Under the pieces are notes generated by a model that was given only the letters and a program-made list of their open reading frames with translations, was not told the DNA's origin and made no database searches. Position numbers and translations under genes: made by a program. Below are positions 1-64,000 of a stretch of DNA of 64,000 nucleotides, one piece after another; positions within the stretch are counted from its first letter, which is position 1, and each line of letters begins with the position of its first letter. Location of the stretch: IMG/VR virus record IMGVR_UViG_3300030102_006999. One strand, 5' to 3'. The stretch is from an uncultured virus (IMG/VR IMGVR_UViG_3300030102_006999). Taxonomy: Duplodnaviria; Heunggongvirae; Uroviricota; Caudoviricetes.

Positions 1-216
1 CTTAATATTGTACCGAGGTTTACGCAGACTTTAATTGACGTGTCCAAGTCAGACATAGGGGATGGCTTGAGTGCCAAAAACGTCAAGAGGGTCTCACTCG
101 GTCAGGAAGATGTGGGACTATTTGGCAAAAAGTTCAAGATAAGGTTGACTTCGCAAAAAACTGGAAAACAAATAGATCTAAACATAAACTTTAAAGTTGA
201 TTATAAACAAATTTAA
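1..216 (+). CDS. 5'-truncated hypothetical protein (C-terminus ...KKFKIRLTSQKTGKQIDLNINFKVDYKQI)
   Basis: Frame 1 is open from base 1 to TAA at 214-216 (translated by hand). Confidence 0.7.
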   Translation, partial: LNIVPRFTQTLIDVSKSDIGDGLSAKNVKRVSLGQEDVGLFGKKFKIRLTSQKTGKQIDLNINFKVDYKQI

Positions 217-280
217 AAACAAAAGTTTTTTGAAAACTAACTATTTTAGATACTAATTATAGAGAAAGGAAAGGAAACAC

Positions 281-1213
281 ATGGCTTTTTTAGATAATAG
301 CGGCGATATCATTCTTGATGCCGTATTAACAGATACGGGTCGAGCAAGGCTCGCAAAAGGAGATGGGACATTTCGCATTGCTAAATTTGCGTTAGGTGAT
401 GACGAGATTGACTATGGCCAATACGATAAACAAAACCCAAGCGGTTCTGCTTATTATGATTTACAAATTTTACAAACCCCAGTATTGGAGGCTTTTACTA
501 ACAATACGGCTACAATGAACTCTAAGTTAATTTCTATCTCTAGAACTAACTTGCTTTATTTACCATCTTTGGTGTTAAATGAAGTATTTGGAGGCACCGG
601 TGCCATCAATGCTTCTTCAACGGCTAGAAACCCGACTCTTGGCGTCTTTTATGTCGCTGTGGACGATGATACAAGCACTTCTTTGGCAAACGTTAAAGGT
701 GTACTTAATGGAGTCGATGGAAGCGGAGATAATTATATTAGAGTAGACCAAGGTTTGGACAGTGATGAAGTATCTCCGCAAAGAGAGCTTGATGCCGACT
801 TGGTAGAAACTCAATATTTAATCGAGATGGATACACGCCTCGGAGAAATTCTTTCAAAAGATGCAGAAACTCTAGCAACCATATCATTTATTGATGATGA
901 TCAGATTGCGAGCTATTATCTTTCGCTTGGCACAGATTTAAAATTTGTTGGTGAAATAACTAACAATAAGCAAATTGGACAAGGTGCTCCCGGTATGGTT
1001 ATCAAAGGCCCAAGGGGTACGAGAATCCAGTTCAAAGTACAGGCTAGTATCGACTTGAATACAAGTACTTTCTTGTTCACGCAGTTAGGATCTTTGACAT
1101 CAATCGACACAGTAGAATATTTTTATATTGACTCAAATATCAGAGTAACCGGAGTTACCACTGGAAACAGAATCGACATTCCAGTACGCTTCCTAAAGAA
1201 GAAGGACATTTAA
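281..1213 (+). CDS. Putative virion structural protein (baseplate/tail-collar related)
   Basis: SD GGAAAGGA and upstream ACTAATTA motif. N-terminus LTDTGRARLA...IAKFALGD resembles the start of phage tail-collar (DUF3751-like) domains. Confidence 0.55.
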   Translation: MAFLDNSGDIILDAVLTDTGRARLAKGDGTFRIAKFALGDDEIDYGQYDKQNPSGSAYYDLQILQTPVLEAFTNNTATMNSKLISISRTNLLYLPSLVLNEVFGGTGAINASSTARNPTLGVFYVAVDDDTSTSLANVKGVLNGVDGSGDNYIRVDQGLDSDEVSPQRELDADLVETQYLIEMDTRLGEILSKDAETLATISFIDDDQIASYYLSLGTDLKFVGEITNNKQIGQGAPGMVIKGPRGTRIQFKVQASIDLNTSTFLFTQLGSLTSIDTVEYFYIDSNIRVTGVTTGNRIDIPVRFLKKKDI

Positions 1214-1214
1214 A

Positions 1215-2183
1215 ATGGCAACAGTATTTAAGAATTTATTAAGCAGTGATGTGGCTACTACAAGAACTCTATTGAATGAGGCAATCCCGATTACTGGGTC
1301 TATTGTTTCTGGAACTTATAGCGATCTAAACATCAAAAACTACGCACACGGAATGTTTCAAAGTGTTTACGACTATCCTTTCTTGAGTTCTTCCGCAAAT
1401 CATATTTTTGATATCACCTATGGATACTCCAGCACTCTATCTTCTTCTTTGAGCGCCCAGAACGCTAAAAAGTTGAACATATATAATCAAATGGCTCAAG
1501 TTCTTGTAGGGTACGGAGTAACAGGAAACGTTAGAAAATTTGATAGAGACGGAGATTTGACAGGAGGAGACAAGATTGAAAGCTGTGTGTTTTTAAACTA
1601 TTCTCGCCTCTTGGTGAAAGACGAAATTAAAAAAGGTAGTTACAGTATTACTTTATCCGGCTCAACGGGATTAAAAACTTTGGCAGATTATGGGGCTGAA
1701 AATGACTATAGAGTCAACTCTCCATCGGGAGAATATGGTGTATTATACACATCATCTGCAGCAGTCGCCGGCACAGGCGTGGGTCTAATTTATTATCAAG
1801 CTGGAGTGGCTGTTATCACTGCATCGGCAGATATCTTTGCAGGCGCAGCAGACTACGCTGTGACAAACCAGATCAGCTCTTCTGCTGATGATGTAAGAAG
1901 ATGCTGGGAAGATAACCTGTTGAATAACACTACAGAACTCAACAGTACGATCTATTTCTGCAGAGCCAATAATGGAGAATTTAACTACTCTTCTAATCCA
2001 ACATACTTGAGCGGCAGTAAGATTGTAACTAAAAACGTATCTTCTGATCCATCAGTGGCTTACATCACTTCGGTTGGTCTTTACTCGGCAGATAATGAGT
2101 TACTTGCAGTTGCTAAGTTGAGCGAGCCTCTTAAGAAAGATCAAACAAATGAGCTTACCTTAAGAGTCAGATTGGACTACTAA
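1215..2183 (+). CDS. Putative virion structural protein (baseplate/fibre attachment)
   Basis: C-terminal YITSVGLYSADNELLAVAKLSEPLKK...LDY motif; paralogous to the next gene. Confidence 0.55.
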   Translation: MATVFKNLLSSDVATTRTLLNEAIPITGSIVSGTYSDLNIKNYAHGMFQSVYDYPFLSSSANHIFDITYGYSSTLSSSLSAQNAKKLNIYNQMAQVLVGYGVTGNVRKFDRDGDLTGGDKIESCVFLNYSRLLVKDEIKKGSYSITLSGSTGLKTLADYGAENDYRVNSPSGEYGVLYTSSAAVAGTGVGLIYYQAGVAVITASADIFAGAADYAVTNQISSSADDVRRCWEDNLLNNTTELNSTIYFCRANNGEFNYSSNPTYLSGSKIVTKNVSSDPSVAYITSVGLYSADNELLAVAKLSEPLKKDQTNELTLRVRLDY

Positions 2184-2190
2184 AAATGTC

Positions 2191-3357
2191 ATGCCATATA
2201 AGAAGTTTAGCCAAAGCGATGTTATTTATAACACCATAGAGACAAATCCAAAAGTATCTTTATCGATATATGATAGCAAAATTTATAAACAAAATAAGCC
2301 TCAAATATCAGGAGAATTTGTGGAGAGCGTCCCAAACGCGCCACCCGGAAATATATCTCTTTATGAGCTTAATGTTGATAGAACGGAGTCAGATACTGGC
2401 TTAATCTATCCTTTTGTTACAAAAAATGGAACTCTATCCAGTTTTAAAACTATATCAACATCAAATTTTAACTCTGATTTTCTATATGGAGATACAATAA
2501 CTGGGTCATATCCGCTGACGGCCTCTATTTCTAGAAAGTATTATCCGGCAGGGCCTCTACCTCCAAGGCCGTATGTATACGCGCTGAAAAATACTCTAAA
2601 CTACTATAAACATATTAGTAAACACTACGCATATAGTTCAAGCATGGGAGATAAATCCACTCAAGAGTTGAACTTGATTTCAGTTCCCTCAATATTCTAT
2701 GGGTCATCTATTAAGAAAGGTTCGATAGATTTAAAATTTTATATCTCGGGCACTCTCATAGGAAGACTGCAAGATAAAAATTACAATGGAGAGCTTATTC
2801 AGACTGGCCCATCAGGAAGTGTTGGTTCCGGTTCTGTCGCCGGCGTTGCTTTATATAATCAGGGATTCATCGCACTGACTGGATCTTGGGAGCTTGATAC
2901 TACGCCTAGAAATTATCTTAATGATATAACTAATCAAGTTCCATCTTCGTGGCTAGTTTACGGAGTGGGCGCCAATGACGGAAATCCGTCCGGAATCGTT
3001 CCTTCTTCTAGTTACGATATGACTTTTGAAGGAACAAATTATATCCCGACTGTTACTATGTTGGCCCATGCTGATAAAGGTGAAATGAACCATTCGAATA
3101 ATCCTACCTTTATAATCAGCGGCTCGACACCGATTTTTTCTGGTTCTAGTACTTTTATAGAGCCGGAGAGAGAAATAAAGAATACTGTTAAATCGTTGTA
3201 TGTTGCTCCGACAGCATCTTTCGAAAAGACAACATATATATCAAAAATTGGCATATATGATGAAAACAAAAACTTAATAGGCATTGCATCTGTTGCTCGC
3301 CCTGTTAAGAAAAAAGAAGATCAGCAGTATACTTTTAAATTAAAAATGGATTTCTAA
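2191..3357 (+). CDS. Putative virion structural protein, paralogue of 1215..2183
   Basis: Shares GVxxYxxG, NxSxNPT and the C-terminal YISKIGIYDENKNLIGIASVARPVKK...MDF motif. Confidence 0.55.
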   Translation: MPYKKFSQSDVIYNTIETNPKVSLSIYDSKIYKQNKPQISGEFVESVPNAPPGNISLYELNVDRTESDTGLIYPFVTKNGTLSSFKTISTSNFNSDFLYGDTITGSYPLTASISRKYYPAGPLPPRPYVYALKNTLNYYKHISKHYAYSSSMGDKSTQELNLISVPSIFYGSSIKKGSIDLKFYISGTLIGRLQDKNYNGELIQTGPSGSVGSGSVAGVALYNQGFIALTGSWELDTTPRNYLNDITNQVPSSWLVYGVGANDGNPSGIVPSSSYDMTFEGTNYIPTVTMLAHADKGEMNHSNNPTFIISGSTPIFSGSSTFIEPEREIKNTVKSLYVAPTASFEKTTYISKIGIYDENKNLIGIASVARPVKKKEDQQYTFKLKMDF

Positions 3358-3358
3358 T

Positions 3359-3880
3359 ATGATTTTAGGCTTAGATATAAGCACAAGCATTATCGGTGTT
3401 TGTGTTTTAGATAACGGAAAAATAGTCAAAACAGACTATATCGATTTAAGAAAGGTGGGTGGATTTTTTGAAAAAGCAAAAAAGACCCAAGAAACCTTAA
3501 ACGAAATACATAAAGAATACAATATTGAAAATATCTTTATCGAGCAAGCCCTTATGTTTTTCAGAAAAGGCGGTTCAACAGCCAAAACCATGTCAACACT
3601 CCAGAGATTTAACGGCATAATTTCTTGGATATGTTATGAACTTTTCTCAAAAGAGCCAGAATATATAACACCAATATCTGCCAGATCTAAGTGTAACATT
3701 AAGGTCCCAAGAGGATCCAAGGCAAAAGATGTCGTTATGGATCATTTCTTGGAAACAAAAGAGTTTGAAGTAGATTATACAAGATATGGAAATATTCAAA
3801 AATATTGTTATGATATAGCAGACGCTGTTATTGTTGCGAAAGCAGGACACTATTTATTGCAGGAGAATTTGGAAAATTAA
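3359..3880 (+). CDS. ruvC: RuvC-like Holliday junction resolvase
   Basis: MILGLDISTSIIG (first Asp), IFIEQ, and C-terminal DIADA acidic motifs of the RuvC/RNase H fold. Confidence 0.8.
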   Translation: MILGLDISTSIIGVCVLDNGKIVKTDYIDLRKVGGFFEKAKKTQETLNEIHKEYNIENIFIEQALMFFRKGGSTAKTMSTLQRFNGIISWICYELFSKEPEYITPISARSKCNIKVPRGSKAKDVVMDHFLETKEFEVDYTRYGNIQKYCYDIADAVIVAKAGHYLLQENLEN

Positions 3881-3883
3881 TCC

Positions 3884-3912
3884 TTGACACGAGGATCATA
3901 ACGTGCTATATT
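3884..3912 (+). promoter_or_regulatory. Sigma70-type promoter (TTGACA-17-TATATT, extended TG) of primase
   Basis: TTGACA 3884-3889, TG 3904-3905, TATATT 3907-3912. Confidence 0.75.
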
Positions 3913-3918
3913 AATAAC

Positions 3919-4842
3919 ATGCACGAGAAGTTAGTCATTTTAACTGATGTTTTGGGTTCAAGCTATAAATCTGGAGGAGAACTCCTATTCAAGTGCCCAT
4001 ACTGCAAGCATCACAAGCGAAAGCTTTCGGTAAACGTAGAAAAAGGTGTTTACAAATGTTGGATTTGTGATGCCCGGGGAACAAAACTTTCGAGAATCGT
4101 TCGAAGATTTGGTACTTTTAATGATTACCAAGCATGGAAAAACATATCCGGTGAAAAAACTAACTTAAGTGATTTTGATTCAATCTTTGAAGAGAAATTT
4201 GAAGTCAAAGAAAGACAAATCATAGAAATGCCAGAATCATTTGTAAGCCTATGCAATCAGAACCCTTCCAAAGTGGTCACTCGATATTTAAAAACCAGAG
4301 GCATCAAAAAGCCAGATATTTTGAAATGGAAAATGGGCTACTGCACCAAAGGAAGATACAAAGATAGAGTCATTATACCATCTTTTGATACGCAAGGCAA
4401 CTTAAATTATTTTATAGCCAGAACTTTTACAGATCAATATATGAGATACTTAAATCCACCAGCAGGAAGAGACATTATTTTTAATGAGCTTTACTTAGAT
4501 TTTGAAAAAGAAATAACTTTAGTAGAAGGAGTTTTCGATGCAATCAAAGCAGAAAATGCTGTACCATTGCTTGGTTCAACCTTGAGAGAATCATCTAATC
4601 TTTTCAAGAAGATTGTCGAATTTGACACACCAATATTATTGGCACTTGATCCAGATGCAGAGAAAAAATCAACTTATATTAAGAATTTGTTATTAAAATA
4701 TGGAATAGAAGTTAGAGAACTCCAATACCCTGATAGTAGGGATCTTGGGGAAATGTCAAAAGAAGAAGTTAGAATTTTAAGCACCGCAGCGCCATTTATA
4801 AGAGAGTACGACACTCTCTTATTAGCCATCTCGTCTTTATAG
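3919..4842 (+). CDS. DNA primase (zinc finger + TOPRIM)
   Basis: CPYC...CWIC zinc finger, YLKTRGI, RVIIP, LVEGVFDAI, LALDPDA. Confidence 0.9.
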   Translation: MHEKLVILTDVLGSSYKSGGELLFKCPYCKHHKRKLSVNVEKGVYKCWICDARGTKLSRIVRRFGTFNDYQAWKNISGEKTNLSDFDSIFEEKFEVKERQIIEMPESFVSLCNQNPSKVVTRYLKTRGIKKPDILKWKMGYCTKGRYKDRVIIPSFDTQGNLNYFIARTFTDQYMRYLNPPAGRDIIFNELYLDFEKEITLVEGVFDAIKAENAVPLLGSTLRESSNLFKKIVEFDTPILLALDPDAEKKSTYIKNLLLKYGIEVRELQYPDSRDLGEMSKEEVRILSTAAPFIREYDTLLLAISSL

Positions 4843-4853
4843 GAGAATATACT

Positions 4854-7800
4854 TTGAAGTTTGCTCACATTGCAGATACACATATTAAAAATTTAAAATA
4901 TCATTGGGAATACAATATTATCTTTGATAAAATTTACGAAACTTTAAAGAAAGAAAAAGTAGATTATATCGTACATTGTGGAGACATCGCACACACAAAG
5001 ACACAAATCTCACCAGAGTTTGTAGAAATGTGTTCTGCTTTTTTGAGCAATTTGGCAGATATTGCTCCGACATATGTTATTTTGGGAAATCACGATGGGA
5101 ATTTAAGAAACTCTAATCGCCAAGATGCGATTTCTCCCATTGCAGAGGCCCTTGATCACCCAAATCTTCATCTTTTGAAGAATTCTGGAGAGACTAGCCT
5201 AGACGACAGATTTTCTTTAAATGTCTTATCAGTATTTGACGAAGAAAACTGGGTAGACCCTTCAGACAAAAATAAAATCAATATCGCGCTTTATCATGGC
5301 TCTATTTCTGGAGTCGTAACGGATACTGGTTGGGTTATGGATCACGGAGAGCACCCAATCGACATCTTCGACGGTCACGATTACGGATTTTTGGGGGATA
5401 TTCACAAAACAAATCAAATCTTAGACGAAGAAGGCAAAATTCGATATGCAGGCTCTACCGTCCAACAGAACCATGGCGAATCAAATGATAAGGGCTTTCT
5501 GCTTTGGAATATTCAAGATAAAGATTCATACAGCTGCAAGCACATAGAAATTAAAAATCCCAAACCATTTGTTACTATTAACTTGACACCAAAAGGAAAA
5601 ATGCCAAAGGGTACAAAAGTCCCTAGCAACTGTCGCTTGCGATTGGTTTCAAAGAACAACCTTCCTCTTGGTGTTATGAGAAAGGCAATTGAAGTAGCAA
5701 AGAGAAGGTTTAAGCCTGAAACTGTGACATTTTTGAACAGAGCTGCAGGACAAAGAGGTTCTGTTGAAGAATCAACGGAAGGTCTAAAAGTAGAAGATTT
5801 AAGAAATGTTGAAATCCAAGAAAAACTAATTAGAGAGTATCTTGAGGATTTTGAAGTAGAGGAAGATCTGATGAAAAAGGTCTTAGACTTAAATCTTCGT
5901 TATAACAAAATCGCCGAAGAAAACGAAGAAGTGTCAAGAAATGTCAATTGGAAGATAAGATCTCTAGAGTGGGACAATCTGTTTAACTATGGCAAAGGGA
6001 ACTCTATTAACTTCGACAATTTAGAGGGAATCGTGGGTATTTTTGGAAAGAACTTTTCCGGAAAATCTAGTATTATTGATTCTTTATTATATACAGTATA
6101 TAACTCTACTTCCAAGAATGATAGAAAGAATCTAAATATCATTAATCAAAATATGGACGCCGGCGTCGGAAAAGTTAAGATTTCGATTGGAGACAAGGAC
6201 TATTATATAGAGAGAACATCAGAAAAATACGTCAAAAAGCTAAAAGGAGAAACGACACTAGAGGCAAAAACTGATGTGGAATTTAACTGTTATGATCCCT
6301 ATGTCGATAATATCGAGAGCCAAAACGGCCTAACGAGAAGCAAAACGGATAAGAACATTAGAAAGCTTTTTGGAACATTGGATGACTTTTTGTGTTCTTC
6401 GATGGCATCCCAACTAGATTCACTAACTTTTATTAAAGAGGGATCTACAAAGAGAAAAGAAATTTTAGCCAAATTCTTAGATCTTGAGTTTTTTGAGAAG
6501 AAATATAAGTTGGCAAAAGAAGAGGCTTCTGATACAAAGGGAGCTTTAAGGAAGTTAGATGGACGTGATTTCGATGCCGAACTGGAAGAGGCTCAAGAAG
6601 ATCTTGAGGTAGCCAATAATGATCTTGACGATAAAAAGAAATCTTGCGAATCGATAAATCAGGAAATAAAAGCTTGCAACAAAGAGATATTAGAGCTAGA
6701 TGAAAAAATTAAATCAATACCAGCAGAATTAATCGATGTGATGAAAGTCCAAAGAGAACTGCAGGATAAGAAGAGTGAAGTCATTTCTTCTTCTGAAGAA
6801 ATTGAGGAACTCTCCAAAAAAAGAGACGCAGATCGTCAGACATATCAGAGAATATTAGACTTTGAATCTCAATATGACCAGAAAGCACTTTTTGAAAAGC
6901 AAGAAACAGCAAACGAGCTTCTTGAAGAACTGACTCTTCTTGAAAAAACCCTTTTGGACCAAGAAGGTGAACTGGCTAGAAACAACAAAAAAATAAAAAT
7001 GCTCGAAGGCCACGAATATGACCCAGATTGCAAATATTGTTGTGAAAACCCATTTGTCAAAGACGCATATATAGCAAAAGGTAAGCTTCCTAAGACTCAA
7101 AATGAAGTGTGTAGATTGCAGGGATCAATTGAAGATTTAAAAGACGAGCTAAAAGAAATAGATCCGGAAGAAGTAGAAGATCATGTAAATAAATATAATG
7201 CCCTAATTAACAGAAAGAACTCCTTATCTAATCAAATCACAACTTACGACTTGCAAATTGAAAAGAATGAATCAATCATAAAGGGAATAATGGTAGAAAT
7301 TTCTTCAATAGAAGATAAGTTGTCTGAATATGAACTCAATAAAGAGACTATTGAAAATCTTGAATCTTTAAATAAGAAAATGAAAAATCTTAAGTTCAAG
7401 CTAGCGAAACTTGAAAGTAAGCATTCGAAATGCAATATCTCTGTATTAAACTTATACAAGGAAGTAGGTTCTTTAGAGCGTACGCTGACATTTTTAGAAG
7501 AACAAAAAGATCAATTTTTGTCACTACAAGAAGAACATTCGGCAGCTGACTTATATCAGCGATGTATGCACCCAAATGGAATTGCTTATGATGTAATTAA
7601 GAAAAAACTACCAGTAATTAATGAAGAAATCGCTAAAATATTAGCAAATATTGTAGACTTTGAAGTATTTTTTGAAGATGATGGAAAGAGATTAGATATC
7701 TTTATTAAGCATCCTTCTTATGATCCTAGACCTCTTGAAATGGGCTCCGGAGCAGAAAAAACAATCGCTGCCATGGCAATCCGATTATCTCTCCTTAGCG

Positions 7801-8015
7801 TATCTAGTTTGCCAAAGTCTGATCTTTTTATTCTGGACGAACCCGGAACAGCGCTTGATGAAGAAAATATGCATGGATTTATTCAAATTCTTGATCTTAT
7901 AAAATCTTATTTCAAGACTGTATTGCTTATTTCTCACCTAGACAGCCTTAAGGACTGTGTAGACATGCAGATTACTATTGATAAGAAAAATGGCTACGCT
8001 TCGGTTAATGTCTGA
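4854..8015 (+). CDS. Fused SbcD/Mre11 nuclease - SbcC/Rad50 ATPase (gp47-gp46-like)
   Basis: Metallophosphoesterase motifs ADTH, HCGD, GNHD, GDIH; Walker A GKNFSGKSS; coiled coil with CKYC zinc hook; GSGAE signature, FILDEP Walker B, ISH. TTG start after AGGAG. Confidence 0.92.
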   Translation: MKFAHIADTHIKNLKYHWEYNIIFDKIYETLKKEKVDYIVHCGDIAHTKTQISPEFVEMCSAFLSNLADIAPTYVILGNHDGNLRNSNRQDAISPIAEALDHPNLHLLKNSGETSLDDRFSLNVLSVFDEENWVDPSDKNKINIALYHGSISGVVTDTGWVMDHGEHPIDIFDGHDYGFLGDIHKTNQILDEEGKIRYAGSTVQQNHGESNDKGFLLWNIQDKDSYSCKHIEIKNPKPFVTINLTPKGKMPKGTKVPSNCRLRLVSKNNLPLGVMRKAIEVAKRRFKPETVTFLNRAAGQRGSVEESTEGLKVEDLRNVEIQEKLIREYLEDFEVEEDLMKKVLDLNLRYNKIAEENEEVSRNVNWKIRSLEWDNLFNYGKGNSINFDNLEGIVGIFGKNFSGKSSIIDSLLYTVYNSTSKNDRKNLNIINQNMDAGVGKVKISIGDKDYYIERTSEKYVKKLKGETTLEAKTDVEFNCYDPYVDNIESQNGLTRSKTDKNIRKLFGTLDDFLCSSMASQLDSLTFIKEGSTKRKEILAKFLDLEFFEKKYKLAKEEASDTKGALRKLDGRDFDAELEEAQEDLEVANNDLDDKKKSCESINQEIKACNKEILELDEKIKSIPAELIDVMKVQRELQDKKSEVISSSEEIEELSKKRDADRQTYQRILDFESQYDQKALFEKQETANELLEELTLLEKTLLDQEGELARNNKKIKMLEGHEYDPDCKYCCENPFVKDAYIAKGKLPKTQNEVCRLQGSIEDLKDELKEIDPEEVEDHVNKYNALINRKNSLSNQITTYDLQIEKNESIIKGIMVEISSIEDKLSEYELNKETIENLESLNKKMKNLKFKLAKLESKHSKCNISVLNLYKEVGSLERTLTFLEEQKDQFLSLQEEHSAADLYQRCMHPNGIAYDVIKKKLPVINEEIAKILANIVDFEVFFEDDGKRLDIFIKHPSYDPRPLEMGSGAEKTIAAMAIRLSLLSVSSLPKSDLFILDEPGTALDEENMHGFIQILDLIKSYFKTVLLISHLDSLKDCVDMQITIDKKNGYASVNV

Positions 8016-8041
8016 CTAATTAAATCCAAATAGGAGGGTTT

Positions 8042-8242
8042 ATGACAATGACACAAATGGCTAAAGGCGCACTTGATAAAGTTTTAGAAAAAGCTGTATC
8101 TAGGAAACTGTTAGTATGGGGAATGGCAACAGGACTTTTATTCACAGGTAATTTAGAAAGCGAGCACTGGCTTTATTTAAGTGCTTTGTATATCGGTGGA
8201 CAATCAGTCATCGATGCAATCGTTAGATTAAAAGGGGTATAA
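8042..8242 (+). CDS. Putative holin-like small membrane protein
   Basis: 66 aa, SRKL followed by two hydrophobic segments, SD AGGAGG, upstream ACTAATTA. Confidence 0.5.
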   Translation: MTMTQMAKGALDKVLEKAVSRKLLVWGMATGLLFTGNLESEHWLYLSALYIGGQSVIDAIVRLKGV

Positions 8243-8243
8243 G

Positions 8244-8645
8244 TTGATTAAAATCAATTTTGGAGAAATCCTTAAAATAGTGGGACCTTTCATTTCCAAA
8301 AACTGGCAAATGATTGGTCTCATTTTCATGATTATATTATTTTTTATGACGAGAAATGATTATGCTGCATTAAAAAAATCTATGGATGTCATGAATCAAT
8401 CCTATGAAGAACAGCTAGATTTTCTTCAATCTTTGCATGAAGAAGAAATCAAAAAAAGAGACAGTGCAATAGCTTTGTATGAACAGATACTTCTAGATAT
8501 GGAAGAGAATCATAAAGAAGATTTGGAGGCTATTTCTAGCGCTAAAGAAAAAGATATTAGAAATAATATTAAGAATTTTGAAGAACAGCCAGAAGAACTG
8601 GCTCAAGAAATAGAAAGTTTGTTTGGATTTGAATATGTTAAATAA
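8244..8645 (+). CDS. Membrane-anchored coiled-coil protein (possible i-spanin)
   Basis: N-terminal TM (MIGLIFMIILFFM) followed by a charged helical region; follows the holin-like gene. Confidence 0.4.
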   Translation: MIKINFGEILKIVGPFISKNWQMIGLIFMIILFFMTRNDYAALKKSMDVMNQSYEEQLDFLQSLHEEEIKKRDSAIALYEQILLDMEENHKEDLEAISSAKEKDIRNNIKNFEEQPEELAQEIESLFGFEYVK

Positions 8646-9066
8646 AGTGTTGTTATTATTAGTATTATCTACATCTTATGCTCTAGCTTCAGATCAGGGT
8701 AAATTTACGTTTTTGCAAGAATCCCAATGTGTTCCATTTTCGGGCACTCTTTTTGATCCAACAGCAACGGCTAAACTTTTATCTACTAGTAAATTTATGA
8801 AAGAAGAATACGAGTTAAAATTGGGATACGAGATTTCTTTAATGAAAGCGAAATACGATTTAGAGATGGAGCAGTTAAATATTTCTCTTGACATCCAGCA
8901 AAAAAAGTGTGATAATACTATATCAATCAAAGATAGAGAAATCGAAGGCTTGAATAAAATTATTGCCAAAAAGCCCGGAAAAAATGCTTTAGCATGGGGT
9001 ATTGTAGGTGGCTTTGCGGCGGGTGTAGCATCAACAATAGCCATAACTTATGCGGTGAACAAATGA
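8635..9066 (+). CDS. Exported/membrane protein with signal peptide and C-terminal TM (possible spanin partner)
   Basis: MLNKVLLLLVLSTSYALA signal, coiled coil, C-terminal ALAWGIVGGFAAGVASTIAITYAV; overlaps the previous gene. Confidence 0.4.
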   Translation: MLNKVLLLLVLSTSYALASDQGKFTFLQESQCVPFSGTLFDPTATAKLLSTSKFMKEEYELKLGYEISLMKAKYDLEMEQLNISLDIQQKKCDNTISIKDREIEGLNKIIAKKPGKNALAWGIVGGFAAGVASTIAITYAVNK

Positions 9067-9446
9067 AGAAAGACTTAAATGAAATTGCTAAATACGAAGT
9101 GGCAATATCTAAAAAATATGGAAAAGAAGCAATTCAACACCCCAAAGCAGATTGGAATGATAAAAAAGAAAAAGATTATCAGCAGCAAATCAGAGATCTT
9201 TACGAAAAAGAAAAAAAGCAAGAAGAAAAAAAAGAAAAAATTGAAATCGATGGAATTTTGATTTCTAAAAAACTATTTAGTAAGGATAGCAATAGAAATT
9301 GTCCTGTATGCGAAGCTTATTCTTTTGATTTAAAAGATGACGTGTATATGACAAAGTTTGGTTGTTGTTTTAAGTGCTACATACAATGGGTTGAAGGCAG
9401 GGAAGACAGATGGTCATCCGGCTGGCGCCCATTTCAAGAGGGATAA
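9063..9446 (+). CDS. Hypothetical zinc-binding protein
   Basis: Start reassigned to ATG 9063 (ATGA overlap); CPVC...CCFKC. Confidence 0.65.
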   Translation: MKKDLNEIAKYEVAISKKYGKEAIQHPKADWNDKKEKDYQQQIRDLYEKEKKQEEKKEKIEIDGILISKKLFSKDSNRNCPVCEAYSFDLKDDVYMTKFGCCFKCYIQWVEGREDRWSSGWRPFQEG

Positions 9447-9450
9447 AAAA

Positions 9451-9930
9451 ATGAAAATCACTAAATCAAACCTGATTGAAATCATTAAAGAAGAGATTGC
9501 TATAGTAACTACAGAAGCAAAAAAAGATAATAGACCAGATAGAGAAGAACCCGACGACGTTACTTATGTTGATGGTGTCGCAACTACAAAACCCGGCATC
9601 GGTGGCGTTCCCGATAAAGCAGGCACCGGCTCTGATATGGGCGGCGACTTTGGTATCTATGGTAGCAAAAGACAAGTAAAAGGTAATCCCTATAGAGAAT
9701 TCAATGCAGTCGAAATGGCAAAAGATATGGATATGACGCTCGAAGATCTTTTTGATGCGATGGGGCTGAAATCTTCCATGGATTTCTTCAATTTACTGCC
9801 ACCAAATACATTTATTGGTCTAATCGGCGACAGAGAAGTATACTGGGCTGGCCCAAATCAAGAAGGCACACCAAGTGGATACAAATTTTGGTCTCGCGCA
9901 AAAAGAGATAATATGAAATATGGCGAATAA
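9451..9930 (+). CDS. Hypothetical protein with MKITKSNLIEIIKEE leader (putative capsid-targeted internal protein)
   Basis: Start ATG 9451 after GAGGG; leader shared with genes at 60329, 60649 and 61031. Confidence 0.6.
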   Translation: MKITKSNLIEIIKEEIAIVTTEAKKDNRPDREEPDDVTYVDGVATTKPGIGGVPDKAGTGSDMGGDFGIYGSKRQVKGNPYREFNAVEMAKDMDMTLEDLFDAMGLKSSMDFFNLLPPNTFIGLIGDREVYWAGPNQEGTPSGYKFWSRAKRDNMKYGE

Positions 9931-9946
9931 TTAAAGGAATAATAAA

Positions 9947-10456
9947 ATGGCTACAACATTAGAAATCATCCAAGGAATCAACCAAGCAGCAGCTAATGCT
10001 TATGACGGTGCTCATGACGAGAGATTCGTCGATGGTGAAGCAAAAGTAATCGGCTTGAACCGAGAAGAAGGATGTCCAATCATGGACAGCCGAGTATCTG
10101 ATGGCTTTGGAGTAAAAATCATCGGTAACATGCTTCAAATTAACTATGAGGCAAATATTAAGCTGAGTGATGTTTACGCTCGCGGATTCGAAGAAGAGTG
10201 CGAAAGAAAGCTTTTTGCAATTGCAGACTTCCTTAAAAAAGAATACAAAACAATCACAGGTAATACCCTATCTTTGACACCAGAAGGTGAATGCCACTGT
10301 ATTGTGCAAAATACCTCAAGAGTTCGAACTTTTGTAATGTGTCATAAACTCTTCGCCATTGGCGGGATGACAGGAGTTGAATCTCTTGGCGAAGGAATCA
10401 CTGATCCGATTGATGTAAAATACCAAAAGTTTTTAAAAGAAGGCACTTTTAAATAA
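9947..10456 (+). CDS. Hypothetical protein
   Basis: 169-aa ORF with SD AAGGA, immediately before terminase. Confidence 0.7.
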   Translation: MATTLEIIQGINQAAANAYDGAHDERFVDGEAKVIGLNREEGCPIMDSRVSDGFGVKIIGNMLQINYEANIKLSDVYARGFEEECERKLFAIADFLKKEYKTITGNTLSLTPEGECHCIVQNTSRVRTFVMCHKLFAIGGMTGVESLGEGITDPIDVKYQKFLKEGTFK

Positions 10457-10463
10457 GTGAATA

Positions 10464-12053
10464 ATGTCTTACAAATTATCTAAAAAAGAGATAGTAAAAG
10501 AAATAGTAAAATGCGGCAAAGATCCTGTTTATTTTACTAATAATTACGCTAGAATATCTCACCCAATCAAGGGTCTGATACCGTTTAAAACATACGACTA
10601 TCAGGCTGATTTGCTGCAGGATTTCAACGATTATCGTTTTAACGTAATCTTAAAAGCACGACAGCTAGGTATTTCTACAATTGCAGCTGCATACATTGTG
10701 TGGCTTATGTTGTTTTACCGTGACAAAAACATCCTTGTAATGGCTACTAAGTTTGCAACGGCCGCAAACCTAGTTAAAAAAGTCAAAGCCATCATGAAAA
10801 ACTTGCCAGAATGGCTAGTTTTAGCAGAAATATCAATTGACAATAGGGCCTCATTTGAGTTATCAAACGGCTCACAAATCAAAGCTACTTCGACTTCCGG
10901 AGACGCGGGCCGTTCAGAGGCACTATCTCTCTTGGTTATTGACGAAGCCGCCCACGTAGACAACTTAGATGAATTATGGGCTGGTTTGTATCCCACAATT
11001 TCTACTGGTGGCCGTTGCATCGCCTTGAGTACCCCGAATGGTGTTGGTAACTGGTTTCATAAAACTTATATTGAAGCAGATGAGGGCGCAAACGATTTCC
11101 ATCCAGTAAACTTGCCTTGGGATGTTCATCCAGAAAGAGATCAGGCTTGGTTTGAAAAAGAAACAAGAAATATGTCAAGAAGAGAGATTGCTCAAGAGCT
11201 TGAGTGCAATTTTAATACTTCTGGAGACAGTGTAATCCATCCGGACGATATTGCTTGGATCGAAGCTAACGCCACAGAGCCTAAATATAGGACAGGGTTT
11301 GATAGAAATCTTTGGATATGGGAAGAATACAGCCCAGAGTGCACCTATTTGTTAGTTGCTGATGTTGCACGAGGCGACGGCGCAGACTATTCTGTATTTC
11401 ATGTGATCAAATTAGAAACAATGGAAGTTGTAGCAGAATACCAAGGAAAGCCCAATATTGATATGTACTCAAACATCCTGCAATCATCGGGAAAAGAGTA
11501 TGGTAACTGTTTATTGGTAGTGGAAAATGTGGGTATTGGTATATCAGTCCTTGAAAAGCTTATCGACCTAAATTATTCAAATTTATATTACTCTATAAAA
11601 AGTACTCACGAGTTCGTAGATAGTTTCCAAGGAGAATCTAATAACAATGCAGTGCCCGGTTTTACCACTTCTTCAAAAACTAGGCCTCTGATTGTAGCAA
11701 AATTAGAAGAATTCGTAAGAAACAAACTAATTAAGACATATTCGGTTCGTTTTTCAAATGAATTACGAACTTTTATTTGGCATAATGGTAAACCTCAAGC
11801 CATGAGGGGATATAATGATGATTTGATCATGTCTTTGGCAATAGGGTGTTGGATCCGAGATACAGCCCTGACTGTTAACTCAAGAGAAATAGAGTACAAA
11901 AAGGCATGCTTGGGTTCAATAGTAAAAGTTAATACAAAAGTTAATACAACAATCCCCGGAATGGAAGGGTACAATAAAAAACAGACATTAGACGAAAAAC
12001 TGTTTAAAACAAAAGAAGACTACAAGAACTATTCTTGGTTGATAAAAGGATAA
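10464..12053 (+). CDS. Terminase large subunit (gp17-like)
   Basis: DPVYF, KARQLGIST (Walker A), LVIDEAAH, STPNG, QELEC; nuclease motifs ADVARG and DDLIMS. Confidence 0.96.
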   Translation: MSYKLSKKEIVKEIVKCGKDPVYFTNNYARISHPIKGLIPFKTYDYQADLLQDFNDYRFNVILKARQLGISTIAAAYIVWLMLFYRDKNILVMATKFATAANLVKKVKAIMKNLPEWLVLAEISIDNRASFELSNGSQIKATSTSGDAGRSEALSLLVIDEAAHVDNLDELWAGLYPTISTGGRCIALSTPNGVGNWFHKTYIEADEGANDFHPVNLPWDVHPERDQAWFEKETRNMSRREIAQELECNFNTSGDSVIHPDDIAWIEANATEPKYRTGFDRNLWIWEEYSPECTYLLVADVARGDGADYSVFHVIKLETMEVVAEYQGKPNIDMYSNILQSSGKEYGNCLLVVENVGIGISVLEKLIDLNYSNLYYSIKSTHEFVDSFQGESNNNAVPGFTTSSKTRPLIVAKLEEFVRNKLIKTYSVRFSNELRTFIWHNGKPQAMRGYNDDLIMSLAIGCWIRDTALTVNSREIEYKKACLGSIVKVNTKVNTTIPGMEGYNKKQTLDEKLFKTKEDYKNYSWLIKG

Positions 12054-12056
12054 AAG

Positions 12057-14027
12057 ATGGCAGATAGAAACAAAAACCCCAATAACCCACAATCAGAGTT
12101 ATTTCGCAGATTAACTAGATTATTCTCTGGACCTATTGTCAACTGGCGAACCCAGATGAACAGGAAGATCAATAGAACTTCTTTGGACAAATATGCAACA
12201 CAATTCAAGTCTGCATCAGGACAACAGTTTAGAAAATCAGAGTATAGTCCTTTTGACGTTATGCATTCCAAAATCATGGCGCAACAGAACCGCGCGGAAA
12301 GATATGTGGATTACGATCAGATGGAATATATGCCAGAGATTGCTTCTGCTCTAGATATTTATGCTGATGAAATGACAACTCATTCATCTCTTAGCCCTAT
12401 GTTGAATATTGATTGTCCAAATGAGGAAATTAAGGCTGTCCTACAATCACTTTACGTCAACGTTTTGAACTTAGAGCACAATCTATTTGGATGGTGTCGT
12501 TCTATGTGTAAGTTTGGCGATTTTATGCTTTATCTTGACATTGATGATAGGATCGGAATCAAATCAGTGGTTTCATTACCTTTGAGAGAAGTTGAGAGAA
12601 TGGAAGGTGAGGACCCTACGAATCCCAACTATGTTCAATATCAGTGGAACTCGGCCGGAATGACTTTCGAAAACTGGCAGATAGCACATTTTAGAATTTT
12701 AGGGAATGATAAGTATGCTCCCTATGGAACATCGGTTCTTGATCCATCCCGACGTATCTGGAGACAACTGGTCTTGATGGAAGACGCGATGATGGCCTAT
12801 AGAATTGTAAGATCGGCAGAAAGAAGGGTATTTTATATCGATGTTGGTAATATTGCTCCGAATGACGTTGAGCAGTTTGTTCAAAAAACTATTACATCAA
12901 TGAAGAGAAATCAAGTTGTGGATGCAAATACTGGACGCGTCGATTTAAGATACAATCCTTTATCTGTAGAGGAAGACTATTTTATTCCAACTCGCGGTGG
13001 AGAAAACTCTAAAATTGAGACGCTCCCGGGAGGACAGTTTACTGGCGACATCGATGATGTGAAATACCTTAGAGATAAAATGTTTTCAGCTTTAAAGATT
13101 CCACCAGCATATCTTTCCAGCGATTCAGAATCAAATGAAGATAAAACAACTCTCGCTCAAAAAGATGTTCGTTTTGCAAGAACAATTCAGCGATTACAGA
13201 GATCTATTATCACAGAACTAGAAAAAGTAGGTATCATACATCTTTATACTTTAGGTTTTCGCGGCGATGACTTAGTAAGTTTCAGATTAAAGCTTAATAA
13301 TCCTTCAAAAATTGCTGAACTTCAAGATCTTGAGGAGTGGAAAACACGCTTTGAAATTGCTTCCGGCGCCACAGAAAACTTTTTCTCTCGTCGCTGGATT
13401 TCCAAAAATCTTTTTAACCTTTCGGAAGAAGAATTTATTAGAAACCAAAGAGAGATGTTCCATGACAGAAGGTTCGAATCAGAACTTAATGCTACTGCCG
13501 AGGCTGCAGCCAACGATACTGCTGCTGCTTTAAGCAGCGGCACAAGCGACTTAGGAACTCCCGACGCCGGGGACCTCGGCGCAGATTTAGGTCTTGATAA
13601 CACAGATGCAGTCTCCGACACAGCAACCCCTGACACAGCAACCCCAGAACCTGCTGCGGAACCCGCCGCTGGAGGCGATGAAGGGCCCCTTCTCGATGTC
13701 CCAGCAAAAAGAGATGATAGAGACCGAAGAACTACTCCAAAGTCTCAAACAGCGGCTGCTAAAGGCAAAAAATATGTTTCAAAGTCGAAAAGAGGCGGAG
13801 ACGGTAGAAATGGAAGAATACAGAACTACACAGGTATTGCAATTCCAAAACCAAAAGACATTATTCCCGGCATGTCAGATCTAAAAAGCTATTCTCGTGG
13901 TATTTACGAAACAAAGGGCACTAATTACAGCGAAGAAGCCATTTTATTTGAGGCGAGTACAGAAGTTAGAAACTTGCTTGAAGAATTAGAAAAATCGGAG
14001 ATCAAAGTAAATGAAAATGAAGCATAA
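12057..14027 (+). CDS. Portal protein (gp20-like) with low-complexity C-terminal extension
   Basis: PEIASALDIYADE, MEDAMMAYRIVRSAERRVFYIDVGN, EEDYFIPTRG, IETLPGG, YLRDKMFSALKIP. Confidence 0.96.
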   Translation: MADRNKNPNNPQSELFRRLTRLFSGPIVNWRTQMNRKINRTSLDKYATQFKSASGQQFRKSEYSPFDVMHSKIMAQQNRAERYVDYDQMEYMPEIASALDIYADEMTTHSSLSPMLNIDCPNEEIKAVLQSLYVNVLNLEHNLFGWCRSMCKFGDFMLYLDIDDRIGIKSVVSLPLREVERMEGEDPTNPNYVQYQWNSAGMTFENWQIAHFRILGNDKYAPYGTSVLDPSRRIWRQLVLMEDAMMAYRIVRSAERRVFYIDVGNIAPNDVEQFVQKTITSMKRNQVVDANTGRVDLRYNPLSVEEDYFIPTRGGENSKIETLPGGQFTGDIDDVKYLRDKMFSALKIPPAYLSSDSESNEDKTTLAQKDVRFARTIQRLQRSIITELEKVGIIHLYTLGFRGDDLVSFRLKLNNPSKIAELQDLEEWKTRFEIASGATENFFSRRWISKNLFNLSEEEFIRNQREMFHDRRFESELNATAEAAANDTAAALSSGTSDLGTPDAGDLGADLGLDNTDAVSDTATPDTATPEPAAEPAAGGDEGPLLDVPAKRDDRDRRTTPKSQTAAAKGKKYVSKSKRGGDGRNGRIQNYTGIAIPKPKDIIPGMSDLKSYSRGIYETKGTNYSEEAILFEASTEVRNLLEELEKSEIKVNENEA

Positions 14028-14832
14028 TAAAAAGCGCAACACCGCTTTTATATTCGAAGTCTTAATCAGAGAATTGACAAAGAGCATTGTTGAGCAAGAT
14101 AATCAAAAAAAATCTCTTATTATGAAGATGATAAAAGAAAACTTTAAAGGTAATACTCTTCTGGCTAAAGATTTAGAAATTTACAAGATGATTCTTGAGA
14201 CAAAAGAAGTGGAAAGAGTTGTGGCGGAAAAACTCGTTTATGAAGCCAGAATCTTAAAGTCTTCAATTAACCACAAAAGCCTTTTTGAAGAGCAGGGACA
14301 ACTTATCGAAGATATTAACAAGTATATATCACCAGAAGTTTTTAATAACTTCGTACCAAACTATAAAGATTTAGCAACCGTTTTTCAGATTTTTCACCCA
14401 AAAACTAAAGCAAAACAGAGAGTCTTGCTAGAAAACCAAATGGTCGGAAAAATGCTTTCCGCACAAGAAAAAGAAAAGGAACTTTTAAAGCCTATTGATA
14501 ACTTGACTTACAAGACGTTTGTTAAGAAGTTTAACGAAAAATATAACGATTCACTTCTTGAAGAACAAAAAAGTCTTCTAAAAACTTATATTAGCTCCTT
14601 TTCTGACAATGGAATTGATCTTAAGGTATTCTTGAGCGATGAACTTCCGAGACTAAAAGAGGCGCTTGAAAAATCTTTACAATTTCAAGAAGTCAATACG
14701 GACCAATCTATGAAGGAAGGCACCGAAAAAGTATTGAATATGATCGAAAGCATGAAAAAGAGAAATATTGACAATACTTTTATCCACGATGTTTTGAAGA
14801 TTCAAAATCTCGTTAGGGAGATAGAAAGTTGA
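14011..14832 (+). CDS. Hypothetical head-region protein
   Basis: 273-aa ORF (KHNKKRNTAFIFEVL) overlapping the portal end; ACTAATTA at 13920. Confidence 0.7.
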   Translation: MKMKHNKKRNTAFIFEVLIRELTKSIVEQDNQKKSLIMKMIKENFKGNTLLAKDLEIYKMILETKEVERVVAEKLVYEARILKSSINHKSLFEEQGQLIEDINKYISPEVFNNFVPNYKDLATVFQIFHPKTKAKQRVLLENQMVGKMLSAQEKEKELLKPIDNLTYKTFVKKFNEKYNDSLLEEQKSLLKTYISSFSDNGIDLKVFLSDELPRLKEALEKSLQFQEVNTDQSMKEGTEKVLNMIESMKKRNIDNTFIHDVLKIQNLVREIES

Positions 14833-15386
14833 AAACTGATATTATTGTAAGAGTGGGCAAAAAACAAAAAACTCGACTCAACATCGAGCTTGAGGCTCGT
14901 AAAAGTCTGGATGGAAACATTTTGATTTTCGACCACAAAGAGATCGATATTGTTCTAATGCCTAGTAAAAGAAAGATCGTCACATTTGCTAAAGAAGAAA
15001 TTAGTGACGCAGTTTATGAAGTTCAAAATAGGCTTTTTAACTTTCTCAAAAAGAAGGGTGTCGTAGAATACGAATCCATCAAAGGTGGCAGTGTTTATGG
15101 TTCCATTGAGGCTCTTATTTGTGAAACAAAAGATCCAGAGATCAGCGTAAACGATTATGCTTTGTATGGTATTTATAATTTCTTGAAAGAAGAAGCCCCT
15201 TACTACAATTATATCGAAGATTATGAAAAAATGCTTGATGATTATTATACTCACCCAACACAAGAAGACTCTACCGAGCTTGGAGAGGTGCCACAAGCAA
15301 CTGAAAAGGGATCAATCAAGCCCGGATACACTTATGAACCATACTGGATGAGCTATATGCTCGAAGGAAAAGACAAGGAAAAGTAA
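14829..15386 (+). CDS. Hypothetical protein
   Basis: 185-aa ORF, TTG start overlapping the upstream stop. Confidence 0.65.
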   Translation: MKTDIIVRVGKKQKTRLNIELEARKSLDGNILIFDHKEIDIVLMPSKRKIVTFAKEEISDAVYEVQNRLFNFLKKKGVVEYESIKGGSVYGSIEALICETKDPEISVNDYALYGIYNFLKEEAPYYNYIEDYEKMLDDYYTHPTQEDSTELGEVPQATEKGSIKPGYTYEPYWMSYMLEGKDKEK

Positions 15387-15688
15387 TGTCACTTTTATTT
15401 TTTATTTTAACTGCTCACGGCTTGACTCAATTATTGTGCCACGGCAAGATTTTTGATAGAATTAGACCAAATGGGTATTTCTGGACATGCTCGATGTGTA
15501 TGGGGTTCTGGGTAGGTGTATTTTTATGTGCCATTAGCCCTCTTACTGAACTATTTACATTTGAAATGAAAGTTTTAAACTTATTTATCTGTGGATGGAT
15601 TAGTTCTGGCACTTCATATGCCTTAGATAAACTCTTCGGGGACATGGGTCTAAGGCTAAACACAAACGGAGGAAGTTGTGATGTTTAG
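15386..15688 (+). CDS. Small membrane protein with CxxC (DUF1360-like)
   Basis: Three hydrophobic segments; TCSMCMGFWVG motif. Confidence 0.55.
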   Translation: MSLLFFILTAHGLTQLLCHGKIFDRIRPNGYFWTCSMCMGFWVGVFLCAISPLTELFTFEMKVLNLFICGWISSGTSYALDKLFGDMGLRLNTNGGSCDV

Positions 15689-15734
15689 AAGATGGATGCT
15701 TCGCGGCGTTAGGCGCTGCAAAAATGGTTGTTGA
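15681..15734 (+). CDS. 17-aa Arg/Cys-rich microprotein MFRRWMLRGVRRCKNGC
   Basis: SD GGAGG at 15668-15672, ATG 15681, TGA 15732-15734; fills the gap before the protease gene. Confidence 0.45.
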   Translation: MFRRWMLRGVRRCKNGC

Positions 15735-15756
15735 CTACTTTAAGAGGAATTAAAAA

Positions 15757-16371
15757 ATGTCAAAAGTATTATTAAGAGAATATTATGCTCTTTGTGAAGG
15801 TGGTGTATGTCAAGATTTGCTCACCGAAGCCGAAAAAAGAGATATTAAAGAAAATAACGCAATGTATTTAACCGGACTTATGCAACAATGCGATGTGCAG
15901 AACGGCAATGGCCGCGTGTACCCGGAAAAGGTTCTTATGAGAGAGGTCAAGAACTACCAAAAGCTTGTAAAAGAAAAAAGAGCATTAGGAGAACTAGACC
16001 ACCCAGATGACTCTGTTATCAATTTGAAAAATGCAAGCCACATGGTTACAAACATTTGGGCTGACGGTCCGAAAGTTATGGGTACTGTCAAGGTTCTATC
16101 AACCCCGGCAGGAAATATCCTTAAATCCCTTGTAGATAGCGGGTGCCAGCTAGGAATTTCATCTCGCGGTCTTGGTTCTGTTAGAGAATCGATGAATGGT
16201 GTTGTCGTTGAGGACGATTTTCAGCTTATTTGTTTTGATTTCGTTTCAGAACCAAGCACACCAAATGCATTTATGAACTTGCAAGAAGGCAAGCAATACA
16301 AAGAACCGAACATTTTTACCAAAGCCGATAGAATTAATCGAGCTTTGAATGATATTTTGGGTGATAAATGA
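15757..16371 (+). CDS. Prohead (head maturation) protease, gp21-like
   Basis: NGNGRVYP, ALGELDHP, SHMVT, TPAG, LGISSRGLGS, FDFVSEPSTPNAF. Confidence 0.96.
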   Translation: MSKVLLREYYALCEGGVCQDLLTEAEKRDIKENNAMYLTGLMQQCDVQNGNGRVYPEKVLMREVKNYQKLVKEKRALGELDHPDDSVINLKNASHMVTNIWADGPKVMGTVKVLSTPAGNILKSLVDSGCQLGISSRGLGSVRESMNGVVVEDDFQLICFDFVSEPSTPNAFMNLQEGKQYKEPNIFTKADRINRALNDILGDK

Positions 16372-16784
16372 AAAAACAAGAACTACAAAAAATCTTAAAG
16401 CCCCTTATCAAAGAGTGTATTAAAGAAGTAATCTTTGAAGAGGGAGTTTTGTCAAGTTTAATCAAAGAAGTGGCAGTCGGTATCGGTTCTCAACAAACAA
16501 TCGTCGAGGCAAGAGTTGAAGAGCCTACACAAGACTTCTCAAGACAAGCAGTACAACTTCAAGAAGAACAAAGATTGGCACTTGAAGAAAGAAAAAGAAA
16601 AATAGAAGAATCAATTGGTTTAGGATCCATCCTAGAGGGAGTCGAACCCTTGGCCAGTGGTGGAACTCCCGGAGAACCTTCTTCTAATAGCCCGCTGTCT
16701 GGATACGCAGCAAATGACCCCGGTGTAGACATCAGCGGCCTTATGGCTCTTGCTGGTGGTCAAAACTGGAAAAAAATGATTTAA
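16368..16784 (+). CDS. Hypothetical head-region protein (LIKECIKEVIFEE leader)
   Basis: 138-aa ORF coupled to the protease gene; ends DPGVDISGL. Confidence 0.65.
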   Translation: MKKQELQKILKPLIKECIKEVIFEEGVLSSLIKEVAVGIGSQQTIVEARVEEPTQDFSRQAVQLQEEQRLALEERKRKIEESIGLGSILEGVEPLASGGTPGEPSSNSPLSGYAANDPGVDISGLMALAGGQNWKKMI

Positions 16785-16799
16785 TTATTTGGAGCAATA

Positions 16800-17078
16800 A
16801 TGTCTAAAAAACCCGTAAACCTCTCTGAAAAGCCGAGAGGAAAACATGATAATGAAGCTAGGATGATCCGCCGCTTCATGAAAAAAATGAAAAAGTATAA
16901 AGTTTTAGAAGGATATAGAGAAAAGCAATATTTCGAAAAGCCCTCTGAAAAAAGAAGAAATCAGGCTAAGAAAAGGCAAAAGGTTATTGATAAGCTTAAG
17001 GCAGAAGAGAAGCGCTATAACGAAGTTGATTTTGACAAGTTGCCTTCTCCAAAGAAAAAAAGAAAAACTAGAAGATAA
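16800..17078 (+). CDS. rpsU: Ribosomal protein bS21 homologue
   Basis: Very basic; RMIRRFMKKMKKYKVLEGYREKQYFEKPSEKRR matches the bS21 pattern LRRFK...R.R.YYEKPS.KR. Confidence 0.85.
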   Translation: MSKKPVNLSEKPRGKHDNEARMIRRFMKKMKKYKVLEGYREKQYFEKPSEKRRNQAKKRQKVIDKLKAEEKRYNEVDFDKLPSPKKKRKTRR

Positions 17079-17089
17079 GTTTTTTAAAA

Positions 17090-17099
17090 ACTATTTATA
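17090..17099 (+). promoter_or_regulatory. Putative late promoter ACTATTTA(TA)
   Basis: Intergenic; the same octamer precedes many structural genes. Confidence 0.6.
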
Positions 17100-17121
17100 G
17101 TGAAACAGGAGTTTTTAATTA

Positions 17122-17502
17122 ATGTCCACATATTATCAACATTCAGTTGGCTTATACAACGTTGGATCATATCAGGCATCCGGTTCTCCTTTTGTTACCG
17201 GATCTGCTGGTTTGACTGGTGTTATGAAGATAGAATTTCCAACTGTCACTAAATCAATCACTTTTCATGAAATAAGCAATACAGATTCGATCTTTTTCTA
17301 TTTCAATGAAAACGCAACAGAGCTAAATAAATTTGAAATAGATAATAGTGCTCAAGATCACCCTTATTTAACTATTGATGTAAAGTGTAAAGAAATTTTC
17401 GTCTCCTCTTCGGCAGGTAATGCTTTTAGGATCTATGCTTCTTTGACAGGAATTGACGCTTCAAAAATGTATCCATTGACAGGATCAGGTATCACAGAAT
17501 AA
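17122..17502 (+). CDS. Putative small virion (decoration-type) protein
   Basis: 126 aa, beta-rich, GxxNVGSYQxSGxPF and LTGSGI motifs, late motif upstream. Confidence 0.5.
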   Translation: MSTYYQHSVGLYNVGSYQASGSPFVTGSAGLTGVMKIEFPTVTKSITFHEISNTDSIFFYFNENATELNKFEIDNSAQDHPYLTIDVKCKEIFVSSSAGNAFRIYASLTGIDASKMYPLTGSGITE

Positions 17503-17551
17503 TCATTTATAAATTGGATTTTATAAAATAGTTCTTTTTATGTTTTTACGA

Positions 17552-17559
17552 ACTATTTA
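17552..17559 (+). promoter_or_regulatory. Putative late promoter ACTATTTA before scaffold/capsid
   Basis: Intergenic, 31 nt before ATG 17591. Confidence 0.6.
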
Positions 17560-17590
17560 TTTTTGAACCAATTTATAAGGGGAAACTTTC

Positions 17591-18586
17591 ATGTCTTCAT
17601 TGTTAGAACAGGCGATTATCGACGCAGCTGCCCTGAAAGACGCAGCAATTAAAAACGCCGAGACCGCACTTTTAAATAAATATTCGAATGATATTCGTGA
17701 AGCAGTAGAAAATCTTCTAGAACAAGATGAAGAACAAGCTGGCGCTCCAGAAGCAGATTTTGAGCCAGATATTCCTTTGGCAGCGGCACCAGAAGAGGCC
17801 ATGGCAGAGGAAACAATCGTTTTGGACTTCGAAGATTTAAAAACTATGGCTGAAACCTTGGCAGAAAAAGACCAAGAACTTATTGGAGACGAAGTATCTC
17901 ACGATGCAGCCGCTCCAGAGGGTAGCACCAGACCTCCAGCGCCAGTTAGCGCTGAAGAAGATGTTACCACAACAGAAGTCCCTGTTACTTTAGAAGAGGA
18001 AATCTCTGCTGAAGACCTAGAAGGACTCCTTGAGGAGCTTATCGTTGATATTGTGCCTCAAAAAGAAGGTTGGGTTGGAACTCCCGACTCAATTATGGAT
18101 TATAAAGAAGAGCAAGAACTTGCTCGTCGTGCTGCAACAGAAGCACAAGAACAAATTGAAGCGTTGCAAGATGCAAATAGCGCCCTAACAAATGAGAATG
18201 TTGATCTCAAGGGAAAAAACACAAAGCTTTTGGAAACCTTGCAAACACTTAAAGAACATTTTGATAACGTAAACCTTTCTAATGCTAGATTGGTTTATAC
18301 GAATAAAACTTTGGCTAATGGCTCGTTGAATGGGCAACAAAAATCAAAAATTGTAAAAGCATTATCTGAAGCAAGTTCAATCGAAGAAGCAAAGGTTATT
18401 TTCGAGACTCTAGAAAGCGCAGTGGGAAGTGTTACAGGTAAAGCGCGTCCACAATCACTCCGCGAGACTTTAGAAAGGCCTTCTGCCACTTTACCTAGAA
18501 GAGCGGCTAAAACTGTCGAAAGTCCACAGATGGACAGAATGCAGATTCTAGCCGGAATTAAGAAAACACCAAAGGAGAACAATTAA
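17591..18586 (+). CDS. Prohead core scaffolding protein (gp22-like)
   Basis: Acidic coiled coil directly upstream of the major capsid gene; many L/I-x-E sites; ends RMQILAGI. Confidence 0.75.
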   Translation: MSSLLEQAIIDAAALKDAAIKNAETALLNKYSNDIREAVENLLEQDEEQAGAPEADFEPDIPLAAAPEEAMAEETIVLDFEDLKTMAETLAEKDQELIGDEVSHDAAAPEGSTRPPAPVSAEEDVTTTEVPVTLEEEISAEDLEGLLEELIVDIVPQKEGWVGTPDSIMDYKEEQELARRAATEAQEQIEALQDANSALTNENVDLKGKNTKLLETLQTLKEHFDNVNLSNARLVYTNKTLANGSLNGQQKSKIVKALSEASSIEEAKVIFETLESAVGSVTGKARPQSLRETLERPSATLPRRAAKTVESPQMDRMQILAGIKKTPKENN

Positions 18587-18588
18587 AA

Positions 18589-20295
18589 ATGTCTATTCTT
18601 AATAAATTAACTGAAGGCATCGTTCGCAGAGACCTCTCCAAAGAAGGTGCGGCTCTTCTCTCCAAGTGGGAAAAGACCGGACTTCTAGAGGGTCTAAACG
18701 ATGAGCGTACCAAGCATGGTATGGCTTCCCTTCTTGAAAACCAAGCAAAAGAACTTCTTCGCGAAGCTTCTTCAATGCAAACTGGCGATGTCGAAGGCTT
18801 CGCTTCTGTTGCATTCCCTATTGTACGCCGTGTATTCGGTGGCTTGATCGCTAACGATCTTGTTTCTGTCCAACCAATGAGCTTACCATCCGGCCTCATT
18901 TTCTTCTTGGACTTCACTTACACCAATAGCCGTTTGGACTACGCTAGTGAGTCTTCTGTATACGGTGGTGGCGTTGTCGGTTCTCAAATCACTGGCGGTA
19001 TTTCGCTTAGTGATAACGAAGCCGAGCAAAGCTTCTACGCTTTGAACAACGGTTATTCTTCACCAACAGCTTCATTAACCATCACAACTACTGCAACTAT
19101 TAGTGACGGTTTAGTTGGCGGTCTATCATCCGGTGTCGCTGCTGGACTAGAAATCTCCAAAGAAGTAAGGTGGGACGCAGACCTTGCGCTCGATGATGCT
19201 GTAGCGTTTTGTGATATTGACTTGACTTCAACTCAAATGAACGTAAGAGATCTTGTCACAATTACTCTCTTCAACGCCTCCGGAGACCCACTATTGAACC
19301 AAGTTCGTCGTTTAACACGCGAAATTTCTCCAAAGGTCTACCGTGTCTTTGTTTCTCTGCCAAAACCGGCGCTTGCATCAGATGCAGTATCCCAACTTCA
19401 GAGCGCTACCCGCGTTGATTTCGTCATTGATGATAATTTCGCCAACGTTGGAGCAGGTTCTATTGGCGCTGTTGTCGGTGCAACCGAGTGGGGCCTTGAA
19501 GGCGAAGCTGGAATTCCAGAAATCGACATCAAGGTTGATTCTATCGCTGTCACCGCGAAGACCAAGAAGCTTAAAGCTAAGTGGACACCAGAATTGGCTC
19601 AAGACTTGAACGCATACCATAACTTGGATGCCGAAGTTGAGTTGACTTCTATCCTTTCAGAGCACATTGCTCTTGAGCTTGACCAAGAAATCTTGGAAGA
19701 CCTCGTGAAAGGCGCAACTGCTGGTACTTTGTACTGGTCTCGCAATCCGGGCGAATTTGTTAATCGCCAAACTGGTGTGTCAATCACAAGCACCTTTGGA
19801 CCTCCAGACTTCACTGGTAACGTCAGCGAATGGTATGAAACCTTGGCTGAAACAATTAATGACGTGTCTGCACAGATTCACCGCAAGACTCTTCGCGGCG
19901 GCGCAAACTTCATCGTATGTTCACCTGAAGTTGCCAACCTCCTTGAGTTCACCGCTGGATTCCGTGGAGCTGTTACTCACGATGATGATCGTGGGCAGGT
20001 TGGAGCAGTTAAAGTTGGTTCCTTGAGTAAGAAGTTCGACGTTTATGTTGATCCTTACTTCCCAAGAAACGTAGTACTTTGTGGACGTAAAGGCTCTTCT
20101 TTCCTTGAAAGCGGATACGTTTACGCACCATACGTGCCACTCCAGATGACACCTACAATCTTCGGTACCGAGGACTTCGTGCCACGTAAGGGCGTGATGA
20201 CTCGCTATGCGAAGAAGATGGTTCGTCCAGATATGTACGGATTAGTTATCGTTACTAACCTTGCAAATCAACAGACCGCTCCAGCCGGACCATAG
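18589..20295 (+). CDS. Major capsid protein (gp23-like)
   Basis: LLENQ, PIVRRVF, VSVQPMSLPSGLIF, KLKAKWTPELAQDLNAYHNLDAEVELT, YAPYVPL, GVMTRYA. Confidence 0.97.
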   Translation: MSILNKLTEGIVRRDLSKEGAALLSKWEKTGLLEGLNDERTKHGMASLLENQAKELLREASSMQTGDVEGFASVAFPIVRRVFGGLIANDLVSVQPMSLPSGLIFFLDFTYTNSRLDYASESSVYGGGVVGSQITGGISLSDNEAEQSFYALNNGYSSPTASLTITTTATISDGLVGGLSSGVAAGLEISKEVRWDADLALDDAVAFCDIDLTSTQMNVRDLVTITLFNASGDPLLNQVRRLTREISPKVYRVFVSLPKPALASDAVSQLQSATRVDFVIDDNFANVGAGSIGAVVGATEWGLEGEAGIPEIDIKVDSIAVTAKTKKLKAKWTPELAQDLNAYHNLDAEVELTSILSEHIALELDQEILEDLVKGATAGTLYWSRNPGEFVNRQTGVSITSTFGPPDFTGNVSEWYETLAETINDVSAQIHRKTLRGGANFIVCSPEVANLLEFTAGFRGAVTHDDDRGQVGAVKVGSLSKKFDVYVDPYFPRNVVLCGRKGSSFLESGYVYAPYVPLQMTPTIFGTEDFVPRKGVMTRYAKKMVRPDMYGLVIVTNLANQQTAPAGP

Positions 20296-20323
20296 TCTAA
20301 ACTTGGTAAATACTAAAAATAAT

Positions 20324-20355
20324 GCCCTCCCACTTTTTGTGGGGGGGTTTTGTTT
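20324..20355 (+). terminator. Rho-independent terminator after major capsid gene
   Basis: GCCCTCCCAC-TTTTT-GTGGGGGGGT stem followed by TTTGTTT. Confidence 0.75.
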
Positions 20356-20363
20356 ATTTAGAA

Positions 20364-20371
20364 ACTATTTA
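20364..20371 (+). promoter_or_regulatory. Putative late promoter ACTATTTA of the neck/PrkA operon
   Basis: Lies between the terminator and SD AGGAGG of the neck gene. Confidence 0.6.
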
Positions 20372-20390
20372 GCTCTAGGAGGTGCTATTA

Positions 20391-21662
20391 ATGGCTTTAC
20401 CAACACTCACGCCGGCCAGTCAAATGAGCAAATCAATTTTGGCTCCAACCGGTAGCACCGCTGACGTAACTTCCGCTTTACCCTTGGGTGTATATTCGGA
20501 TTCCGCAGCATTCATATCAGGCGCCGCAGCACAGGTCGCCTACACATATCAGAAGCTAGGTGGAGATGTCTTGGACATTGAGCTAAAGACATCGAATGTT
20601 TATGCAAATTATGAAGAGGCATGCCTAGAGTACAGTTATCTTATTAACTTACATCAATCAAAAAACGTTTTATCTGATGTCTTAGGTCAAGCAACAGGGA
20701 CGTTCGATGAAAAAGGGGAATTAATATCTGGCCCAGAGGGCGTTAACTTAAAATTCCCTAGAGTTATGTTCGAGTATGCAAGAAGAGTTAGCGATGGGTT
20801 TTCTTTTGAAGCAGGTGTCGGAGGAACAATACCGATTTATTCTGCATCTTTTGAATTGCACGAAGAACAACAAGATTATGACCTTCAAGCTATTATTTCC
20901 GGCTCATCTGCTACAGGAATAGACCCAGTGGGCGGCGCAAATGCTCCATATGAAGGCGTGGTTGGAGATAAGAGAGTTATCGTCAAAAAGGTTTATTACA
21001 AAACCCCTTCTGCTATGTGGAGATTCTTTGGATATTACGGTGGATTAAATGTAGTAGGAAATTTAAACTATTACGGACAATATACAGACGACTCTACCTT
21101 TGAAGTAATCCCTGTTTGGCAAAACAAGCTTCAAGCCATGGCGTACGAAGACCATCTTTACACAAGATTGTCCCACTACACATTTGAGTTAAGAGACAAC
21201 AAATTAAGAATATTTCCAATACCAGAACTTTTGAGTACATATCGTTATATGTGGGTAGAATTTAGTGTTATCCCTAACAGCTGGGACAATAATGAAAATT
21301 ATGATTCTGGAGTAGATGGAATTAACAATATAAATACTATTCCGTTTGACAATATCCCTTATGAGAATATTAATGCAATAGGCAAGCAATGGATTCGCCG
21401 CTTTGCTTTGGCTCTATCTAAAGAAACTTTAGGGCAGATTCGAGGAAAGTTTCAGACAATTCCGATACCGGGAGAATCCGTAAATCTAAATGCTGATGCT
21501 CTTTTATCTCAAGCAAAAGATGAGCAGGATTCTTTAAGAACAGAACTAAAAGAAATGTTGGATCAGATGACATACACAGAAATGGCAAAATCTGACGCAG
21601 AAAAGTCCGAATCAGTAGCAAATATACAAAAGAAAGTGCCAAACTTAATCTTTCAGGGGTAA
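20391..21662 (+). CDS. Neck/head-completion protein (gp13-like)
   Basis: KLGGDVLDIEL, WIRRFALALSKETLGQIRGKF..IPIPG..VNLN..LLSQA; follows the capsid gene. Confidence 0.75.
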   Translation: MALPTLTPASQMSKSILAPTGSTADVTSALPLGVYSDSAAFISGAAAQVAYTYQKLGGDVLDIELKTSNVYANYEEACLEYSYLINLHQSKNVLSDVLGQATGTFDEKGELISGPEGVNLKFPRVMFEYARRVSDGFSFEAGVGGTIPIYSASFELHEEQQDYDLQAIISGSSATGIDPVGGANAPYEGVVGDKRVIVKKVYYKTPSAMWRFFGYYGGLNVVGNLNYYGQYTDDSTFEVIPVWQNKLQAMAYEDHLYTRLSHYTFELRDNKLRIFPIPELLSTYRYMWVEFSVIPNSWDNNENYDSGVDGINNINTIPFDNIPYENINAIGKQWIRRFALALSKETLGQIRGKFQTIPIPGESVNLNADALLSQAKDEQDSLRTELKEMLDQMTYTEMAKSDAEKSESVANIQKKVPNLIFQG

Positions 21663-21666
21663 ATAA

Positions 21667-22542
21667 ATGTCAAGTGAAAAAGATAAATATGATGGTTATC
21701 GCCCCTACTTTAAGGAAGGTGAGACAAAAGCAGAAACTCCAGAGTTGAAAGAAATCTCCTTGATGCCATCAACCATAGAAACAATTGATATGGCCCTGAA
21801 TGACTGGCTAACTGAAGAGTTAAATATATTTTGTACAACTAATGAAGGCTGGAGAAAAGTTCCGCTTATTTGGTCAATGCCAGAGCGCTCTTTTCAAGTA
21901 AAAAAAGATAAAGACCTTAGAAACAAGAAGGATATTTTCACGTTGCCTGTTATGTCTATAGAAAGAAAGTCTTTAATAAAAGATCCTTCTATGAAAGGTG
22001 TTGCATGGTCTCATTTACCTCAATATAATGATGCTCGCGGCGGAAGAATAGAAGTTGCTAGAATGATAAATCAGAAAAAAACTTCTAATTTTGCTAATGC
22101 ACAAGCTAGAAAGAAATTTGGACAAAACAACTTTCCGTTTAATAATAAAAAAGTCGTATATCAGACAGTATCAATGCCAGTGCCAACATACGTTGTTGCT
22201 AACTACACCTTGATAATACAAACAGAATATCAACAACAAATGAATGAGATTTTTACTCCGTTTATTGTGTATACAGGACAGATAGATAACTTCTTCATAA
22301 AAAGAGACGGTCATAAGTTTGAAGGCTTTATTCAGGGAGACTTTTCTTTAGATAATAATTTATCTAACTTGGGAGAAGAAGAGAGAACATTTAAGACACA
22401 AATTGACCTTAAAATATTGGGATATTTACTAGGAGCAGAAAAGAACGAAGAGCGACCAAAAATAGCAATAAGAGAAAATGCTGTAAAAATAGAGATTCCA
22501 AGAGAAAGGGTTATCTTCGGAGACAAAAAGGATCATGAATAA
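21667..22542 (+). CDS. Tail terminator / sheath stabiliser (gp15-like)
   Basis: KVPLIW..PER, LPVMSIER, P..V..NY.L.I.T.YQQQMNEI; position in the neck cluster. Confidence 0.6.
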   Translation: MSSEKDKYDGYRPYFKEGETKAETPELKEISLMPSTIETIDMALNDWLTEELNIFCTTNEGWRKVPLIWSMPERSFQVKKDKDLRNKKDIFTLPVMSIERKSLIKDPSMKGVAWSHLPQYNDARGGRIEVARMINQKKTSNFANAQARKKFGQNNFPFNNKKVVYQTVSMPVPTYVVANYTLIIQTEYQQQMNEIFTPFIVYTGQIDNFFIKRDGHKFEGFIQGDFSLDNNLSNLGEEERTFKTQIDLKILGYLLGAEKNEERPKIAIRENAVKIEIPRERVIFGDKKDHE

Positions 22543-23402
22543 TGGCTAACGATAACAATAAGTGGTCTAAACCATCTAATCCTCCTCCTCCTTTGTTTTT
22601 GGGAGAAAAAGAGAGAGATTTAGTAAAACAGGTCAACGATGAACTTTTAGAAAGGGTAATAGGTCAACAAATTTTGTATCTTCCGATATCTATGGATAGG
22701 ACAAACTTTCATCCTTTATATGGAGAGGCTATCGAAAAAAGTTTTCTTCCTCCTATAAGAGTACACGCAATGGTGGAATTTGAAGGAATCGCTACCTCTA
22801 CTGATCACTACGGTTTGGACAAAACAATTCCGATAAATGTAAAGTTTCATGAAAGAAGACTACACGAAGATCAGGATTTGTACGTTAGAGAAGGAGACTA
22901 TGTACAGTACGGAGATTCTTTTTTTGAAATAGTTTCGCTTACTGAAGGCAGACAACTTTTTGGTCAAGTGGACCATTTATTTCAGATTGAAGCAAAATGT
23001 ATAAAAACAAGAAAGGGCTTAATAGATATTAATGTTTTACCGCCACTCACACAAGCTGCACTCCATGCCAGCCAATCTTCGACTGAAGACTCCGGAAGCT
23101 CCGGTTCTGGAAGCCCCGGCTCTACAACATCTCCTGTAGAAATTACTGGAGATATTGTCAGAATAGTGTACAGTTTTGTGGCTTCGGGGGATATTAGTCC
23201 CGGAACAGACTTGACATCTATTTTTGGAATCGTCGACGCACTAGATCTAGCCCCTACGGCTGTTTATGATTCTGGTCTTCGTATGAGCTTGACAGACAGT
23301 CCGACCACCGGAGAGTATTATATAGATAGCGGAAATATATATAATACTTTTGAGATATTTTCTGGCAGCAGAATAACACTAGAGGTTTTAACAGTAGTAT
23401 GA
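22542..23402 (+). CDS. Neck protein (gp14-like) with Ser/Gly linker and C-terminal extra domain
   Basis: IGQQILYLP...LYGEA, VREGDYV..GDSFFEI. Confidence 0.65.
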   Translation: MANDNNKWSKPSNPPPPLFLGEKERDLVKQVNDELLERVIGQQILYLPISMDRTNFHPLYGEAIEKSFLPPIRVHAMVEFEGIATSTDHYGLDKTIPINVKFHERRLHEDQDLYVREGDYVQYGDSFFEIVSLTEGRQLFGQVDHLFQIEAKCIKTRKGLIDINVLPPLTQAALHASQSSTEDSGSSGSGSPGSTTSPVEITGDIVRIVYSFVASGDISPGTDLTSIFGIVDALDLAPTAVYDSGLRMSLTDSPTTGEYYIDSGNIYNTFEIFSGSRITLEVLTVV

Positions 23403-24595
23403 GTATTTTTAGAGAACATAAATCTTCAGCAGATAGATCTGCTGCCGATAGAAAACGCCATAAAACAAAAATCGATAAAGCAATCCGAGAAGGTATCAAG
23501 GATGTTATAGCCGATGAGTCTATTATTGGACAAGATGGCAATAAGAAAGTAAAAATACCGGTAAAGGGTATAAAAGAATATCAGTTTGTTTACGGTGAAA
23601 ATGACCAAAACAAAAAAGCCGGCTCCGCCGGCAATAAACAAATAAAAAAAGGCCAAGTCCTTAGAAAAAAAGGACAAAAAGGCAAAGGGAAGCCTCAAAA
23701 GGCCAGCAAAGATGCAGGCGAAGAATACTATGAAGTAGAAGTAACGTTAGAAGAGTTGGCAGAATATCTTTTTGCCGATCTCGAACTCCCAGATTTAGAA
23801 AGAAAAAAGTTTAAATTTATTAAAGATAAAAAGTTAAAGCGTTCTGGATATAGAAAAAAGGGAATGAGAACTAAACTGGCTAAAAAAGAAACGATCAAAA
23901 GAAAAATTAGAAGAAAAAAGAGAGCCCTTGCCGCCGGAACTTGGAATCCTGAATCTGGAGAAAGATTTCCTTTTCATGAAGATGACCTAAAATTTAAGCA
24001 CATGAAAGAAAAAACAGAAAACACCAATTCGGCAGTCATATTCTTCTTGATGGATGTATCTGGTTCGATGGATAAACAAAAGAAGTACTTAGCAAGAAGT
24101 TTTTATTTTATTTTATATCAATTTCTTAAATATAAATATGACAATATAGAAGTAGTGTTTATTTCTCACTCTACAGAGGCAAAAGAGGTTACCGAAAAGG
24201 ATTTTTTTGAAAGAGCTTCAACTGGGGGCACTTTGGCATCTACAGCTTTGGAACTGGAGAAAGAAATAATTAAAAAAAGATTTCACCCTTCTGTGTGGAA
24301 CATATATACTTTCTACTCTGGAGATGGAGAGAACTGGAGTTTTGATAATAAGAAAAGTTTTGACTTATTTTTGTATCTTAAAGAAGTCAGTCAAATGACT
24401 TGTTATGCAGAAATCAATCCAGCGTCTCCTCATGATACTTTTAGAAGCAGTTTATTTTACAATACAGAAAATGACGAAGGAAGCCTTTGGAGAATCTTGC
24501 ATCCTTTGGTTGATACGTCATTTAGGATTATTAAAATTAGCGAAGGTTCACATATTTGGCCCTCGTTTCAAAAAATGTTTGGAGGGGAGAGATGA
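23399..24595 (+). CDS. yeaH: YeaH/YhbH (DUF444) VWA-domain protein
   Basis: DRKRHK..I..AI.....D.IA.ESII, VKIPVKGIKEYQF, LELPDL, MIDAS MDVSGSM, GGT..S, SGDGENW. Confidence 0.9.
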   Translation: MSIFREHKSSADRSAADRKRHKTKIDKAIREGIKDVIADESIIGQDGNKKVKIPVKGIKEYQFVYGENDQNKKAGSAGNKQIKKGQVLRKKGQKGKGKPQKASKDAGEEYYEVEVTLEELAEYLFADLELPDLERKKFKFIKDKKLKRSGYRKKGMRTKLAKKETIKRKIRRKKRALAAGTWNPESGERFPFHEDDLKFKHMKEKTENTNSAVIFFLMDVSGSMDKQKKYLARSFYFILYQFLKYKYDNIEVVFISHSTEAKEVTEKDFFERASTGGTLASTALELEKEIIKKRFHPSVWNIYTFYSGDGENWSFDNKKSFDLFLYLKEVSQMTCYAEINPASPHDTFRSSLFYNTENDEGSLWRILHPLVDTSFRIIKISEGSHIWPSFQKMFGGER

Positions 24596-25899
24596 AAGAC
24601 TGGAGCGTTAAGGAACTTCAAGATTGGGATGAAAAGATTTGCAAAATAGCAAAAGAAAAATACGATCTAGATTGGTTTCCTATTGAATATGAAATTTTAG
24701 ACTATAAAGAAATGATTGGGGCTATGGCGTACACAGGCCTTCCGACTCACTACAGACATTGGTCTTTTGGCAAAGCCTTTGAGCGAACGGCAACTAGATA
24801 TAATTTAGGCATGGAAGGGCTTCCTTATGAAATGATTATTAATAGTAATCCAAGTATAGCATATTTGATGCTAGAAAATCCCATGAGTATACATTTGTTA
24901 ACTATGTCTCATTGCGTTGGTCATTCAGATTTTTTTAAAAACAATAGAATGTTTCAAGACACAGATCCCGACAATGTTTTAAGCAAGTTTAAGTCGGCTT
25001 CCAAAAGAGTCCAGAAATATATTGAAGATCCAAATATTGGAATAGAAAAAGTAGAGAAAATTTTAGATGCTTGTCACTCTATACAATATCAAGTAAGGCG
25101 CACCCCGGGTATGCCAAGGAATGCAAAAAACATCTTCGAAGATAGAGAAAACCGCGTGCAAGACACTTGGGATCGCGAAGATAATCTATTTATGGATGAC
25201 AAAAAAGATTATGATCTTTTAGGTTTTATTCGAAAAAATGCTAGAAACCTTGAAGATTGGGAAAGGGATTTGATAGAGATGGTGGAGAGAAGGTCTAAAT
25301 ATTTTATCCCACAGGCTAAAACTAAAATTATGAATGAAGGCTGGGCAGTCACTATTCATGAGAAGATTATGCACGATTTAGAACTTCCAGACAAGTATCA
25401 AATCGCTTTTCTAAAGTCCCACAATCAAGTTGTGAGGCCTATTGTTGGAAGGATTAATCCTTACCATCTAGGGTACACCATATTTAAGAAAATAGAAGAA
25501 AAATATGGCTTTGAAGAATGCAAGATTGTAAGAGAAGTACATGACGATGAATCTTTTATAAGAAAATATTTAGATCAAGAACTTTGTACAGATTTAAATC
25601 TATTCAGCTATTCTTACCAGCAAAAACAACAAAATTACTCAATTAATGATATTTCTGACAAAGAAGGGTGGAAAAGCGTTAGGAGCGCTCTAATTAGTAA
25701 TGTGGGGTTAAACAGTGTTCCGGTTGTTTGCGTCACAGATTATGACTCAAGGAATAATACTTTGCATATAACACATGAACATGACGGAAGAGACTTAGAT
25801 TTGTCTTACGCTAATAAAGTTTATGATTATATTAGATATCTTTGGGACGACGATGTATTTTTTACCTCTATTATAGAGGGTGAGATTTGGGAATTTTAA
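24592..25899 (+). CDS. spoVR: SpoVR/YcgB family protein
   Basis: GLPTHYRHWSFGK, YEMIINSNPSIAYL, HCVGHSDFFKNN, TKIMNEGWA, NPYHLG. ATG 24592 overlaps the yeaH stop. Confidence 0.92.
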   Translation: MKDWSVKELQDWDEKICKIAKEKYDLDWFPIEYEILDYKEMIGAMAYTGLPTHYRHWSFGKAFERTATRYNLGMEGLPYEMIINSNPSIAYLMLENPMSIHLLTMSHCVGHSDFFKNNRMFQDTDPDNVLSKFKSASKRVQKYIEDPNIGIEKVEKILDACHSIQYQVRRTPGMPRNAKNIFEDRENRVQDTWDREDNLFMDDKKDYDLLGFIRKNARNLEDWERDLIEMVERRSKYFIPQAKTKIMNEGWAVTIHEKIMHDLELPDKYQIAFLKSHNQVVRPIVGRINPYHLGYTIFKKIEEKYGFEECKIVREVHDDESFIRKYLDQELCTDLNLFSYSYQQKQQNYSINDISDKEGWKSVRSALISNVGLNSVPVVCVTDYDSRNNTLHITHEHDGRDLDLSYANKVYDYIRYLWDDDVFFTSIIEGEIWEF

Positions 25900-25900
25900 A

Positions 25901-27835
25901 ATGAAAAAGACTAATAAATTTTTGAAGTTGGTAGAAAGCCATGAGGCTAATAAGAAAAGAGAAAAGTTCTCTGGAACTTTTGCAGAATACCTTGAATTAT
26001 TGGAAGAGGACAAAGGCTTGTCAAAGCTCGCCCATAAGAGACTCTATAAAACTATTTTAGAAAAAGGTATGACAAGAATGACTGAAGACGACAGTCGATG
26101 CAACAACCTGTTCAACGGCGAAGCTGTGAGGACTTATGATTATTTTCAGGATCGCTTTTTCGGCATGGAAAGGCCGCTATCCAAAATTATGAGATATCTT
26201 CATTCTGCATCTATGAAGGGTGAAGAAAGCCGCCAAGTGCTTTTACTCCTTGGCCCTGTTGGTGCCGGTAAGTCTGCTTTGGTAGAGCATATCAAGCGAG
26301 CGCTAGAGGGGTCTGGTGCTCTTTATGCACTTAAAGACTGTCCTATTAACGAAGAACCTATTCATCTCGTCCCTAGGTCTTTGAGAGAAGATTTTATGGA
26401 TATATACGGAGTTAAAATCGAAGGAGACCTTTGTCCGGTATGTCGCCATAGACTATTAGAAGAATATGGTGGCGATTATATGAATTTTCCAGTCGTTGAA
26501 ACTTCCTTTTCTATCCGTGGCCGCAGGGGTGTTGGAGTTGTTCCACCTATGGATGCTAACACACAAGACACAAGTATTCTTATCGGAACAGAAGACATTT
26601 CTAAATTAGATCTTTATCCGGAAGACGACCCAAGAGTATTAAGTCTTAATGGTGCCTTTAACGTAGGAAATCGAGGCATAGTAGAGTTTGTAGAGGTTTT
26701 TAAAAATGAAATCGAGTTCTTGCACACAATGATTACTGCAACGCAGGAGAAGGCCGTTCCAAGCCCGGGAAAAGGTGCTATGATTTACTTCGACGGAGTT
26801 ATTTTAGCACACTGTAATGAAGCAGAATGGAATAAATTTAAATCTGAAAATACAAATGAAGCAATTCTTGACAGGATTGTAAGAGTGAATGTTCCTTATT
26901 GTCTTGAGGTCGGTGAAGAACAGAAGATTTATAACAAATTGCTGAATGAGTCTGATTTTGACGCTCATATTGCGCCTCACACTCTAGAAGTTGCTGCTAT
27001 GTTCTCTGTATTGACTCGCTTAAAAGAGTCAAACAAAGTAGATCCTCTGACAAAAATGAAGATTTACAATGGTGAAGAGATTGTAGAAAAAGGTTATATC
27101 AAGAAGGTCGATATCAATGATCTCCGAGATGAAGCTCGCGATGAAGGCATGACCGGAATCTCTACGAGATTTATTATGAAAGCTATCGACGCAGCTTTGG
27201 CCGACTCCGACAGAAATATGGTCACCCCAATCTCGATTAGGGATGCTTTGATTAAACAAGTCAAAGAGCAAGTTGTTGAAGACAGCAAAAGAGAAAGATA
27301 TTTATCATTCTTGCAGAAAGACCTTCACGACGAATATCTAAAGATCTTGGAAAAGGAAATTACAAAAGCATTTGTTTCGGCTTACCAAGAACAAGCAGAG
27401 TCTTTGTTTAACAACTATCTTGACCATGCAGAAGCTTATGTCAATAGTACAAAGGTTAAAGATAACGTGACCGGCGAGGAAATGATGGCAGACGAAGGTT
27501 TCATGTGCTCTATCGAAGAGCAAATCGGCATTGTTGGATCAGCAAGAGAAAACTTCAGGGCCGATATTACAGCTTATATGTTTGCCAAGTTAAGAAGAAA
27601 AGAAACAATTGACTGGGCATCTTACGGTCCTTTAAAAGAAGCTATTGAGAATAAGCTGCTGGATTCTGTAAGAGATATCTCCAGAATCGTAACTAAGTCT
27701 AAATCAAGAGACAAAAAGCAACAGCAGAAGTATGGTGAAATGGTGCAGACCTTGATTGACGATTACGGATATAATGAAGATTCTGCAAACGAGATTATCA
27801 AGTATGCTTCCAATAATCTCTGGCGCGATAGCTAA
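25901..27835 (+). CDS. prkA: PrkA/YeaG family AAA+ ATPase (annotated Ser kinase family)
   Basis: LLGPVGAGKS Walker A, NRGIVEFVEVFK, ILAHCNEAEW, EAILDRIVRVNVPYCL, APHTLE, EGMTGISTRF, YGY...A. Confidence 0.94.
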   Translation: MKKTNKFLKLVESHEANKKREKFSGTFAEYLELLEEDKGLSKLAHKRLYKTILEKGMTRMTEDDSRCNNLFNGEAVRTYDYFQDRFFGMERPLSKIMRYLHSASMKGEESRQVLLLLGPVGAGKSALVEHIKRALEGSGALYALKDCPINEEPIHLVPRSLREDFMDIYGVKIEGDLCPVCRHRLLEEYGGDYMNFPVVETSFSIRGRRGVGVVPPMDANTQDTSILIGTEDISKLDLYPEDDPRVLSLNGAFNVGNRGIVEFVEVFKNEIEFLHTMITATQEKAVPSPGKGAMIYFDGVILAHCNEAEWNKFKSENTNEAILDRIVRVNVPYCLEVGEEQKIYNKLLNESDFDAHIAPHTLEVAAMFSVLTRLKESNKVDPLTKMKIYNGEEIVEKGYIKKVDINDLRDEARDEGMTGISTRFIMKAIDAALADSDRNMVTPISIRDALIKQVKEQVVEDSKRERYLSFLQKDLHDEYLKILEKEITKAFVSAYQEQAESLFNNYLDHAEAYVNSTKVKDNVTGEEMMADEGFMCSIEEQIGIVGSARENFRADITAYMFAKLRRKETIDWASYGPLKEAIENKLLDSVRDISRIVTKSKSRDKKQQQKYGEMVQTLIDDYGYNEDSANEIIKYASNNLWRDS

Positions 27836-27863
27836 ATAAATAAAAAATAAAGTTTTAAAATTA

Positions 27864-27899
27864 AAGCCTTGAGTTTTCACGCTCAAGGCTATTTTTTTT
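27864..27899 (+). terminator. Rho-independent terminator after prkA
   Basis: AGCCTTGAG...CTCAAGGCT stem followed by ATTTTTTTT. Confidence 0.8.
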
Positions 27900-28115
27900 G
27901 CCTAATTCCATACTTTATTTTACTTTTGGATTTTGGCGATATACCTATAGAGAACAAGTCTACCCTTAGACTCTGTTCTCGTTTTTTTATAAAAAAGCGA
28001 TTATAAAAAAGGCTCTTTTTGAATGAATTTTTCACCTAACGGTCGGCAATTGAGAATGATGAAAAAAAGACCTAATATTTTATATTATTTCAATAATAAC
28101 AAAGGAGAATTTAAT

Positions 28116-28166
28116 ATGAAAAAAACAACAAATAAAAAGGAGGGCTTAAAACATGGCATGGAATAA
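28116..28166 (+). CDS. 16-aa upstream ORF MKKTTNKKEGLKHGME (possible leader peptide)
   Basis: SD AAGGAG at 28102-28107, ATG 28116, TAA 28164-28166; overlaps the start of the next gene out of frame. Confidence 0.3.
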   Translation: MKKTTNKKEGLKHGME

Positions 28167-31152
28167 ACCTTTACTTGAAGTTACTTACGGAGAGCCACAG
28201 ATTCTTGGAGGAGTTGATGATGGACTTCCGGGAGCAGATTACGACGACTACATTGCTGTCCCTGTATATATTAACCAACAGCTGGGAGGTACATCCTATT
28301 TAAGAGCATCTGTCCCTTGGCATGATAAGACTAAAATACAGTATGCAGGACTTCTGCTCCCTCAGACTCTTGATGCGGAAGGCAATGTGGACCAAGACTG
28401 GCGCCTCTTTGTTAATAATGATCTAGAAAAGCAGGGCCTGTATATGACAACTAACGAAATGTTGCAGAATTCAATTGGCGGAAGCGTGTCCACCGATCGT
28501 ATATACCTCTACGGCGCCTACGAATCCATATTTGATGCGCGTATTACCATCTCAAAATCTTCACGCCAATGGCCGTACTGGAGAGTATATGATAATGTCG
28601 GAGAAATACTTCCAGAGGTTGATGGAAAATTTGTCTTATTCTATCACATATTTAAACCTGTTGGAACCCAAACTGGCACCCTTGGTTGGACCGGCGTGAT
28701 GGCTTCTCCGGCTGAGAGAATTCTGAACGTCACCGGCGTCGACGACGCTTTCAACAGTCCTGTCTGGGCTGAATTTGGAGTTACTGGCACCGCGCGCCGG
28801 ATATTTGCGAATACCATTGAGGTCGATGACACAGAAGATAACGAATCCGAGAATACCTTTGAGGCGGATATCATTCACAATCCGGATACCGCTCTTTACC
28901 ATATCCATGCTGGCTTTGATACTGCAAATGCTACGATTCCTGATTATGTGGGAGATGGTTTTGTAATCGAAAGCTCACCTGATGCACCATATATAACCCT
29001 AGTAGGTAGCTATTTCCTACCTGTACACGTCGGAGAATCACTTTCGGATATTGACCCGGGCGCCATCGCGTATGATCCACAGCAGGGAGATATTTCTGAT
29101 CAAATCTCCATGCTCAACTACACCGCCTTAGAGTCAGATATAGAATTTTTATTTACCACAGCATACAACGTGACCGACGAAGATGGCAATCAGGCTCTTC
29201 AAGCAACTCGAGAGTATCAGATCAGACCAAACACAATAAGGTACTTGAGAATTCCCGCAGAATACTCTCTTGATACTCAATACGACAATTCTAATCTATG
29301 GATTAAAAAAATCACTCCTGATAGTAGTCTCACATGGTCCAGATACGCCGACTTTGATGCATGGTTCGCCGGTACTGGTAATGATTATTCTGATTACGAT
29401 TTGGCCGCTATCCGGCGATGGATGTCCCCCGCATATGAAAGCAGCTCTTATCAAGAATCGAGTTTAGCGTATCGCGGTATCTTGAAAGATGATGGCTCTC
29501 ATTGGTTCCCTGTGGATCTATCAAACTCAGTTTCGCTGAAGATTGTACTCGCTACCGCTTCTGAATTGCCAGTTGCTGAAAGCCTATCAATAATAGATTT
29601 TGAGGGAAATGTCATCGAAGAGTTTAATCTTGGCGATTTGACTTACAGTGCAGATAATGAACAATGGTTTGCTCACGCGGAATTTGATTTTGGCAGAGTT
29701 TTTGTTGTCGATGGTTACTTTCCTGTATTTGAAACTGAAGAAGCCGCTTTAGAGTCTGATTATGGAAATGGAACTAGCACCCACACACACGTCTTAAGTG
29801 ATGGTATAACTTACTTCATGCCAGACGGTATCTCCGGTGGTCCCGGTGGCGGAATCCAGTTTCATGGTGATGCTGGACCAATCAATCCATTGACTGGACC
29901 CGCAGACGGCACTCTTGCCGGCGTGGAAGGTATTTTCCCTCTCTATAGATCAGAGGCAGCAGCTGCGGCCGCTAATTTTGGGTACCCTCCCGAAGAATTC
30001 GTAATCAGCGGCATATCTTACTGGATGCCCGGTGGCCTCTCGAATGAAGAGAAGTGGGTATTAAATAATTATGGATTGATTGTTACAAACCTTCTTATGA
30101 CACTAACCCAAACTGACTCTTATGGAGACGGCTGGAATGGTGTCGAATTCAATGTTTATACTCACGAAGGCGGAACCCTTCTTTCAACAAGCACGCTTGA
30201 ATCCGGCGCAGCAGGAACAGACGTAGTTGAGCTTCCAGCTGGAACATACTTCTGGGCACTTGAGAACGGAAATTGGGAAGAAGAAACTGGTTTTGTTCTA
30301 ACTTTGGATTCAGATGGTTCTACACTAGTATCTGGAGGCGGCGCGTATGAAACCGGCACTTTCACCATTTCCGCTCCCGCAGATGCAGGCGGTGGAGACG
30401 AAGGTGCGGGCGATCCCCCACCAGTAGACGGTGGCTCTGGAGATTCTGGAGAATTCGACTGGACTTTTGATGGACAATTGTCTGATATCGTAAAGGTAGT
30501 AAAAGGTCAGGATGCATCAGGCACTATGTCTATGATGTACTTAAAGGACAACGCTGGAAGCACAGATGTTTACATCACTCCAACAGTTACTGACTTCTCA
30601 CAGTTCACTCTAATGTCATACGCCGAAACAGGAATGACTGGCACACCGGTATCTGGCGAATACGCCCACAGTGGGTGCTTTGTTGTCGGAACTACCGAAG
30701 GAAACGTGTATAAGATTCAAGTGAATACTTATGGGTCTCCTTCTTCAGCAGAATTGCTTCACGCTTTTGGTGAAGGTTCTGTAAGTTCAGTAAGCTATTC
30801 CTCTGGATCTCAAGAGTGGCTTATGGAGCATGGCGGTAAAGTCTATACAATGCCTTACTATGGTGGTGCAGTAGAAATGAAAGTGGAACTACCATCCGGA
30901 GCAAAAGTAGTAGACTTTGCAGTTGGTCCTGATGGTGTCGCTATGACCCTTCAAATGACAGATTTCAGTTTGGCTGCATATATTGCAGGCCCAGATTGGT
31001 CTGAAATTAATGATCCCTCAACTATGTCAGCAGTCTTAACTGCAATCGGCCCATCCGATTTCAACTATTTTGTTGATGTAGACATGTGGATCGCAGCCAG
31101 TTCGGATGGTTCATTTGTAACAACAAGTGATATCAACAACTGGTTAGAATAA
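28153..31152 (+). CDS. Large acidic mosaic surface/decoration protein (DUF5011-like Ig domain, DSYGDGWNG domain)
   Basis: APYITLVG...DPGAIAYDPQQGDIS...YNVTDEDGN (Ig-like); two FP(V/L)(F/Y)xxE..A...Y(F/W)MPxG repeats; DSYGDGWNG. Confidence 0.65.
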   Translation: MAWNKPLLEVTYGEPQILGGVDDGLPGADYDDYIAVPVYINQQLGGTSYLRASVPWHDKTKIQYAGLLLPQTLDAEGNVDQDWRLFVNNDLEKQGLYMTTNEMLQNSIGGSVSTDRIYLYGAYESIFDARITISKSSRQWPYWRVYDNVGEILPEVDGKFVLFYHIFKPVGTQTGTLGWTGVMASPAERILNVTGVDDAFNSPVWAEFGVTGTARRIFANTIEVDDTEDNESENTFEADIIHNPDTALYHIHAGFDTANATIPDYVGDGFVIESSPDAPYITLVGSYFLPVHVGESLSDIDPGAIAYDPQQGDISDQISMLNYTALESDIEFLFTTAYNVTDEDGNQALQATREYQIRPNTIRYLRIPAEYSLDTQYDNSNLWIKKITPDSSLTWSRYADFDAWFAGTGNDYSDYDLAAIRRWMSPAYESSSYQESSLAYRGILKDDGSHWFPVDLSNSVSLKIVLATASELPVAESLSIIDFEGNVIEEFNLGDLTYSADNEQWFAHAEFDFGRVFVVDGYFPVFETEEAALESDYGNGTSTHTHVLSDGITYFMPDGISGGPGGGIQFHGDAGPINPLTGPADGTLAGVEGIFPLYRSEAAAAAANFGYPPEEFVISGISYWMPGGLSNEEKWVLNNYGLIVTNLLMTLTQTDSYGDGWNGVEFNVYTHEGGTLLSTSTLESGAAGTDVVELPAGTYFWALENGNWEEETGFVLTLDSDGSTLVSGGGAYETGTFTISAPADAGGGDEGAGDPPPVDGGSGDSGEFDWTFDGQLSDIVKVVKGQDASGTMSMMYLKDNAGSTDVYITPTVTDFSQFTLMSYAETGMTGTPVSGEYAHSGCFVVGTTEGNVYKIQVNTYGSPSSAELLHAFGEGSVSSVSYSSGSQEWLMEHGGKVYTMPYYGGAVEMKVELPSGAKVVDFAVGPDGVAMTLQMTDFSLAAYIAGPDWSEINDPSTMSAVLTAIGPSDFNYFVDVDMWIAASSDGSFVTTSDINNWLE

Positions 31153-31222
31153 ATACAAAGGGCACTAACCCCTAAAGTTAGTAAACATATTTAATTAGGG
31201 AAACCCCCAAGGAGAAAATAAT

Positions 31223-34156
31223 ATGTCAGATGATAATCCAAATATCGTAAGAGTCCCACGTACCAGAGTTGGTATAGATCAAGTGGACTTAAGAATTGAG
31301 AAGGATGGTGAACTCTATTCTTCTATGACTGCCCTTAAACAATCAGCCGGCTTTGATGAGTCTGCTGCTCATGGTAGTGTTGATGTATCAGCACTTATCG
31401 ATTTCAAGTTGGCCCAGATGCCAATGACCTTGTTAGAGTATTCGGAATTAGTTTCAAAAGACGCTCTAGTCAACGTTCGCTTCTTGGAATCACAAGAAGA
31501 GGGTGTTCGCACCGACATGGCAGCCGACAAAGCTGAACTTCGAAGCGAAATGGCGGCTGATAAAGCCGAGCTTGAAGGTGAACTCGCAGCAGAGCAAGCA
31601 CGCGCTGAAGGCGTAGAAAGCGATCTTCAAGACGCTATCACAGCTGAAGAGACTCGTGCTCTTGCAGCAGAAGGTGTTCTCACCGCAGATCTTGCAAGCG
31701 AAGTTGCTACTCGCACTTCAGAGATTACACGTCTCGATGGCCGCGTAGACAGCGTACTTAGCAACATTGATCCCGCAGCCCTTGACTCTTTAACAGAAGT
31801 TGTTACAGCTTTCCAAGGCGCAGACAGCGATCTTAATGATGCGATCTCTGCTCTTACAACCGATGCATTTAATGATAGAGCAGCTATTCGGTCCGAATTT
31901 GCAGCAGCAGATGATGTTGTTCGTGGTGAATTTGCAGAAGATCTCGCGGGTGAAAGAACGCAGCGTGAAGCAGCCGACGCTGGTCTTCAGACTTCTCTTG
32001 ATTCTGAAGTCGCTCGCGCTCAAGAAGCAGAAAACGCACTCGCAGCTGATCTTGGAAGCGAGATTTCACGCGCTCAAGCAGCAGAAAGTGCTCTTCAAGA
32101 TGCTATCGATCTAGAAGCTGAATCTGCTCGTGCAGCAGAATTGGTTCTTACCAACGATCTTGCAGCAGAAGTTGCACGCGCTCAAGCCGCAGAAGCAGCA
32201 AACGCCGACAACATTTCGGGCCTTAGTGATTCTCTTCAATCCGAAGTAACTCGCGCATCTGAAGCAGAAGCAGCAAATGCTCAAGCTATCCAAGACGAAG
32301 CAGGTCGTGCATCTGCAGCAGAAGAAGCAAATACTCAAGCTATCATTGGAGAAGCAACTCGCGCTCAAGAAGCAGAAGGTGTTCTCACATCAAATCTTGC
32401 AGCCGAAGTTGCTGATCGTGCAGCAGGTGATGCAGCACTCCAAGCAGCTTTAGACGCACACGCCGCAGCCAATGTCGAATCTTTCAACATCGAAAGTACT
32501 CAACGTGCAGCAGGTGATGCAGCAGCTATGGCTGGCATTGATGCTGAAGCAGCACTTCGCCAAGCCGGTGATGAAGCACAAGCAGCCGCTCTTACTACTT
32601 TCATCAATACCGACTACGCTGATTTTGTTTCATACTTTGACCAAACACAAGCAGAACAAAACGGACTAATTGAAGCAGCAACAGATGACCGCGCTCTGAT
32701 TCGTACAGAAATGGAAACTGAATCGCAAGCTCGCGAAGCCGCAGAAGCAGCAATTGCATCTGATCTTGTAGTTCACATCGACAACTTCAACGGATATGTT
32801 GAAGTAAACGACGCAGCTCTTGCAACTGAAACCGCTCGCGCTCAAGAAGCAGAAGGCGCAAACTCTGCAGCTATCTCAGCTGAAGTTGTACGTGCAGAAG
32901 CAGCAGAAGCTGTACTTCAAGGCAATATCGATACAGAAGCAGGAAGAATTGACGCAATCCTTGAAGCTTCTGAAGCCGACAAGGACAGCTTTGCTGAAAT
33001 CGTTACTTTGATCAACTCTGTTGACACTGAAAACGACGAAGCTTTCGCATCTTATGTCCTTTCAAACAACGCAGCTCTTGATCAAGCAAGAAGTGATTTC
33101 GAAGCTGCCGACTCTGCCGCAACTGATGATCGCGCAGCTATCCGCTCTGAATTCGCAGCAGCAGACTCTGTTCTTGAAACAGCAATGCTTGCAGCTATCG
33201 GAGTTGTTCAAGCTGATGTCGATCAGAATGAATCTGATGCAGACGCAGCTATCGCAGCCCTTCAAGCTGACGTTGACGGAAACGAAGCAGCCTCTAACGA
33301 AGCACTCGAAGCAGCTACAGAGGACCGCGCAGCTATCCGCTCTGAATTCGCAGCAGCAGACTCTGCTCTTGAAGCAGCAATGCTTGCAGCTATCGGAGTT
33401 GTTCAAGCTGATGTTGATCAAAATGAAGCTGATGCAGACGCAGCTATCGCAACAGAGCAAGCACGCGCAGAACTGGCAGAACAAATTCTGACAGATGAAT
33501 TAGTCAAGGTGAATGATGATCTCGCTCAAGAACTTGCTGATCGTGTCGCAGCCGACACAGCAATCGCAGACGATCTCGCTCAAGAACTTCTTGATCGTGC
33601 ATCTGGCGACGCAGCCGAAAGAGCATTCGCTCTCGACGCTCGTAATGAGATGAAAGAAGAACTCGAAGCCAGCATCTCTGAAGTTGCAGTTGCTTTGTCT
33701 ACTTATGAGACTAGTAATGACGCAGCTCTTGCGTCAGAAATCTCAACTCGCACCACCGCTGACGCATCACTTCAAGCTCAAATCGACGCTTTGACAGGAG
33801 ACCTTGGAGATCTAGGTGATGGCAACGCAGCAGACCTTGCAGCTGAAATCGCTCGCGCAACTGGCGTAGAGGCAGCCTTGGCCGCCGATGTTCTGGCTCT
33901 TCACGGTAGAAGTGTAATGGCAGAAATGGTGTCTACTCAAGATTTCGATGCAGGCCAGTTTGTTATCGGCCAAGACTTTTTCTCGGACTTGGTTATGCCA
34001 AAAGCTGTTTTTGTCAATGGTATGAGACTACAATCTGCAGAATTCACCATGGATGTTATCGATGGTGCATTCCAGAAGATTGATTTCTTGATTCCAGTTT
34101 ATGTTGGTGACGTTATCGTTATCGATGCAGAAAAGAAGATTGATCTTCAGTCATAA
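31223..34156 (+). CDS. Long Ala/Glu-rich coiled-coil fibre protein
   Basis: Many ExxRAxxAExxL repeats; LDSLTEV and DSFAEIV neck-like motifs; C-terminal VFVNGMRL...GDVI beta domain. Confidence 0.75.
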   Translation: MSDDNPNIVRVPRTRVGIDQVDLRIEKDGELYSSMTALKQSAGFDESAAHGSVDVSALIDFKLAQMPMTLLEYSELVSKDALVNVRFLESQEEGVRTDMAADKAELRSEMAADKAELEGELAAEQARAEGVESDLQDAITAEETRALAAEGVLTADLASEVATRTSEITRLDGRVDSVLSNIDPAALDSLTEVVTAFQGADSDLNDAISALTTDAFNDRAAIRSEFAAADDVVRGEFAEDLAGERTQREAADAGLQTSLDSEVARAQEAENALAADLGSEISRAQAAESALQDAIDLEAESARAAELVLTNDLAAEVARAQAAEAANADNISGLSDSLQSEVTRASEAEAANAQAIQDEAGRASAAEEANTQAIIGEATRAQEAEGVLTSNLAAEVADRAAGDAALQAALDAHAAANVESFNIESTQRAAGDAAAMAGIDAEAALRQAGDEAQAAALTTFINTDYADFVSYFDQTQAEQNGLIEAATDDRALIRTEMETESQAREAAEAAIASDLVVHIDNFNGYVEVNDAALATETARAQEAEGANSAAISAEVVRAEAAEAVLQGNIDTEAGRIDAILEASEADKDSFAEIVTLINSVDTENDEAFASYVLSNNAALDQARSDFEAADSAATDDRAAIRSEFAAADSVLETAMLAAIGVVQADVDQNESDADAAIAALQADVDGNEAASNEALEAATEDRAAIRSEFAAADSALEAAMLAAIGVVQADVDQNEADADAAIATEQARAELAEQILTDELVKVNDDLAQELADRVAADTAIADDLAQELLDRASGDAAERAFALDARNEMKEELEASISEVAVALSTYETSNDAALASEISTRTTADASLQAQIDALTGDLGDLGDGNAADLAAEIARATGVEAALAADVLALHGRSVMAEMVSTQDFDAGQFVIGQDFFSDLVMPKAVFVNGMRLQSAEFTMDVIDGAFQKIDFLIPVYVGDVIVIDAEKKIDLQS
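33131..33451 (+). repeat. Internal in-frame direct repeat, 126 nt x2 (33131-33256 and 33326-33451)
   Basis: Five mismatches by eye; period 195 nt = 65 codons. Confidence 0.9.
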
Positions 34157-34191
34157 GCATAAATAAAAGATAGATAAGCAATTATTTATCT

Positions 34192-34226
34192 CGCCCTCCC
34201 ATATTTTATGGGAGGGCGTTTTTTTT
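34192..34226 (+). terminator. Rho-independent terminator after the fibre gene
   Basis: CGCCCTCCCATA-TTT-TATGGGAGGGCG followed by T8. Confidence 0.9.
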
Positions 34227-34258
34227 ATGACTATTTAAGGGAAAAAGGGGAATTTTAG

Positions 34259-34663
34259 ATGATTAATAAGATATTTTCTTTCTTTCAAAAGAAACAAGAA
34301 GAGCCGCAAGATGCACAACAATATCCAGAGCCAGAACCAGAACCCGAACCAGAACCAGAACCCGAACCAGAGCCTGCGCCGTTACCAGATGTCATTGAAA
34401 TTCCTTGGTCCCAGTGCGCTCGAATCAAAAATATAGAAGTAGCTTTAGAAAAGGTGCACAAGGATTATAAAGAATTCTTATATAAGAATAAAATAACTGA
34501 AAAGAAGACCTTTACCTTGATCGACACATTTGAGGAAACTTCTGAAAAAGCTATTCAAGAATTGAAAGAAATCTATAAGATAGTTGATGAACAAGATTAC
34601 TATTTTGTGCTCCCTGAAGGAACAGGTCGCCCGGGCTATCTTAAAAAGAAGGAAAGCAAATAA
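34259..34663 (+). CDS. Hypothetical protein with (PE)8 linker
   Basis: ACTATTTA at 34230; CCnGAR tandem repeat at 34325-34372. Confidence 0.65.
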   Translation: MINKIFSFFQKKQEEPQDAQQYPEPEPEPEPEPEPEPEPAPLPDVIEIPWSQCARIKNIEVALEKVHKDYKEFLYKNKITEKKTFTLIDTFEETSEKAIQELKEIYKIVDEQDYYFVLPEGTGRPGYLKKKESK

Positions 34664-34689
34664 ATATTCCGACTTTGGAAAAATAAGAA

Positions 34690-34699
34690 ACTATTTATA
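34690..34699 (+). promoter_or_regulatory. Putative late promoter ACTATTTATA of tail sheath
   Basis: Intergenic, about 40 nt before ATG 34740. Confidence 0.6.
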
Positions 34700-34739
34700 T
34701 TGTGAAATAACAAATCTAGATTTGAAGGAGAATCTTTAG

Positions 34740-37586
34740 ATGTCAGTCAAAAAGTTCAAATTTGTATCTCCCGGGGTTTTCCTCAGCGAGATTGACAACT
34801 CACAGCTTCCAGCTGTGCAAGACGCATTAGGTCCAGTTATTATAGGCCGTACAGCGTATGGTCCAGCGATGAGACCAGTAACCGTCGACTCTATGGTAGA
34901 GTTTACAGAAATTTTCGGTGCACCCGTTCCCGGCCAATCCGGTGGTGATGTATGGCGTGAAGGTAACCAACAAGGACCAACTTACGCTTCTTACGCTGCA
35001 CAGGCTTATTTAAGAGGCAATGTAGGTCCAGTAACAATTATGAGGCTTTTAGGTCAAGAAAACGCCAACTACACCGGCGGAGATGCATATTCTGAAAAAG
35101 GTGCTGCAGGATGGACCCTAGAAGGCGATGCAGCCTCTGGCGATGGCGGAGCTTGGGGTTTATTTTTGATTGACTCTGGTTCTGGACTTCGGCAAGGAGA
35201 GTTAGCAGCAGTTTGGTATATCCATTCTGGAACAATCGAGCTTACTGGAACTCTCGCAGGCGGAGGATCTGCCGATCAAGGCGCATATGGTCTGTTCAAC
35301 AATGAAGGTACTTCAACACAACCTGAATATCAAGCTGTGATCAAAAAAGGTTCTAATGTTGTCCACCGTACAGCATTTAACTTTAATCCAAGTTCTGCTA
35401 AATTTGTAAGAGAGGTCTTTAATACAAACCCGCAACTTACAAATAGCGAAGTTGTTGATGCAAGCTCTTTAAAAAGCGGAGAAGGTTCTTATTGGCTAGG
35501 GGAGACTTTTGAGTATGGCATCGAACGCGCCCTTGAGAGATCTGTTCTTACAAATCCACACGCAATGATTGTGGCTCTTAATGATGGTGCTACAGATCGC
35601 TCTAACATGAGAAAGAGTTATGAAACTGCAGCAACCGGATGGTTCATTGCTCAAGATTTGACAAGCAATTGGGCTACATACAGCGCCGAAACCCAAACAG
35701 AACTATTCAGAATCGTTGCTAGAGATGGTGGTGAGTGGTCGCAGGGAAATTTAAAAATCTCAATTGAAAATATTAAGGCATCTACTAGCTTATCTACTCC
35801 ATACGGAACATTTGATGTGGTAGTTAGGAGAGCCTTAGACTCTGATAGCGTTGTTAGTTATATTGAAAGATTTTCTAACTTAACTCTGAATCCGGCCTCC
35901 GAAAAATACATTGGTCTCGTAATCGGTGATAAATTTATGGAGTATGACGAAAGCCAAAGCCGATTAAGAGAATACGGTCAATACGATAATAAATCTAAAT
36001 ATATTAGAGTAGAAGTAAAAGACGACGTTGCAAGCGGCTTGACTGATCCAGCATTCTTACCATATGGCGTCACTGGTCCTTTAGTCCCTGTTTCGGTCCA
36101 ACTTACTTCTGGATCAAACTCGCAAAGCCCTCAACACGGAAAAGCCTCTATTATCTTAAGCGGATCCGCATCTGGAATTTCAACTATCTCTTTGGCTCCA
36201 ACGTCGACTCAATATAACGCCGGCGGCTATACAAATCATACTTGCTCTTTGAACTGGTCAAGAACGGACCTTAGACAGAAGGCTACTGACGGCGGAATAT
36301 CAAACTCGAAAGATGCTTTTTTCGGAGCTACTTCTGGACAAGATTTGCGAACCGGAAATGGAAAATTTGATAAATCTTGGCCTGATTATTTAAGATCTTT
36401 CCCAACAGATTTACAAGACACTCTATATCCTTCTTGGTGGTTCAGTCTAGATGACGTAACAGTTCAAGACGCTGGCACAGATGCACAGTGGGTATCGGGC
36501 TCAAGAGCATCGGGTACTTCGACAACCGCCCTGTCCGGATCCAGAGCGATCCTTGACTCGGGATATAATAGCTTTACTACTCCTATGTGGGGCGGATTCG
36601 ACGGACTAAAAGTCCAAGAAATCGAACCATTCAGAAATAGTGCCATGTCAGCTTCTGACACAGAGAAAACTAACTATGCGGTCAACAGTGTCAAACAAGC
36701 GTTACAAAGCCTAGCAGATCCAGAATTTGTAGAATACAATCTTATGGCAATGCCCGGGATTACCAATACTAAGCTTACACAGCAAATGATCGACACTTGT
36801 GAAGCTAGAGCAGATGCCCTAGCAATATTAGATCTCGAAGACGTGTATGACCCATTCACTGAAGGAACAGATTCTTTCAAGAAAAGAATCAGTCTACCAT
36901 CCGAGACTATTACCGCTTTGAGCGCTAGACAAATTGATAGTTCTTACGCATGTGCATACTATCCTTGGGTTCAAATAAGAGATACTACTCTTTCAAGAGT
37001 GCTCTGGGTTCCACCTTCGGTTGTCGCCCTAGGTACCATGGCAGGATCAGAAGCAAAGTCAGCTGTATGGTTCGCACCAGCAGGATTCAATCGCGGTGGC
37101 TTAACAGAAGGCGCCGCAGGAGTTCCAGTAACTGGTTTAACTTATAAGCTTACATCTAGAGATCGAGACTCTCTTTACGATGCAAATATCAACCCAATCG
37201 CGTCCTTCCCATCAGAAGGTATTGTGATGTTCGGCCAAAAGACTCTTCAAGTACAAAAATCTGCACTCGATAGAATCAATGTTAGAAGGCTTATGATTTT
37301 TGTTAAGAAGCAAATCTCTAGAATTGCATCACAACTACTCTTCGACCAAAATGTTAGAACGACTTGGAATAGATTCACAAGTCAAGTTAATCCTTTCTTG
37401 GCGAGTATCCAATCCGGTCTCGGATTATCGGAGTTTAAAGTTGTCTTGGATGAGACTACTACTACTCCAGATCTCATTGATCAAAACATTATGTATGCTA
37501 AAATCTTCTTGAAGCCAGCAAGAGCGATTGAGTACATTGCAGTTGATTTCGTTATTACGAGAACTGGCGCATCTTTCGAAGACTAA
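34740..37586 (+). CDS. Tail sheath protein (gp18-like)
   Basis: FVSPGVFLSEID, YYPWV, VPPS, WFAPAGFNRG, INPIASFP, FGQKTLQ, ALDRINVRRL, LKPARAIEYI. Confidence 0.97.
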   Translation: MSVKKFKFVSPGVFLSEIDNSQLPAVQDALGPVIIGRTAYGPAMRPVTVDSMVEFTEIFGAPVPGQSGGDVWREGNQQGPTYASYAAQAYLRGNVGPVTIMRLLGQENANYTGGDAYSEKGAAGWTLEGDAASGDGGAWGLFLIDSGSGLRQGELAAVWYIHSGTIELTGTLAGGGSADQGAYGLFNNEGTSTQPEYQAVIKKGSNVVHRTAFNFNPSSAKFVREVFNTNPQLTNSEVVDASSLKSGEGSYWLGETFEYGIERALERSVLTNPHAMIVALNDGATDRSNMRKSYETAATGWFIAQDLTSNWATYSAETQTELFRIVARDGGEWSQGNLKISIENIKASTSLSTPYGTFDVVVRRALDSDSVVSYIERFSNLTLNPASEKYIGLVIGDKFMEYDESQSRLREYGQYDNKSKYIRVEVKDDVASGLTDPAFLPYGVTGPLVPVSVQLTSGSNSQSPQHGKASIILSGSASGISTISLAPTSTQYNAGGYTNHTCSLNWSRTDLRQKATDGGISNSKDAFFGATSGQDLRTGNGKFDKSWPDYLRSFPTDLQDTLYPSWWFSLDDVTVQDAGTDAQWVSGSRASGTSTTALSGSRAILDSGYNSFTTPMWGGFDGLKVQEIEPFRNSAMSASDTEKTNYAVNSVKQALQSLADPEFVEYNLMAMPGITNTKLTQQMIDTCEARADALAILDLEDVYDPFTEGTDSFKKRISLPSETITALSARQIDSSYACAYYPWVQIRDTTLSRVLWVPPSVVALGTMAGSEAKSAVWFAPAGFNRGGLTEGAAGVPVTGLTYKLTSRDRDSLYDANINPIASFPSEGIVMFGQKTLQVQKSALDRINVRRLMIFVKKQISRIASQLLFDQNVRTTWNRFTSQVNPFLASIQSGLGLSEFKVVLDETTTTPDLIDQNIMYAKIFLKPARAIEYIAVDFVITRTGASFED

Positions 37587-37599
37587 AATAAAAACAGTC

Positions 37600-37607
37600 A
37601 CTATTTA
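37600..37607 (+). promoter_or_regulatory. Putative late promoter ACTATTTA of tail tube
   Basis: Intergenic between sheath and tube genes. Confidence 0.6.
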
Positions 37608-37633
37608 AAGATATATAAGGAGTTTTTAAAACA

Positions 37634-38209
37634 ATGGCATTTTGGACAGACGCACAAAACAAAGATCCGAAAAGAGCATATAGGTTTATTGTCAATATTG
37701 GCAACATGCCTAACGGTGCACAATGGTATGCGAAGTCGGTTAAGAAACCGGCTATCTCTATTACCGAAGTAGATCACAGCTTTTTGAATCACAAATTTTA
37801 CTACCCCGGTCGCGCTGAATGGGATACAGTAGAGGTTACTCTAGTAGACCCAGTTAGCCCAGACGCTGCAGCAAACACAGCTGCAATTCTTCAGGCAAGT
37901 GGATATACGCCACCAATCGACGTTACTTCCACAACTACCATCTCAAAGCAAGATGCAGTAAACGCCCTCGGCGGAGTTATCATTCAGCAAATTGATTCTG
38001 AAGGTAATCCAATGGAAACATGGACTCTTTGGAATCCGTTCATTACTGGCGTAACTTACGGAGATTTGAGCTATGAAGAAGATTCTCTAACAGAAGTCAC
38101 AATTACTATTCGCTATGATTGGGCAGTATTGGAGACAGCTAATGCCGCACAAGCTGGCGGAACAGCAGCAGCATTCAACCGAAACGAGTTCTTTAAACCC
38201 GGAAGCTAA
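37634..38209 (+). CDS. Tail tube protein (gp19-like)
   Basis: PKRAYRF, YYPGRAEWDTVEVTLVDP, ETWTL, GDLSY, VTITIRYDWA; follows the sheath gene. Confidence 0.88.
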   Translation: MAFWTDAQNKDPKRAYRFIVNIGNMPNGAQWYAKSVKKPAISITEVDHSFLNHKFYYPGRAEWDTVEVTLVDPVSPDAAANTAAILQASGYTPPIDVTSTTTISKQDAVNALGGVIIQQIDSEGNPMETWTLWNPFITGVTYGDLSYEEDSLTEVTITIRYDWAVLETANAAQAGGTAAAFNRNEFFKPGS

Positions 38210-38230
38210 TATAAAAACGAGAGGTGTTAA

Positions 38231-39082
38231 TTGGCTAGAAATAAAAGCAGGCTAGGTACTGACGAAAAACCAGTAGCTAGTGACCCTGTGGCAGCAATTC
38301 AATCTCCCGGAGATGGTCCTTTAACCTTCTCCACACCAACGGAGTTTGTTGAGCTACCAACAGAAGGCAAATACTATGCAGAAGATCACCCTCTTCATAA
38401 CCAGACTCATGTGGAAATAAAACACATGACTGCTAAAGAAGAGGATATACTGTCTTCAAAATCCCTCCTTAAAAAAGGAGTCGCTTTGGATAGATTTATG
38501 CAAAGCGTTATTGTCGATAAAAGGATCAAAGTCCAAGATCTTTATATCGGAGATCGAAACGCAATCTTGATTGCTGCCCGTATTACGGGGTATGGTGAAG
38601 ATTATACGACACAGGTAGCGTGCCCGGCCTGTACAAGTACATCTAAATATACTTTTGATCTCAACAACCAAATTATAGAAAAAGGAGGTGATGACTTAGA
38701 AGAAATAAGATGGACAAATAACGGCACATTTATTACAACCCTACCCCATTTTGGCGTAGACGTTGAACTCCGTATGCTGACGGGGAAAGACGAATCTTAT
38801 TTAACAAAACTAAGTCAAACCAAAAAAGGACAAAAGCTCGCGGAGACATCTCTAACAGATCAACTAAAAATGACAATTGTATCTGTTCAGGGTCGAACTG
38901 ACGCAGCAACTATAAACTCTTTAGTAGATCATCTTCCTGCTTCAGACGCGCGACACTTGCGAACAACGTATGCACAAGCTGCACCAAACGTAAGTTTACG
39001 CCAAACATTCGAATGTTCTCATTGTTCCTTCGAAGATGTAACGGAGGTTCCGCTTAATGCGGAGTTCTTTTGGCCTAAGTAG
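38231..39082 (+). CDS. Baseplate hub assembly / tail assembly chaperone (gp26-like)
   Basis: ELPTEGKYY, MTAKEEDILS, GDRNAILIAARI, CPAC and CSHC, ends FFWPK; lies between tube and tape measure. Confidence 0.75.
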   Translation: MARNKSRLGTDEKPVASDPVAAIQSPGDGPLTFSTPTEFVELPTEGKYYAEDHPLHNQTHVEIKHMTAKEEDILSSKSLLKKGVALDRFMQSVIVDKRIKVQDLYIGDRNAILIAARITGYGEDYTTQVACPACTSTSKYTFDLNNQIIEKGGDDLEEIRWTNNGTFITTLPHFGVDVELRMLTGKDESYLTKLSQTKKGQKLAETSLTDQLKMTIVSVQGRTDAATINSLVDHLPASDARHLRTTYAQAAPNVSLRQTFECSHCSFEDVTEVPLNAEFFWPK

Positions 39083-39263
39083 CGAATATATTGAAAGTGT
39101 TTATGAAGAGATATTTCTTTTAAAATATCATGGAGCTTGGTCATTTTTCGAAGCATATAACCTCCCGATACAAATTCGACGATGGTTCTTAAATCGATTA
39201 GTGAAACAGTTTGAGAGAGAAAAGAAAGAAATGGAAAAAGCTAATAAAAAATCGAAAGGTTGA
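39057..39263 (+). CDS. Small tail-assembly ORF, probably reached by +1 frameshift from the upstream chaperone
   Basis: Overlaps the upstream gene in the +1 frame with no SD; WSFFEAYNLPIQIRRWFL motif resembles chaperone-extension ORFs. Confidence 0.6.
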   Translation: MRSSFGLSSEYIESVYEEIFLLKYHGAWSFFEAYNLPIQIRRWFLNRLVKQFEREKKEMEKANKKSKG

Positions 39264-39273
39264 AATATTTAAG

Positions 39274-39310
39274 AGTCGAAAGCTATTTTTAGTTTTCGGC
39301 TTTATTTTAT
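39274..39310 (+). terminator. Rho-independent terminator
   Basis: AGTCGAAAGCTA-TTTT-TAGTTTTCGGCT (with G-U pairs) followed by a T-rich run. Confidence 0.65.
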
Positions 39311-39347
39311 TTATCAAACTATTTACTGTATGCAGGAGAAGTGTGTT

Positions 39348-39701
39348 TTGGAAAATACCTTAAACGAAGAAAAAATCGTAGAAATCGAAATCGATCTTGA
39401 AGAACTAAAGAAAAACCAAATCAACGAAAGTTTTCTTTCAATGTTTGGAAGTTCTATAAAATTAATCTTAGACAGAATGTTTGGATCACCCCAGCCATAC
39501 GGTGGTAGCTGGTACAAAATCAAAGGATCTAGGAGAGATGTAACTTCTTTTGCCCGAACTTTGGGTAATGAAAAAAAATATCTAGAAGCTGTTGAAAAAT
39601 ATGGCTTAGATAATCCAAACACATTTAAGTCTAAGCGCGCTCTAGATAAAGCAATTGTTGGATTTGAAAAGGATACCGGCTTAAAGTGGCCGTTCAAGTA
39701 G
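39348..39701 (+). CDS. Hypothetical late protein
   Basis: ACTATTTA at 39318; SD GGAGA then TTG 39348 (alternative ATG 39330); LNEE and INES motifs. Confidence 0.65.
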   Translation: MENTLNEEKIVEIEIDLEELKKNQINESFLSMFGSSIKLILDRMFGSPQPYGGSWYKIKGSRRDVTSFARTLGNEKKYLEAVEKYGLDNPNTFKSKRALDKAIVGFEKDTGLKWPFK

Positions 39702-39715
39702 GGAAAAACTAATAA

Positions 39716-42187
39716 ATGGCGACTCAAAAACAAATTGATCTTCTGTTAGAAGGCCTAAGACTAAGAAAAGAAGGCAAAGATCTAACAGATGAGCACAAAG
39801 AACTCTTCAAAGAAATGGGAGTCGTGCTGGAAAAAACCGTATCAAGACTTGAAGAAGAGTCAGATATTCTTAAAGAAAAGCTTAAAATAGAGACAGATAT
39901 ATTAAAGAAACAAGAACTTCAATATGAAATAGATTTGAACAAGCTGCGGGTCCAGCTCAAACTGGCCGAAGGTGATGCTAAAAAGACCGCCGAATTACAA
40001 AAACAAATAGATCTTCTTAAGGAAGTTCCCGGAATGACTGCCCAATTTGATGGAATCCTAGAAGGATTAACGGGTGTTAGTGCAAAGTGGCAAAAATCTT
40101 CTCTTGGAATGTTAATGCAGCCCGATGGAATAAAAGCCCTCGGCAATTCCATGCAGAGAACATTTACGACAGCAAACATTCTTGGGTCAACTTTAATGAA
40201 GGTGCAAGAGGCTACCCTAAATCTTGCCTTCGCTCAAGACTCTGCCTTAGCTGAATTTAATAAGAATACTGGTGCCGCCCGATTATATGGCGATCAACTA
40301 ATACAGTTAGAATCCGACATGTATCGATTTGGTGTCTCTATGGACGACGCCGCCCAAGTTGGCGGATCTCTGGTCAGTAACATGAAAGGTTTCAATAACC
40401 TTTCTGGCGCCCAACAAAAAAACTTAATGGAGACTACTGCCATTTTAAATGAGCTTGGTGTCAATTCTGATATAACAGCCGGAAACATAGAGACAATGAC
40501 CCGCATTATGGGGCTGAATACAGAGCAAGCTGCTGCACAATCTAGGGAAATGTTTACCCTAGCCCAGTCTTTAGGCATGCCGCCTGCAGAAATGGCAGAA
40601 GCTTTCCAGTCAGCATCCCCGCAAATGGCTAAATTTGGTTCACAAGGTACAGAAGTTTTTAAGAAACTCGCAGTCAATGCCCGAGAAGCAGGGATGGAAG
40701 TGGATCAAATCCTCGGTATTATTGAAAAGTTTGATACATTCGAAGGTGCAGCACAATCAGTAGGTAAACTGAATGCAATGCTTGGCGGGCCCTTCCTGAA
40801 CTCGCTAGAGATGGTTAAGGCAACAGACCCAACCGAAAGAATGAAAAAACTTTCCGATGCCCTTAATCAGTCGGGCCAGAGTTTCGATGATATGGGATAT
40901 TATCAGAGGATTGCGCTCACAGAAGCAATGGGATTAAAAGATGTTTCAGAACTTGCTCTTGTTATGGCTGGCGAGTTTGATAATATGACCGGTTCTGCTT
41001 CTAAAAGCCAGTCCGAATTGGTAGATTTGGCAAAACAGCAGCAAGAGTTCAGCACAGTTCAAGAAGAGCTTAATCAGTTAGTACGCATGTTCGCAATAAA
41101 TATGAGACCTGTTATTGCTGGCCTAAAAAATGTTTTGCAGTTCATTCAAGATTTAAATGCCGGTATGGGTGGTTATCTTCCTCACTTAGCAGTCTTCGTT
41201 GGTCTATTTACAAAATTTGGAGGACCAGTGATGAAGCTCGTCGCTAAGGGCGGTGACCTTCTCAAAAAAATGTTTGGTAGCCTTACAGAAGGAATTGAAG
41301 AAACATCTGACGCGCTTGAAGAAACTCACGAAAAAATGGAAGGTAAAGAAACTAGCTTTATAAAGCTAGGCTTCGCCGCCCTTCTTGTCGGTGGCGCAGT
41401 ATTTGTCGCTGCAAAAGGAGTGGCATCACTCGCTCTAGCATTTAAAGATTTATCAATACCTCAAATAATCGGCGCAACCGTCGCAATTGGATTGTTTGGT
41501 TACGGAGTTATCACATTATTAAGTACACTCGGCGCTATGACAGCCGGCCCACAAGCAGTCGTCGTCATCGGTGCCATCGCCATAATATTAGCCATCGCCG
41601 CAGCTGCCGTATTGCTCGGAGCAGCCGTCCAATTGGCGGCATCTGGCATGGCTATGTTCTTTGGGTCTATAGTTAATTTATTCGCTAACGTTTCTGTAGC
41701 TCAATTATTTGGCTTGGGCGCCTCGATGATGCTGCTTTCAGCAGGAATGTACGCTTTAGCTGGATCCGTTTTTGCTCTACCCATGCTAACTGTTGCCATG
41801 TTCGGTCTTGGCAAGGCACTAAGTCAAATTGATGCATCTTCATTAGCTCCCGTCGCCGCACTGTTTATAAGTATTGATTCCATTTTGTCTAAAAATATAG
41901 AGAATTTAACAGCAACGAAAGAAGCTATAGCAGAAATCGTTGAGAGTGTCAATAATATCGACAGCATGGAAAAGACAATCGCAGTACAAAAGATTATCGA
42001 AGCAGTCCAAGGAGCAGCAGGAAGCAATAGGGTGACTACGGCCAGTGTTACATCCGGCAATGCCTCCGCTTCGGGTGGAACTTTCGTTCCAAATGGTACT
42101 CCTTTCACGGTCAATGTGGACCTTGCCGGTAGAACTATCGATACATATATGCTCAAATTCCTTAATGGAAAGCTAGGAGGACTCTAA
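39716..42187 (+). CDS. Tail tape measure protein
   Basis: 823 aa, helical, FDTFEGAAQSVGKLN, hydrophobic Ala/Gly-rich C-terminal half; follows tube and chaperones. Confidence 0.8.
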   Translation: MATQKQIDLLLEGLRLRKEGKDLTDEHKELFKEMGVVLEKTVSRLEEESDILKEKLKIETDILKKQELQYEIDLNKLRVQLKLAEGDAKKTAELQKQIDLLKEVPGMTAQFDGILEGLTGVSAKWQKSSLGMLMQPDGIKALGNSMQRTFTTANILGSTLMKVQEATLNLAFAQDSALAEFNKNTGAARLYGDQLIQLESDMYRFGVSMDDAAQVGGSLVSNMKGFNNLSGAQQKNLMETTAILNELGVNSDITAGNIETMTRIMGLNTEQAAAQSREMFTLAQSLGMPPAEMAEAFQSASPQMAKFGSQGTEVFKKLAVNAREAGMEVDQILGIIEKFDTFEGAAQSVGKLNAMLGGPFLNSLEMVKATDPTERMKKLSDALNQSGQSFDDMGYYQRIALTEAMGLKDVSELALVMAGEFDNMTGSASKSQSELVDLAKQQQEFSTVQEELNQLVRMFAINMRPVIAGLKNVLQFIQDLNAGMGGYLPHLAVFVGLFTKFGGPVMKLVAKGGDLLKKMFGSLTEGIEETSDALEETHEKMEGKETSFIKLGFAALLVGGAVFVAAKGVASLALAFKDLSIPQIIGATVAIGLFGYGVITLLSTLGAMTAGPQAVVVIGAIAIILAIAAAAVLLGAAVQLAASGMAMFFGSIVNLFANVSVAQLFGLGASMMLLSAGMYALAGSVFALPMLTVAMFGLGKALSQIDASSLAPVAALFISIDSILSKNIENLTATKEAIAEIVESVNNIDSMEKTIAVQKIIEAVQGAAGSNRVTTASVTSGNASASGGTFVPNGTPFTVNVDLAGRTIDTYMLKFLNGKLGGL

Positions 42188-43258
42188 ATGGGCAGTGACA
42201 ATAAAAAAGAAAAAGCGCTCCCAAAAACGCCCATTTTTGGTCAAAGACCCGGAGAGCAGACACCGATACGGCCAAAGGGTGGTATAGGAAGATTAGCTGG
42301 CACCAATCGCGACAATGCATTTTATAATTTTTCTGATCCGAGTGATCAATATGCAAACGCCAAAGGATACTATATTCAGTTTGAGTATTTTCATGGAGAT
42401 GAGGCAGTTAAATTTGTTGCTTTTAAAGCTTTCCTAACTGAATTTACTGATAATTACTCATCTAACTGGAACTCTGAAGATGTTTATGGTCGACCCGACC
42501 CTATTCATACATTTCAGAATACAACAAGAACTATAAATATTTCTTGGGATGTGCCCTCTGCAGGTTTCCTCGAAGCACAAGAGAATCTGGCTAAAGCCTC
42601 TAAAATGATGAGATTTTTGTACCCATCTTATAGAGAAGATAACAATGCATCTACAATAACAAAACCTCCCCTGCTGCGAATGAAATTTGTCAATCTAATA
42701 AAAAAAGACGATACGAAAGGCCTCCTTGGGAAAGCCTCCGGCTTTACTTTCGCTCCGGATTTGGAAGTGGGTTTTTGGGATGGTCATCCAAACGGTCTAG
42801 GCGAAACATTTTCGTTATATCCTAAACTTTTGAGATTCTCGTGTGAATTTTCTGTAATACACGAGCATCATTTAGGCTGGCATGACTGTACAGGACTTTG
42901 GGAAGTTGTCTGTGGTAACGACGGGGCACAAAAACTTGATAAAGATAAAGCAGCTTGGCCGTACGTCCCATATGGGGATAGTGCAAATGAATATTTATAT
43001 ATTCCAGACCCCCTGAACAAAGCAACAGCTGATGAAGTTATAGACGATGGTCCCGGCGATTCAGCTAATGCAGCAGCCTCTCAAAGAGCAGACCGCTCGT
43101 CCACATCGGCACAGGGAGTTGGAAAGTCAGAACAAGAAAATGCAAGAAAAGCAAAAGAGTCACAACAAGGCTCCCAACCGCAGAACACATCATCTTCTCC
43201 CGAAGAGGAACGAGAGGCAAACCTTGATGCAGCTTTAAACAATAATTTAGGAGGCTGA
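42188..43258 (+). CDS. Baseplate / tail-tube initiator protein
   Basis: FKAFLTEFTDNYSSNW..VYGRPDPI..F..TTR.INISW, PPLLRMKF; position after tape measure. Confidence 0.6.
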   Translation: MGSDNKKEKALPKTPIFGQRPGEQTPIRPKGGIGRLAGTNRDNAFYNFSDPSDQYANAKGYYIQFEYFHGDEAVKFVAFKAFLTEFTDNYSSNWNSEDVYGRPDPIHTFQNTTRTINISWDVPSAGFLEAQENLAKASKMMRFLYPSYREDNNASTITKPPLLRMKFVNLIKKDDTKGLLGKASGFTFAPDLEVGFWDGHPNGLGETFSLYPKLLRFSCEFSVIHEHHLGWHDCTGLWEVVCGNDGAQKLDKDKAAWPYVPYGDSANEYLYIPDPLNKATADEVIDDGPGDSANAAASQRADRSSTSAQGVGKSEQENARKAKESQQGSQPQNTSSSPEEEREANLDAALNNNLGG

Positions 43259-43261
43259 TTG

Positions 43262-43606
43262 ATGAGCAGAAACGATAATAGAATTAAGAGAACTAACGCT
43301 GAAAAGATATATCGAGAGCTTTTATCGAGTCGAGGATTGAAAAAGGTCAAGCAATACACTACTCCTATTTTTAATACTCTAGATGCCAAGAAAAGAGGCT
43401 CTTTGGATAGAATTAGGCACGTCTGGACAATCGGAGATAGATTATATAAACTGGCTTCGGAATACTATGGAGACCCGGAAATGTGGTGGCTCATCGCTTG
43501 GTACAACCAAAAGCCCACCGAAAGTCATTATAATTTAGGAGATACAGTCCTGATACCTCTTCCTATTGAAGACGCCATAACAATGTTCTACGAGCAAGAA
43601 GGATAA
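43262..43606 (+). CDS. LysM-like baseplate wedge protein (gp53 / P2 gpX-like)
   Basis: GDRLYKLASEYYGDPEMWWLIAWYN...GDTVLIP. Confidence 0.8.
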   Translation: MSRNDNRIKRTNAEKIYRELLSSRGLKKVKQYTTPIFNTLDAKKRGSLDRIRHVWTIGDRLYKLASEYYGDPEMWWLIAWYNQKPTESHYNLGDTVLIPLPIEDAITMFYEQEG

Positions 43607-43612
43607 TAGAAT

Positions 43613-46600
43613 ATGGCACTACATGAAAAAAGTCCATACATCGGAGCACCAGAAGAAGTTCTATATGGCACCGCATTCGAAAGTTATATGCAGCAAATAC
43701 CAGCATATATACATAGAGATAAAGACGGGAAAGCAGAAGTCATAATTTCACCCGGTAATGCAATCATGCGCGGCACAGTTATTAAAATTTTTGTAACTGA
43801 TATGTGGGCCAAAGAAGGTGCCAGCCTCGATGAAAGTATAAACGCCGTCTTTGAAATTGGAAAAACTAAGAAAAGTTTGCCAAAAATCAGAGAGATATGT
43901 ATGCAGCTTAGAAAGTTGGCAAAAGAAGAGTTTAAGAGCCGCCGTGAGTTGGAAGACCTCCAAATGAAAAATGGGCCCTTCGATGGCCTTTTGAACCGCG
44001 ACAATTGGAAAAAGTTTCTGGACGAAACTGGACTGCCGGCCGATGCATGGAGCGGAAGAAGGGCCGATCTTCCGAAAGACAGAACCTTCTTCGGTTCCGC
44101 GCGCTCACAGTTGGCGCCGGCCTATAGAGATAGAAATGTAACCGGCCCCACAACGGCCATGGCATGGGGTTTGGCGAATCTACCAGAAAACGCCAGTTTG
44201 TGGAATGAACTAATCAACCAACAAGTACCAGAAGAAGACACAATTAACGGAATAACAACCAGAGGTAACGTTGCCGTAGGCGCTCTTCAAGATGACGATA
44301 GAGAACACTTAAATGATGCACAGCGCACCGAACTTGCCACAAGAGAAGGCGCGATTACAGATGCTTTTTTAGAAGGAACATCTTCTTCTGAAGATGCAGA
44401 AATGCGCGCTCAAGACCAAGAACAGGCATCAAAATTTAGAACACAATGTTTGTTAGCTGCGAAAGCTCATGACCGCGCAAGACACAATAAAACCGTAAGG
44501 ACTAATAGTATTCCTAGGTATAATAAGGTAATGCTATTAGATGGCCCTCCGTTTCAGCTAGTTAATAAACTAACTTATAAGCAGGGAGCAGAAAAGTTTG
44601 CAAAGATAACTGTACCGGAAGCATCATCATTGGTTCCAATGATTAAACTTTCCAAAATTTACTATGATGAAGCAGGCCGTCCCGCAGGGGAAAAGAAGAT
44701 AACCTTCGATACATACACTAGGACAGAAGATTTGCTGTCAGCAGATTCTGGTGGAAGATCTGGTGTTGGTATTAAATCTTTTGAATGGCAATTAAACGGA
44801 ACAAATATCGCAACAGTTCAAAGTGATATAACTGCTACTTTAGTTTTGTACTTTAATAACTTTAATGATTTGCTAAAAGAAAATGACAAAGGCTTTAAAT
44901 ATGTTGACCTCCTTGTACGCCAAGACTCAATGTCAGGAGAAGATCAACCAACAAGTACAAAAGAATCAGAAGCTATACAAGAAGTAAAAGTAAGTAACGA
45001 TCAAAAGCACTACGAGATAAAAGCGGAAGTGGGGTGGGCATACAATAATGATTACATATTAGACTATGAGAAAAACCACTTGCTAGAAAAGGCGCTAAAA
45101 AGCCAGCGTTTAACCTTGTTTTTAACTCTTGTAGAGCACGAGTTTGACCTAAGTCAAGATGGCACTTTTTCGCTGACTATAAATTACAGAGCCAGAATGG
45201 ATGGCATCTTCATGGACAAACGCGCAGATGTTATTATATCAGAAGAAGAGAAAGAAGAACTTTGCGAAAAGACAAAACTTCTTGATGATTATTTAGAAAA
45301 GTGTATGAAAAGAAAAGCCACAGAAACAAAAGAAGAAATCGCTGATATTAAGTTAAAATATATTTTTGATTCAAGTAAGTATATTTTTAATAAGTTGCTG
45401 ACAGATTCTAAAATACTTTATGGTAAACTGAAAAAAGAAACACTGAAAAAATATAACTTTAATGTGTGGGAAATCCCAGACACAGAACTTGATTTCAATG
45501 TAAGTATTACAGACACATCAACGCTTTTAGCTAGAATGAATCTATTAGCAACTCAAGACTATGGAAATGATTTAAAAGAAGTTTTACACAACGAGGGTAC
45601 CATCACTGTTGATACTGCAAATTGCCTACCTGAAGGCCTAGGCCAAAGTAATGTTGTATTCGACACATTCAGCACAGTATGGAATAATCCATCAACTGCC
45701 GCCGGAATTGTCACGGGCGTAGTCGCAAGAGGGACTAATTACTGGACTGGGCTTGAACTCGGATACGGAAATAATGACCGGACAAAGGAAGGCTATGAGG
45801 CAAGCTGCTTTGAGATGGGTGCCAGAATGGGTCAGGGTACCACGAAAAACGTAGAAAACATTTCAGCAGTAGATAATGGCTATGAAAAGATAGGATTGTA
45901 TAAAACCCCAAACGACGACGAAGGCCCACTTCTTATTCCTTATTTTTATCTTGGAGACTTGATAGACATTGTTGTTGAAAAGGCTTTAGGCAGTGAAAAT
46001 CAGAGAGCCGAAGGCAGCTGTAATACTTTTATCAATCCAGCTAGAATCAAAAACATGCGTATTCTTTTGGGATCCCTATCTGTGCCTAGAATAACTGAAA
46101 CTTCAAAAAATGGTACCACTGTGCAGACCACAGACTTTGATCTAATTAACATAGCGGATATCCCTGTAGCCGTGGAATACTTTAGAGATTTTTGGGAACG
46201 CCGTGTGACTCAACAAAAAAGAACCACATACCCGTTGAATGATTTCATAAAAGATTGTTTAAAAGACTTCGCTTTGCGCGCACTGGGAGATGAGTGTTTC
46301 GATGGGGAAAGAGTGCAAGATTTAATGATAAAAGATGTCACATTATCTTTACCCTCGCTTCAGTCCGGCGCCGAACCAATAAAACAGAGAATTTTTGAAA
46401 CTAAGCCAAATGTTGATACTAGCAAATTGGCATCTTGTAGGCTTGATATGAACAAAGTCAGTCGACCATTTAACAAGCCAACACTAGCATCTTCAGCTAC
46501 AAAAGACGATTACCACTATAAGCTATATTATTTACAGAATAAAAGCGCGTCAAATTTAACAGGTAGACCTTCCGAAGATCTTAAAAATGGAATAATACAT

Positions 46601-47092
46601 CTAAACATGGGCGAAGATAGAGGTCTACTAAAAAACATTAGCTTTAAAAGAGCGCAGTTTCCCGGTCTGCGAGAAACTAGAGTAGTTGAACAAGATAGTT
46701 TTAACCCACTGTCTCACCTAGCAGATGTTTATAATATTGACATTACGATGTTCGGTAATACTATTTTTTGGCCCGGCCAATATGTGTACATAAATCCGAT
46801 TGGTTTCGGCACGAAACTTGGTAAACCATCTAATCGAATGTCTCCCTCCAGAGCAATGGGCATAGGAGGCTACCACCTTATTACTCAAGTCTCTTCTTTT
46901 ATAGAAAATGGCAAATTTGAAACAACGGTAGAGGCCCTGTGGGAAACCTCCGGAGGCCCGGGCGCCCAAAGAAACAACAGGGGGCAGTCTACGGGTGTGA
47001 CGGAATGCAAGCCCGAAGCAGAAGACAATGCTAGTAGCACATCAATACCAGAAATGCAAAGCAACTTAGGAAAAAATATAGATGACCAATAA
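43613..47092 (+). CDS. Large baseplate hub-like protein
   Basis: Ends with YNIDITMFGNTIFWPGQYVYI...GGYHLITQVSS.I..GKFET, like hub/late-control-D C-termini. Confidence 0.5.
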   Translation: MALHEKSPYIGAPEEVLYGTAFESYMQQIPAYIHRDKDGKAEVIISPGNAIMRGTVIKIFVTDMWAKEGASLDESINAVFEIGKTKKSLPKIREICMQLRKLAKEEFKSRRELEDLQMKNGPFDGLLNRDNWKKFLDETGLPADAWSGRRADLPKDRTFFGSARSQLAPAYRDRNVTGPTTAMAWGLANLPENASLWNELINQQVPEEDTINGITTRGNVAVGALQDDDREHLNDAQRTELATREGAITDAFLEGTSSSEDAEMRAQDQEQASKFRTQCLLAAKAHDRARHNKTVRTNSIPRYNKVMLLDGPPFQLVNKLTYKQGAEKFAKITVPEASSLVPMIKLSKIYYDEAGRPAGEKKITFDTYTRTEDLLSADSGGRSGVGIKSFEWQLNGTNIATVQSDITATLVLYFNNFNDLLKENDKGFKYVDLLVRQDSMSGEDQPTSTKESEAIQEVKVSNDQKHYEIKAEVGWAYNNDYILDYEKNHLLEKALKSQRLTLFLTLVEHEFDLSQDGTFSLTINYRARMDGIFMDKRADVIISEEEKEELCEKTKLLDDYLEKCMKRKATETKEEIADIKLKYIFDSSKYIFNKLLTDSKILYGKLKKETLKKYNFNVWEIPDTELDFNVSITDTSTLLARMNLLATQDYGNDLKEVLHNEGTITVDTANCLPEGLGQSNVVFDTFSTVWNNPSTAAGIVTGVVARGTNYWTGLELGYGNNDRTKEGYEASCFEMGARMGQGTTKNVENISAVDNGYEKIGLYKTPNDDEGPLLIPYFYLGDLIDIVVEKALGSENQRAEGSCNTFINPARIKNMRILLGSLSVPRITETSKNGTTVQTTDFDLINIADIPVAVEYFRDFWERRVTQQKRTTYPLNDFIKDCLKDFALRALGDECFDGERVQDLMIKDVTLSLPSLQSGAEPIKQRIFETKPNVDTSKLASCRLDMNKVSRPFNKPTLASSATKDDYHYKLYYLQNKSASNLTGRPSEDLKNGIIHLNMGEDRGLLKNISFKRAQFPGLRETRVVEQDSFNPLSHLADVYNIDITMFGNTIFWPGQYVYINPIGFGTKLGKPSNRMSPSRAMGIGGYHLITQVSSFIENGKFETTVEALWETSGGPGAQRNNRGQSTGVTECKPEAEDNASSTSIPEMQSNLGKNIDDQ

Positions 47093-48374
47093 GTTTGAAA
47101 ATGACGACCAAAAAAGATTAATATTGTTAAAAGCCACAAATGACATGGGGTCTTTCGAATCTTTTTACAGAAGAATGGCGTATTCAGTATACTCTTGCTA
47201 TGATGTTGAAGAAGGGACAATGGCTACTATCAAAGATTTCAATCTTTTCGAGAATCTGCTGTACGGCAAAGTGAATCCTTCTTATAAATGCGTGGAGGTT
47301 AAACCTTCAAATCTTGTTTCTACCGATAGCTCTGGGAAAGTACATACGCTTCCTTTTGTGAATGCCGCATTCAAAGAACTTCAAAAGGAAATAAAAATAG
47401 CAGTTATAAACGGCAAAATAAGAAACTCTGATTTTCTAAAAGATTTAAAAGCCGAAAGAGGTTACTTATCTCCCCGAACACCCTACACTCTCATTATCAG
47501 TATGTTAGGTTCTAAATTTCTAGAATATTATACTAAGACGAGAAGATTAGACGAAATTAGAGATTTTAAGACTTTCATGTCTAAATACACCGATTTTATT
47601 CTTGAAGCAGCAAACTCTAATACAATAACTTTTGCAGCTTTCATGATGTCCAAAAATACCAGTATTCTGTCTACTGGATTAGCTTTAGATCTTAAAATAT
47701 TTGATGCCGGTAAAGACGAAGAAAAAATGAATATTATAGGCGCTCCTTATTTTCAATACTATGTTGATGCAGCAACTAAGTTTGGATTTTATATTGACAA
47801 AAACTACCCTGCTAGATTGGTGGCAAACCTTTCATCACCCGCCATGGCAGCGATTGCGTCTGAAAATGGATATTCCATTTCTGGTGCCGGTTCGTATTTT
47901 AACGCAGACTATACGATATGCTGGAGAGAAGACATATATATATTGCAAAACTTAGCATATCAGCTGTATTCTTACATACAGACCCGCCGCCCAAACATAT
48001 ATACGACCTTTGTTGAAGGAGACTTTCTTTTTACAAAAGTTGAACAAAGGCAACACATAGTAACCGCAGATCTTTTTAAAGAATTCCCAGATGAATATTG
48101 GCTAGATTTTTATATTAGAATAAGAAATCAAGAGACTAAGTTTAAATTCAATGAGGCTTCTCTCAACAAAATGATAAAAAATGCGATTGATAAGAAAAAA
48201 AGACTTGACATTCAAGGCACAATAGATTATATTAATAAAGTGTTTATGGATGTTCCTGCACAAGAAGGCTCTCTAAATGATTTTAGGAATCGCAGATATT
48301 TCAAAGATCAAAAAGAACTTCCATTTTCAGACTATCAAGAATATCTTGTAAAGAACACTAGAACCAAGAGGTAA
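47082..48374 (+). CDS. Hypothetical protein
   Basis: 430-aa ORF coupled to the hub gene. Confidence 0.7.
   Translation: MTNKFENDDQKRLILLKATNDMGSFESFYRRMAYSVYSCYDVEEGTMATIKDFNLFENLLYGKVNPSYKCVEVKPSNLVSTDSSGKVHTLPFVNAAFKELQKEIKIAVINGKIRNSDFLKDLKAERGYLSPRTPYTLIISMLGSKFLEYYTKTRRLDEIRDFKTFMSKYTDFILEAANSNTITFAAFMMSKNTSILSTGLALDLKIFDAGKDEEKMNIIGAPYFQYYVDAATKFGFYIDKNYPARLVANLSSPAMAAIASENGYSISGAGSYFNADYTICWREDIYILQNLAYQLYSYIQTRRPNIYTTFVEGDFLFTKVEQRQHIVTADLFKEFPDEYWLDFYIRIRNQETKFKFNEASLNKMIKNAIDKKKRLDIQGTIDYINKVFMDVPAQEGSLNDFRNRRYFKDQKELPFSDYQEYLVKNTRTKR
48205..48233 (+). promoter_or_regulatory. Sigma70-type promoter inside CDS, upstream of mini polA
   Basis: TTGACA 48205-48210, 17 nt, TATATT 48228-48233. 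Confidence 0.6.
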
Positions 48375-48376
48375 GA

Positions 48377-49564
48377 TTGCAATTTCAAACTCTAGATGAC
48401 AAAAAAGAGTGTGTAGGTATATACCAAAATGGGCAGCTTTCTTTCAATCAGCCACTATCTTATTCTCTGTCTCGCACTTGGTCATATTCGGCTTTTTTAG
48501 ACGACAAAAATATCGAGTATGCAAGATTATATTGCGGAGGAAAGACTCTCGATGAAGTGTGCCCAGAGGCCCTACAAGACCGCTGGCAAGCAGTAAAGAA
48601 AAAGCTCGAAGCTTTTCTCAAATCATTTTCTACGGCCCGCGTATCTCTCGATCAGAACTGTTTTTATGATTTGGTTCCCGAGAAGTTTTTATTAGAGTTT
48701 TGTTATGTCAAGGACATGATTTGTGATTATGTTTTTGAGACCTATGATAAGCCAGAAAACTATGAATATATGTTAAATTTGACAAAAGAGATCGATAGAA
48801 TCAAATATCAGAGGATGAACATTAATTCTAGCAACTTACTTTTACAAAAACAAAAGCACCGCAGATTTGCCAAAAAGCTAAGTTCAATTATTCCTTATTG
48901 TAAATTTAATATTAGAGGAACCAAGACCGGCAGATTAACAACGCTAAAAAATAGCTTTCCTATTCTCACGTTAGACAAAGATTTAAGATCGGTTATTGAG
49001 CCGCAAAATGATTTTTTTATTGAACTTGACTTCAATGCGGCAGAGTTGAGAACTCTGCTCTCTCTTTCGGGAAAGACCCAGCCCGATATCGATTTACATG
49101 AGTGGAATATAAAAAATGTTTTTAACCAGTCTATCTCTAGAGATGAGGCTAAAAAGAAGATTTTTGCATGGCTCTACAATCCAGAAAGTTACGATAGAAT
49201 GTGTGAGCACGCTTACAGTAGAGATTTTATTGTAAGTCATTACTATTCAAAAGGTTTGGTCGTCAATTACTTCAACAGAGAAATAGAGTCAGAAAAAAGA
49301 ACCGCGTTAAACTACATCATTCAATCTACTTGTGCTGAAAATGTCTTGCGGCAAATGATTAAATTGTCTAATTATTTAAAACAGTCAAAATCTTTTGTGG
49401 CATTCCCCATCCATGATTCTGTTGTGATTGACTTTTCGATAGAAGATAAAGATAAGATAAAAGAAATGGTAAATATTTTTTCAGAAACAGAGTTAGGAAA
49501 GTTTTTGGTAAACGTTAGCGCAGGTAAAAACTTCGGTTCTTTACAAGAAATTAAAGGATTATAA
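48377..49564 (+). CDS. Minimal family-A DNA polymerase domain protein
   Basis: TKTGRLTT, motif A LDFNAAELRTL, motif B RDEAKKKIFAWLY, LNYIIQST, motif C IHDSVV; no exonuclease domain. Confidence 0.8.
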   Translation: MQFQTLDDKKECVGIYQNGQLSFNQPLSYSLSRTWSYSAFLDDKNIEYARLYCGGKTLDEVCPEALQDRWQAVKKKLEAFLKSFSTARVSLDQNCFYDLVPEKFLLEFCYVKDMICDYVFETYDKPENYEYMLNLTKEIDRIKYQRMNINSSNLLLQKQKHRRFAKKLSSIIPYCKFNIRGTKTGRLTTLKNSFPILTLDKDLRSVIEPQNDFFIELDFNAAELRTLLSLSGKTQPDIDLHEWNIKNVFNQSISRDEAKKKIFAWLYNPESYDRMCEHAYSRDFIVSHYYSKGLVVNYFNREIESEKRTALNYIIQSTCAENVLRQMIKLSNYLKQSKSFVAFPIHDSVVIDFSIEDKDKIKEMVNIFSETELGKFLVNVSAGKNFGSLQEIKGL

Positions 49565-50409
49565 TGAACATAGTAGCACTCGGCGATGGCGCTTGCAACG
49601 TAGCAGATTCGTTCTCAAAATACCCACAATATAAAATTTATAAAATAAATGTTGACATCTCTGGAGACAGGTGTTATAATATATCTAAATGTGAGACAGC
49701 AGAAGAGTATGAAGCTGTAGCGCTACCAAAGATCAAAACATTTTTCAAAGGAATGAAAGGAGAAACATTATTCATTGTTGGAGGAAGCGGAAAGATATCC
49801 TGTGCATGTTTAAAAATAATGCAGCATATAAAAAAGCTTCCGATATCGATTTTGTATTTGAGACCAGACGTAGAAATGCTAAACGAAGTACAGAGAATGC
49901 AAGAAAGGCTAGTATTTGGAGTACTTCAAGAATATACAAGAAGTGGAGTATTTGAAAAGATGTGCGTTGCCTCAACTCCTGATATCGAAGCTGCTGTAGG
50001 CGGCGCACCAATTCTAGGATACTACGACAAGATCAATGAAGCTTTGGTAAGTACGCTACACATGATTAACGTATTCGAAAACACAAAGTCAGTAATGGGA
50101 AGTGTGGAAAGGCCGAAAGAAACATATCGAATTATATCAGTCGGAATCTTTGATATTGAAAATAATTCAGAAAAAATGTTTTTTTCCCTTGACAACGCCA
50201 GAGATAAATGTTATATTTACAGTATAAATGAGAACAGACTAAAAACTGATGAGGAGCTTTACACTAGATTAAAAAATCAAATTAAAACTAAAGAGAAAGA
50301 TAACTTAAACATTTCTTTTGCGATTTACGCAAATGATTATGAATATGATTTGGGGTATATTATAGAAAGGACTCCACATATTCAGACAAATACAAAATCA
50401 GCAGAGTGA
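49564..50409 (+). CDS. Divergent tubulin/FtsZ-like protein
   Basis: MNIVALGDGACNVAD resembles the FtsZ GxGGxGxN loop; VGGSGKISCA is a degenerate GGGTGSG; about 280 aa. Confidence 0.5.
   Translation: MNIVALGDGACNVADSFSKYPQYKIYKINVDISGDRCYNISKCETAEEYEAVALPKIKTFFKGMKGETLFIVGGSGKISCACLKIMQHIKKLPISILYLRPDVEMLNEVQRMQERLVFGVLQEYTRSGVFEKMCVASTPDIEAAVGGAPILGYYDKINEALVSTLHMINVFENTKSVMGSVERPKETYRIISVGIFDIENNSEKMFFSLDNARDKCYIYSINENRLKTDEELYTRLKNQIKTKEKDNLNISFAIYANDYEYDLGYIIERTPHIQTNTKSAE
49652..49680 (+). promoter_or_regulatory. Perfect consensus sigma70 promoter inside the tubulin-like CDS
   Basis: TTGACA 49652-49657, 17 nt with TG, TATAAT 49675-49680. Confidence 0.7.
50189..50217 (+). promoter_or_regulatory. 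Sigma70-type promoter inside CDS, upstream of SSB
   Basis: TTGACA 50189-50194, TG 50209-50210, TATATT 50212-50217. Confidence 0.7.
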
Positions 50410-50460
50410 GATATTTGTCACTCTGACTATAGCAAAACCAGCAAATTAGGAGAAAACGAT

Positions 50461-51243
50461 ATGGGATTAGATATTGCTAGAATTCGAGCACGTCTCGATA
50501 CAGTAAAGAATAACGGAAAAGCCGGAGGATCATTCTGGCGACCCAAAGACGGAACACAAGCTATTCGCATTGTACCAACTGCCGATGGCGACCCGTTTAA
50601 AGATTATTGGTTCCACTACAACTTGGGCCCAGAACAGAAAGGCGGCCTTCTTTGTCCAAAGAAGAATCATGGAGATGATTGTCCTATCTGTACTTTCAAA
50701 GATACACTGTGGAAGGAATTCAATGAAACTCAAGATCCAGACACGATGAAACTGGCAAAAGATATGTCTCCTCGTCAGCGCTTTTTCTCACCAGTGTTAG
50801 TTCGAGGGGAAGAAAACGAAGGTGTTCGAGTATGGGGATACGGTAAGGAAGCATATACTTCTTTGTTGAACCTAGTTCTGAATCCCGAATATGGAGACAT
50901 TACAGATGTTGACGATGGCACCGACCTTACATTGACGTACGGAAAGCCTCCGGGCGCGAACTTCCCAAAGACAACGTTAACGCCTCGACGCCGTACAAGC
51001 CCACTTTGTGATGAAGCTGTAGGCGGAGATGCAGAGTGCAATCGTCTTTTAGAAAACATTCCAAACTTCGATTCCTTATTCGTTCAGAAATCCGCTTCTG
51101 AAGTTCAGCAGGCTCTTGACGCTTTTGTGGGAACTTTAGAGGCAACAGGAGAAGAGTCACAAGCGGCAGACATCGCAGTTCCGACTACAGAATCTGGAAC
51201 AACTGATGTAAATGCTGTATTCAGCGAACTGATGGGTACTTAA
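50461..51243 (+). CDS. Single-stranded DNA-binding protein (gp32-like)
   Basis: FWRPKDG...IRIVP, H...CPKK....CPIC zinc site, YGDITDVDDGTD, acidic tail. Confidence 0.85.
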   Translation: MGLDIARIRARLDTVKNNGKAGGSFWRPKDGTQAIRIVPTADGDPFKDYWFHYNLGPEQKGGLLCPKKNHGDDCPICTFKDTLWKEFNETQDPDTMKLAKDMSPRQRFFSPVLVRGEENEGVRVWGYGKEAYTSLLNLVLNPEYGDITDVDDGTDLTLTYGKPPGANFPKTTLTPRRRTSPLCDEAVGGDAECNRLLENIPNFDSLFVQKSASEVQQALDAFVGTLEATGEESQAADIAVPTTESGTTDVNAVFSELMGT

Positions 51244-51254
51244 AATTTGCTCCA

Positions 51255-51282
51255 ACCGCAGGGAGGCATGGGTACACAGATG
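51255..51282 (+). repeat. 28-bp direct repeat copy 1 (hairpin-forming)
   Basis: ACCGCAGGGAGGCATGGGTACACAGATG, identical to 51765-51792. Confidence 0.95.
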
Positions 51283-51321
51283 CCTCATCATTTTAACTAA
51301 AAACAAAATAGGATTTTAAAC

Positions 51322-51759
51322 ATGGCAACAATTGTAGAAGGAAACAAAGTACGAGTACACTATCGAGGTACTTTAAATGATGGGACAGAGTTTGATAACT
51401 CTCATGAGCGAGGCGAGCCTATTTCGGTAGATGTTGGATCTGGTCAGGTAATTCCGGGCTTTGACAATGCTCTTCTTGGTATGCAAGTAGGTGAATCAAA
51501 GACAGTAACTATCCCACCAGAAGAGGCTTATGGTCCCCTTTTGGATCAGGCTCGCACAGAAATCGACCGATCTCTTTTTCCACAAGACTTGCAGCTTTCT
51601 GAAGGCATGCCAGTTCCTCTGGCAACAGAAGAAGGCCACAAACTTTTGGGTCGTATTATTGGATTGACAGAAGAGGTTGTTACAGTTGACTTAAACCATC
51701 CGTTAGCCGGACAAACTCTAAACTTCGAAATCGAACTAGTAGAAGTAGAACAGGATTAA
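51322..51759 (+). CDS. FKBP-type peptidyl-prolyl isomerase (SlyD-like, no His tail)
   Basis: VHYRGTLNDGTEFDNS, GQVIPGFDNAL, IPPEEAYG, DLNHPLAGQTLNFEIEL. Confidence 0.95.
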   Translation: MATIVEGNKVRVHYRGTLNDGTEFDNSHERGEPISVDVGSGQVIPGFDNALLGMQVGESKTVTIPPEEAYGPLLDQARTEIDRSLFPQDLQLSEGMPVPLATEEGHKLLGRIIGLTEEVVTVDLNHPLAGQTLNFEIELVEVEQD

Positions 51760-51764
51760 CAAAC

Positions 51765-51792
51765 ACCGCAGGGAGGCATGGGTACACAGATG
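51765..51792 (+). repeat. 28-bp direct repeat copy 2
   Basis: Identical to 51255-51282. Confidence 0.95.
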
Positions 51793-51816
51793 TCTTATAT
51801 TTCACAAGAGGAAAAA

Positions 51817-52011
51817 ATGAATATTCTAAAAGAAAATCGCATCGTTTCAAATTCTTTTATCGTTGCGACACTACTATCAATTACATTATCTATTGCCATT
51901 TGGGCAGCTGCAGGAGGCGATAGCGTAGAACAAACGCAGCGACTTGCTCTTTTTGTTGGTCTTTGGGCACCAACATTCATGGGCTTTGCAAACTACTATA
52001 AGGAAGACTAA
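51817..52011 (+). CDS. Small two-TM membrane protein
   Basis: Start reassigned to ATG 51817 after GAGG; SITLSIAIW...ALFVGLWAPT. Confidence 0.65.
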   Translation: MNILKENRIVSNSFIVATLLSITLSIAIWAAAGGDSVEQTQRLALFVGLWAPTFMGFANYYKED

Positions 52012-53132
52012 TGGCAAGAAAGTCTAAATCACCTGTCGGCAAGGTCTCAATGGCCGATCTTAGAAAAAATATTAATAAAAGAGCGGGAATGAATGTCGCT
52101 CACGACTTAAATGAAGCCAATCCTACAGAAGTAACTCAATGGATTCCAACCGGTTCTCGATGGCTAGATTCTATTATCTGTCGAGGACGATACGCGGGAA
52201 TTCCAGTAGGTAAAGTTTCTGAAATTGCAGGGCTGGAGGCCACAGGTAAATCTTATATGGCCGCACAAATCGCCGCAAACGCCCAAAAGATGGGCATTGA
52301 CGTGGTTTATTTCGATTCGGAGTCAGCTATTGATCCGTCTTTCTTAGAGAATGCTGGTTGCGATCTAGATAACTTGCTGTATATTCAGGCCCAAAATGTA
52401 GAGTTTGTCCTAGAGACAATTGAAGAGTTGTTGGGATCAGGTAATCAGTTTCTGTTTATCTGGGATTCGTTGGCTTTGACTCCTGCTATTAGTGAAGTTG
52501 AAGGTAGCTTCGACCCTATGTCGCAGATGGCTATGAAGGCAAGGATTCTTGCACGAGCCATGTCCAAATTAGCTTTACCTATCGCTAACGCAAATGCGAC
52601 GTTGCTTGTCCTCAATCAGCTGAAGACGAACATTACCCGCAGCCCTTCAGAGGCCATGACGACTCCTTTTGTCACTCCCGGCGGAAAAGCAATGGCATAT
52701 GCCTATTCTCTTCGAGTTTGGCTCACTGGACGAAAAGCAAAGGCCAGTTTTGTTTTGGACAACAATGGTTTCCGAATCGGCTCTGAAGTAAAGGTAAAAC
52801 TTGAAAAGTCTCGTTTTGGAACAGCTGGAAGAAACTGTAACTTTAGGATCCTCTGGGGAGGAGACACAGTAGCGATTCAAGATGATGAGTCTTTGTTCGA
52901 TGCTGTTAAGGGTTCTGATAATATCATTCAATCAGGTGCTTGGTACACTATGGTATTTGAAGATGGTTCTACAGAAAAGTTTCAAGCGGCAAAATGGGTT
53001 GAAAAGATGCAAAACGATAAATTCCGTCAGCGTGTCTATCAAATCATGGACGAAGAAGTCATCATGAAGTTCGACAAGCGACAAGGAAATGCAGCAGATT
53101 TTTATGACTCGGAAGAGGAAAACGTTGAATAA
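52011..53132 (+). CDS. recA: RecA/UvsX recombinase
   Basis: IPTGS, EIAGLEATGKS, FDSESA, IWDS, LNQ, TPGGKA. Confidence 0.93.
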   Translation: MARKSKSPVGKVSMADLRKNINKRAGMNVAHDLNEANPTEVTQWIPTGSRWLDSIICRGRYAGIPVGKVSEIAGLEATGKSYMAAQIAANAQKMGIDVVYFDSESAIDPSFLENAGCDLDNLLYIQAQNVEFVLETIEELLGSGNQFLFIWDSLALTPAISEVEGSFDPMSQMAMKARILARAMSKLALPIANANATLLVLNQLKTNITRSPSEAMTTPFVTPGGKAMAYAYSLRVWLTGRKAKASFVLDNNGFRIGSEVKVKLEKSRFGTAGRNCNFRILWGGDTVAIQDDESLFDAVKGSDNIIQSGAWYTMVFEDGSTEKFQAAKWVEKMQNDKFRQRVYQIMDEEVIMKFDKRQGNAADFYDSEEENVE

Positions 53133-53182
53133 AGTGCCTTGTTCTTCGTCTAAATAAGAGAACAACAAAATAGAGAGGAAAG

Positions 53183-53500
53183 ATGTTCAAAACATTAACA
53201 ATACTTTTTGGCTTACTTATTTCAACTTCCAGCTTTGCTCATGACACTCCACAGTGTGATCAGCGCTGGATCTTTGTTCCGGGTCACTATGACTCATATG
53301 GCCACTGGGTTCCCACACGCAGATTCTACGGAACTCAATGTTGGAATTCTCGTGGCCAAATTACTGCACAATACCCAGCACAAACTCGACCTCATACTCA
53401 CTACCATCCTCATCACTACCCTCGTCCTCAAATAAATATTCGAATTCCCATTCGATTACCGAGGCATCATCACCATCCACGACACCACCATCATCGATAA
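53183..53500 (+). CDS. Secreted His/Pro/Arg-rich small protein
   Basis: Signal peptide ending SSFA-H; WIFVPGHY..YGHWVP repeat; HHHHPRHHHHR tail. Confidence 0.6.
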   Translation: MFKTLTILFGLLISTSSFAHDTPQCDQRWIFVPGHYDSYGHWVPTRRFYGTQCWNSRGQITAQYPAQTRPHTHYHPHHYPRPQINIRIPIRLPRHHHHPRHHHHR

Positions 53501-53526
53501 GGCCCTTTATGGGCCTTTTCCCTTTC
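53499..53526 (+). terminator. Rho-independent terminator
   Basis: AAGGCCC-TTTAT-GGGCCTT followed by TTCCCTTTC. Confidence 0.65.
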
Positions 53527-53544
53527 TAAATACTATTTGTTTAC

Positions 53545-54141
53545 GTGAGCAATAAACTAAACAAAATAAAATATGACAAGCTGCTTCTAGAATTGAAATT
53601 TTTAGAAGCAGATTTAGAATATACCAAACAAGTTGTCAATGAAAACAAACAGCTTTTCGATCAAGAATGTGAAGTGGTATCTAAAAAGCAAGGTATATGG
53701 CAAGATGTTCAATCCCGCAAAGCCAAGCAGAGTAAAAAAGGTCCACCCCCTGTAAAGCAGAAAAAGAAAAAAAGAGTTCGGAAAAAAGACAAAGAACTCT
53801 TTAAAAAGATAGCAAAAGAATCACATCCTGACAAGTTGTTATCTCTTTCTGACGAAGAGCGCAAAAAGAAAGAAAAAATCTTTCTTGAAGCTTCAAGCGC
53901 AATGGACGAAGGCTTGTCTTCCATAATAAGATCAGCTGCTTTAGACTTAGGTATAGATCCCGGCGAACTAGAAGAGTCCGATCTAGAAAGTCTTGAGCAA
54001 AAAATACAACAAACATCAGATAATATAAAATCTCTTAAAAGAAGTGTTCTTTGGAACTGGATCAATCAAGAGACTGCTGAAAAGAAAGAAGAAATTACTA
54101 AAATATATTTAAAATTTATCTTGACAAATCTTCCAGAATAA
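53545..54141 (+). CDS. J-domain-like protein (HPD motif)
   Basis: LFKKIAKESHPDKL...F.EA..A flanked by coiled coils. Confidence 0.7.
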   Translation: MSNKLNKIKYDKLLLELKFLEADLEYTKQVVNENKQLFDQECEVVSKKQGIWQDVQSRKAKQSKKGPPPVKQKKKKRVRKKDKELFKKIAKESHPDKLLSLSDEERKKKEKIFLEASSAMDEGLSSIIRSAALDLGIDPGELEESDLESLEQKIQQTSDNIKSLKRSVLWNWINQETAEKKEEITKIYLKFILTNLPE

Positions 54142-54149
54142 GATAAGAT
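54121..54149 (+). promoter_or_regulatory. Sigma70-type promoter of 5'-3' exonuclease
   Basis: TTGACA 54121-54126, 17 nt, TAAGAT 54144-54149. Confidence 0.6.
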
Positions 54150-54169
54150 AGTATCTTGTAGGAGCAAGA

Positions 54170-55132
54170 ATGACTAAAAGATTGATCGTAATAGACGCGC
54201 TGAATGCGTACTTCAGAGCATATATTGTTAACCCTAGTTTATCTCTAAATGGAGAGCCAATCGGGGGCTATAAAGGCTTCCTTGGTATCTTACAGAAGCT
54301 TTGCAAGGATATGAAGCCTGATGAGATAGTTATTGCTTGGGACGGCGCAGGAGGCTCTGCGAGAAGAAAAACTGTCAATAAAAACTACAAAGAAGGTCGA
54401 AAGCCTATTCGATTAAATCGTTCAGTGAAGACCTTGACAGAAGATCAGGAAATGCACAATAAGGTATGGCAACAGTCACGCTTAATGGAAATGCTGAACT
54501 GTATGCCAGTTATGCAAATCATGCTCGATAGCACCGAGGCGGACGATATCATTTCTTATGTCGTTCAAGACCAGAAATATAAAGGATGGCAAAAGATAAT
54601 TATATCCAGTGACAAAGACTTCTTTCAGTTATGTGATGACGAAACCATTCTCTATAGACCTATTCAGAAAAAGTTTATGAGCAAGCCAAGAATCTTAGAG
54701 GAGTTCAATATTCATCCAACTAACTTCGCCTTGGCGCGCGCAATTGCGGGTGATAAATCTGATAATCTGGATGGGGTAAAGGGGGTTGGTCTTGCGACGG
54801 TAGCGAAAAGGATGCCTTTCTTTGCAGAAGATGACGATGTTACCATCGATAAGGTTGTAGAATTCTGCCAAAATAACAATACTGGACTAAAAAAGATGGA
54901 GCTTATTGCTGAATCTAGGGAGAAGATTGAAGAAAACTATAAGATTATGCAGCTATATTCTCCTACTATATCGATCAATGGAAAGAATAAGATTAAATAT
55001 ATTTTAGAAAACTTTGAACCATCATTAAACAAAACAGAGATTATTAAAATGATGGCTGAAGATGGCTTCGGCGACAAAATGGATCTGTCTATGCTTTATG
55101 CCACTTTCAAAAGAATTATATCAAATACTTGA
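54170..55132 (+). CDS. 5'-3' exonuclease / flap endonuclease (T4 RNase H-like)
   Basis: VIDALN, AWDG, YKEGR, EADDII, SSDKDFFQL, GDKSDNLDGVKGVG. Confidence 0.93.
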   Translation: MTKRLIVIDALNAYFRAYIVNPSLSLNGEPIGGYKGFLGILQKLCKDMKPDEIVIAWDGAGGSARRKTVNKNYKEGRKPIRLNRSVKTLTEDQEMHNKVWQQSRLMEMLNCMPVMQIMLDSTEADDIISYVVQDQKYKGWQKIIISSDKDFFQLCDDETILYRPIQKKFMSKPRILEEFNIHPTNFALARAIAGDKSDNLDGVKGVGLATVAKRMPFFAEDDDVTIDKVVEFCQNNNTGLKKMELIAESREKIEENYKIMQLYSPTISINGKNKIKYILENFEPSLNKTEIIKMMAEDGFGDKMDLSMLYATFKRIISNT

Positions 55133-55157
55133 CAAGAGAAATAATACGTGTTATTAT
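55129..55157 (+). promoter_or_regulatory. Sigma70-type promoter of helicase
   Basis: TTGACA 55129-55134, TG, TATTAT 55152-55157. Confidence 0.65.
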
Positions 55158-55176
55158 AGATAATACTGGAGCATGA

Positions 55177-56526
55177 ATGTCAAAAGAAAACTTTAGCCAA
55201 TATGGGAAAGATTTTCAAGAAACTCTCTGTCATTTAATTTTGGTCGACAGGCCATTTGCGGATCAGATGTTTGAAGTCTTAGATGTTAATTTTTTAGAAC
55301 TAAAATATCTACAGACTTTTGTAGAGCTAGTTGGGAAATACAGAGAAAAGCATTCGGTACATCCTACCGAAAAGATTATGAAGACGGTCATGAGAGCAAA
55401 CATTTCAGACCAGTCAGATTTAGTACAGACGCAAATTAGAGATTACTTTGCAAGAATCTACAAGACGGAAATAGAAGATTCGGAATACATCAAGCACACT
55501 GCTTTGGACTTCTGTCGAAAGCAAAAACTAAAAGAAGCAATGTTGAAGTCCGTAAAACTTCTCAAGACATCTTCGTTTGATGAAATCTCTTCAGTAATTA
55601 ATGAAGCTCTTCTTCTGGGTGCGGATTCCGATTTCGGATATGATTATGTTAAAGACTTCGAAGCAAGATTCCTCTTTAAATCAAGAGATCCAATCCAGAC
55701 CGGCTGGCCAGAAATCGATGCAATCACGCATCAGGGTTTAGGCAAAGGCGAGCTTGGGGTAGTTATCGCCCCGACAGGCGCAGGTAAATCTATGGCATTG
55801 GTGCATCTGGCTGCTGAAGCCTTAAAGAACGGAAAAAATGTAGTTTATTATACATTAGAGTTAGCAGAAACTGTAATCGCATCTCGTTTCGATAGCTGTA
55901 TTACTAATGTACCTTTAAACGATTTAAGAGATTTCAAAGATGAAATCTTTGAAAAAGTTCACATGCTTGACGGCAAATTGGTAGTAAAAGAATACCCAAC
56001 AAAGTCAGCAAGCGCTAATACTTTGAAAGCTCATCTGGAAAAAGTAACAAAGAGAGGTCTCAAAGTTGATATGATCGTAGTCGATTATGGAGATTTATTA
56101 CGACCAACTTCAACTTTAAGAGAGAAAAGACATGAACTAGAGACTATTTATGAACAGCTTAGAGGACTAGCACAGGAGTTTAAATGTTGTATATGGACAG
56201 CCTCGCAGACAAATAGATCGGGGCTGAACGCTGAGGTTATCACAATGGAGTCTATCAGCGAGGCTTTTAATAAGTGTTTCGTAGCAGATTTTATTATGTC
56301 AATCTCTCGAACTGCTGAAGATAAAAGGCTCAATACTGGCCGTATATTTATCGCAAAGAATAGAAATGGCGAAGATGGTATCATATATCCAATTCATATG
56401 AACACTTCGAATGTTACAATTAGAGTAGAACAATCAACCGGCGAAACCATTGGTGAAGCACAAAAAGAAGCTAAAAAAAGACAGGAAGCGAAGCTAGTCT
56501 CGCTGTACAAAAAGAACAAAAAATAA
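55177..56526 (+). CDS. Replicative DnaB-like helicase (gp41-like)
   Basis: APTGAGKS, YYTLEL, VKEYPT, VDYGDLL, WTASQTNR, AKNRNG. Confidence 0.93.
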   Translation: MSKENFSQYGKDFQETLCHLILVDRPFADQMFEVLDVNFLELKYLQTFVELVGKYREKHSVHPTEKIMKTVMRANISDQSDLVQTQIRDYFARIYKTEIEDSEYIKHTALDFCRKQKLKEAMLKSVKLLKTSSFDEISSVINEALLLGADSDFGYDYVKDFEARFLFKSRDPIQTGWPEIDAITHQGLGKGELGVVIAPTGAGKSMALVHLAAEALKNGKNVVYYTLELAETVIASRFDSCITNVPLNDLRDFKDEIFEKVHMLDGKLVVKEYPTKSASANTLKAHLEKVTKRGLKVDMIVVDYGDLLRPTSTLREKRHELETIYEQLRGLAQEFKCCIWTASQTNRSGLNAEVITMESISEAFNKCFVADFIMSISRTAEDKRLNTGRIFIAKNRNGEDGIIYPIHMNTSNVTIRVEQSTGETIGEAQKEAKKRQEAKLVSLYKKNKK

Positions 56527-56539
56527 CGGAGGAATTATA

Positions 56540-58810
56540 ATGTCGATCAATATGTTACAAGAATACACAAGGATAGCAAAATATGCTAAATATTTGCCAG
56601 AAAAAAACCGAAGAGAGACTTGGAAAGAGCAAGTAGATAGGGTTTTTGATATGCATACTCAAAAATTTGAGCATGTAGATGAAATCGAAAGCTTTATTGA
56701 AGAAGCCAAAGCCGCTGTTCTAAAGAAAGAAGTTCTAGGCTCCCAGCGAATACTTCAATTCGGCGGAGAGCCTATATTTAAGCATAACGCTAGGGTGTAT
56801 AATTGTAGCTTTGGCCACATTAATAGGGTCCGCGCTTTTCAGGAATTAATGTATTTGCTGCTTTGTGGTTGTGGTGTAGGTTTTTCTGTTCAAAAACATC
56901 ACGTTGCGCAGCTTCCGATTATTGCACGCCCTCCGACTATGGAATGGAAAAGCTATGTTGTACCGGATACTATTGAGGGCTGGGCTGATGCTATTGGCGT
57001 TTTAATCACAAGTTATCTGGGCGGAAACCCAGAGTTTGATGCATATATTGGCAAAAATGTTATTTTTGATTATTCTCAAATCCGTCCAGCTGGTGCTTCA
57101 CTATCTTCTGGTAGTAAAGCTCCCGGCCCTGATGGACTAAGAAGGTCAATCGAGAAGATTAAAGAAGTCCTTGAAAACCGCCTAGGTGACCAAGATCGCA
57201 TAAATATTCGCCCAATTGACGTGTACGATGTTATCATGCATAGTGCAGATGCAGTTATTTCTGGTGGAGTTCGCCGCTCTGCAACTATTGCACTGTTTTC
57301 TCCTGATGATGATGAGATGGCTAAAGCCAAAACAGGTAATTGGTTCATCGAAAATCCCCAACGCGGCCGCTCAAATAATAGTGCATTATTAGTAAGAGAT
57401 CAAACCTCTAAAGAGACTTTCAATAAACTTATGTCGTCTGTTCGAGAGTTCGGCGAGCCGGGATTCGTATGGGCTGAAAGCACAGAAATGGGATTTAATC
57501 CTTGTGTAGAGATAGGGTTGTATCCTGTAGATGATGAGACTGGCAAATCTGGCTGGCAGTTCTGCAACTTAACAGAAATCAATGGAAAGAAAGCCAATAC
57601 TCCGGAGAAGTTCTATGCAGCATGCCGAGCAGCTTCTATAATTGGCACTCTTCAATCTGCGTACACTAGTTTTCCGTATGTTGGAGAAACAACAGAAAAG
57701 ATTACTCGCCGCGAAGCGCTCCTTGGTGTATCGATTACAGGCATGATGGACAATCCAGAAGTGCTATTTGATCCGCAAGTCCAACGCGCAGGTGCAAAGA
57801 TAGTAAAAGATACAAACAAACAGCTATCTCAAATTATTGGTATCAATCAGGCAGCGCGAACAACTTGCGTCAAGCCCGCAGGTTCTACTAGCTGTATTCT
57901 TGGTACGGCAAGCGGTATTCACCCTCATCACGCAAAACGATATTTCCGAAGAGTACAAGCGAATACTCAAGAAAACCCAGTGCAGTTCTTTAAAGGTGTT
58001 AATCCACGCGCCGTTGAGCAATCTGTTTGGGATCCAAACGGAGTGACAGAGGTTATCACATTCTTGTGCGAAGTTCCCGTAGGTGCGAAAACTAAAAACC
58101 AAATTGATGCTTCTAGCCTGTTGGAAAGTGTTAAGTTAACGCAACAAAACTGGGTTCGTTACGGAACAAATAAAGAACTATGCACGCAGCCTTGGCTAAG
58201 TCACAATGTATCAAATACGATCCACGTCAGGCCAGACGAATGGGATTTAATCGAAGACTACATCTTTAAAAATAGAAAATATTTTGCAGGAATATCTTTA
58301 TTGCCAGCTTCCGGCGATAAGGACTACCCTCAAGCGCCTTTCTGCGCTGTTCCTTATCCTAACGATATTTTGAGAGAGTACGGCCCCGGATCCTTTTTTG
58401 CTTCTGGGGTGATTGAATCCGCACTATTTGCTTTTGGGGGCGACTTGTGGGCCGCCTCCGACTGTCTTCTTGGTATGGGTGAGCCTCTAAATGATTTGGT
58501 TCCCATCAAAAGAGAGTGGGTCACAGCTGCAATTAAGTTTGCTGATAGTCACTTTGCGGGTGATGTTCGCAAGATGACATACTGTTTGAAGGATATTTAC
58601 AATCTTAAAATGTGGGAAAAGCTATCTCAAGAATATCAAGATGTTGACTGGACTTTGATGAGCGAGTTAGAAGACAATATTGATTTTCAACAAGACTCTG
58701 CTTGTGCAGGCGGCGCCTGCGAAATGCCAGCAGAATACTTGGCTGCGCTAAGAGATACACAACAAGCAACAGAAGAATCAACTGGCTCAAATCAAGAGCT
58801 GAAGGAGTAA
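56540..58810 (+). CDS. nrdJ: Class II (adenosylcobalamin-dependent) ribonucleotide reductase
   Basis: RRETW, YNC, GCGVGFSV, GGVRRSA, NPCVEI, FCNLTEIN, TCVKPAG, C-terminal CAGGAC; no nrdB adjacent. Confidence 0.88.
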   Translation: MSINMLQEYTRIAKYAKYLPEKNRRETWKEQVDRVFDMHTQKFEHVDEIESFIEEAKAAVLKKEVLGSQRILQFGGEPIFKHNARVYNCSFGHINRVRAFQELMYLLLCGCGVGFSVQKHHVAQLPIIARPPTMEWKSYVVPDTIEGWADAIGVLITSYLGGNPEFDAYIGKNVIFDYSQIRPAGASLSSGSKAPGPDGLRRSIEKIKEVLENRLGDQDRINIRPIDVYDVIMHSADAVISGGVRRSATIALFSPDDDEMAKAKTGNWFIENPQRGRSNNSALLVRDQTSKETFNKLMSSVREFGEPGFVWAESTEMGFNPCVEIGLYPVDDETGKSGWQFCNLTEINGKKANTPEKFYAACRAASIIGTLQSAYTSFPYVGETTEKITRREALLGVSITGMMDNPEVLFDPQVQRAGAKIVKDTNKQLSQIIGINQAARTTCVKPAGSTSCILGTASGIHPHHAKRYFRRVQANTQENPVQFFKGVNPRAVEQSVWDPNGVTEVITFLCEVPVGAKTKNQIDASSLLESVKLTQQNWVRYGTNKELCTQPWLSHNVSNTIHVRPDEWDLIEDYIFKNRKYFAGISLLPASGDKDYPQAPFCAVPYPNDILREYGPGSFFASGVIESALFAFGGDLWAASDCLLGMGEPLNDLVPIKREWVTAAIKFADSHFAGDVRKMTYCLKDIYNLKMWEKLSQEYQDVDWTLMSELEDNIDFQQDSACAGGACEMPAEYLAALRDTQQATEESTGSNQELKE

Positions 58811-58813
58811 AGT

Positions 58814-59113
58814 ATGAAATTTTCACCATGTAATAGATATTTGCTGGTTGAAAGAAACCAACAACCCAACAAAACTGAGAGCTTAATTGAGCTACCCGAA
58901 GGTGCCTTTGGAACTTCAAACACTATCCATGAGAGGGTAAAAATTTTAGCAGTCTCTCCGGGCGTACGCCCACCAATTGCTGAAGGAAAAGATGCGATTG
59001 TTCTATCTCACATGATAGAACAAGTGGATTTTGGAGAAGAAACTGTCTATTTAGTACTGGAAAACCATATCTTAGGCCTATTGTCAGATACGGATGGAGA
59101 AAACAATAAATGA
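58814..59113 (+). CDS. GroES-like co-chaperonin
   Basis: MKFSPCNRYLLVE, I.LP mobile loop, ILAVSPG, YLVLENHILG; 99 aa. Confidence 0.75.
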   Translation: MKFSPCNRYLLVERNQQPNKTESLIELPEGAFGTSNTIHERVKILAVSPGVRPPIAEGKDAIVLSHMIEQVDFGEETVYLVLENHILGLLSDTDGENNK

Positions 59114-59271
59114 GTAATAAAGATTTTATGAATTTAATGAAAAGTCTCATTAAAGAAGAGATTGAACGAAGACAAATTCTGCTCGAAACTCCCAAGAGGG
59201 AAGACATCGATAAGCTTCTCACTGAAAAGATCAGCAGAATTCTTAATAGAGAAAAAACTGAAGCTGAATAA
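59110..59271 (+). CDS. 53-aa protein MSNKDFMNLMKSLIKEEIERRQILLE... (not in ORF track)
   Basis: SD GGAGA, ATG overlapping the end of the GroES-like gene, TAA 59269-59271; LIKEE motif. Confidence 0.55.
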   Translation: MSNKDFMNLMKSLIKEEIERRQILLETPKREDIDKLLTEKISRILNREKTEAE

Positions 59272-60133
59272 ACACATATTCGCTCACCCCTCGATAGTAA
59301 TAGGAGGGAGCATCGAGTCTTTTTTATATGCCGCCGAACACGGCTTTCCATGCATCTTTACTCGACCGCTCCCCCCTTTTATTTTTGATGACCTAGCATC
59401 ACCTATTCAAGAAATGGATACCAAATTAGAGGTTTGGCAAAAATATTTGGTAGCCTTGTCTCTGAACGGTCAGGCTCCATTCTCGGATAAGTGTGTTTCT
59501 ATTACGATAGAAGAAGATAATATATTGAAGGTCATTACATCAGGCTCTAGATTAGCAAGAATAAAGTTTGAAAACTTAATAATATTTGACGATTACAATA
59601 TCACAGGATTGCCATTTAAGAAAGGAACAACAAATGAAAAGAATAAAGTACTGGACTGGTTTCATGTTAGGTCTGGCATGGAGCATGATTACGATGTCAT
59701 CGAAACTGGTGACAACTTTATTGGAACAATTATTTTTTACCCCTCAAACAGATTTGGAAATCAGAAGACAGATCGAGTTCGAAAGGATCTTGTTGCGGTA
59801 TCGTATCTAGAAAATGATCAGTTATTAGACTTTGACTTCTCTGATACTATGGCTAGGTTTAAAATAACTAAGATAATGAAAGACCACGGAATCCGTGGCG
59901 CGAGAAACGGCAAAGACCTTAACAATCCAGATAAATATAAATATTATTCTGTAAAAATAGAGTCAGCCGACAGAGAAGTGATCTCGAATAATATAAACTT
60001 ATATGAAGATACTGATAATATAAAGTTTATACAAAATAAGTCATATGATATTTCTGTCCACAAGCCTGTGGATAATATTATTAAAATTTTAAATGTATTA
60101 AAGGGAAATACTATAGAGGAAAACTATTTATAG
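59258..60133 (+). CDS. Hypothetical protein, possible Rossmann-like N-terminus
   Basis: IVIGGSIESFLYA; start uncertain (CTG 59258/59264 preferred to TTG 59162). Confidence 0.55.
   Translation: MKLNKHIFAHPSIVIGGSIESFLYAAEHGFPCIFTRPLPPFIFDDLASPIQEMDTKLEVWQKYLVALSLNGQAPFSDKCVSITIEEDNILKVITSGSRLARIKFENLIIFDDYNITGLPFKKGTTNEKNKVLDWFHVRSGMEHDYDVIETGDNFIGTIIFYPSNRFGNQKTDRVRKDLVAVSYLENDQLLDFDFSDTMARFKITKIMKDHGIRGARNGKDLNNPDKYKYYSVKIESADREVISNNINLYEDTDNIKFIQNKSYDISVHKPVDNIIKILNVLKGNTIEENYL
60123..60132 (+). promoter_or_regulatory. Putative late promoter ACTATTTATA heading the small-gene cluster
   Basis: Same motif as before structural genes. Confidence 0.55.
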
Positions 60134-60134
60134 C

Positions 60135-60332
60135 ATGGGACACTTAGAAGACATTGGAGAGTCTTACTTGACTCATTGCCGTCATGCTCTGGTCTTGAGT
60201 TTTCGCCTTTTCCTGTCATCTATCGGACAGGCTTTGCACGCTTTTGTTCCAGATGCCCACCCACCACTCGGTTCTGATGTGAGATCTCTTATCTCATTTC
60301 TGGAATCAAAATTACCGGAGAATAGAAAATGA
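60135..60332 (+). CDS. Small protein, DUF6356-like
   Basis: HL...GESY..H...A.........HAF.P pattern. Confidence 0.55.
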   Translation: MGHLEDIGESYLTHCRHALVLSFRLFLSSIGQALHAFVPDAHPPLGSDVRSLISFLESKLPENRK

Positions 60333-60652
60333 AAATTACAAAGAAACAATTAATCAAATTGATTAAAGAGCAGGTAGAGCAAGAAGAGATTGAAGAAAAT
60401 ACCAAATATTTTTCTGAGCAACTGAAGAATACTTTGTCGCTACTGAACGCTGAAAGATCTGTAAAGCGGCGAAATGATTCCAAGGTTGAATATCATCCTA
60501 TTGGGGATCTTATTGGTCGTGCATACGAGTTGCTCTACTCAGAGGGTATCTATATCGAAGAAATTAAGGAATCTCTTCAACACTATATGCAATTTCTCCA
60601 ACTAGCAACAAAATTATCAGATGAGCTACAACAAATGGAGACAAGATCATGA
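60329..60652 (+). CDS. Small protein with MKITKKQLIKLIKE leader
   Basis: 107 aa; leader family. Confidence 0.75.
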   Translation: MKITKKQLIKLIKEQVEQEEIEENTKYFSEQLKNTLSLLNAERSVKRRNDSKVEYHPIGDLIGRAYELLYSEGIYIEEIKESLQHYMQFLQLATKLSDELQQMETRS

Positions 60653-60996
60653 AGATTACCAAGAGACAATTACGGAAAATTATTAAAGAAGAGGTAACAA
60701 GCATCATAGAAAATGATGATGATCAGCCCGAAGATGAATTAAACGAGGCTTGGCATTTCATGATGAACCTCCTCCATGAAATGGAAGGAAGCTACGGTCG
60801 ATTTGAGCAACCATCCAGCGACTCGTGGACCTCACAGAAAACCAAACTCGGCTTGAGTCCCTACGACCTTGAGGGCTTTGCACAGGATGTTCCCACATCA
60901 GGTAATATAAAAGAAAAATATTTAGAAGCATACGAGCACTATAAAAAATCTATAGAGAAGCTTGAAGCAGCTATCACGAAACTTAATGAGTATTAA
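60649..60996 (+). CDS. Small protein with MKITKRQLRKIIKEE leader
   Basis: 115 aa; leader family. Confidence 0.75.
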   Translation: MKITKRQLRKIIKEEVTSIIENDDDQPEDELNEAWHFMMNLLHEMEGSYGRFEQPSSDSWTSQKTKLGLSPYDLEGFAQDVPTSGNIKEKYLEAYEHYKKSIEKLEAAITKLNEY

Positions 60997-61030
60997 AACT
61001 ATCAAAACTTAAATAACTGGAGAATAGAAA

Positions 61031-61279
61031 ATGAAAATTACAAAGAAACAATTAATCAAATTGATTAAAGAAGAAATCTCGAATGTGCGAGAATCAGATG
61101 CTTATGATGCAATTGGTGCCGACTTAGATGTTGTCATGGCAAAACTTCCAATGGAAACTGTGATTGCGGTTGTTAAGGATTATCTTGAACCAAGAGATCT
61201 GTACAATCTTGTCATGGGAATGCCAGAAGTAGAGATGGAAGAAATTTACAATGCTTTGAGAGAACAAACTGGAGAATAG
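61031..61279 (+). CDS. Small protein with MKITKKQLIKLIKEE leader
   Basis: 82 aa; leader family. Confidence 0.75.
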   Translation: MKITKKQLIKLIKEEISNVRESDAYDAIGADLDVVMAKLPMETVIAVVKDYLEPRDLYNLVMGMPEVEMEEIYNALREQTGE

Positions 61280-61281
61280 AG

Positions 61282-61632
61282 GTGATATTTAAAGAGCCAA
61301 TCTTTGTAGAGAACAGCAAAATCCCAGCATTGTTAAGTTGGGTCATTGAGATTTGGGCTATCACTCTTTTTCCTTTCGTGTTTTGTAGGGGAGAACTTAA
61401 TGAGGTAACAAAGCGACATGAAACAATCCATCACCGACAGTACGTTGAATTGCTAGTTGTAGGATTTTTGCTTCTTTATCTCGTTGACTTCTTACATGGC
61501 TTGGTAAAATACAGAGATTCAGAAAAATCATACTTTAGAATTAGATTTGAACAGGAAGCATACGATAAGGATGCAGACTTAGGCTATCTTGATGATAGGC
61601 CTCTCTACGCATGGAGAAACTACAAGGTATGA
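61282..61632 (+). CDS. Membrane-associated zincin-like protein (HExxH)
   Basis: AITLFPFVF, RHETIHHRQ, TM segment, FEQEAY. Confidence 0.65.
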   Translation: MIFKEPIFVENSKIPALLSWVIEIWAITLFPFVFCRGELNEVTKRHETIHHRQYVELLVVGFLLLYLVDFLHGLVKYRDSEKSYFRIRFEQEAYDKDADLGYLDDRPLYAWRNYKV

Positions 61633-61991
61633 AACTCTTGCTTGAAAATTGGCGGAAGTATTTGAATGAAGGTGAAGAGTTTTTATATCACGCAACTTAT
61701 GATCCTTTATTAGACTCAATAAGGACAAATGGTCTCGGTGCCACCGGTAGAACTAACTGGGAAGATTCTAAGCCGGGAGTTGTTTATCTAGCATTAGATC
61801 CAAGTGTCGCCGAATCTTATGCTGAGACATCAGAAAAGGTTCCAGAAGAATGGCTTAGTCAAATTACTGTATTAAAGATAAAGGTTTCCGATCTAGATCC
61901 AGACAAATTATTTTCTGATGAAAATGTTATTGACGACCATGGTACTCTAGAATATCATGGAATCATCCCACCAGAGAACATAGGAAAGTAG
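61629..61991 (+). CDS. ADP-ribosyltransferase / Tpt1-KptA-like fold protein with MKLLLENWRKYLNE leader
   Basis: LYHAT, SI...GL, VYLA, A..YA, VLKI, IPPENI; start reassigned to ATG 61629. Confidence 0.65.
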   Translation: MKLLLENWRKYLNEGEEFLYHATYDPLLDSIRTNGLGATGRTNWEDSKPGVVYLALDPSVAESYAETSEKVPEEWLSQITVLKIKVSDLDPDKLFSDENVIDDHGTLEYHGIIPPENIGK

Positions 61992-62876
61992 TTGAGCAGT
62001 TTTCATTTAGCTGGCATCATTCCCGTAGCGGGCCAGCCCCTTGATTTTAAAATGGACTGGCATGATTCACTTATGCCCATCGCACCAGACTACCTTGCAG
62101 TTGAGAGAGCAGTCTTTGAATGCGCTTGGGCTGGATGCGAAACAATCTGGATTGTAGCCAACGATGATATGGCACCGCTTATCCGACATAGACTAGGAGA
62201 GTGGGTACAAGATCCTGTATGGATTGGTCGCAGCATGGACCCTTACCCATCACAGACAAGAAAAAGAATCCCAATTTATTATGTTCCGGTAAGAGCAAAA
62301 GACATCGGCAAGCGTGATTGTTTGGCGTGGTCTGTCTTACATGGCGCTGTGACAGCATTCGAAGTATCTGCAAGGTTAAGTAAGTGGATTATTCCAAAGA
62401 GAAATTATGTAGCTTTTCCTTATGGAATATATGATCCAGAGATTTTAAGAGAACATAGAAAAAATATTTCCCTTGACAAACCTTTCATGTTGAGCTATAA
62501 TAATAAGACAGTCCAAGATGGAGAATATCTTGGATTTACTTTTGATAAAGAAGATTTTATCAACGCGCGCCGCGAGATTAGAAAAGGCACAGGAGAATAC
62601 AATTCAGACATCCTCGAAGACGGATTATATCCCAGAGACAAGCTACCAAAAGAAGAAAGATGGTCTGCACGTTATTTTTCTCTTGACAAAATCTTCAAAC
62701 CTGTTATAATATATAAAGAAAACAAAGTAGAAGTCCCATGGTATCACAACATAGATTCTTGGGATGGCTATTGTAAATATCTGGGGTCAGAACATAGAGA
62801 GCTAGTTGAGAGGCCTCACCCAATCTTTATGAAATACCACGAGTGGAACGAAATAGGAGTAGATGATGAAGAGTAA
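61992..62876 (+). CDS. Nucleotidyltransferase-like protein (sugar-phosphate NTP transferase fold)
   Basis: LAGIIPVAG, LMPI, AGCETIWIV, W.NIDSWDGY. Confidence 0.6.
   Translation: MSSFHLAGIIPVAGQPLDFKMDWHDSLMPIAPDYLAVERAVFECAWAGCETIWIVANDDMAPLIRHRLGEWVQDPVWIGRSMDPYPSQTRKRIPIYYVPVRAKDIGKRDCLAWSVLHGAVTAFEVSARLSKWIIPKRNYVAFPYGIYDPEILREHRKNISLDKPFMLSYNNKTVQDGEYLGFTFDKEDFINARREIRKGTGEYNSDILEDGLYPRDKLPKEERWSARYFSLDKIFKPVIIYKENKVEVPWYHNIDSWDGYCKYLGSEHRELVERPHPIFMKYHEWNEIGVDDEE
62473..62501 (+). promoter_or_regulatory. Perfect consensus sigma70 promoter inside CDS
   Basis: TTGACA 62473-62478, 17 nt, TATAAT 62496-62501. Confidence 0.7.
62683..62710 (+). promoter_or_regulatory. Sigma70 promoter inside CDS, upstream of dnaE
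   Basis: TTGACA 62683-62688, 16 nt with TG, TATAAT 62705-62710. Confidence 0.65.
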
Positions 62877-63042
62877 AACAAAAGCACAATTACAGAAAGA
62901 GCTTTCAGAGCTTAATAAAGATGCTGAAAACATTCGCTATGCAGCGGGTCGATTGCGTCGTGATGTATTTGAGCTAGAACTATCGCCACAAGATCGAGGC
63001 GCGGTCATCGCTCTAATCGACACTTTCTTAAACACTCTATAA
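62863..63042 (+). CDS. 59-aa helical hypothetical protein (not in ORF track)
   Basis: SD AGGAG, MMKSKTKAQLQKELSEL...FLNTL, TAA 63040-63042. Confidence 0.55.
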   Translation: MMKSKTKAQLQKELSELNKDAENIRYAAGRLRRDVFELELSPQDRGAVIALIDTFLNTL

Positions 63043-63060
63043 TAAATCGGAGATATATAG

Positions 63061-64000
63061 ATGACAAAGATTCCATTCGTTGGGCTACACGCCCATTCGG
63101 TTGCTGGTTCAATTTTCGATGCACTTGGATATCCACAAGAGCATATGGACTTTGCCTATGAAAATGGCATGGATGCACTCGCACTTACAGACCACGGCAA
63201 CATGAATGGCTTGCCGCATCAAGTTCTGCATGCCAAGAAGATGAAAGAAGCGGGTAAAGAGTTCAAGCCTATCTTTGGTGTTGAAGCCTACTTTCTTCCG
63301 TCAATTGAGGACTGGAAGCAAGATTACGAAGATGCCAAGGCTGATAAGAAACGCAGCAAGACCCTAAGCAAAGACGTTACTGCCACAACAGTTGAGGATG
63401 AGGACGCATCCAAGAAGGCAGTTCGAAACATTCTTAACCGCCGCCGCCACCTTATTCTATTGGCACAAAACCAAGAAGGCCTTAACAACCTGTTCTCTCT
63501 TATCTCCGAATCTTTTGGTCCCGGTAATTATTACCGATATCCGCGAGTAGACTATCGTTTGCTAAAAAAGTATTCTGACGGCGTTATAGCGGCCTCTGCT
63601 TGTCTGGGTGGTGTCTACGCTGGTAACTACTGGGAAAACCGCGAGAACGGCGACGAGGCTGTCTTAAACGCCATGCGTGAAACTACAAAACAAATGGTTG
63701 ATATCTTTGGTGATCGATGGTACGGCGAGCTTCAATGGAACAATGTTCCGGAACAACATATCTTAAACAAATTCATCATTAAGATGCATGAAGAGTTTGA
63801 TATCGGCTTGATTTCCACATCAGACTCACACTATCCAAACCCTACGGCTTGGAAGGATCGAGAGCTATACAAGCGCCTTGGCTGGCTGGGCAAATCAAAG
63901 CCAGCATATGAGAGTTCTGAAATTCCTGACGGTGTTGAGGAGATCGGCTACGAGCTTTATCCTCGTAATGGGAATCAGATGTGGGATGCTTACAAAAAGT
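63061..64000 (+). CDS. dnaE: DNA polymerase III alpha subunit (PHP domain; 3'-truncated by the window)
   Basis: Hand translation: FVGLHAHS, ALALTDHGNM, KPIFGVEAY, HLILLAQNQEG..NL, YRYPRVD, SACLGG, TSDSHY. Confidence 0.93.
   Translation, partial: MTKIPFVGLHAHSVAGSIFDALGYPQEHMDFAYENGMDALALTDHGNMNGLPHQVLHAKKMKEAGKEFKPIFGVEAYFLPSIEDWKQDYEDAKADKKRSKTLSKDVTATTVEDEDASKKAVRNILNRRRHLILLAQNQEGLNNLFSLISESFGPGNYYRYPRVDYRLLKKYSDGVIAASACLGGVYAGNYWENRENGDEAVLNAMRETTKQMVDIFGDRWYGELQWNNVPEQHILNKFIIKMHEEFDIGLISTSDSHYPNPTAWKDRELYKRLGWLGKSKPAYESSEIPDGVEEIGYELYPRNGNQMWDAYKK

Follow-up and report, generated by a model that had tools for sequence, protein, structure and literature searches.

Why would a phage carry a bacterial stress system among the genes for its virion neck? 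The stretch of DNA analysed here (the window; 64,000 nucleotides of the uncultured virus IMGVR_UViG_3300030102_006999) encodes YeaH/DUF444, SpoVR and PrkA as intact, adjacent ORFs on one strand. The corresponding bacterial system, YeaG-YeaH-YcgB, occurs widely and reaches high expression in stationary phase. Our best explanation, held tentatively and at a little under even chances, is by analogy with that system: the trio would be a cassette of host origin that imposes bulk protein turnover of the YeaG/SpdA type and so feeds virion synthesis; it would not be part of the virion.

The transcription unit

The trio closes a unit that runs from terminator to terminator:

20324-20357, + strand: intrinsic-terminator-like hairpin (10 pairs, 7 G-C; 20324-20348) with a T-run, following the gene for the Gp23-like major capsid protein; bounds the unit on its upstream side
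20364-20371, + strand: ACTATTTA, putative late-promoter motif, late by association only
20391-21662, + strand: head-tail adaptor-like protein, 423 aa (phrog_211 'head-tail adaptor Ad2', E 4.2e-11); opens the unit
21667-22542, + strand: conserved neck-module protein, 291 aa, syntenic in relatives
22542-23402, + strand: gp14-like neck/stopper protein, 286 aa, by fold match; its stop overlaps the yeaH start
23399-24595, + strand: yeaH (YeaH/YhbH-type DUF444, 398 aa; Pfam E 5.9e-106)
24592-25899, + strand: spoVR (SpoVR/YcgB-type, 435 aa; Pfam E 3.2e-117)
25901-27835, + strand: prkA (PrkA/YeaG-type AAA+, 644 aa; Pfam E 2.8e-147 and 4.8e-80)
27865-27899, + strand: intrinsic-terminator-like hairpin (10 pairs; 27865-27890) with a T-run; downstream boundary of the unit

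Two ATGA overlaps join these genes: 23399-23402 holds the TGA stop of the gp14-like gene and the start of yeaH, and 24592-24595 the TGA stop of yeaH and the start of spoVR. The spoVR stop (TAA, 25897-25899) is separated by 1 base from the prkA ATG at 25901. The ORF list also offers a GTG at 25880 as an alternative prkA start; the alignment of relatives begins at residue 1 of the ATG form.

Pfam scores lie far above the cut-offs for DUF444 in YeaH (355.5 bits; cut-off 27), PF04293 in SpoVR (392.2; 27), and AAA_PrkA (PF08298, 490.9) and the PrkA C-terminal domain (PF06798, 269.4) in PrkA (25 each). SpoVR_C (PF24755) reaches 25.9 bits, slightly below its 27.6-bit cut-off; the cellular SpoVR copy L257 scores 59.4. 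PrkA further matches PDB 9xip, 'Serine protein kinase', at E 1.1e-99. In YeaH, D219-V-S-G-S223 with T278 and D309 supplies the vWA MIDAS residues (D219, S221, S223, T278, D309). These residues are at least 97% conserved over 159 aligned rows, as are H107-x3-H111, D113 and N248-E-G-W-A252 of SpoVR over 134 rows and the PrkA Walker A, G118-P-V-G-A-G-K124-S125, over 188. The Walker A lysine, K108 in Bacillus subtilis PrkA, is needed for ATP binding (PMC9512850). G+C is 0.34-0.39 across the trio and 0.36-0.44 in its neighbours, with no break at the trio.

The adaptor-like protein has 600+ relatives in IMG/VR. Profile searches returned no family match for the 291-aa protein and no sequence-family match for the ORF at 22542-23402, which by homologue lengths consists of a conserved core of ~163 aa and a C-terminal extension. 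The best Foldseek matches of its AF2 model (pLDDT 79) are to the T4 portal-neck-tail complex (9mkb_0, E 9.8e-7; 9lu7_M, E 1.1e-4, from an entry titled gp20-gp14-gp13), at probability 1.00 and TM 0.30-0.48; neck proteins of numerous phages rank next. On this predicted fold, the ORF preceding yeaH is gp14-like.

When is the trio made? The window holds 12 copies of ACTATTTA, all on the + strand, against an expected 3.56 +/- 1.78; other copies precede virion genes at 17090, 17552, 34230, 34690, 37600 and 39318, and the window scan found none between 20371 and 34230. Within the unit the scan returned no strong promoter or terminator signal. Weak + strand hairpins of 5 pairs occur at 22961 and 23248, and sigma70-like matches are at chance level (49 versus 41.2 +/- 6.7 expected). 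Since the trio is translationally coupled, the unit extends from one terminator to the other and the motif elsewhere precedes virion genes, it is reasonable to infer from motif and terminators that the trio is expressed late together with the neck genes.

The initial annotation had described an intact trio with MIDAS, SpoVR and Walker A motifs, its two ATGA junctions and 1-nt spoVR-prkA gap, and a late motif at 20364 and terminator at 27864 on either side; ORFs, Pfam matches and alignments bear out the genes and motifs, the junctions are as described, and the late-type motif at 20364 and a strong terminator at 27865-27899 bracket the unit. Its statement that the unit contains no internal signal holds for strong signals and has to be softened for the weak hairpins and chance-level matches.

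Distribution and placement in relatives

Is the neck the usual seat of this cassette? At least 149 IMG/VR stretches hold close relatives, the best 80 of which were kept. Order (yeaH-spoVR-prkA) and strand are the same in all 78 loci that cover the three genes, with spacings of -8 to +13 nt for yeaH/spoVR and 1-69 nt for spoVR/prkA. Apparent gene breaks, confined to L006 and L007, are one frameshift next to an N. Position is far less constant and does not support a functional tie to the neck, as the initial 'wired into' would suggest: the trio adjoins a neck gene in 13 of 74 PrkA-bearing loci. Of the near relatives of the neck gene that could be judged, 13 of 20 have it, and it is present at that slot in 0 of 44 distant ones. 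Four contigs (L097, L099, L102, L104) with an 81-82% identical adaptor and the same neck genes are without the trio; in L097 and L099 an 86-aa ORF and one giant ORF fill the slot. A 161.7-kb relative, estimated to be 72% complete, has no PrkA-family match. On four large T4-like contigs the trio lies 66-110 kb from the Gp23 capsid gene. Its neighbours in other lineages include PIN-PhoH, Hsp20, helicase and NUDIX genes and a GroEL-annotated gene; PIN-PhoH shares the locus in 36 of 73 trio-bearing cases and directly follows prkA in six. In the PrkA tree, the neck-position sublineage is nested inside lineages with the trio elsewhere. The neck position is derived and dispensable, and confined to one sublineage.

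The late timing suggested for this phage, which the initial annotation had also proposed, remains a reasonable reading: among 63 distinct regions preceding yeaH in relatives, 16 have CTAYTTA, of the same motif class, no more than 50 nt before the gene, compared with 0.6% of random windows. Sigma70-like promoters, one a perfect consensus, precede yeaH in 5 of the 63 (2.1% of random windows); a few lineages have these instead, so the timing of the trio is not uniform.

How strongly is the cassette maintained? dN is 0.07-0.13 for PrkA, 0.12-0.18 for SpoVR and 0.21-0.23 for YeaH. The capsid protein, by comparison, has 0.19-0.22 and the sheath 0.29-0.45; dS is at or close to saturation. PrkA is the slowest-evolving gene of the unit, slower even than the capsid protein. 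These rates indicate that the trio has been under strong purifying selection since uptake. The chimeric, sporadic or decaying trio that the initial annotation had set out as the contrary outcome is not what we find, given synteny at every complete locus and low dN.

Origin and comparison with known systems

Where did the trio come from? In a PrkA tree of 101 rows, all 38 viral-type rows form one clade (SH-aLRT 99), sister to 12 cellular rows, chosen as best hits, plus P0001 (joint node 90). Viral rows are also monophyletic (37/37) in the YeaH and SpoVR trees. In both the PrkA and the SpoVR tree the sister clade belongs to one phylum, labelled Bdellovibrionota here after the record title of one MAG (G008). 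Its PrkA is 53-60% identical to the phage protein in 110 of 121 genomes (nearest 58-60%); other full-length cellular representatives reach at most 41%, except P0002 and P0003 (50%). The viral and Bdellovibrionota-labelled clades are sisters on these sequences, a relation that does not give the direction of transfer. The operon of this phylum differs from the phage's in its order, prkA-yeaH-spoVR, and its housekeeping neighbourhood (an aminoacyl-tRNA synthetase, PurF- and PurL-like genes), and its YeaH is only 40-45% identical. Among 49 cellular loci showing all three genes, 46 have the order prkA-yeaH-spoVR and three the permuted one.

The E. coli YeaG(SpdA)-YeaH-YcgB and B. subtilis PrkA-YhbH-SpoVR systems match the phage trio in all three Pfam families, each complete and encoded side by side on one strand, and their Walker A, MIDAS and SpoVR His/Glu residues are kept in the phage. 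Unlike them, the trio is carried by a lytic-type T4-like phage and reads yeaH-spoVR-prkA instead of the canonical prkA-yeaH-spoVR. The viral clade has Cys at SpoVR position 108, where cells have Val. Control also differs: a putative phage motif here, RpoS in E. coli (PMC13684143), sporulation-stage expression in B. subtilis.

Other phages hold such genes too. Thermus phages phiYS40, TMA, phiLo, Lalka8/27 and MN1 encode vWA/DUF444-like, SpoVR and PrkA proteins in the same permuted order, so the permutation noted at the outset, real in this phage, is not unique to it. In Lalka8 the trio lies between the portal/minor head protein and TerL. In phiYS40 it is found close to the terminase, with spoVR and prkA separated by an additional gene of 617 aa. 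Their PrkA is ~33% identical to that of our phage and their SpoVR ~24% over 59-77% of the query in 5 records, and they branch among other cellular sequences, as expected of a separate acquisition. The Ralstonia jumbo phage RsoM2USA and the huge metagenomic phages LR745206, LR756502, LR756504 and LR756511 encode PrkA and SpoVR, and RsoM2USA also YeaH, in the bacterial-type order prkA-yeaH-spoVR; identities are 29-34% and the sequences fall in a different clade from this phage's. The RsoM2USA paper gives PrkA, SpoVR and YeaH as table entries and SpoVR one sentence (PMC8504454). Judged by their sequences, the Thermus phages and the RsoM2USA/huge phages acquired their trios separately, which makes at least three captures of the whole system by phages. 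Our literature searches found no description of the trio as a phage operon. Its nearest counterparts in marine myoviruses are starvation-type auxiliary genes of the PhoH, Hsp20 and MazG class, likewise cellular stress or starvation genes; these are single enzymes, whereas the trio is a three-gene, ~4.4-kb machine.

Predicted structure of SpoVR and its docking to YeaH

Sequence search found no solved homologue of YeaH or SpoVR. In complex prediction the pair reached an ipSAE of 0.87 in 3/3 runs (best control 0.00). Of 157 solved complexes 116 attained that mark, compared with 2 of 215 mismatched pairs. The partners had pLDDT of 85-86, and the runs agreed on at least 90% of contacts. The N-terminus of YeaH is accordingly predicted to dock on SpoVR, through segments 1-24 and 58-91.

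The SpoVR model itself (AF2, pLDDT 84) appears to have a zincin-like fold over residues 1-338. VIA gives it Z of 8-11.2 to metallopeptidases (listed rows overall, 6.1-11.2), in a range, 8-11, that can arise for helical models. Most of the 50 listed VIA rows are zinc metallopeptidases or uncharacterised, exceptions including TFIID subunits and YbeY; Foldseek returned nothing at E <= 0.001. In the motif H107-C-V-G-H111 both histidines are invariant, as is E249, and the glutamate of HExxH is absent: at position 108 the 95 viral rows have C (92) or V (3) and the 37 cellular rows V (36) or A (1), and none has E. N248-E249-G-W-A252 is invariant in 134 rows. In M1 peptidases the third metal ligand is a Glu on the following helix, in an NExxA-type motif, to which E249 may be the counterpart. 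As a lead, the model points to a zinc-metallopeptidase-like fold in SpoVR that does without the catalytic glutamate.

What does the trio do?

We propose the following history. One ancestral phage, at the base of a large uncultured clade of marine T4-like phages, would have acquired a prkA-yeaH-spoVR operon whose donor was related to the Bdellovibrionota-labelled phylum; the order would then have changed to yeaH-spoVR-prkA, and strong purifying selection would have preserved it since. In the sublineage of this phage, the cassette may have relocated to a variable slot that separates neck genes from tail sheath. There the ATGA fusion to the gp14-like gene may have cost it its own promoter, so that it would now be made with the late proteins, as motif and terminators suggest. 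PrkA, judging by its cellular homologues, would be the AAA+ motor, and YeaH (vWA) would bridge through its predicted N-terminal contact to SpoVR, a putative zincin-fold metalloprotein. Together they would impose on the infected cell a YeaG/SpdA-dependent starvation programme of bulk cytoplasmic protein turnover, freeing amino acids and ATP at the peak of virion protein synthesis in a nutrient-poor host. Such recycling would be the protein counterpart of phage degradation of host DNA.

Precedent comes from E. coli, where the cytoplasmic proteolysis induced by starvation, largely non-specific and a source of amino acids and ATP, depends on YeaG; that study concerns YeaG alone, YeaH and YcgB being absent from its main text (PMC13684143). 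B. subtilis PrkA hydrolyses casein in an ATP-dependent reaction that needs the Walker A lysine, and showed no kinase activity; its in vitro proteolysis incubations were 0 and 24 h (PMC9512850), so PrkA may not itself be the protease. A further step, which we regard as doubtful, is that SpoVR, clamped by the YeaH N-terminus in the model, is the missing hydrolytic or substrate-gating part fed by the PrkA motor, in an autophagy-like breakdown of the host proteome into virion protein. Late expression leaves little time for recycling. The trio stands beside head/neck genes in two separate acquisitions, this window and Lalka8, which a morphogenetic role could explain.

Does the trio, then, help to build the virion? 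In MoxR-vWA chaperone pairs an AAA+ ATPase is encoded with a vWA/MIDAS protein, and PrkA and YeaH might similarly remodel head, neck or tail, or be packaged. Such an assembly machine, which seems to us unlikely, and less likely than the starvation cassette, would account for the seat in a late structural operon, the ATGA fusion to the gp14-like gene in one terminator-bounded unit with the neck genes, the separately acquired trios of Lalka8 (between portal/minor head protein and TerL) and phiYS40 (near the terminase), and the late-type motif before yeaH in 16 of 63 regions. PrkA, however, belongs to an AAA+ family distinct from MoxR, with its own C-terminal domain, and in the phage trio a third partner, of putative zincin fold, is obligatory. 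The four neck relatives with 81-82% identical adaptors, the 44 distant ones and the 161.7-kb relative all do without the trio at the neck or, in the last case, without any PrkA match, and in most trio-bearing lineages the cassette has PhoH-type genes as neighbours and is 66-110 kb away from the capsid gene. Structural proteins also diverge much faster than PrkA, and so give no sign of co-evolution with a virion partner. Of the two roles first suggested, assembly machine or control of host starvation, the confinement of the neck position to one sublineage and the trio-less neck relatives argue against the former and for the latter.

Control of the host need not involve bulk proteolysis. As a kinase or regulator, PrkA/YeaG could block or promote a stationary-phase-like host state. 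This would bear on persistence, on programmes resembling sporulation or on evasion of abortive responses, the kind of role put forward for 'sporulation AMGs'. YeaG is reported to autophosphorylate and to phosphorylate AceA (introduction of PMC9512850), spoVR is the most abundant 'sporulation' AMG in oxygen-minimum-zone viromes, where it is read as host-state manipulation (PMC8940887), and PhoH and Hsp20 neighbours and, in some lineages, upstream sigma70-like promoters fit such a role. We nonetheless think it rather improbable: in the B. subtilis study PrkA did not autophosphorylate or act as a kinase (PMC9512850), all three genes and not prkA alone are kept and coupled in 78/78 loci, and the newest genetics ties YeaG to protein loss itself (PMC13684143). 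That the trio is a recent functionless moron, or cellular DNA joined to a phage contig, is scarcely credible. In favour of this, the genes resemble cellular ones and close copies occur in five MAGs. Against it, an independent IMG/VR contig (L004) is 100% identical from capsid to fibre region, dozens of diverged phage contigs carry the cassette with synonymous change saturated and non-synonymous change low, the viral clade is monophyletic, and G+C is unbroken at the trio.

Significance

YeaG was first linked to starvation-induced global proteolysis in a 2026 paper (PMC13684143). At least three captures of the whole system and, in one marine clade, a PrkA that is steadier than the capsid protein argue that the trio works as a unit that pays off in infection. 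The 'sporulation AMGs' of ocean viromes, such as spoVR (PMC8940887), may be re-read as parts of this system and not of sporulation. For phage ecology, the idea that follows is that host protein may be recycled in nutrient-poor cells as a counterpart to host-DNA degradation. The predicted YeaH-SpoVR docking and the putative zincin-like SpoVR fold provide structural leads, and the phage copies a compact sequence set for biochemistry; if our reading is true, they would be a compact, strongly conserved version of the bacterial system.

Genome setting of the trio

What kind of phage carries a YeaH-SpoVR-PrkA cassette, and are its genes sound? All long open reading frames (ORFs) of the window lie on the + strand, and the gene content is that of a T4-like myovirus, with replication genes also encoded. 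G+C runs from 0.34 to 0.49 and shows no break at the trio.

Table. Virion, neck and trio genes of the window
10464-12053, +, large terminase
12057-14027, +, portal
15757-16371, +, prohead protease
18589-20295, +, Gp23-type major capsid protein (Pfam E 5.2e-76)
20391-21662, +, head-tail adaptor-like protein
21667-22542, +, 291-aa neck-module protein
22542-23402, +, gp14-like neck protein
23399-24595, +, yeaH
24592-25899, +, spoVR
25901-27835, +, prkA
34740-37586, +, tail sheath, followed by tube and baseplate proteins

The gp14-like ORF stops inside the ATGA at 23399 that starts yeaH, yeaH stops inside the ATGA at 24592 that starts spoVR, and the spoVR stop codon (TAA, 25897-25899) is followed by the prkA start at 25901. 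Pfam recognizes YeaH as DUF444 (E 5.9e-106), SpoVR (E 3.2e-117), and in PrkA both AAA_PrkA (E 2.8e-147) and the PrkA C-terminal domain (E 4.8e-80). Conservation of at least 97% is seen at the MIDAS-type residues of YeaH (D219, S221, S223, T278 and D309; 159 aligned homologues), at H107, H111, D113, N248-A252, H256 and H277 of SpoVR (134 homologues) and across the PrkA Walker A motif, G118-S125 (188 homologues). The ORF at 22542-23402 is gp14-like by fold: the first structural matches of its AF2 model (pLDDT 79) are the T4 portal-neck-tail complex and an entry titled gp20-gp14-gp13, followed by neck and stopper proteins from many phages. The initial annotation had described an intact trio with overlapping genes, recognizable motifs and a gp14-like neighbour; junctions, Pfam matches, conserved residues and the fold match bear out this description in every testable particular. 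Could the trio sit on a phage contig by artefact? We consider this very improbable: an independent contig, L004, is 100% identical across the junctions, so the chimeric assembly that the annotation had named as a danger is not what we find. Megablast of 18000-30000 found no near-identical cultured phage, in a set of records that may lack those closest to the window.

Other features of the window can be recorded here. Homologues of the gp14-like protein are about 163 aa long in most relatives versus 272-310 aa in the window's sublineage, the longer form having an extra beta-rich domain at its C-terminus (residues ~205-285, pLDDT about 90). In the 1053-aa ORF at 4854-8015 the N-terminal part (residues 1-385) matches an SbcD-like PHROG and residues 137-1051 match an SbcC-like one, and both nuclease subunits appear to be fused in one protein. 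An exact 27-nt direct repeat (51256-51282 and 51766-51792; none expected by chance) is intergenic on both sides of the ORF at 51322-51759.

Transcription signals and RNA

How is the cassette expressed? Strong hairpins with T-runs lie 3' of the capsid gene (20324-20348) and 3' of prkA (27865-27890), and the motif ACTATTTA occurs at 20364, 16 bases past the first hairpin. This motif has 12 copies in the window, all on the + strand, against an expected 3.56 +/- 1.78; none of 100 shuffles gave more than 8. Seven copies fall in short gaps 5' of virion genes (17090, 17552, 20364, 34230, 34690, 37600 and 39318), and by this association we read ACTATTTA as a probable late promoter element of the phage. 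Since the window scan finds no copy between 20371 and 34230, just two weak 5-pair hairpins inside 20364-27865, and sigma70-like sites at chance level, the adaptor-like gene, the two neck-module genes and the trio look like one transcription unit, much as the initial annotation had proposed.

Of the 63 distinct regions preceding yeaH in relatives, 16 have CTAYTTA no more than 50 nt from the gene, all 16 among the 51 regions unfused to a neck gene and none among the 12 fused ones; controls gave 0.6% of random windows, 0/60 before spoVR and 3/61 before prkA. In L012, L014 and L039 (IMG/VR loci, like all L numbers) a hairpin with T-run and then CTAYTTA come immediately 5' of yeaH. Sigma70-like sites (at least 10/12 matches) lie upstream of yeaH in 5/63 regions versus 2.1% of random windows; L037 has a perfect consensus, TTGACA-17-TATAAT, about 62 nt upstream, and L032 was also noted. 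Sigma70 promoters as the general driver of the trio were rejected on this count. These frequencies of the two kinds of site thus suggest that late-type control of the cassette is common across relatives and not universal, and the timing of its expression may differ among lineages.

Contigs from three marine metatranscriptome runs of one study (X1, X2 and X5) match the window exactly at 18300-20169, in the capsid gene, and at 27969-34120, which includes fibre-like genes. The same contigs barely cover 20.6-27.8 kb; the uncovered part carries no information, and contigs give no levels. Exact contigs start at 27969 (X5) and 27974 (X1), about 70 nt past the prkA terminator and upstream of a 999-aa ORF at 28153; this hints weakly at a transcription unit of its own there, as contig ends cannot prove starts. 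The fourth run, X3, matches only the low-complexity repeat at 34325-34375, within the ORF at 34259-34663. This Pro/Glu-rich short repeat collects RNA contigs from each of the four runs to a word depth of 30-840, with frequent loose ends and joints going back 42-44, a pattern that points to variation in repeat number and to matching sequences of unrelated organisms.

The neck position and conservation of the trio

Does the trio belong to the neck? An IMG/VR scan with PrkA gave 149 confirmed relatives, and the analysis used the 80 best of them (61-100% identity). Among these, all 78 loci covering the three genes have the order yeaH-spoVR-prkA on one strand, with spacings of -8 to +13 nt between yeaH and spoVR and 1-69 nt between spoVR and prkA. 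Of the 74 PrkA-bearing loci whose upstream sequence is long enough, only 13 have a gp14-like gene directly 5' of yeaH. Scanning again with the adaptor-like protein as query gave more than 600 relatives; among the best 80, the trio follows the neck genes in 13 of the 20 loci that could be judged at 69% adaptor identity or more, and is missing from the neck in the other seven, including L097, L099, L102 and L104 (81-82% adaptor identity). In place of the trio, L097 and L099 have an 86-aa ORF plus a single ORF of 1435-1582 aa. The trio is absent from the slot in all of 44 more distant relatives, and a 161.7-kb relative, estimated 72% complete, contains no PrkA-family match.

Elsewhere the trio keeps different company. 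On four large contigs from other lineages with the trio it lies 66-110 kb from the Gp23 capsid gene, and its neighbours in those lineages include PIN-PhoH, Hsp20, helicase, NUDIX and glycosyltransferase genes. PIN-PhoH occurs in the same locus in 36/73 cases, directly 3' of prkA in six (L017, L018, L024-L026 and L029). A conserved gene of about 440 aa begins at most 400 nt 3' of prkA in 21/73 loci, all of other viral lineages (L021:11938-13263, L078:12245-13615, L055:11910-13232 and relatives); its identification as a GroEL-like chaperonin was rejected, as the match to a PHROG annotated GroEL is weak (E 1e-13 to 2e-20) and there is no Pfam match. The window itself has neither gene. The PrkA tree nests the window's sublineage within lineages that have the trio elsewhere. 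Because neck-type loci are few, several near relatives lack the trio and the sublineage is nested, the cassette moved into the neck-sheath slot and was not born there; its neck position is, on these comparisons, derived and dispensable.

Between the window's genes and six relatives, synonymous change is at or close to saturation. Against these relatives dN is lowest for PrkA (0.07-0.13), followed by SpoVR (0.12-0.18); values for YeaH are 0.21-0.23, for the capsid protein 0.19-0.22 and for the sheath 0.29-0.45. Decay in L006 and L007 was considered and rejected, the only lesion being a single frameshift beside an N, with YeaH intact onward in the next frame. The initial annotation had asked whether the trio is decaying or sporadic in relatives. 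With its order kept, low dN and the frameshift explained, decay is not seen; as to sporadic occurrence the picture is mixed, occupancy of the neck slot being patchy.

Origin of the cassette

Where did the phages obtain these genes? We found 2168 PrkA relatives in 1.84 billion representatives; only three full-length ones reach 50-55% identity, the others being at 41% or below, and the ESM Atlas yielded generic PrkA clusters only. Six of the relatives (P0005, P0009, P0011, P0026, P0040 and P0045; 950-1570 aa) split the match to the 644-aa query into 2-4 stretches and would carry large insertions, possibly inteins. Among 185,579 species genomes, five contigs of metagenome-assembled genomes (MAGs) contain close copies (63-80%), with the viral gene order in all three that have enough flank; a pattern search of genome contigs with the representative P0007 found no match. 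A Bdellovibrionota-titled MAG, G008, also has a cellular copy in the order prkA-yeaH-spoVR, adjoining aminoacyl-tRNA synthetase, PurF- and PurL-like genes; the PrkA of this copy shares 58% identity with that of the phage. In a sample of this phylum PrkA occurs at 53-60% identity in 110/121 genomes; yeaH follows prkA in 12/12 loci examined, and spoVR comes next in all 10 whose flank reaches it. Among 80 other cellular loci from a pattern search, mainly of Chloroflexota, Bacillota and Acidobacteriota, 49 show all three genes, 46 of them as prkA-yeaH-spoVR; the three with the permuted order are all Bacillota/Clostridia MAG loci.

In a PrkA tree of 101 rows (IQ-TREE, LG+G4, quick search), 35 IMG/VR and three MAG-binned rows form one clade (SH-aLRT 99), sister to 12 cellular rows of G008's phylum plus the representative P0001 (100), with a joint node of 90. 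Thermus phages and phage RsoM2USA branch apart from this marine viral clade. FastTree trees of YeaH and SpoVR each recover the viral rows as monophyletic (37/37). For SpoVR their sister is the sole full-length cellular sequence of the phylum; for YeaH they pair with the long-branch RsoM2USA row, a placement that we do not trust. Therefore phages took up the system at least three times, and the marine clade stems from one event involving a relative of G008's phylum. Transfer from cell to phage is favoured, because the phylum carries its cellular copies almost without exception and in the canonical order. Viral-type trio contigs (101 and 89 kb) are binned in two MAGs labelled Bdellovibrionota, G007, titled Halobacteriovorax, and G008; a different contig of G007 has a Gp23 capsid gene, and G008 has its cellular trio. 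The contigs concerned are C25 and C13 of G007 and C9 of G008. That marine Bdellovibrionota such as Halobacteriovorax may be hosts of trio phages is a lead, and mis-binning could explain the MAG contigs equally well.

Among 50,697 phage records, tblastn detects PrkA in 17, at 29-34% identity: 11 Thermus phage records, RsoM2USA, four huge metagenomic phages and Enterobacter phage LAU1. Ten of the 17 also contain SpoVR. Thermus phages phiYS40 and Lalka8 share the window's permuted order, and in Lalka8 the genes lie between the portal/minor head protein and TerL; RsoM2USA, unlike the window, has the bacterial order. PHROGs includes families for all three proteins, a table in the RsoM2USA paper gives the genes (PMC8504454), and an oxygen-minimum-zone virome paper names spoVR the most abundant 'sporulation' AMG (PMC8940887). 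Our literature search found no treatment of the three as a phage operon.

Candidate activities of the proteins

PDB holds PrkA-type structures (9xip, 9xiq and 9xir; E 1.1e-99), and our search found no solved YeaH or SpoVR there. The predicted YeaH-SpoVR complex has an ipSAE of 0.87 in three runs versus 0.00 for the best of three controls, a value reached by 116/157 solved complexes and 2/215 mismatched pairs (approximate counts, as alignments were custom). Partner pLDDT is 85-86, and at least 90% of contacts agree between runs. The predicted interface comprises residues 1-24 and 58-91 of YeaH, including invariant D17, R20 and H21, and H56, W57, G60 and the C-terminal domain of SpoVR. The prediction supports binding of YeaH to SpoVR.

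The SpoVR model (pLDDT 84) was aligned to 48,161 PDB representatives. Of the 50 matches listed for residues 1-338, the majority are uncharacterised proteins or catalytic domains of zinc metallopeptidases, among them M1 aminopeptidases, oligoendopeptidase F, M32 carboxypeptidases, thermolysin, LasB, ACE and M61; a few of the 50, such as TFIID subunits and YbeY, are unrelated. For the top matches Z is 8-11.2, with an rmsd of 3.4-5.7 A over 163-197 aligned residues, and chance alone can give helical models Z values of this size; Foldseek with the same model gave no match at E <= 0.001. H107-x3-H111 and N248-E-G-W-A, invariant in the aligned rows, would fit a zincin-type metal site, the latter presumably akin to the M1 'NEG-A' motif. 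Position 108 is never glutamate, being Cys in the viral clade and Val in cells, and SpoVR is therefore not classed as a peptidase. A metal-binding protein of zincin fold is a lead from the model; we found no literature linking SpoVR to zincins.

Proposed function in the infected cell

What, then, does the trio do? A host-derived auxiliary cassette acting on the infected cell best fits the evidence, because the genes are mobile in phage genomes, dispensable for the neck and have PhoH-type neighbours in most lineages, and because they were acquired repeatedly by unrelated phages and are under stronger constraint than virion proteins. The trio could instead be a chaperone for virion assembly, and two separate acquisitions do adjoin head or neck genes; we regard this as unlikely. 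A signalling or dormancy role seems to us no more probable than a chaperone.

If the cassette does act on the infected cell, by what route? Here the cellular homologues are informative. A B. subtilis study reports ATP-dependent casein degradation by PrkA, requiring the Walker A lysine, with no kinase activity seen (PMC9512850). YeaG genetics published in 2026 (PMC13684143) describe E. coli YeaG, for which the name SpdA is proposed, as needed for a starvation-induced, largely non-specific degradation of cytoplasmic protein, from which new synthesis obtains amino acids and ATP. On this basis turnover of the YeaG/SpdA type is a serious possibility for the phage, a little short of an even chance: expression of the trio would force the breakdown of bulk protein in the infected cell, and the products would supply late protein synthesis.
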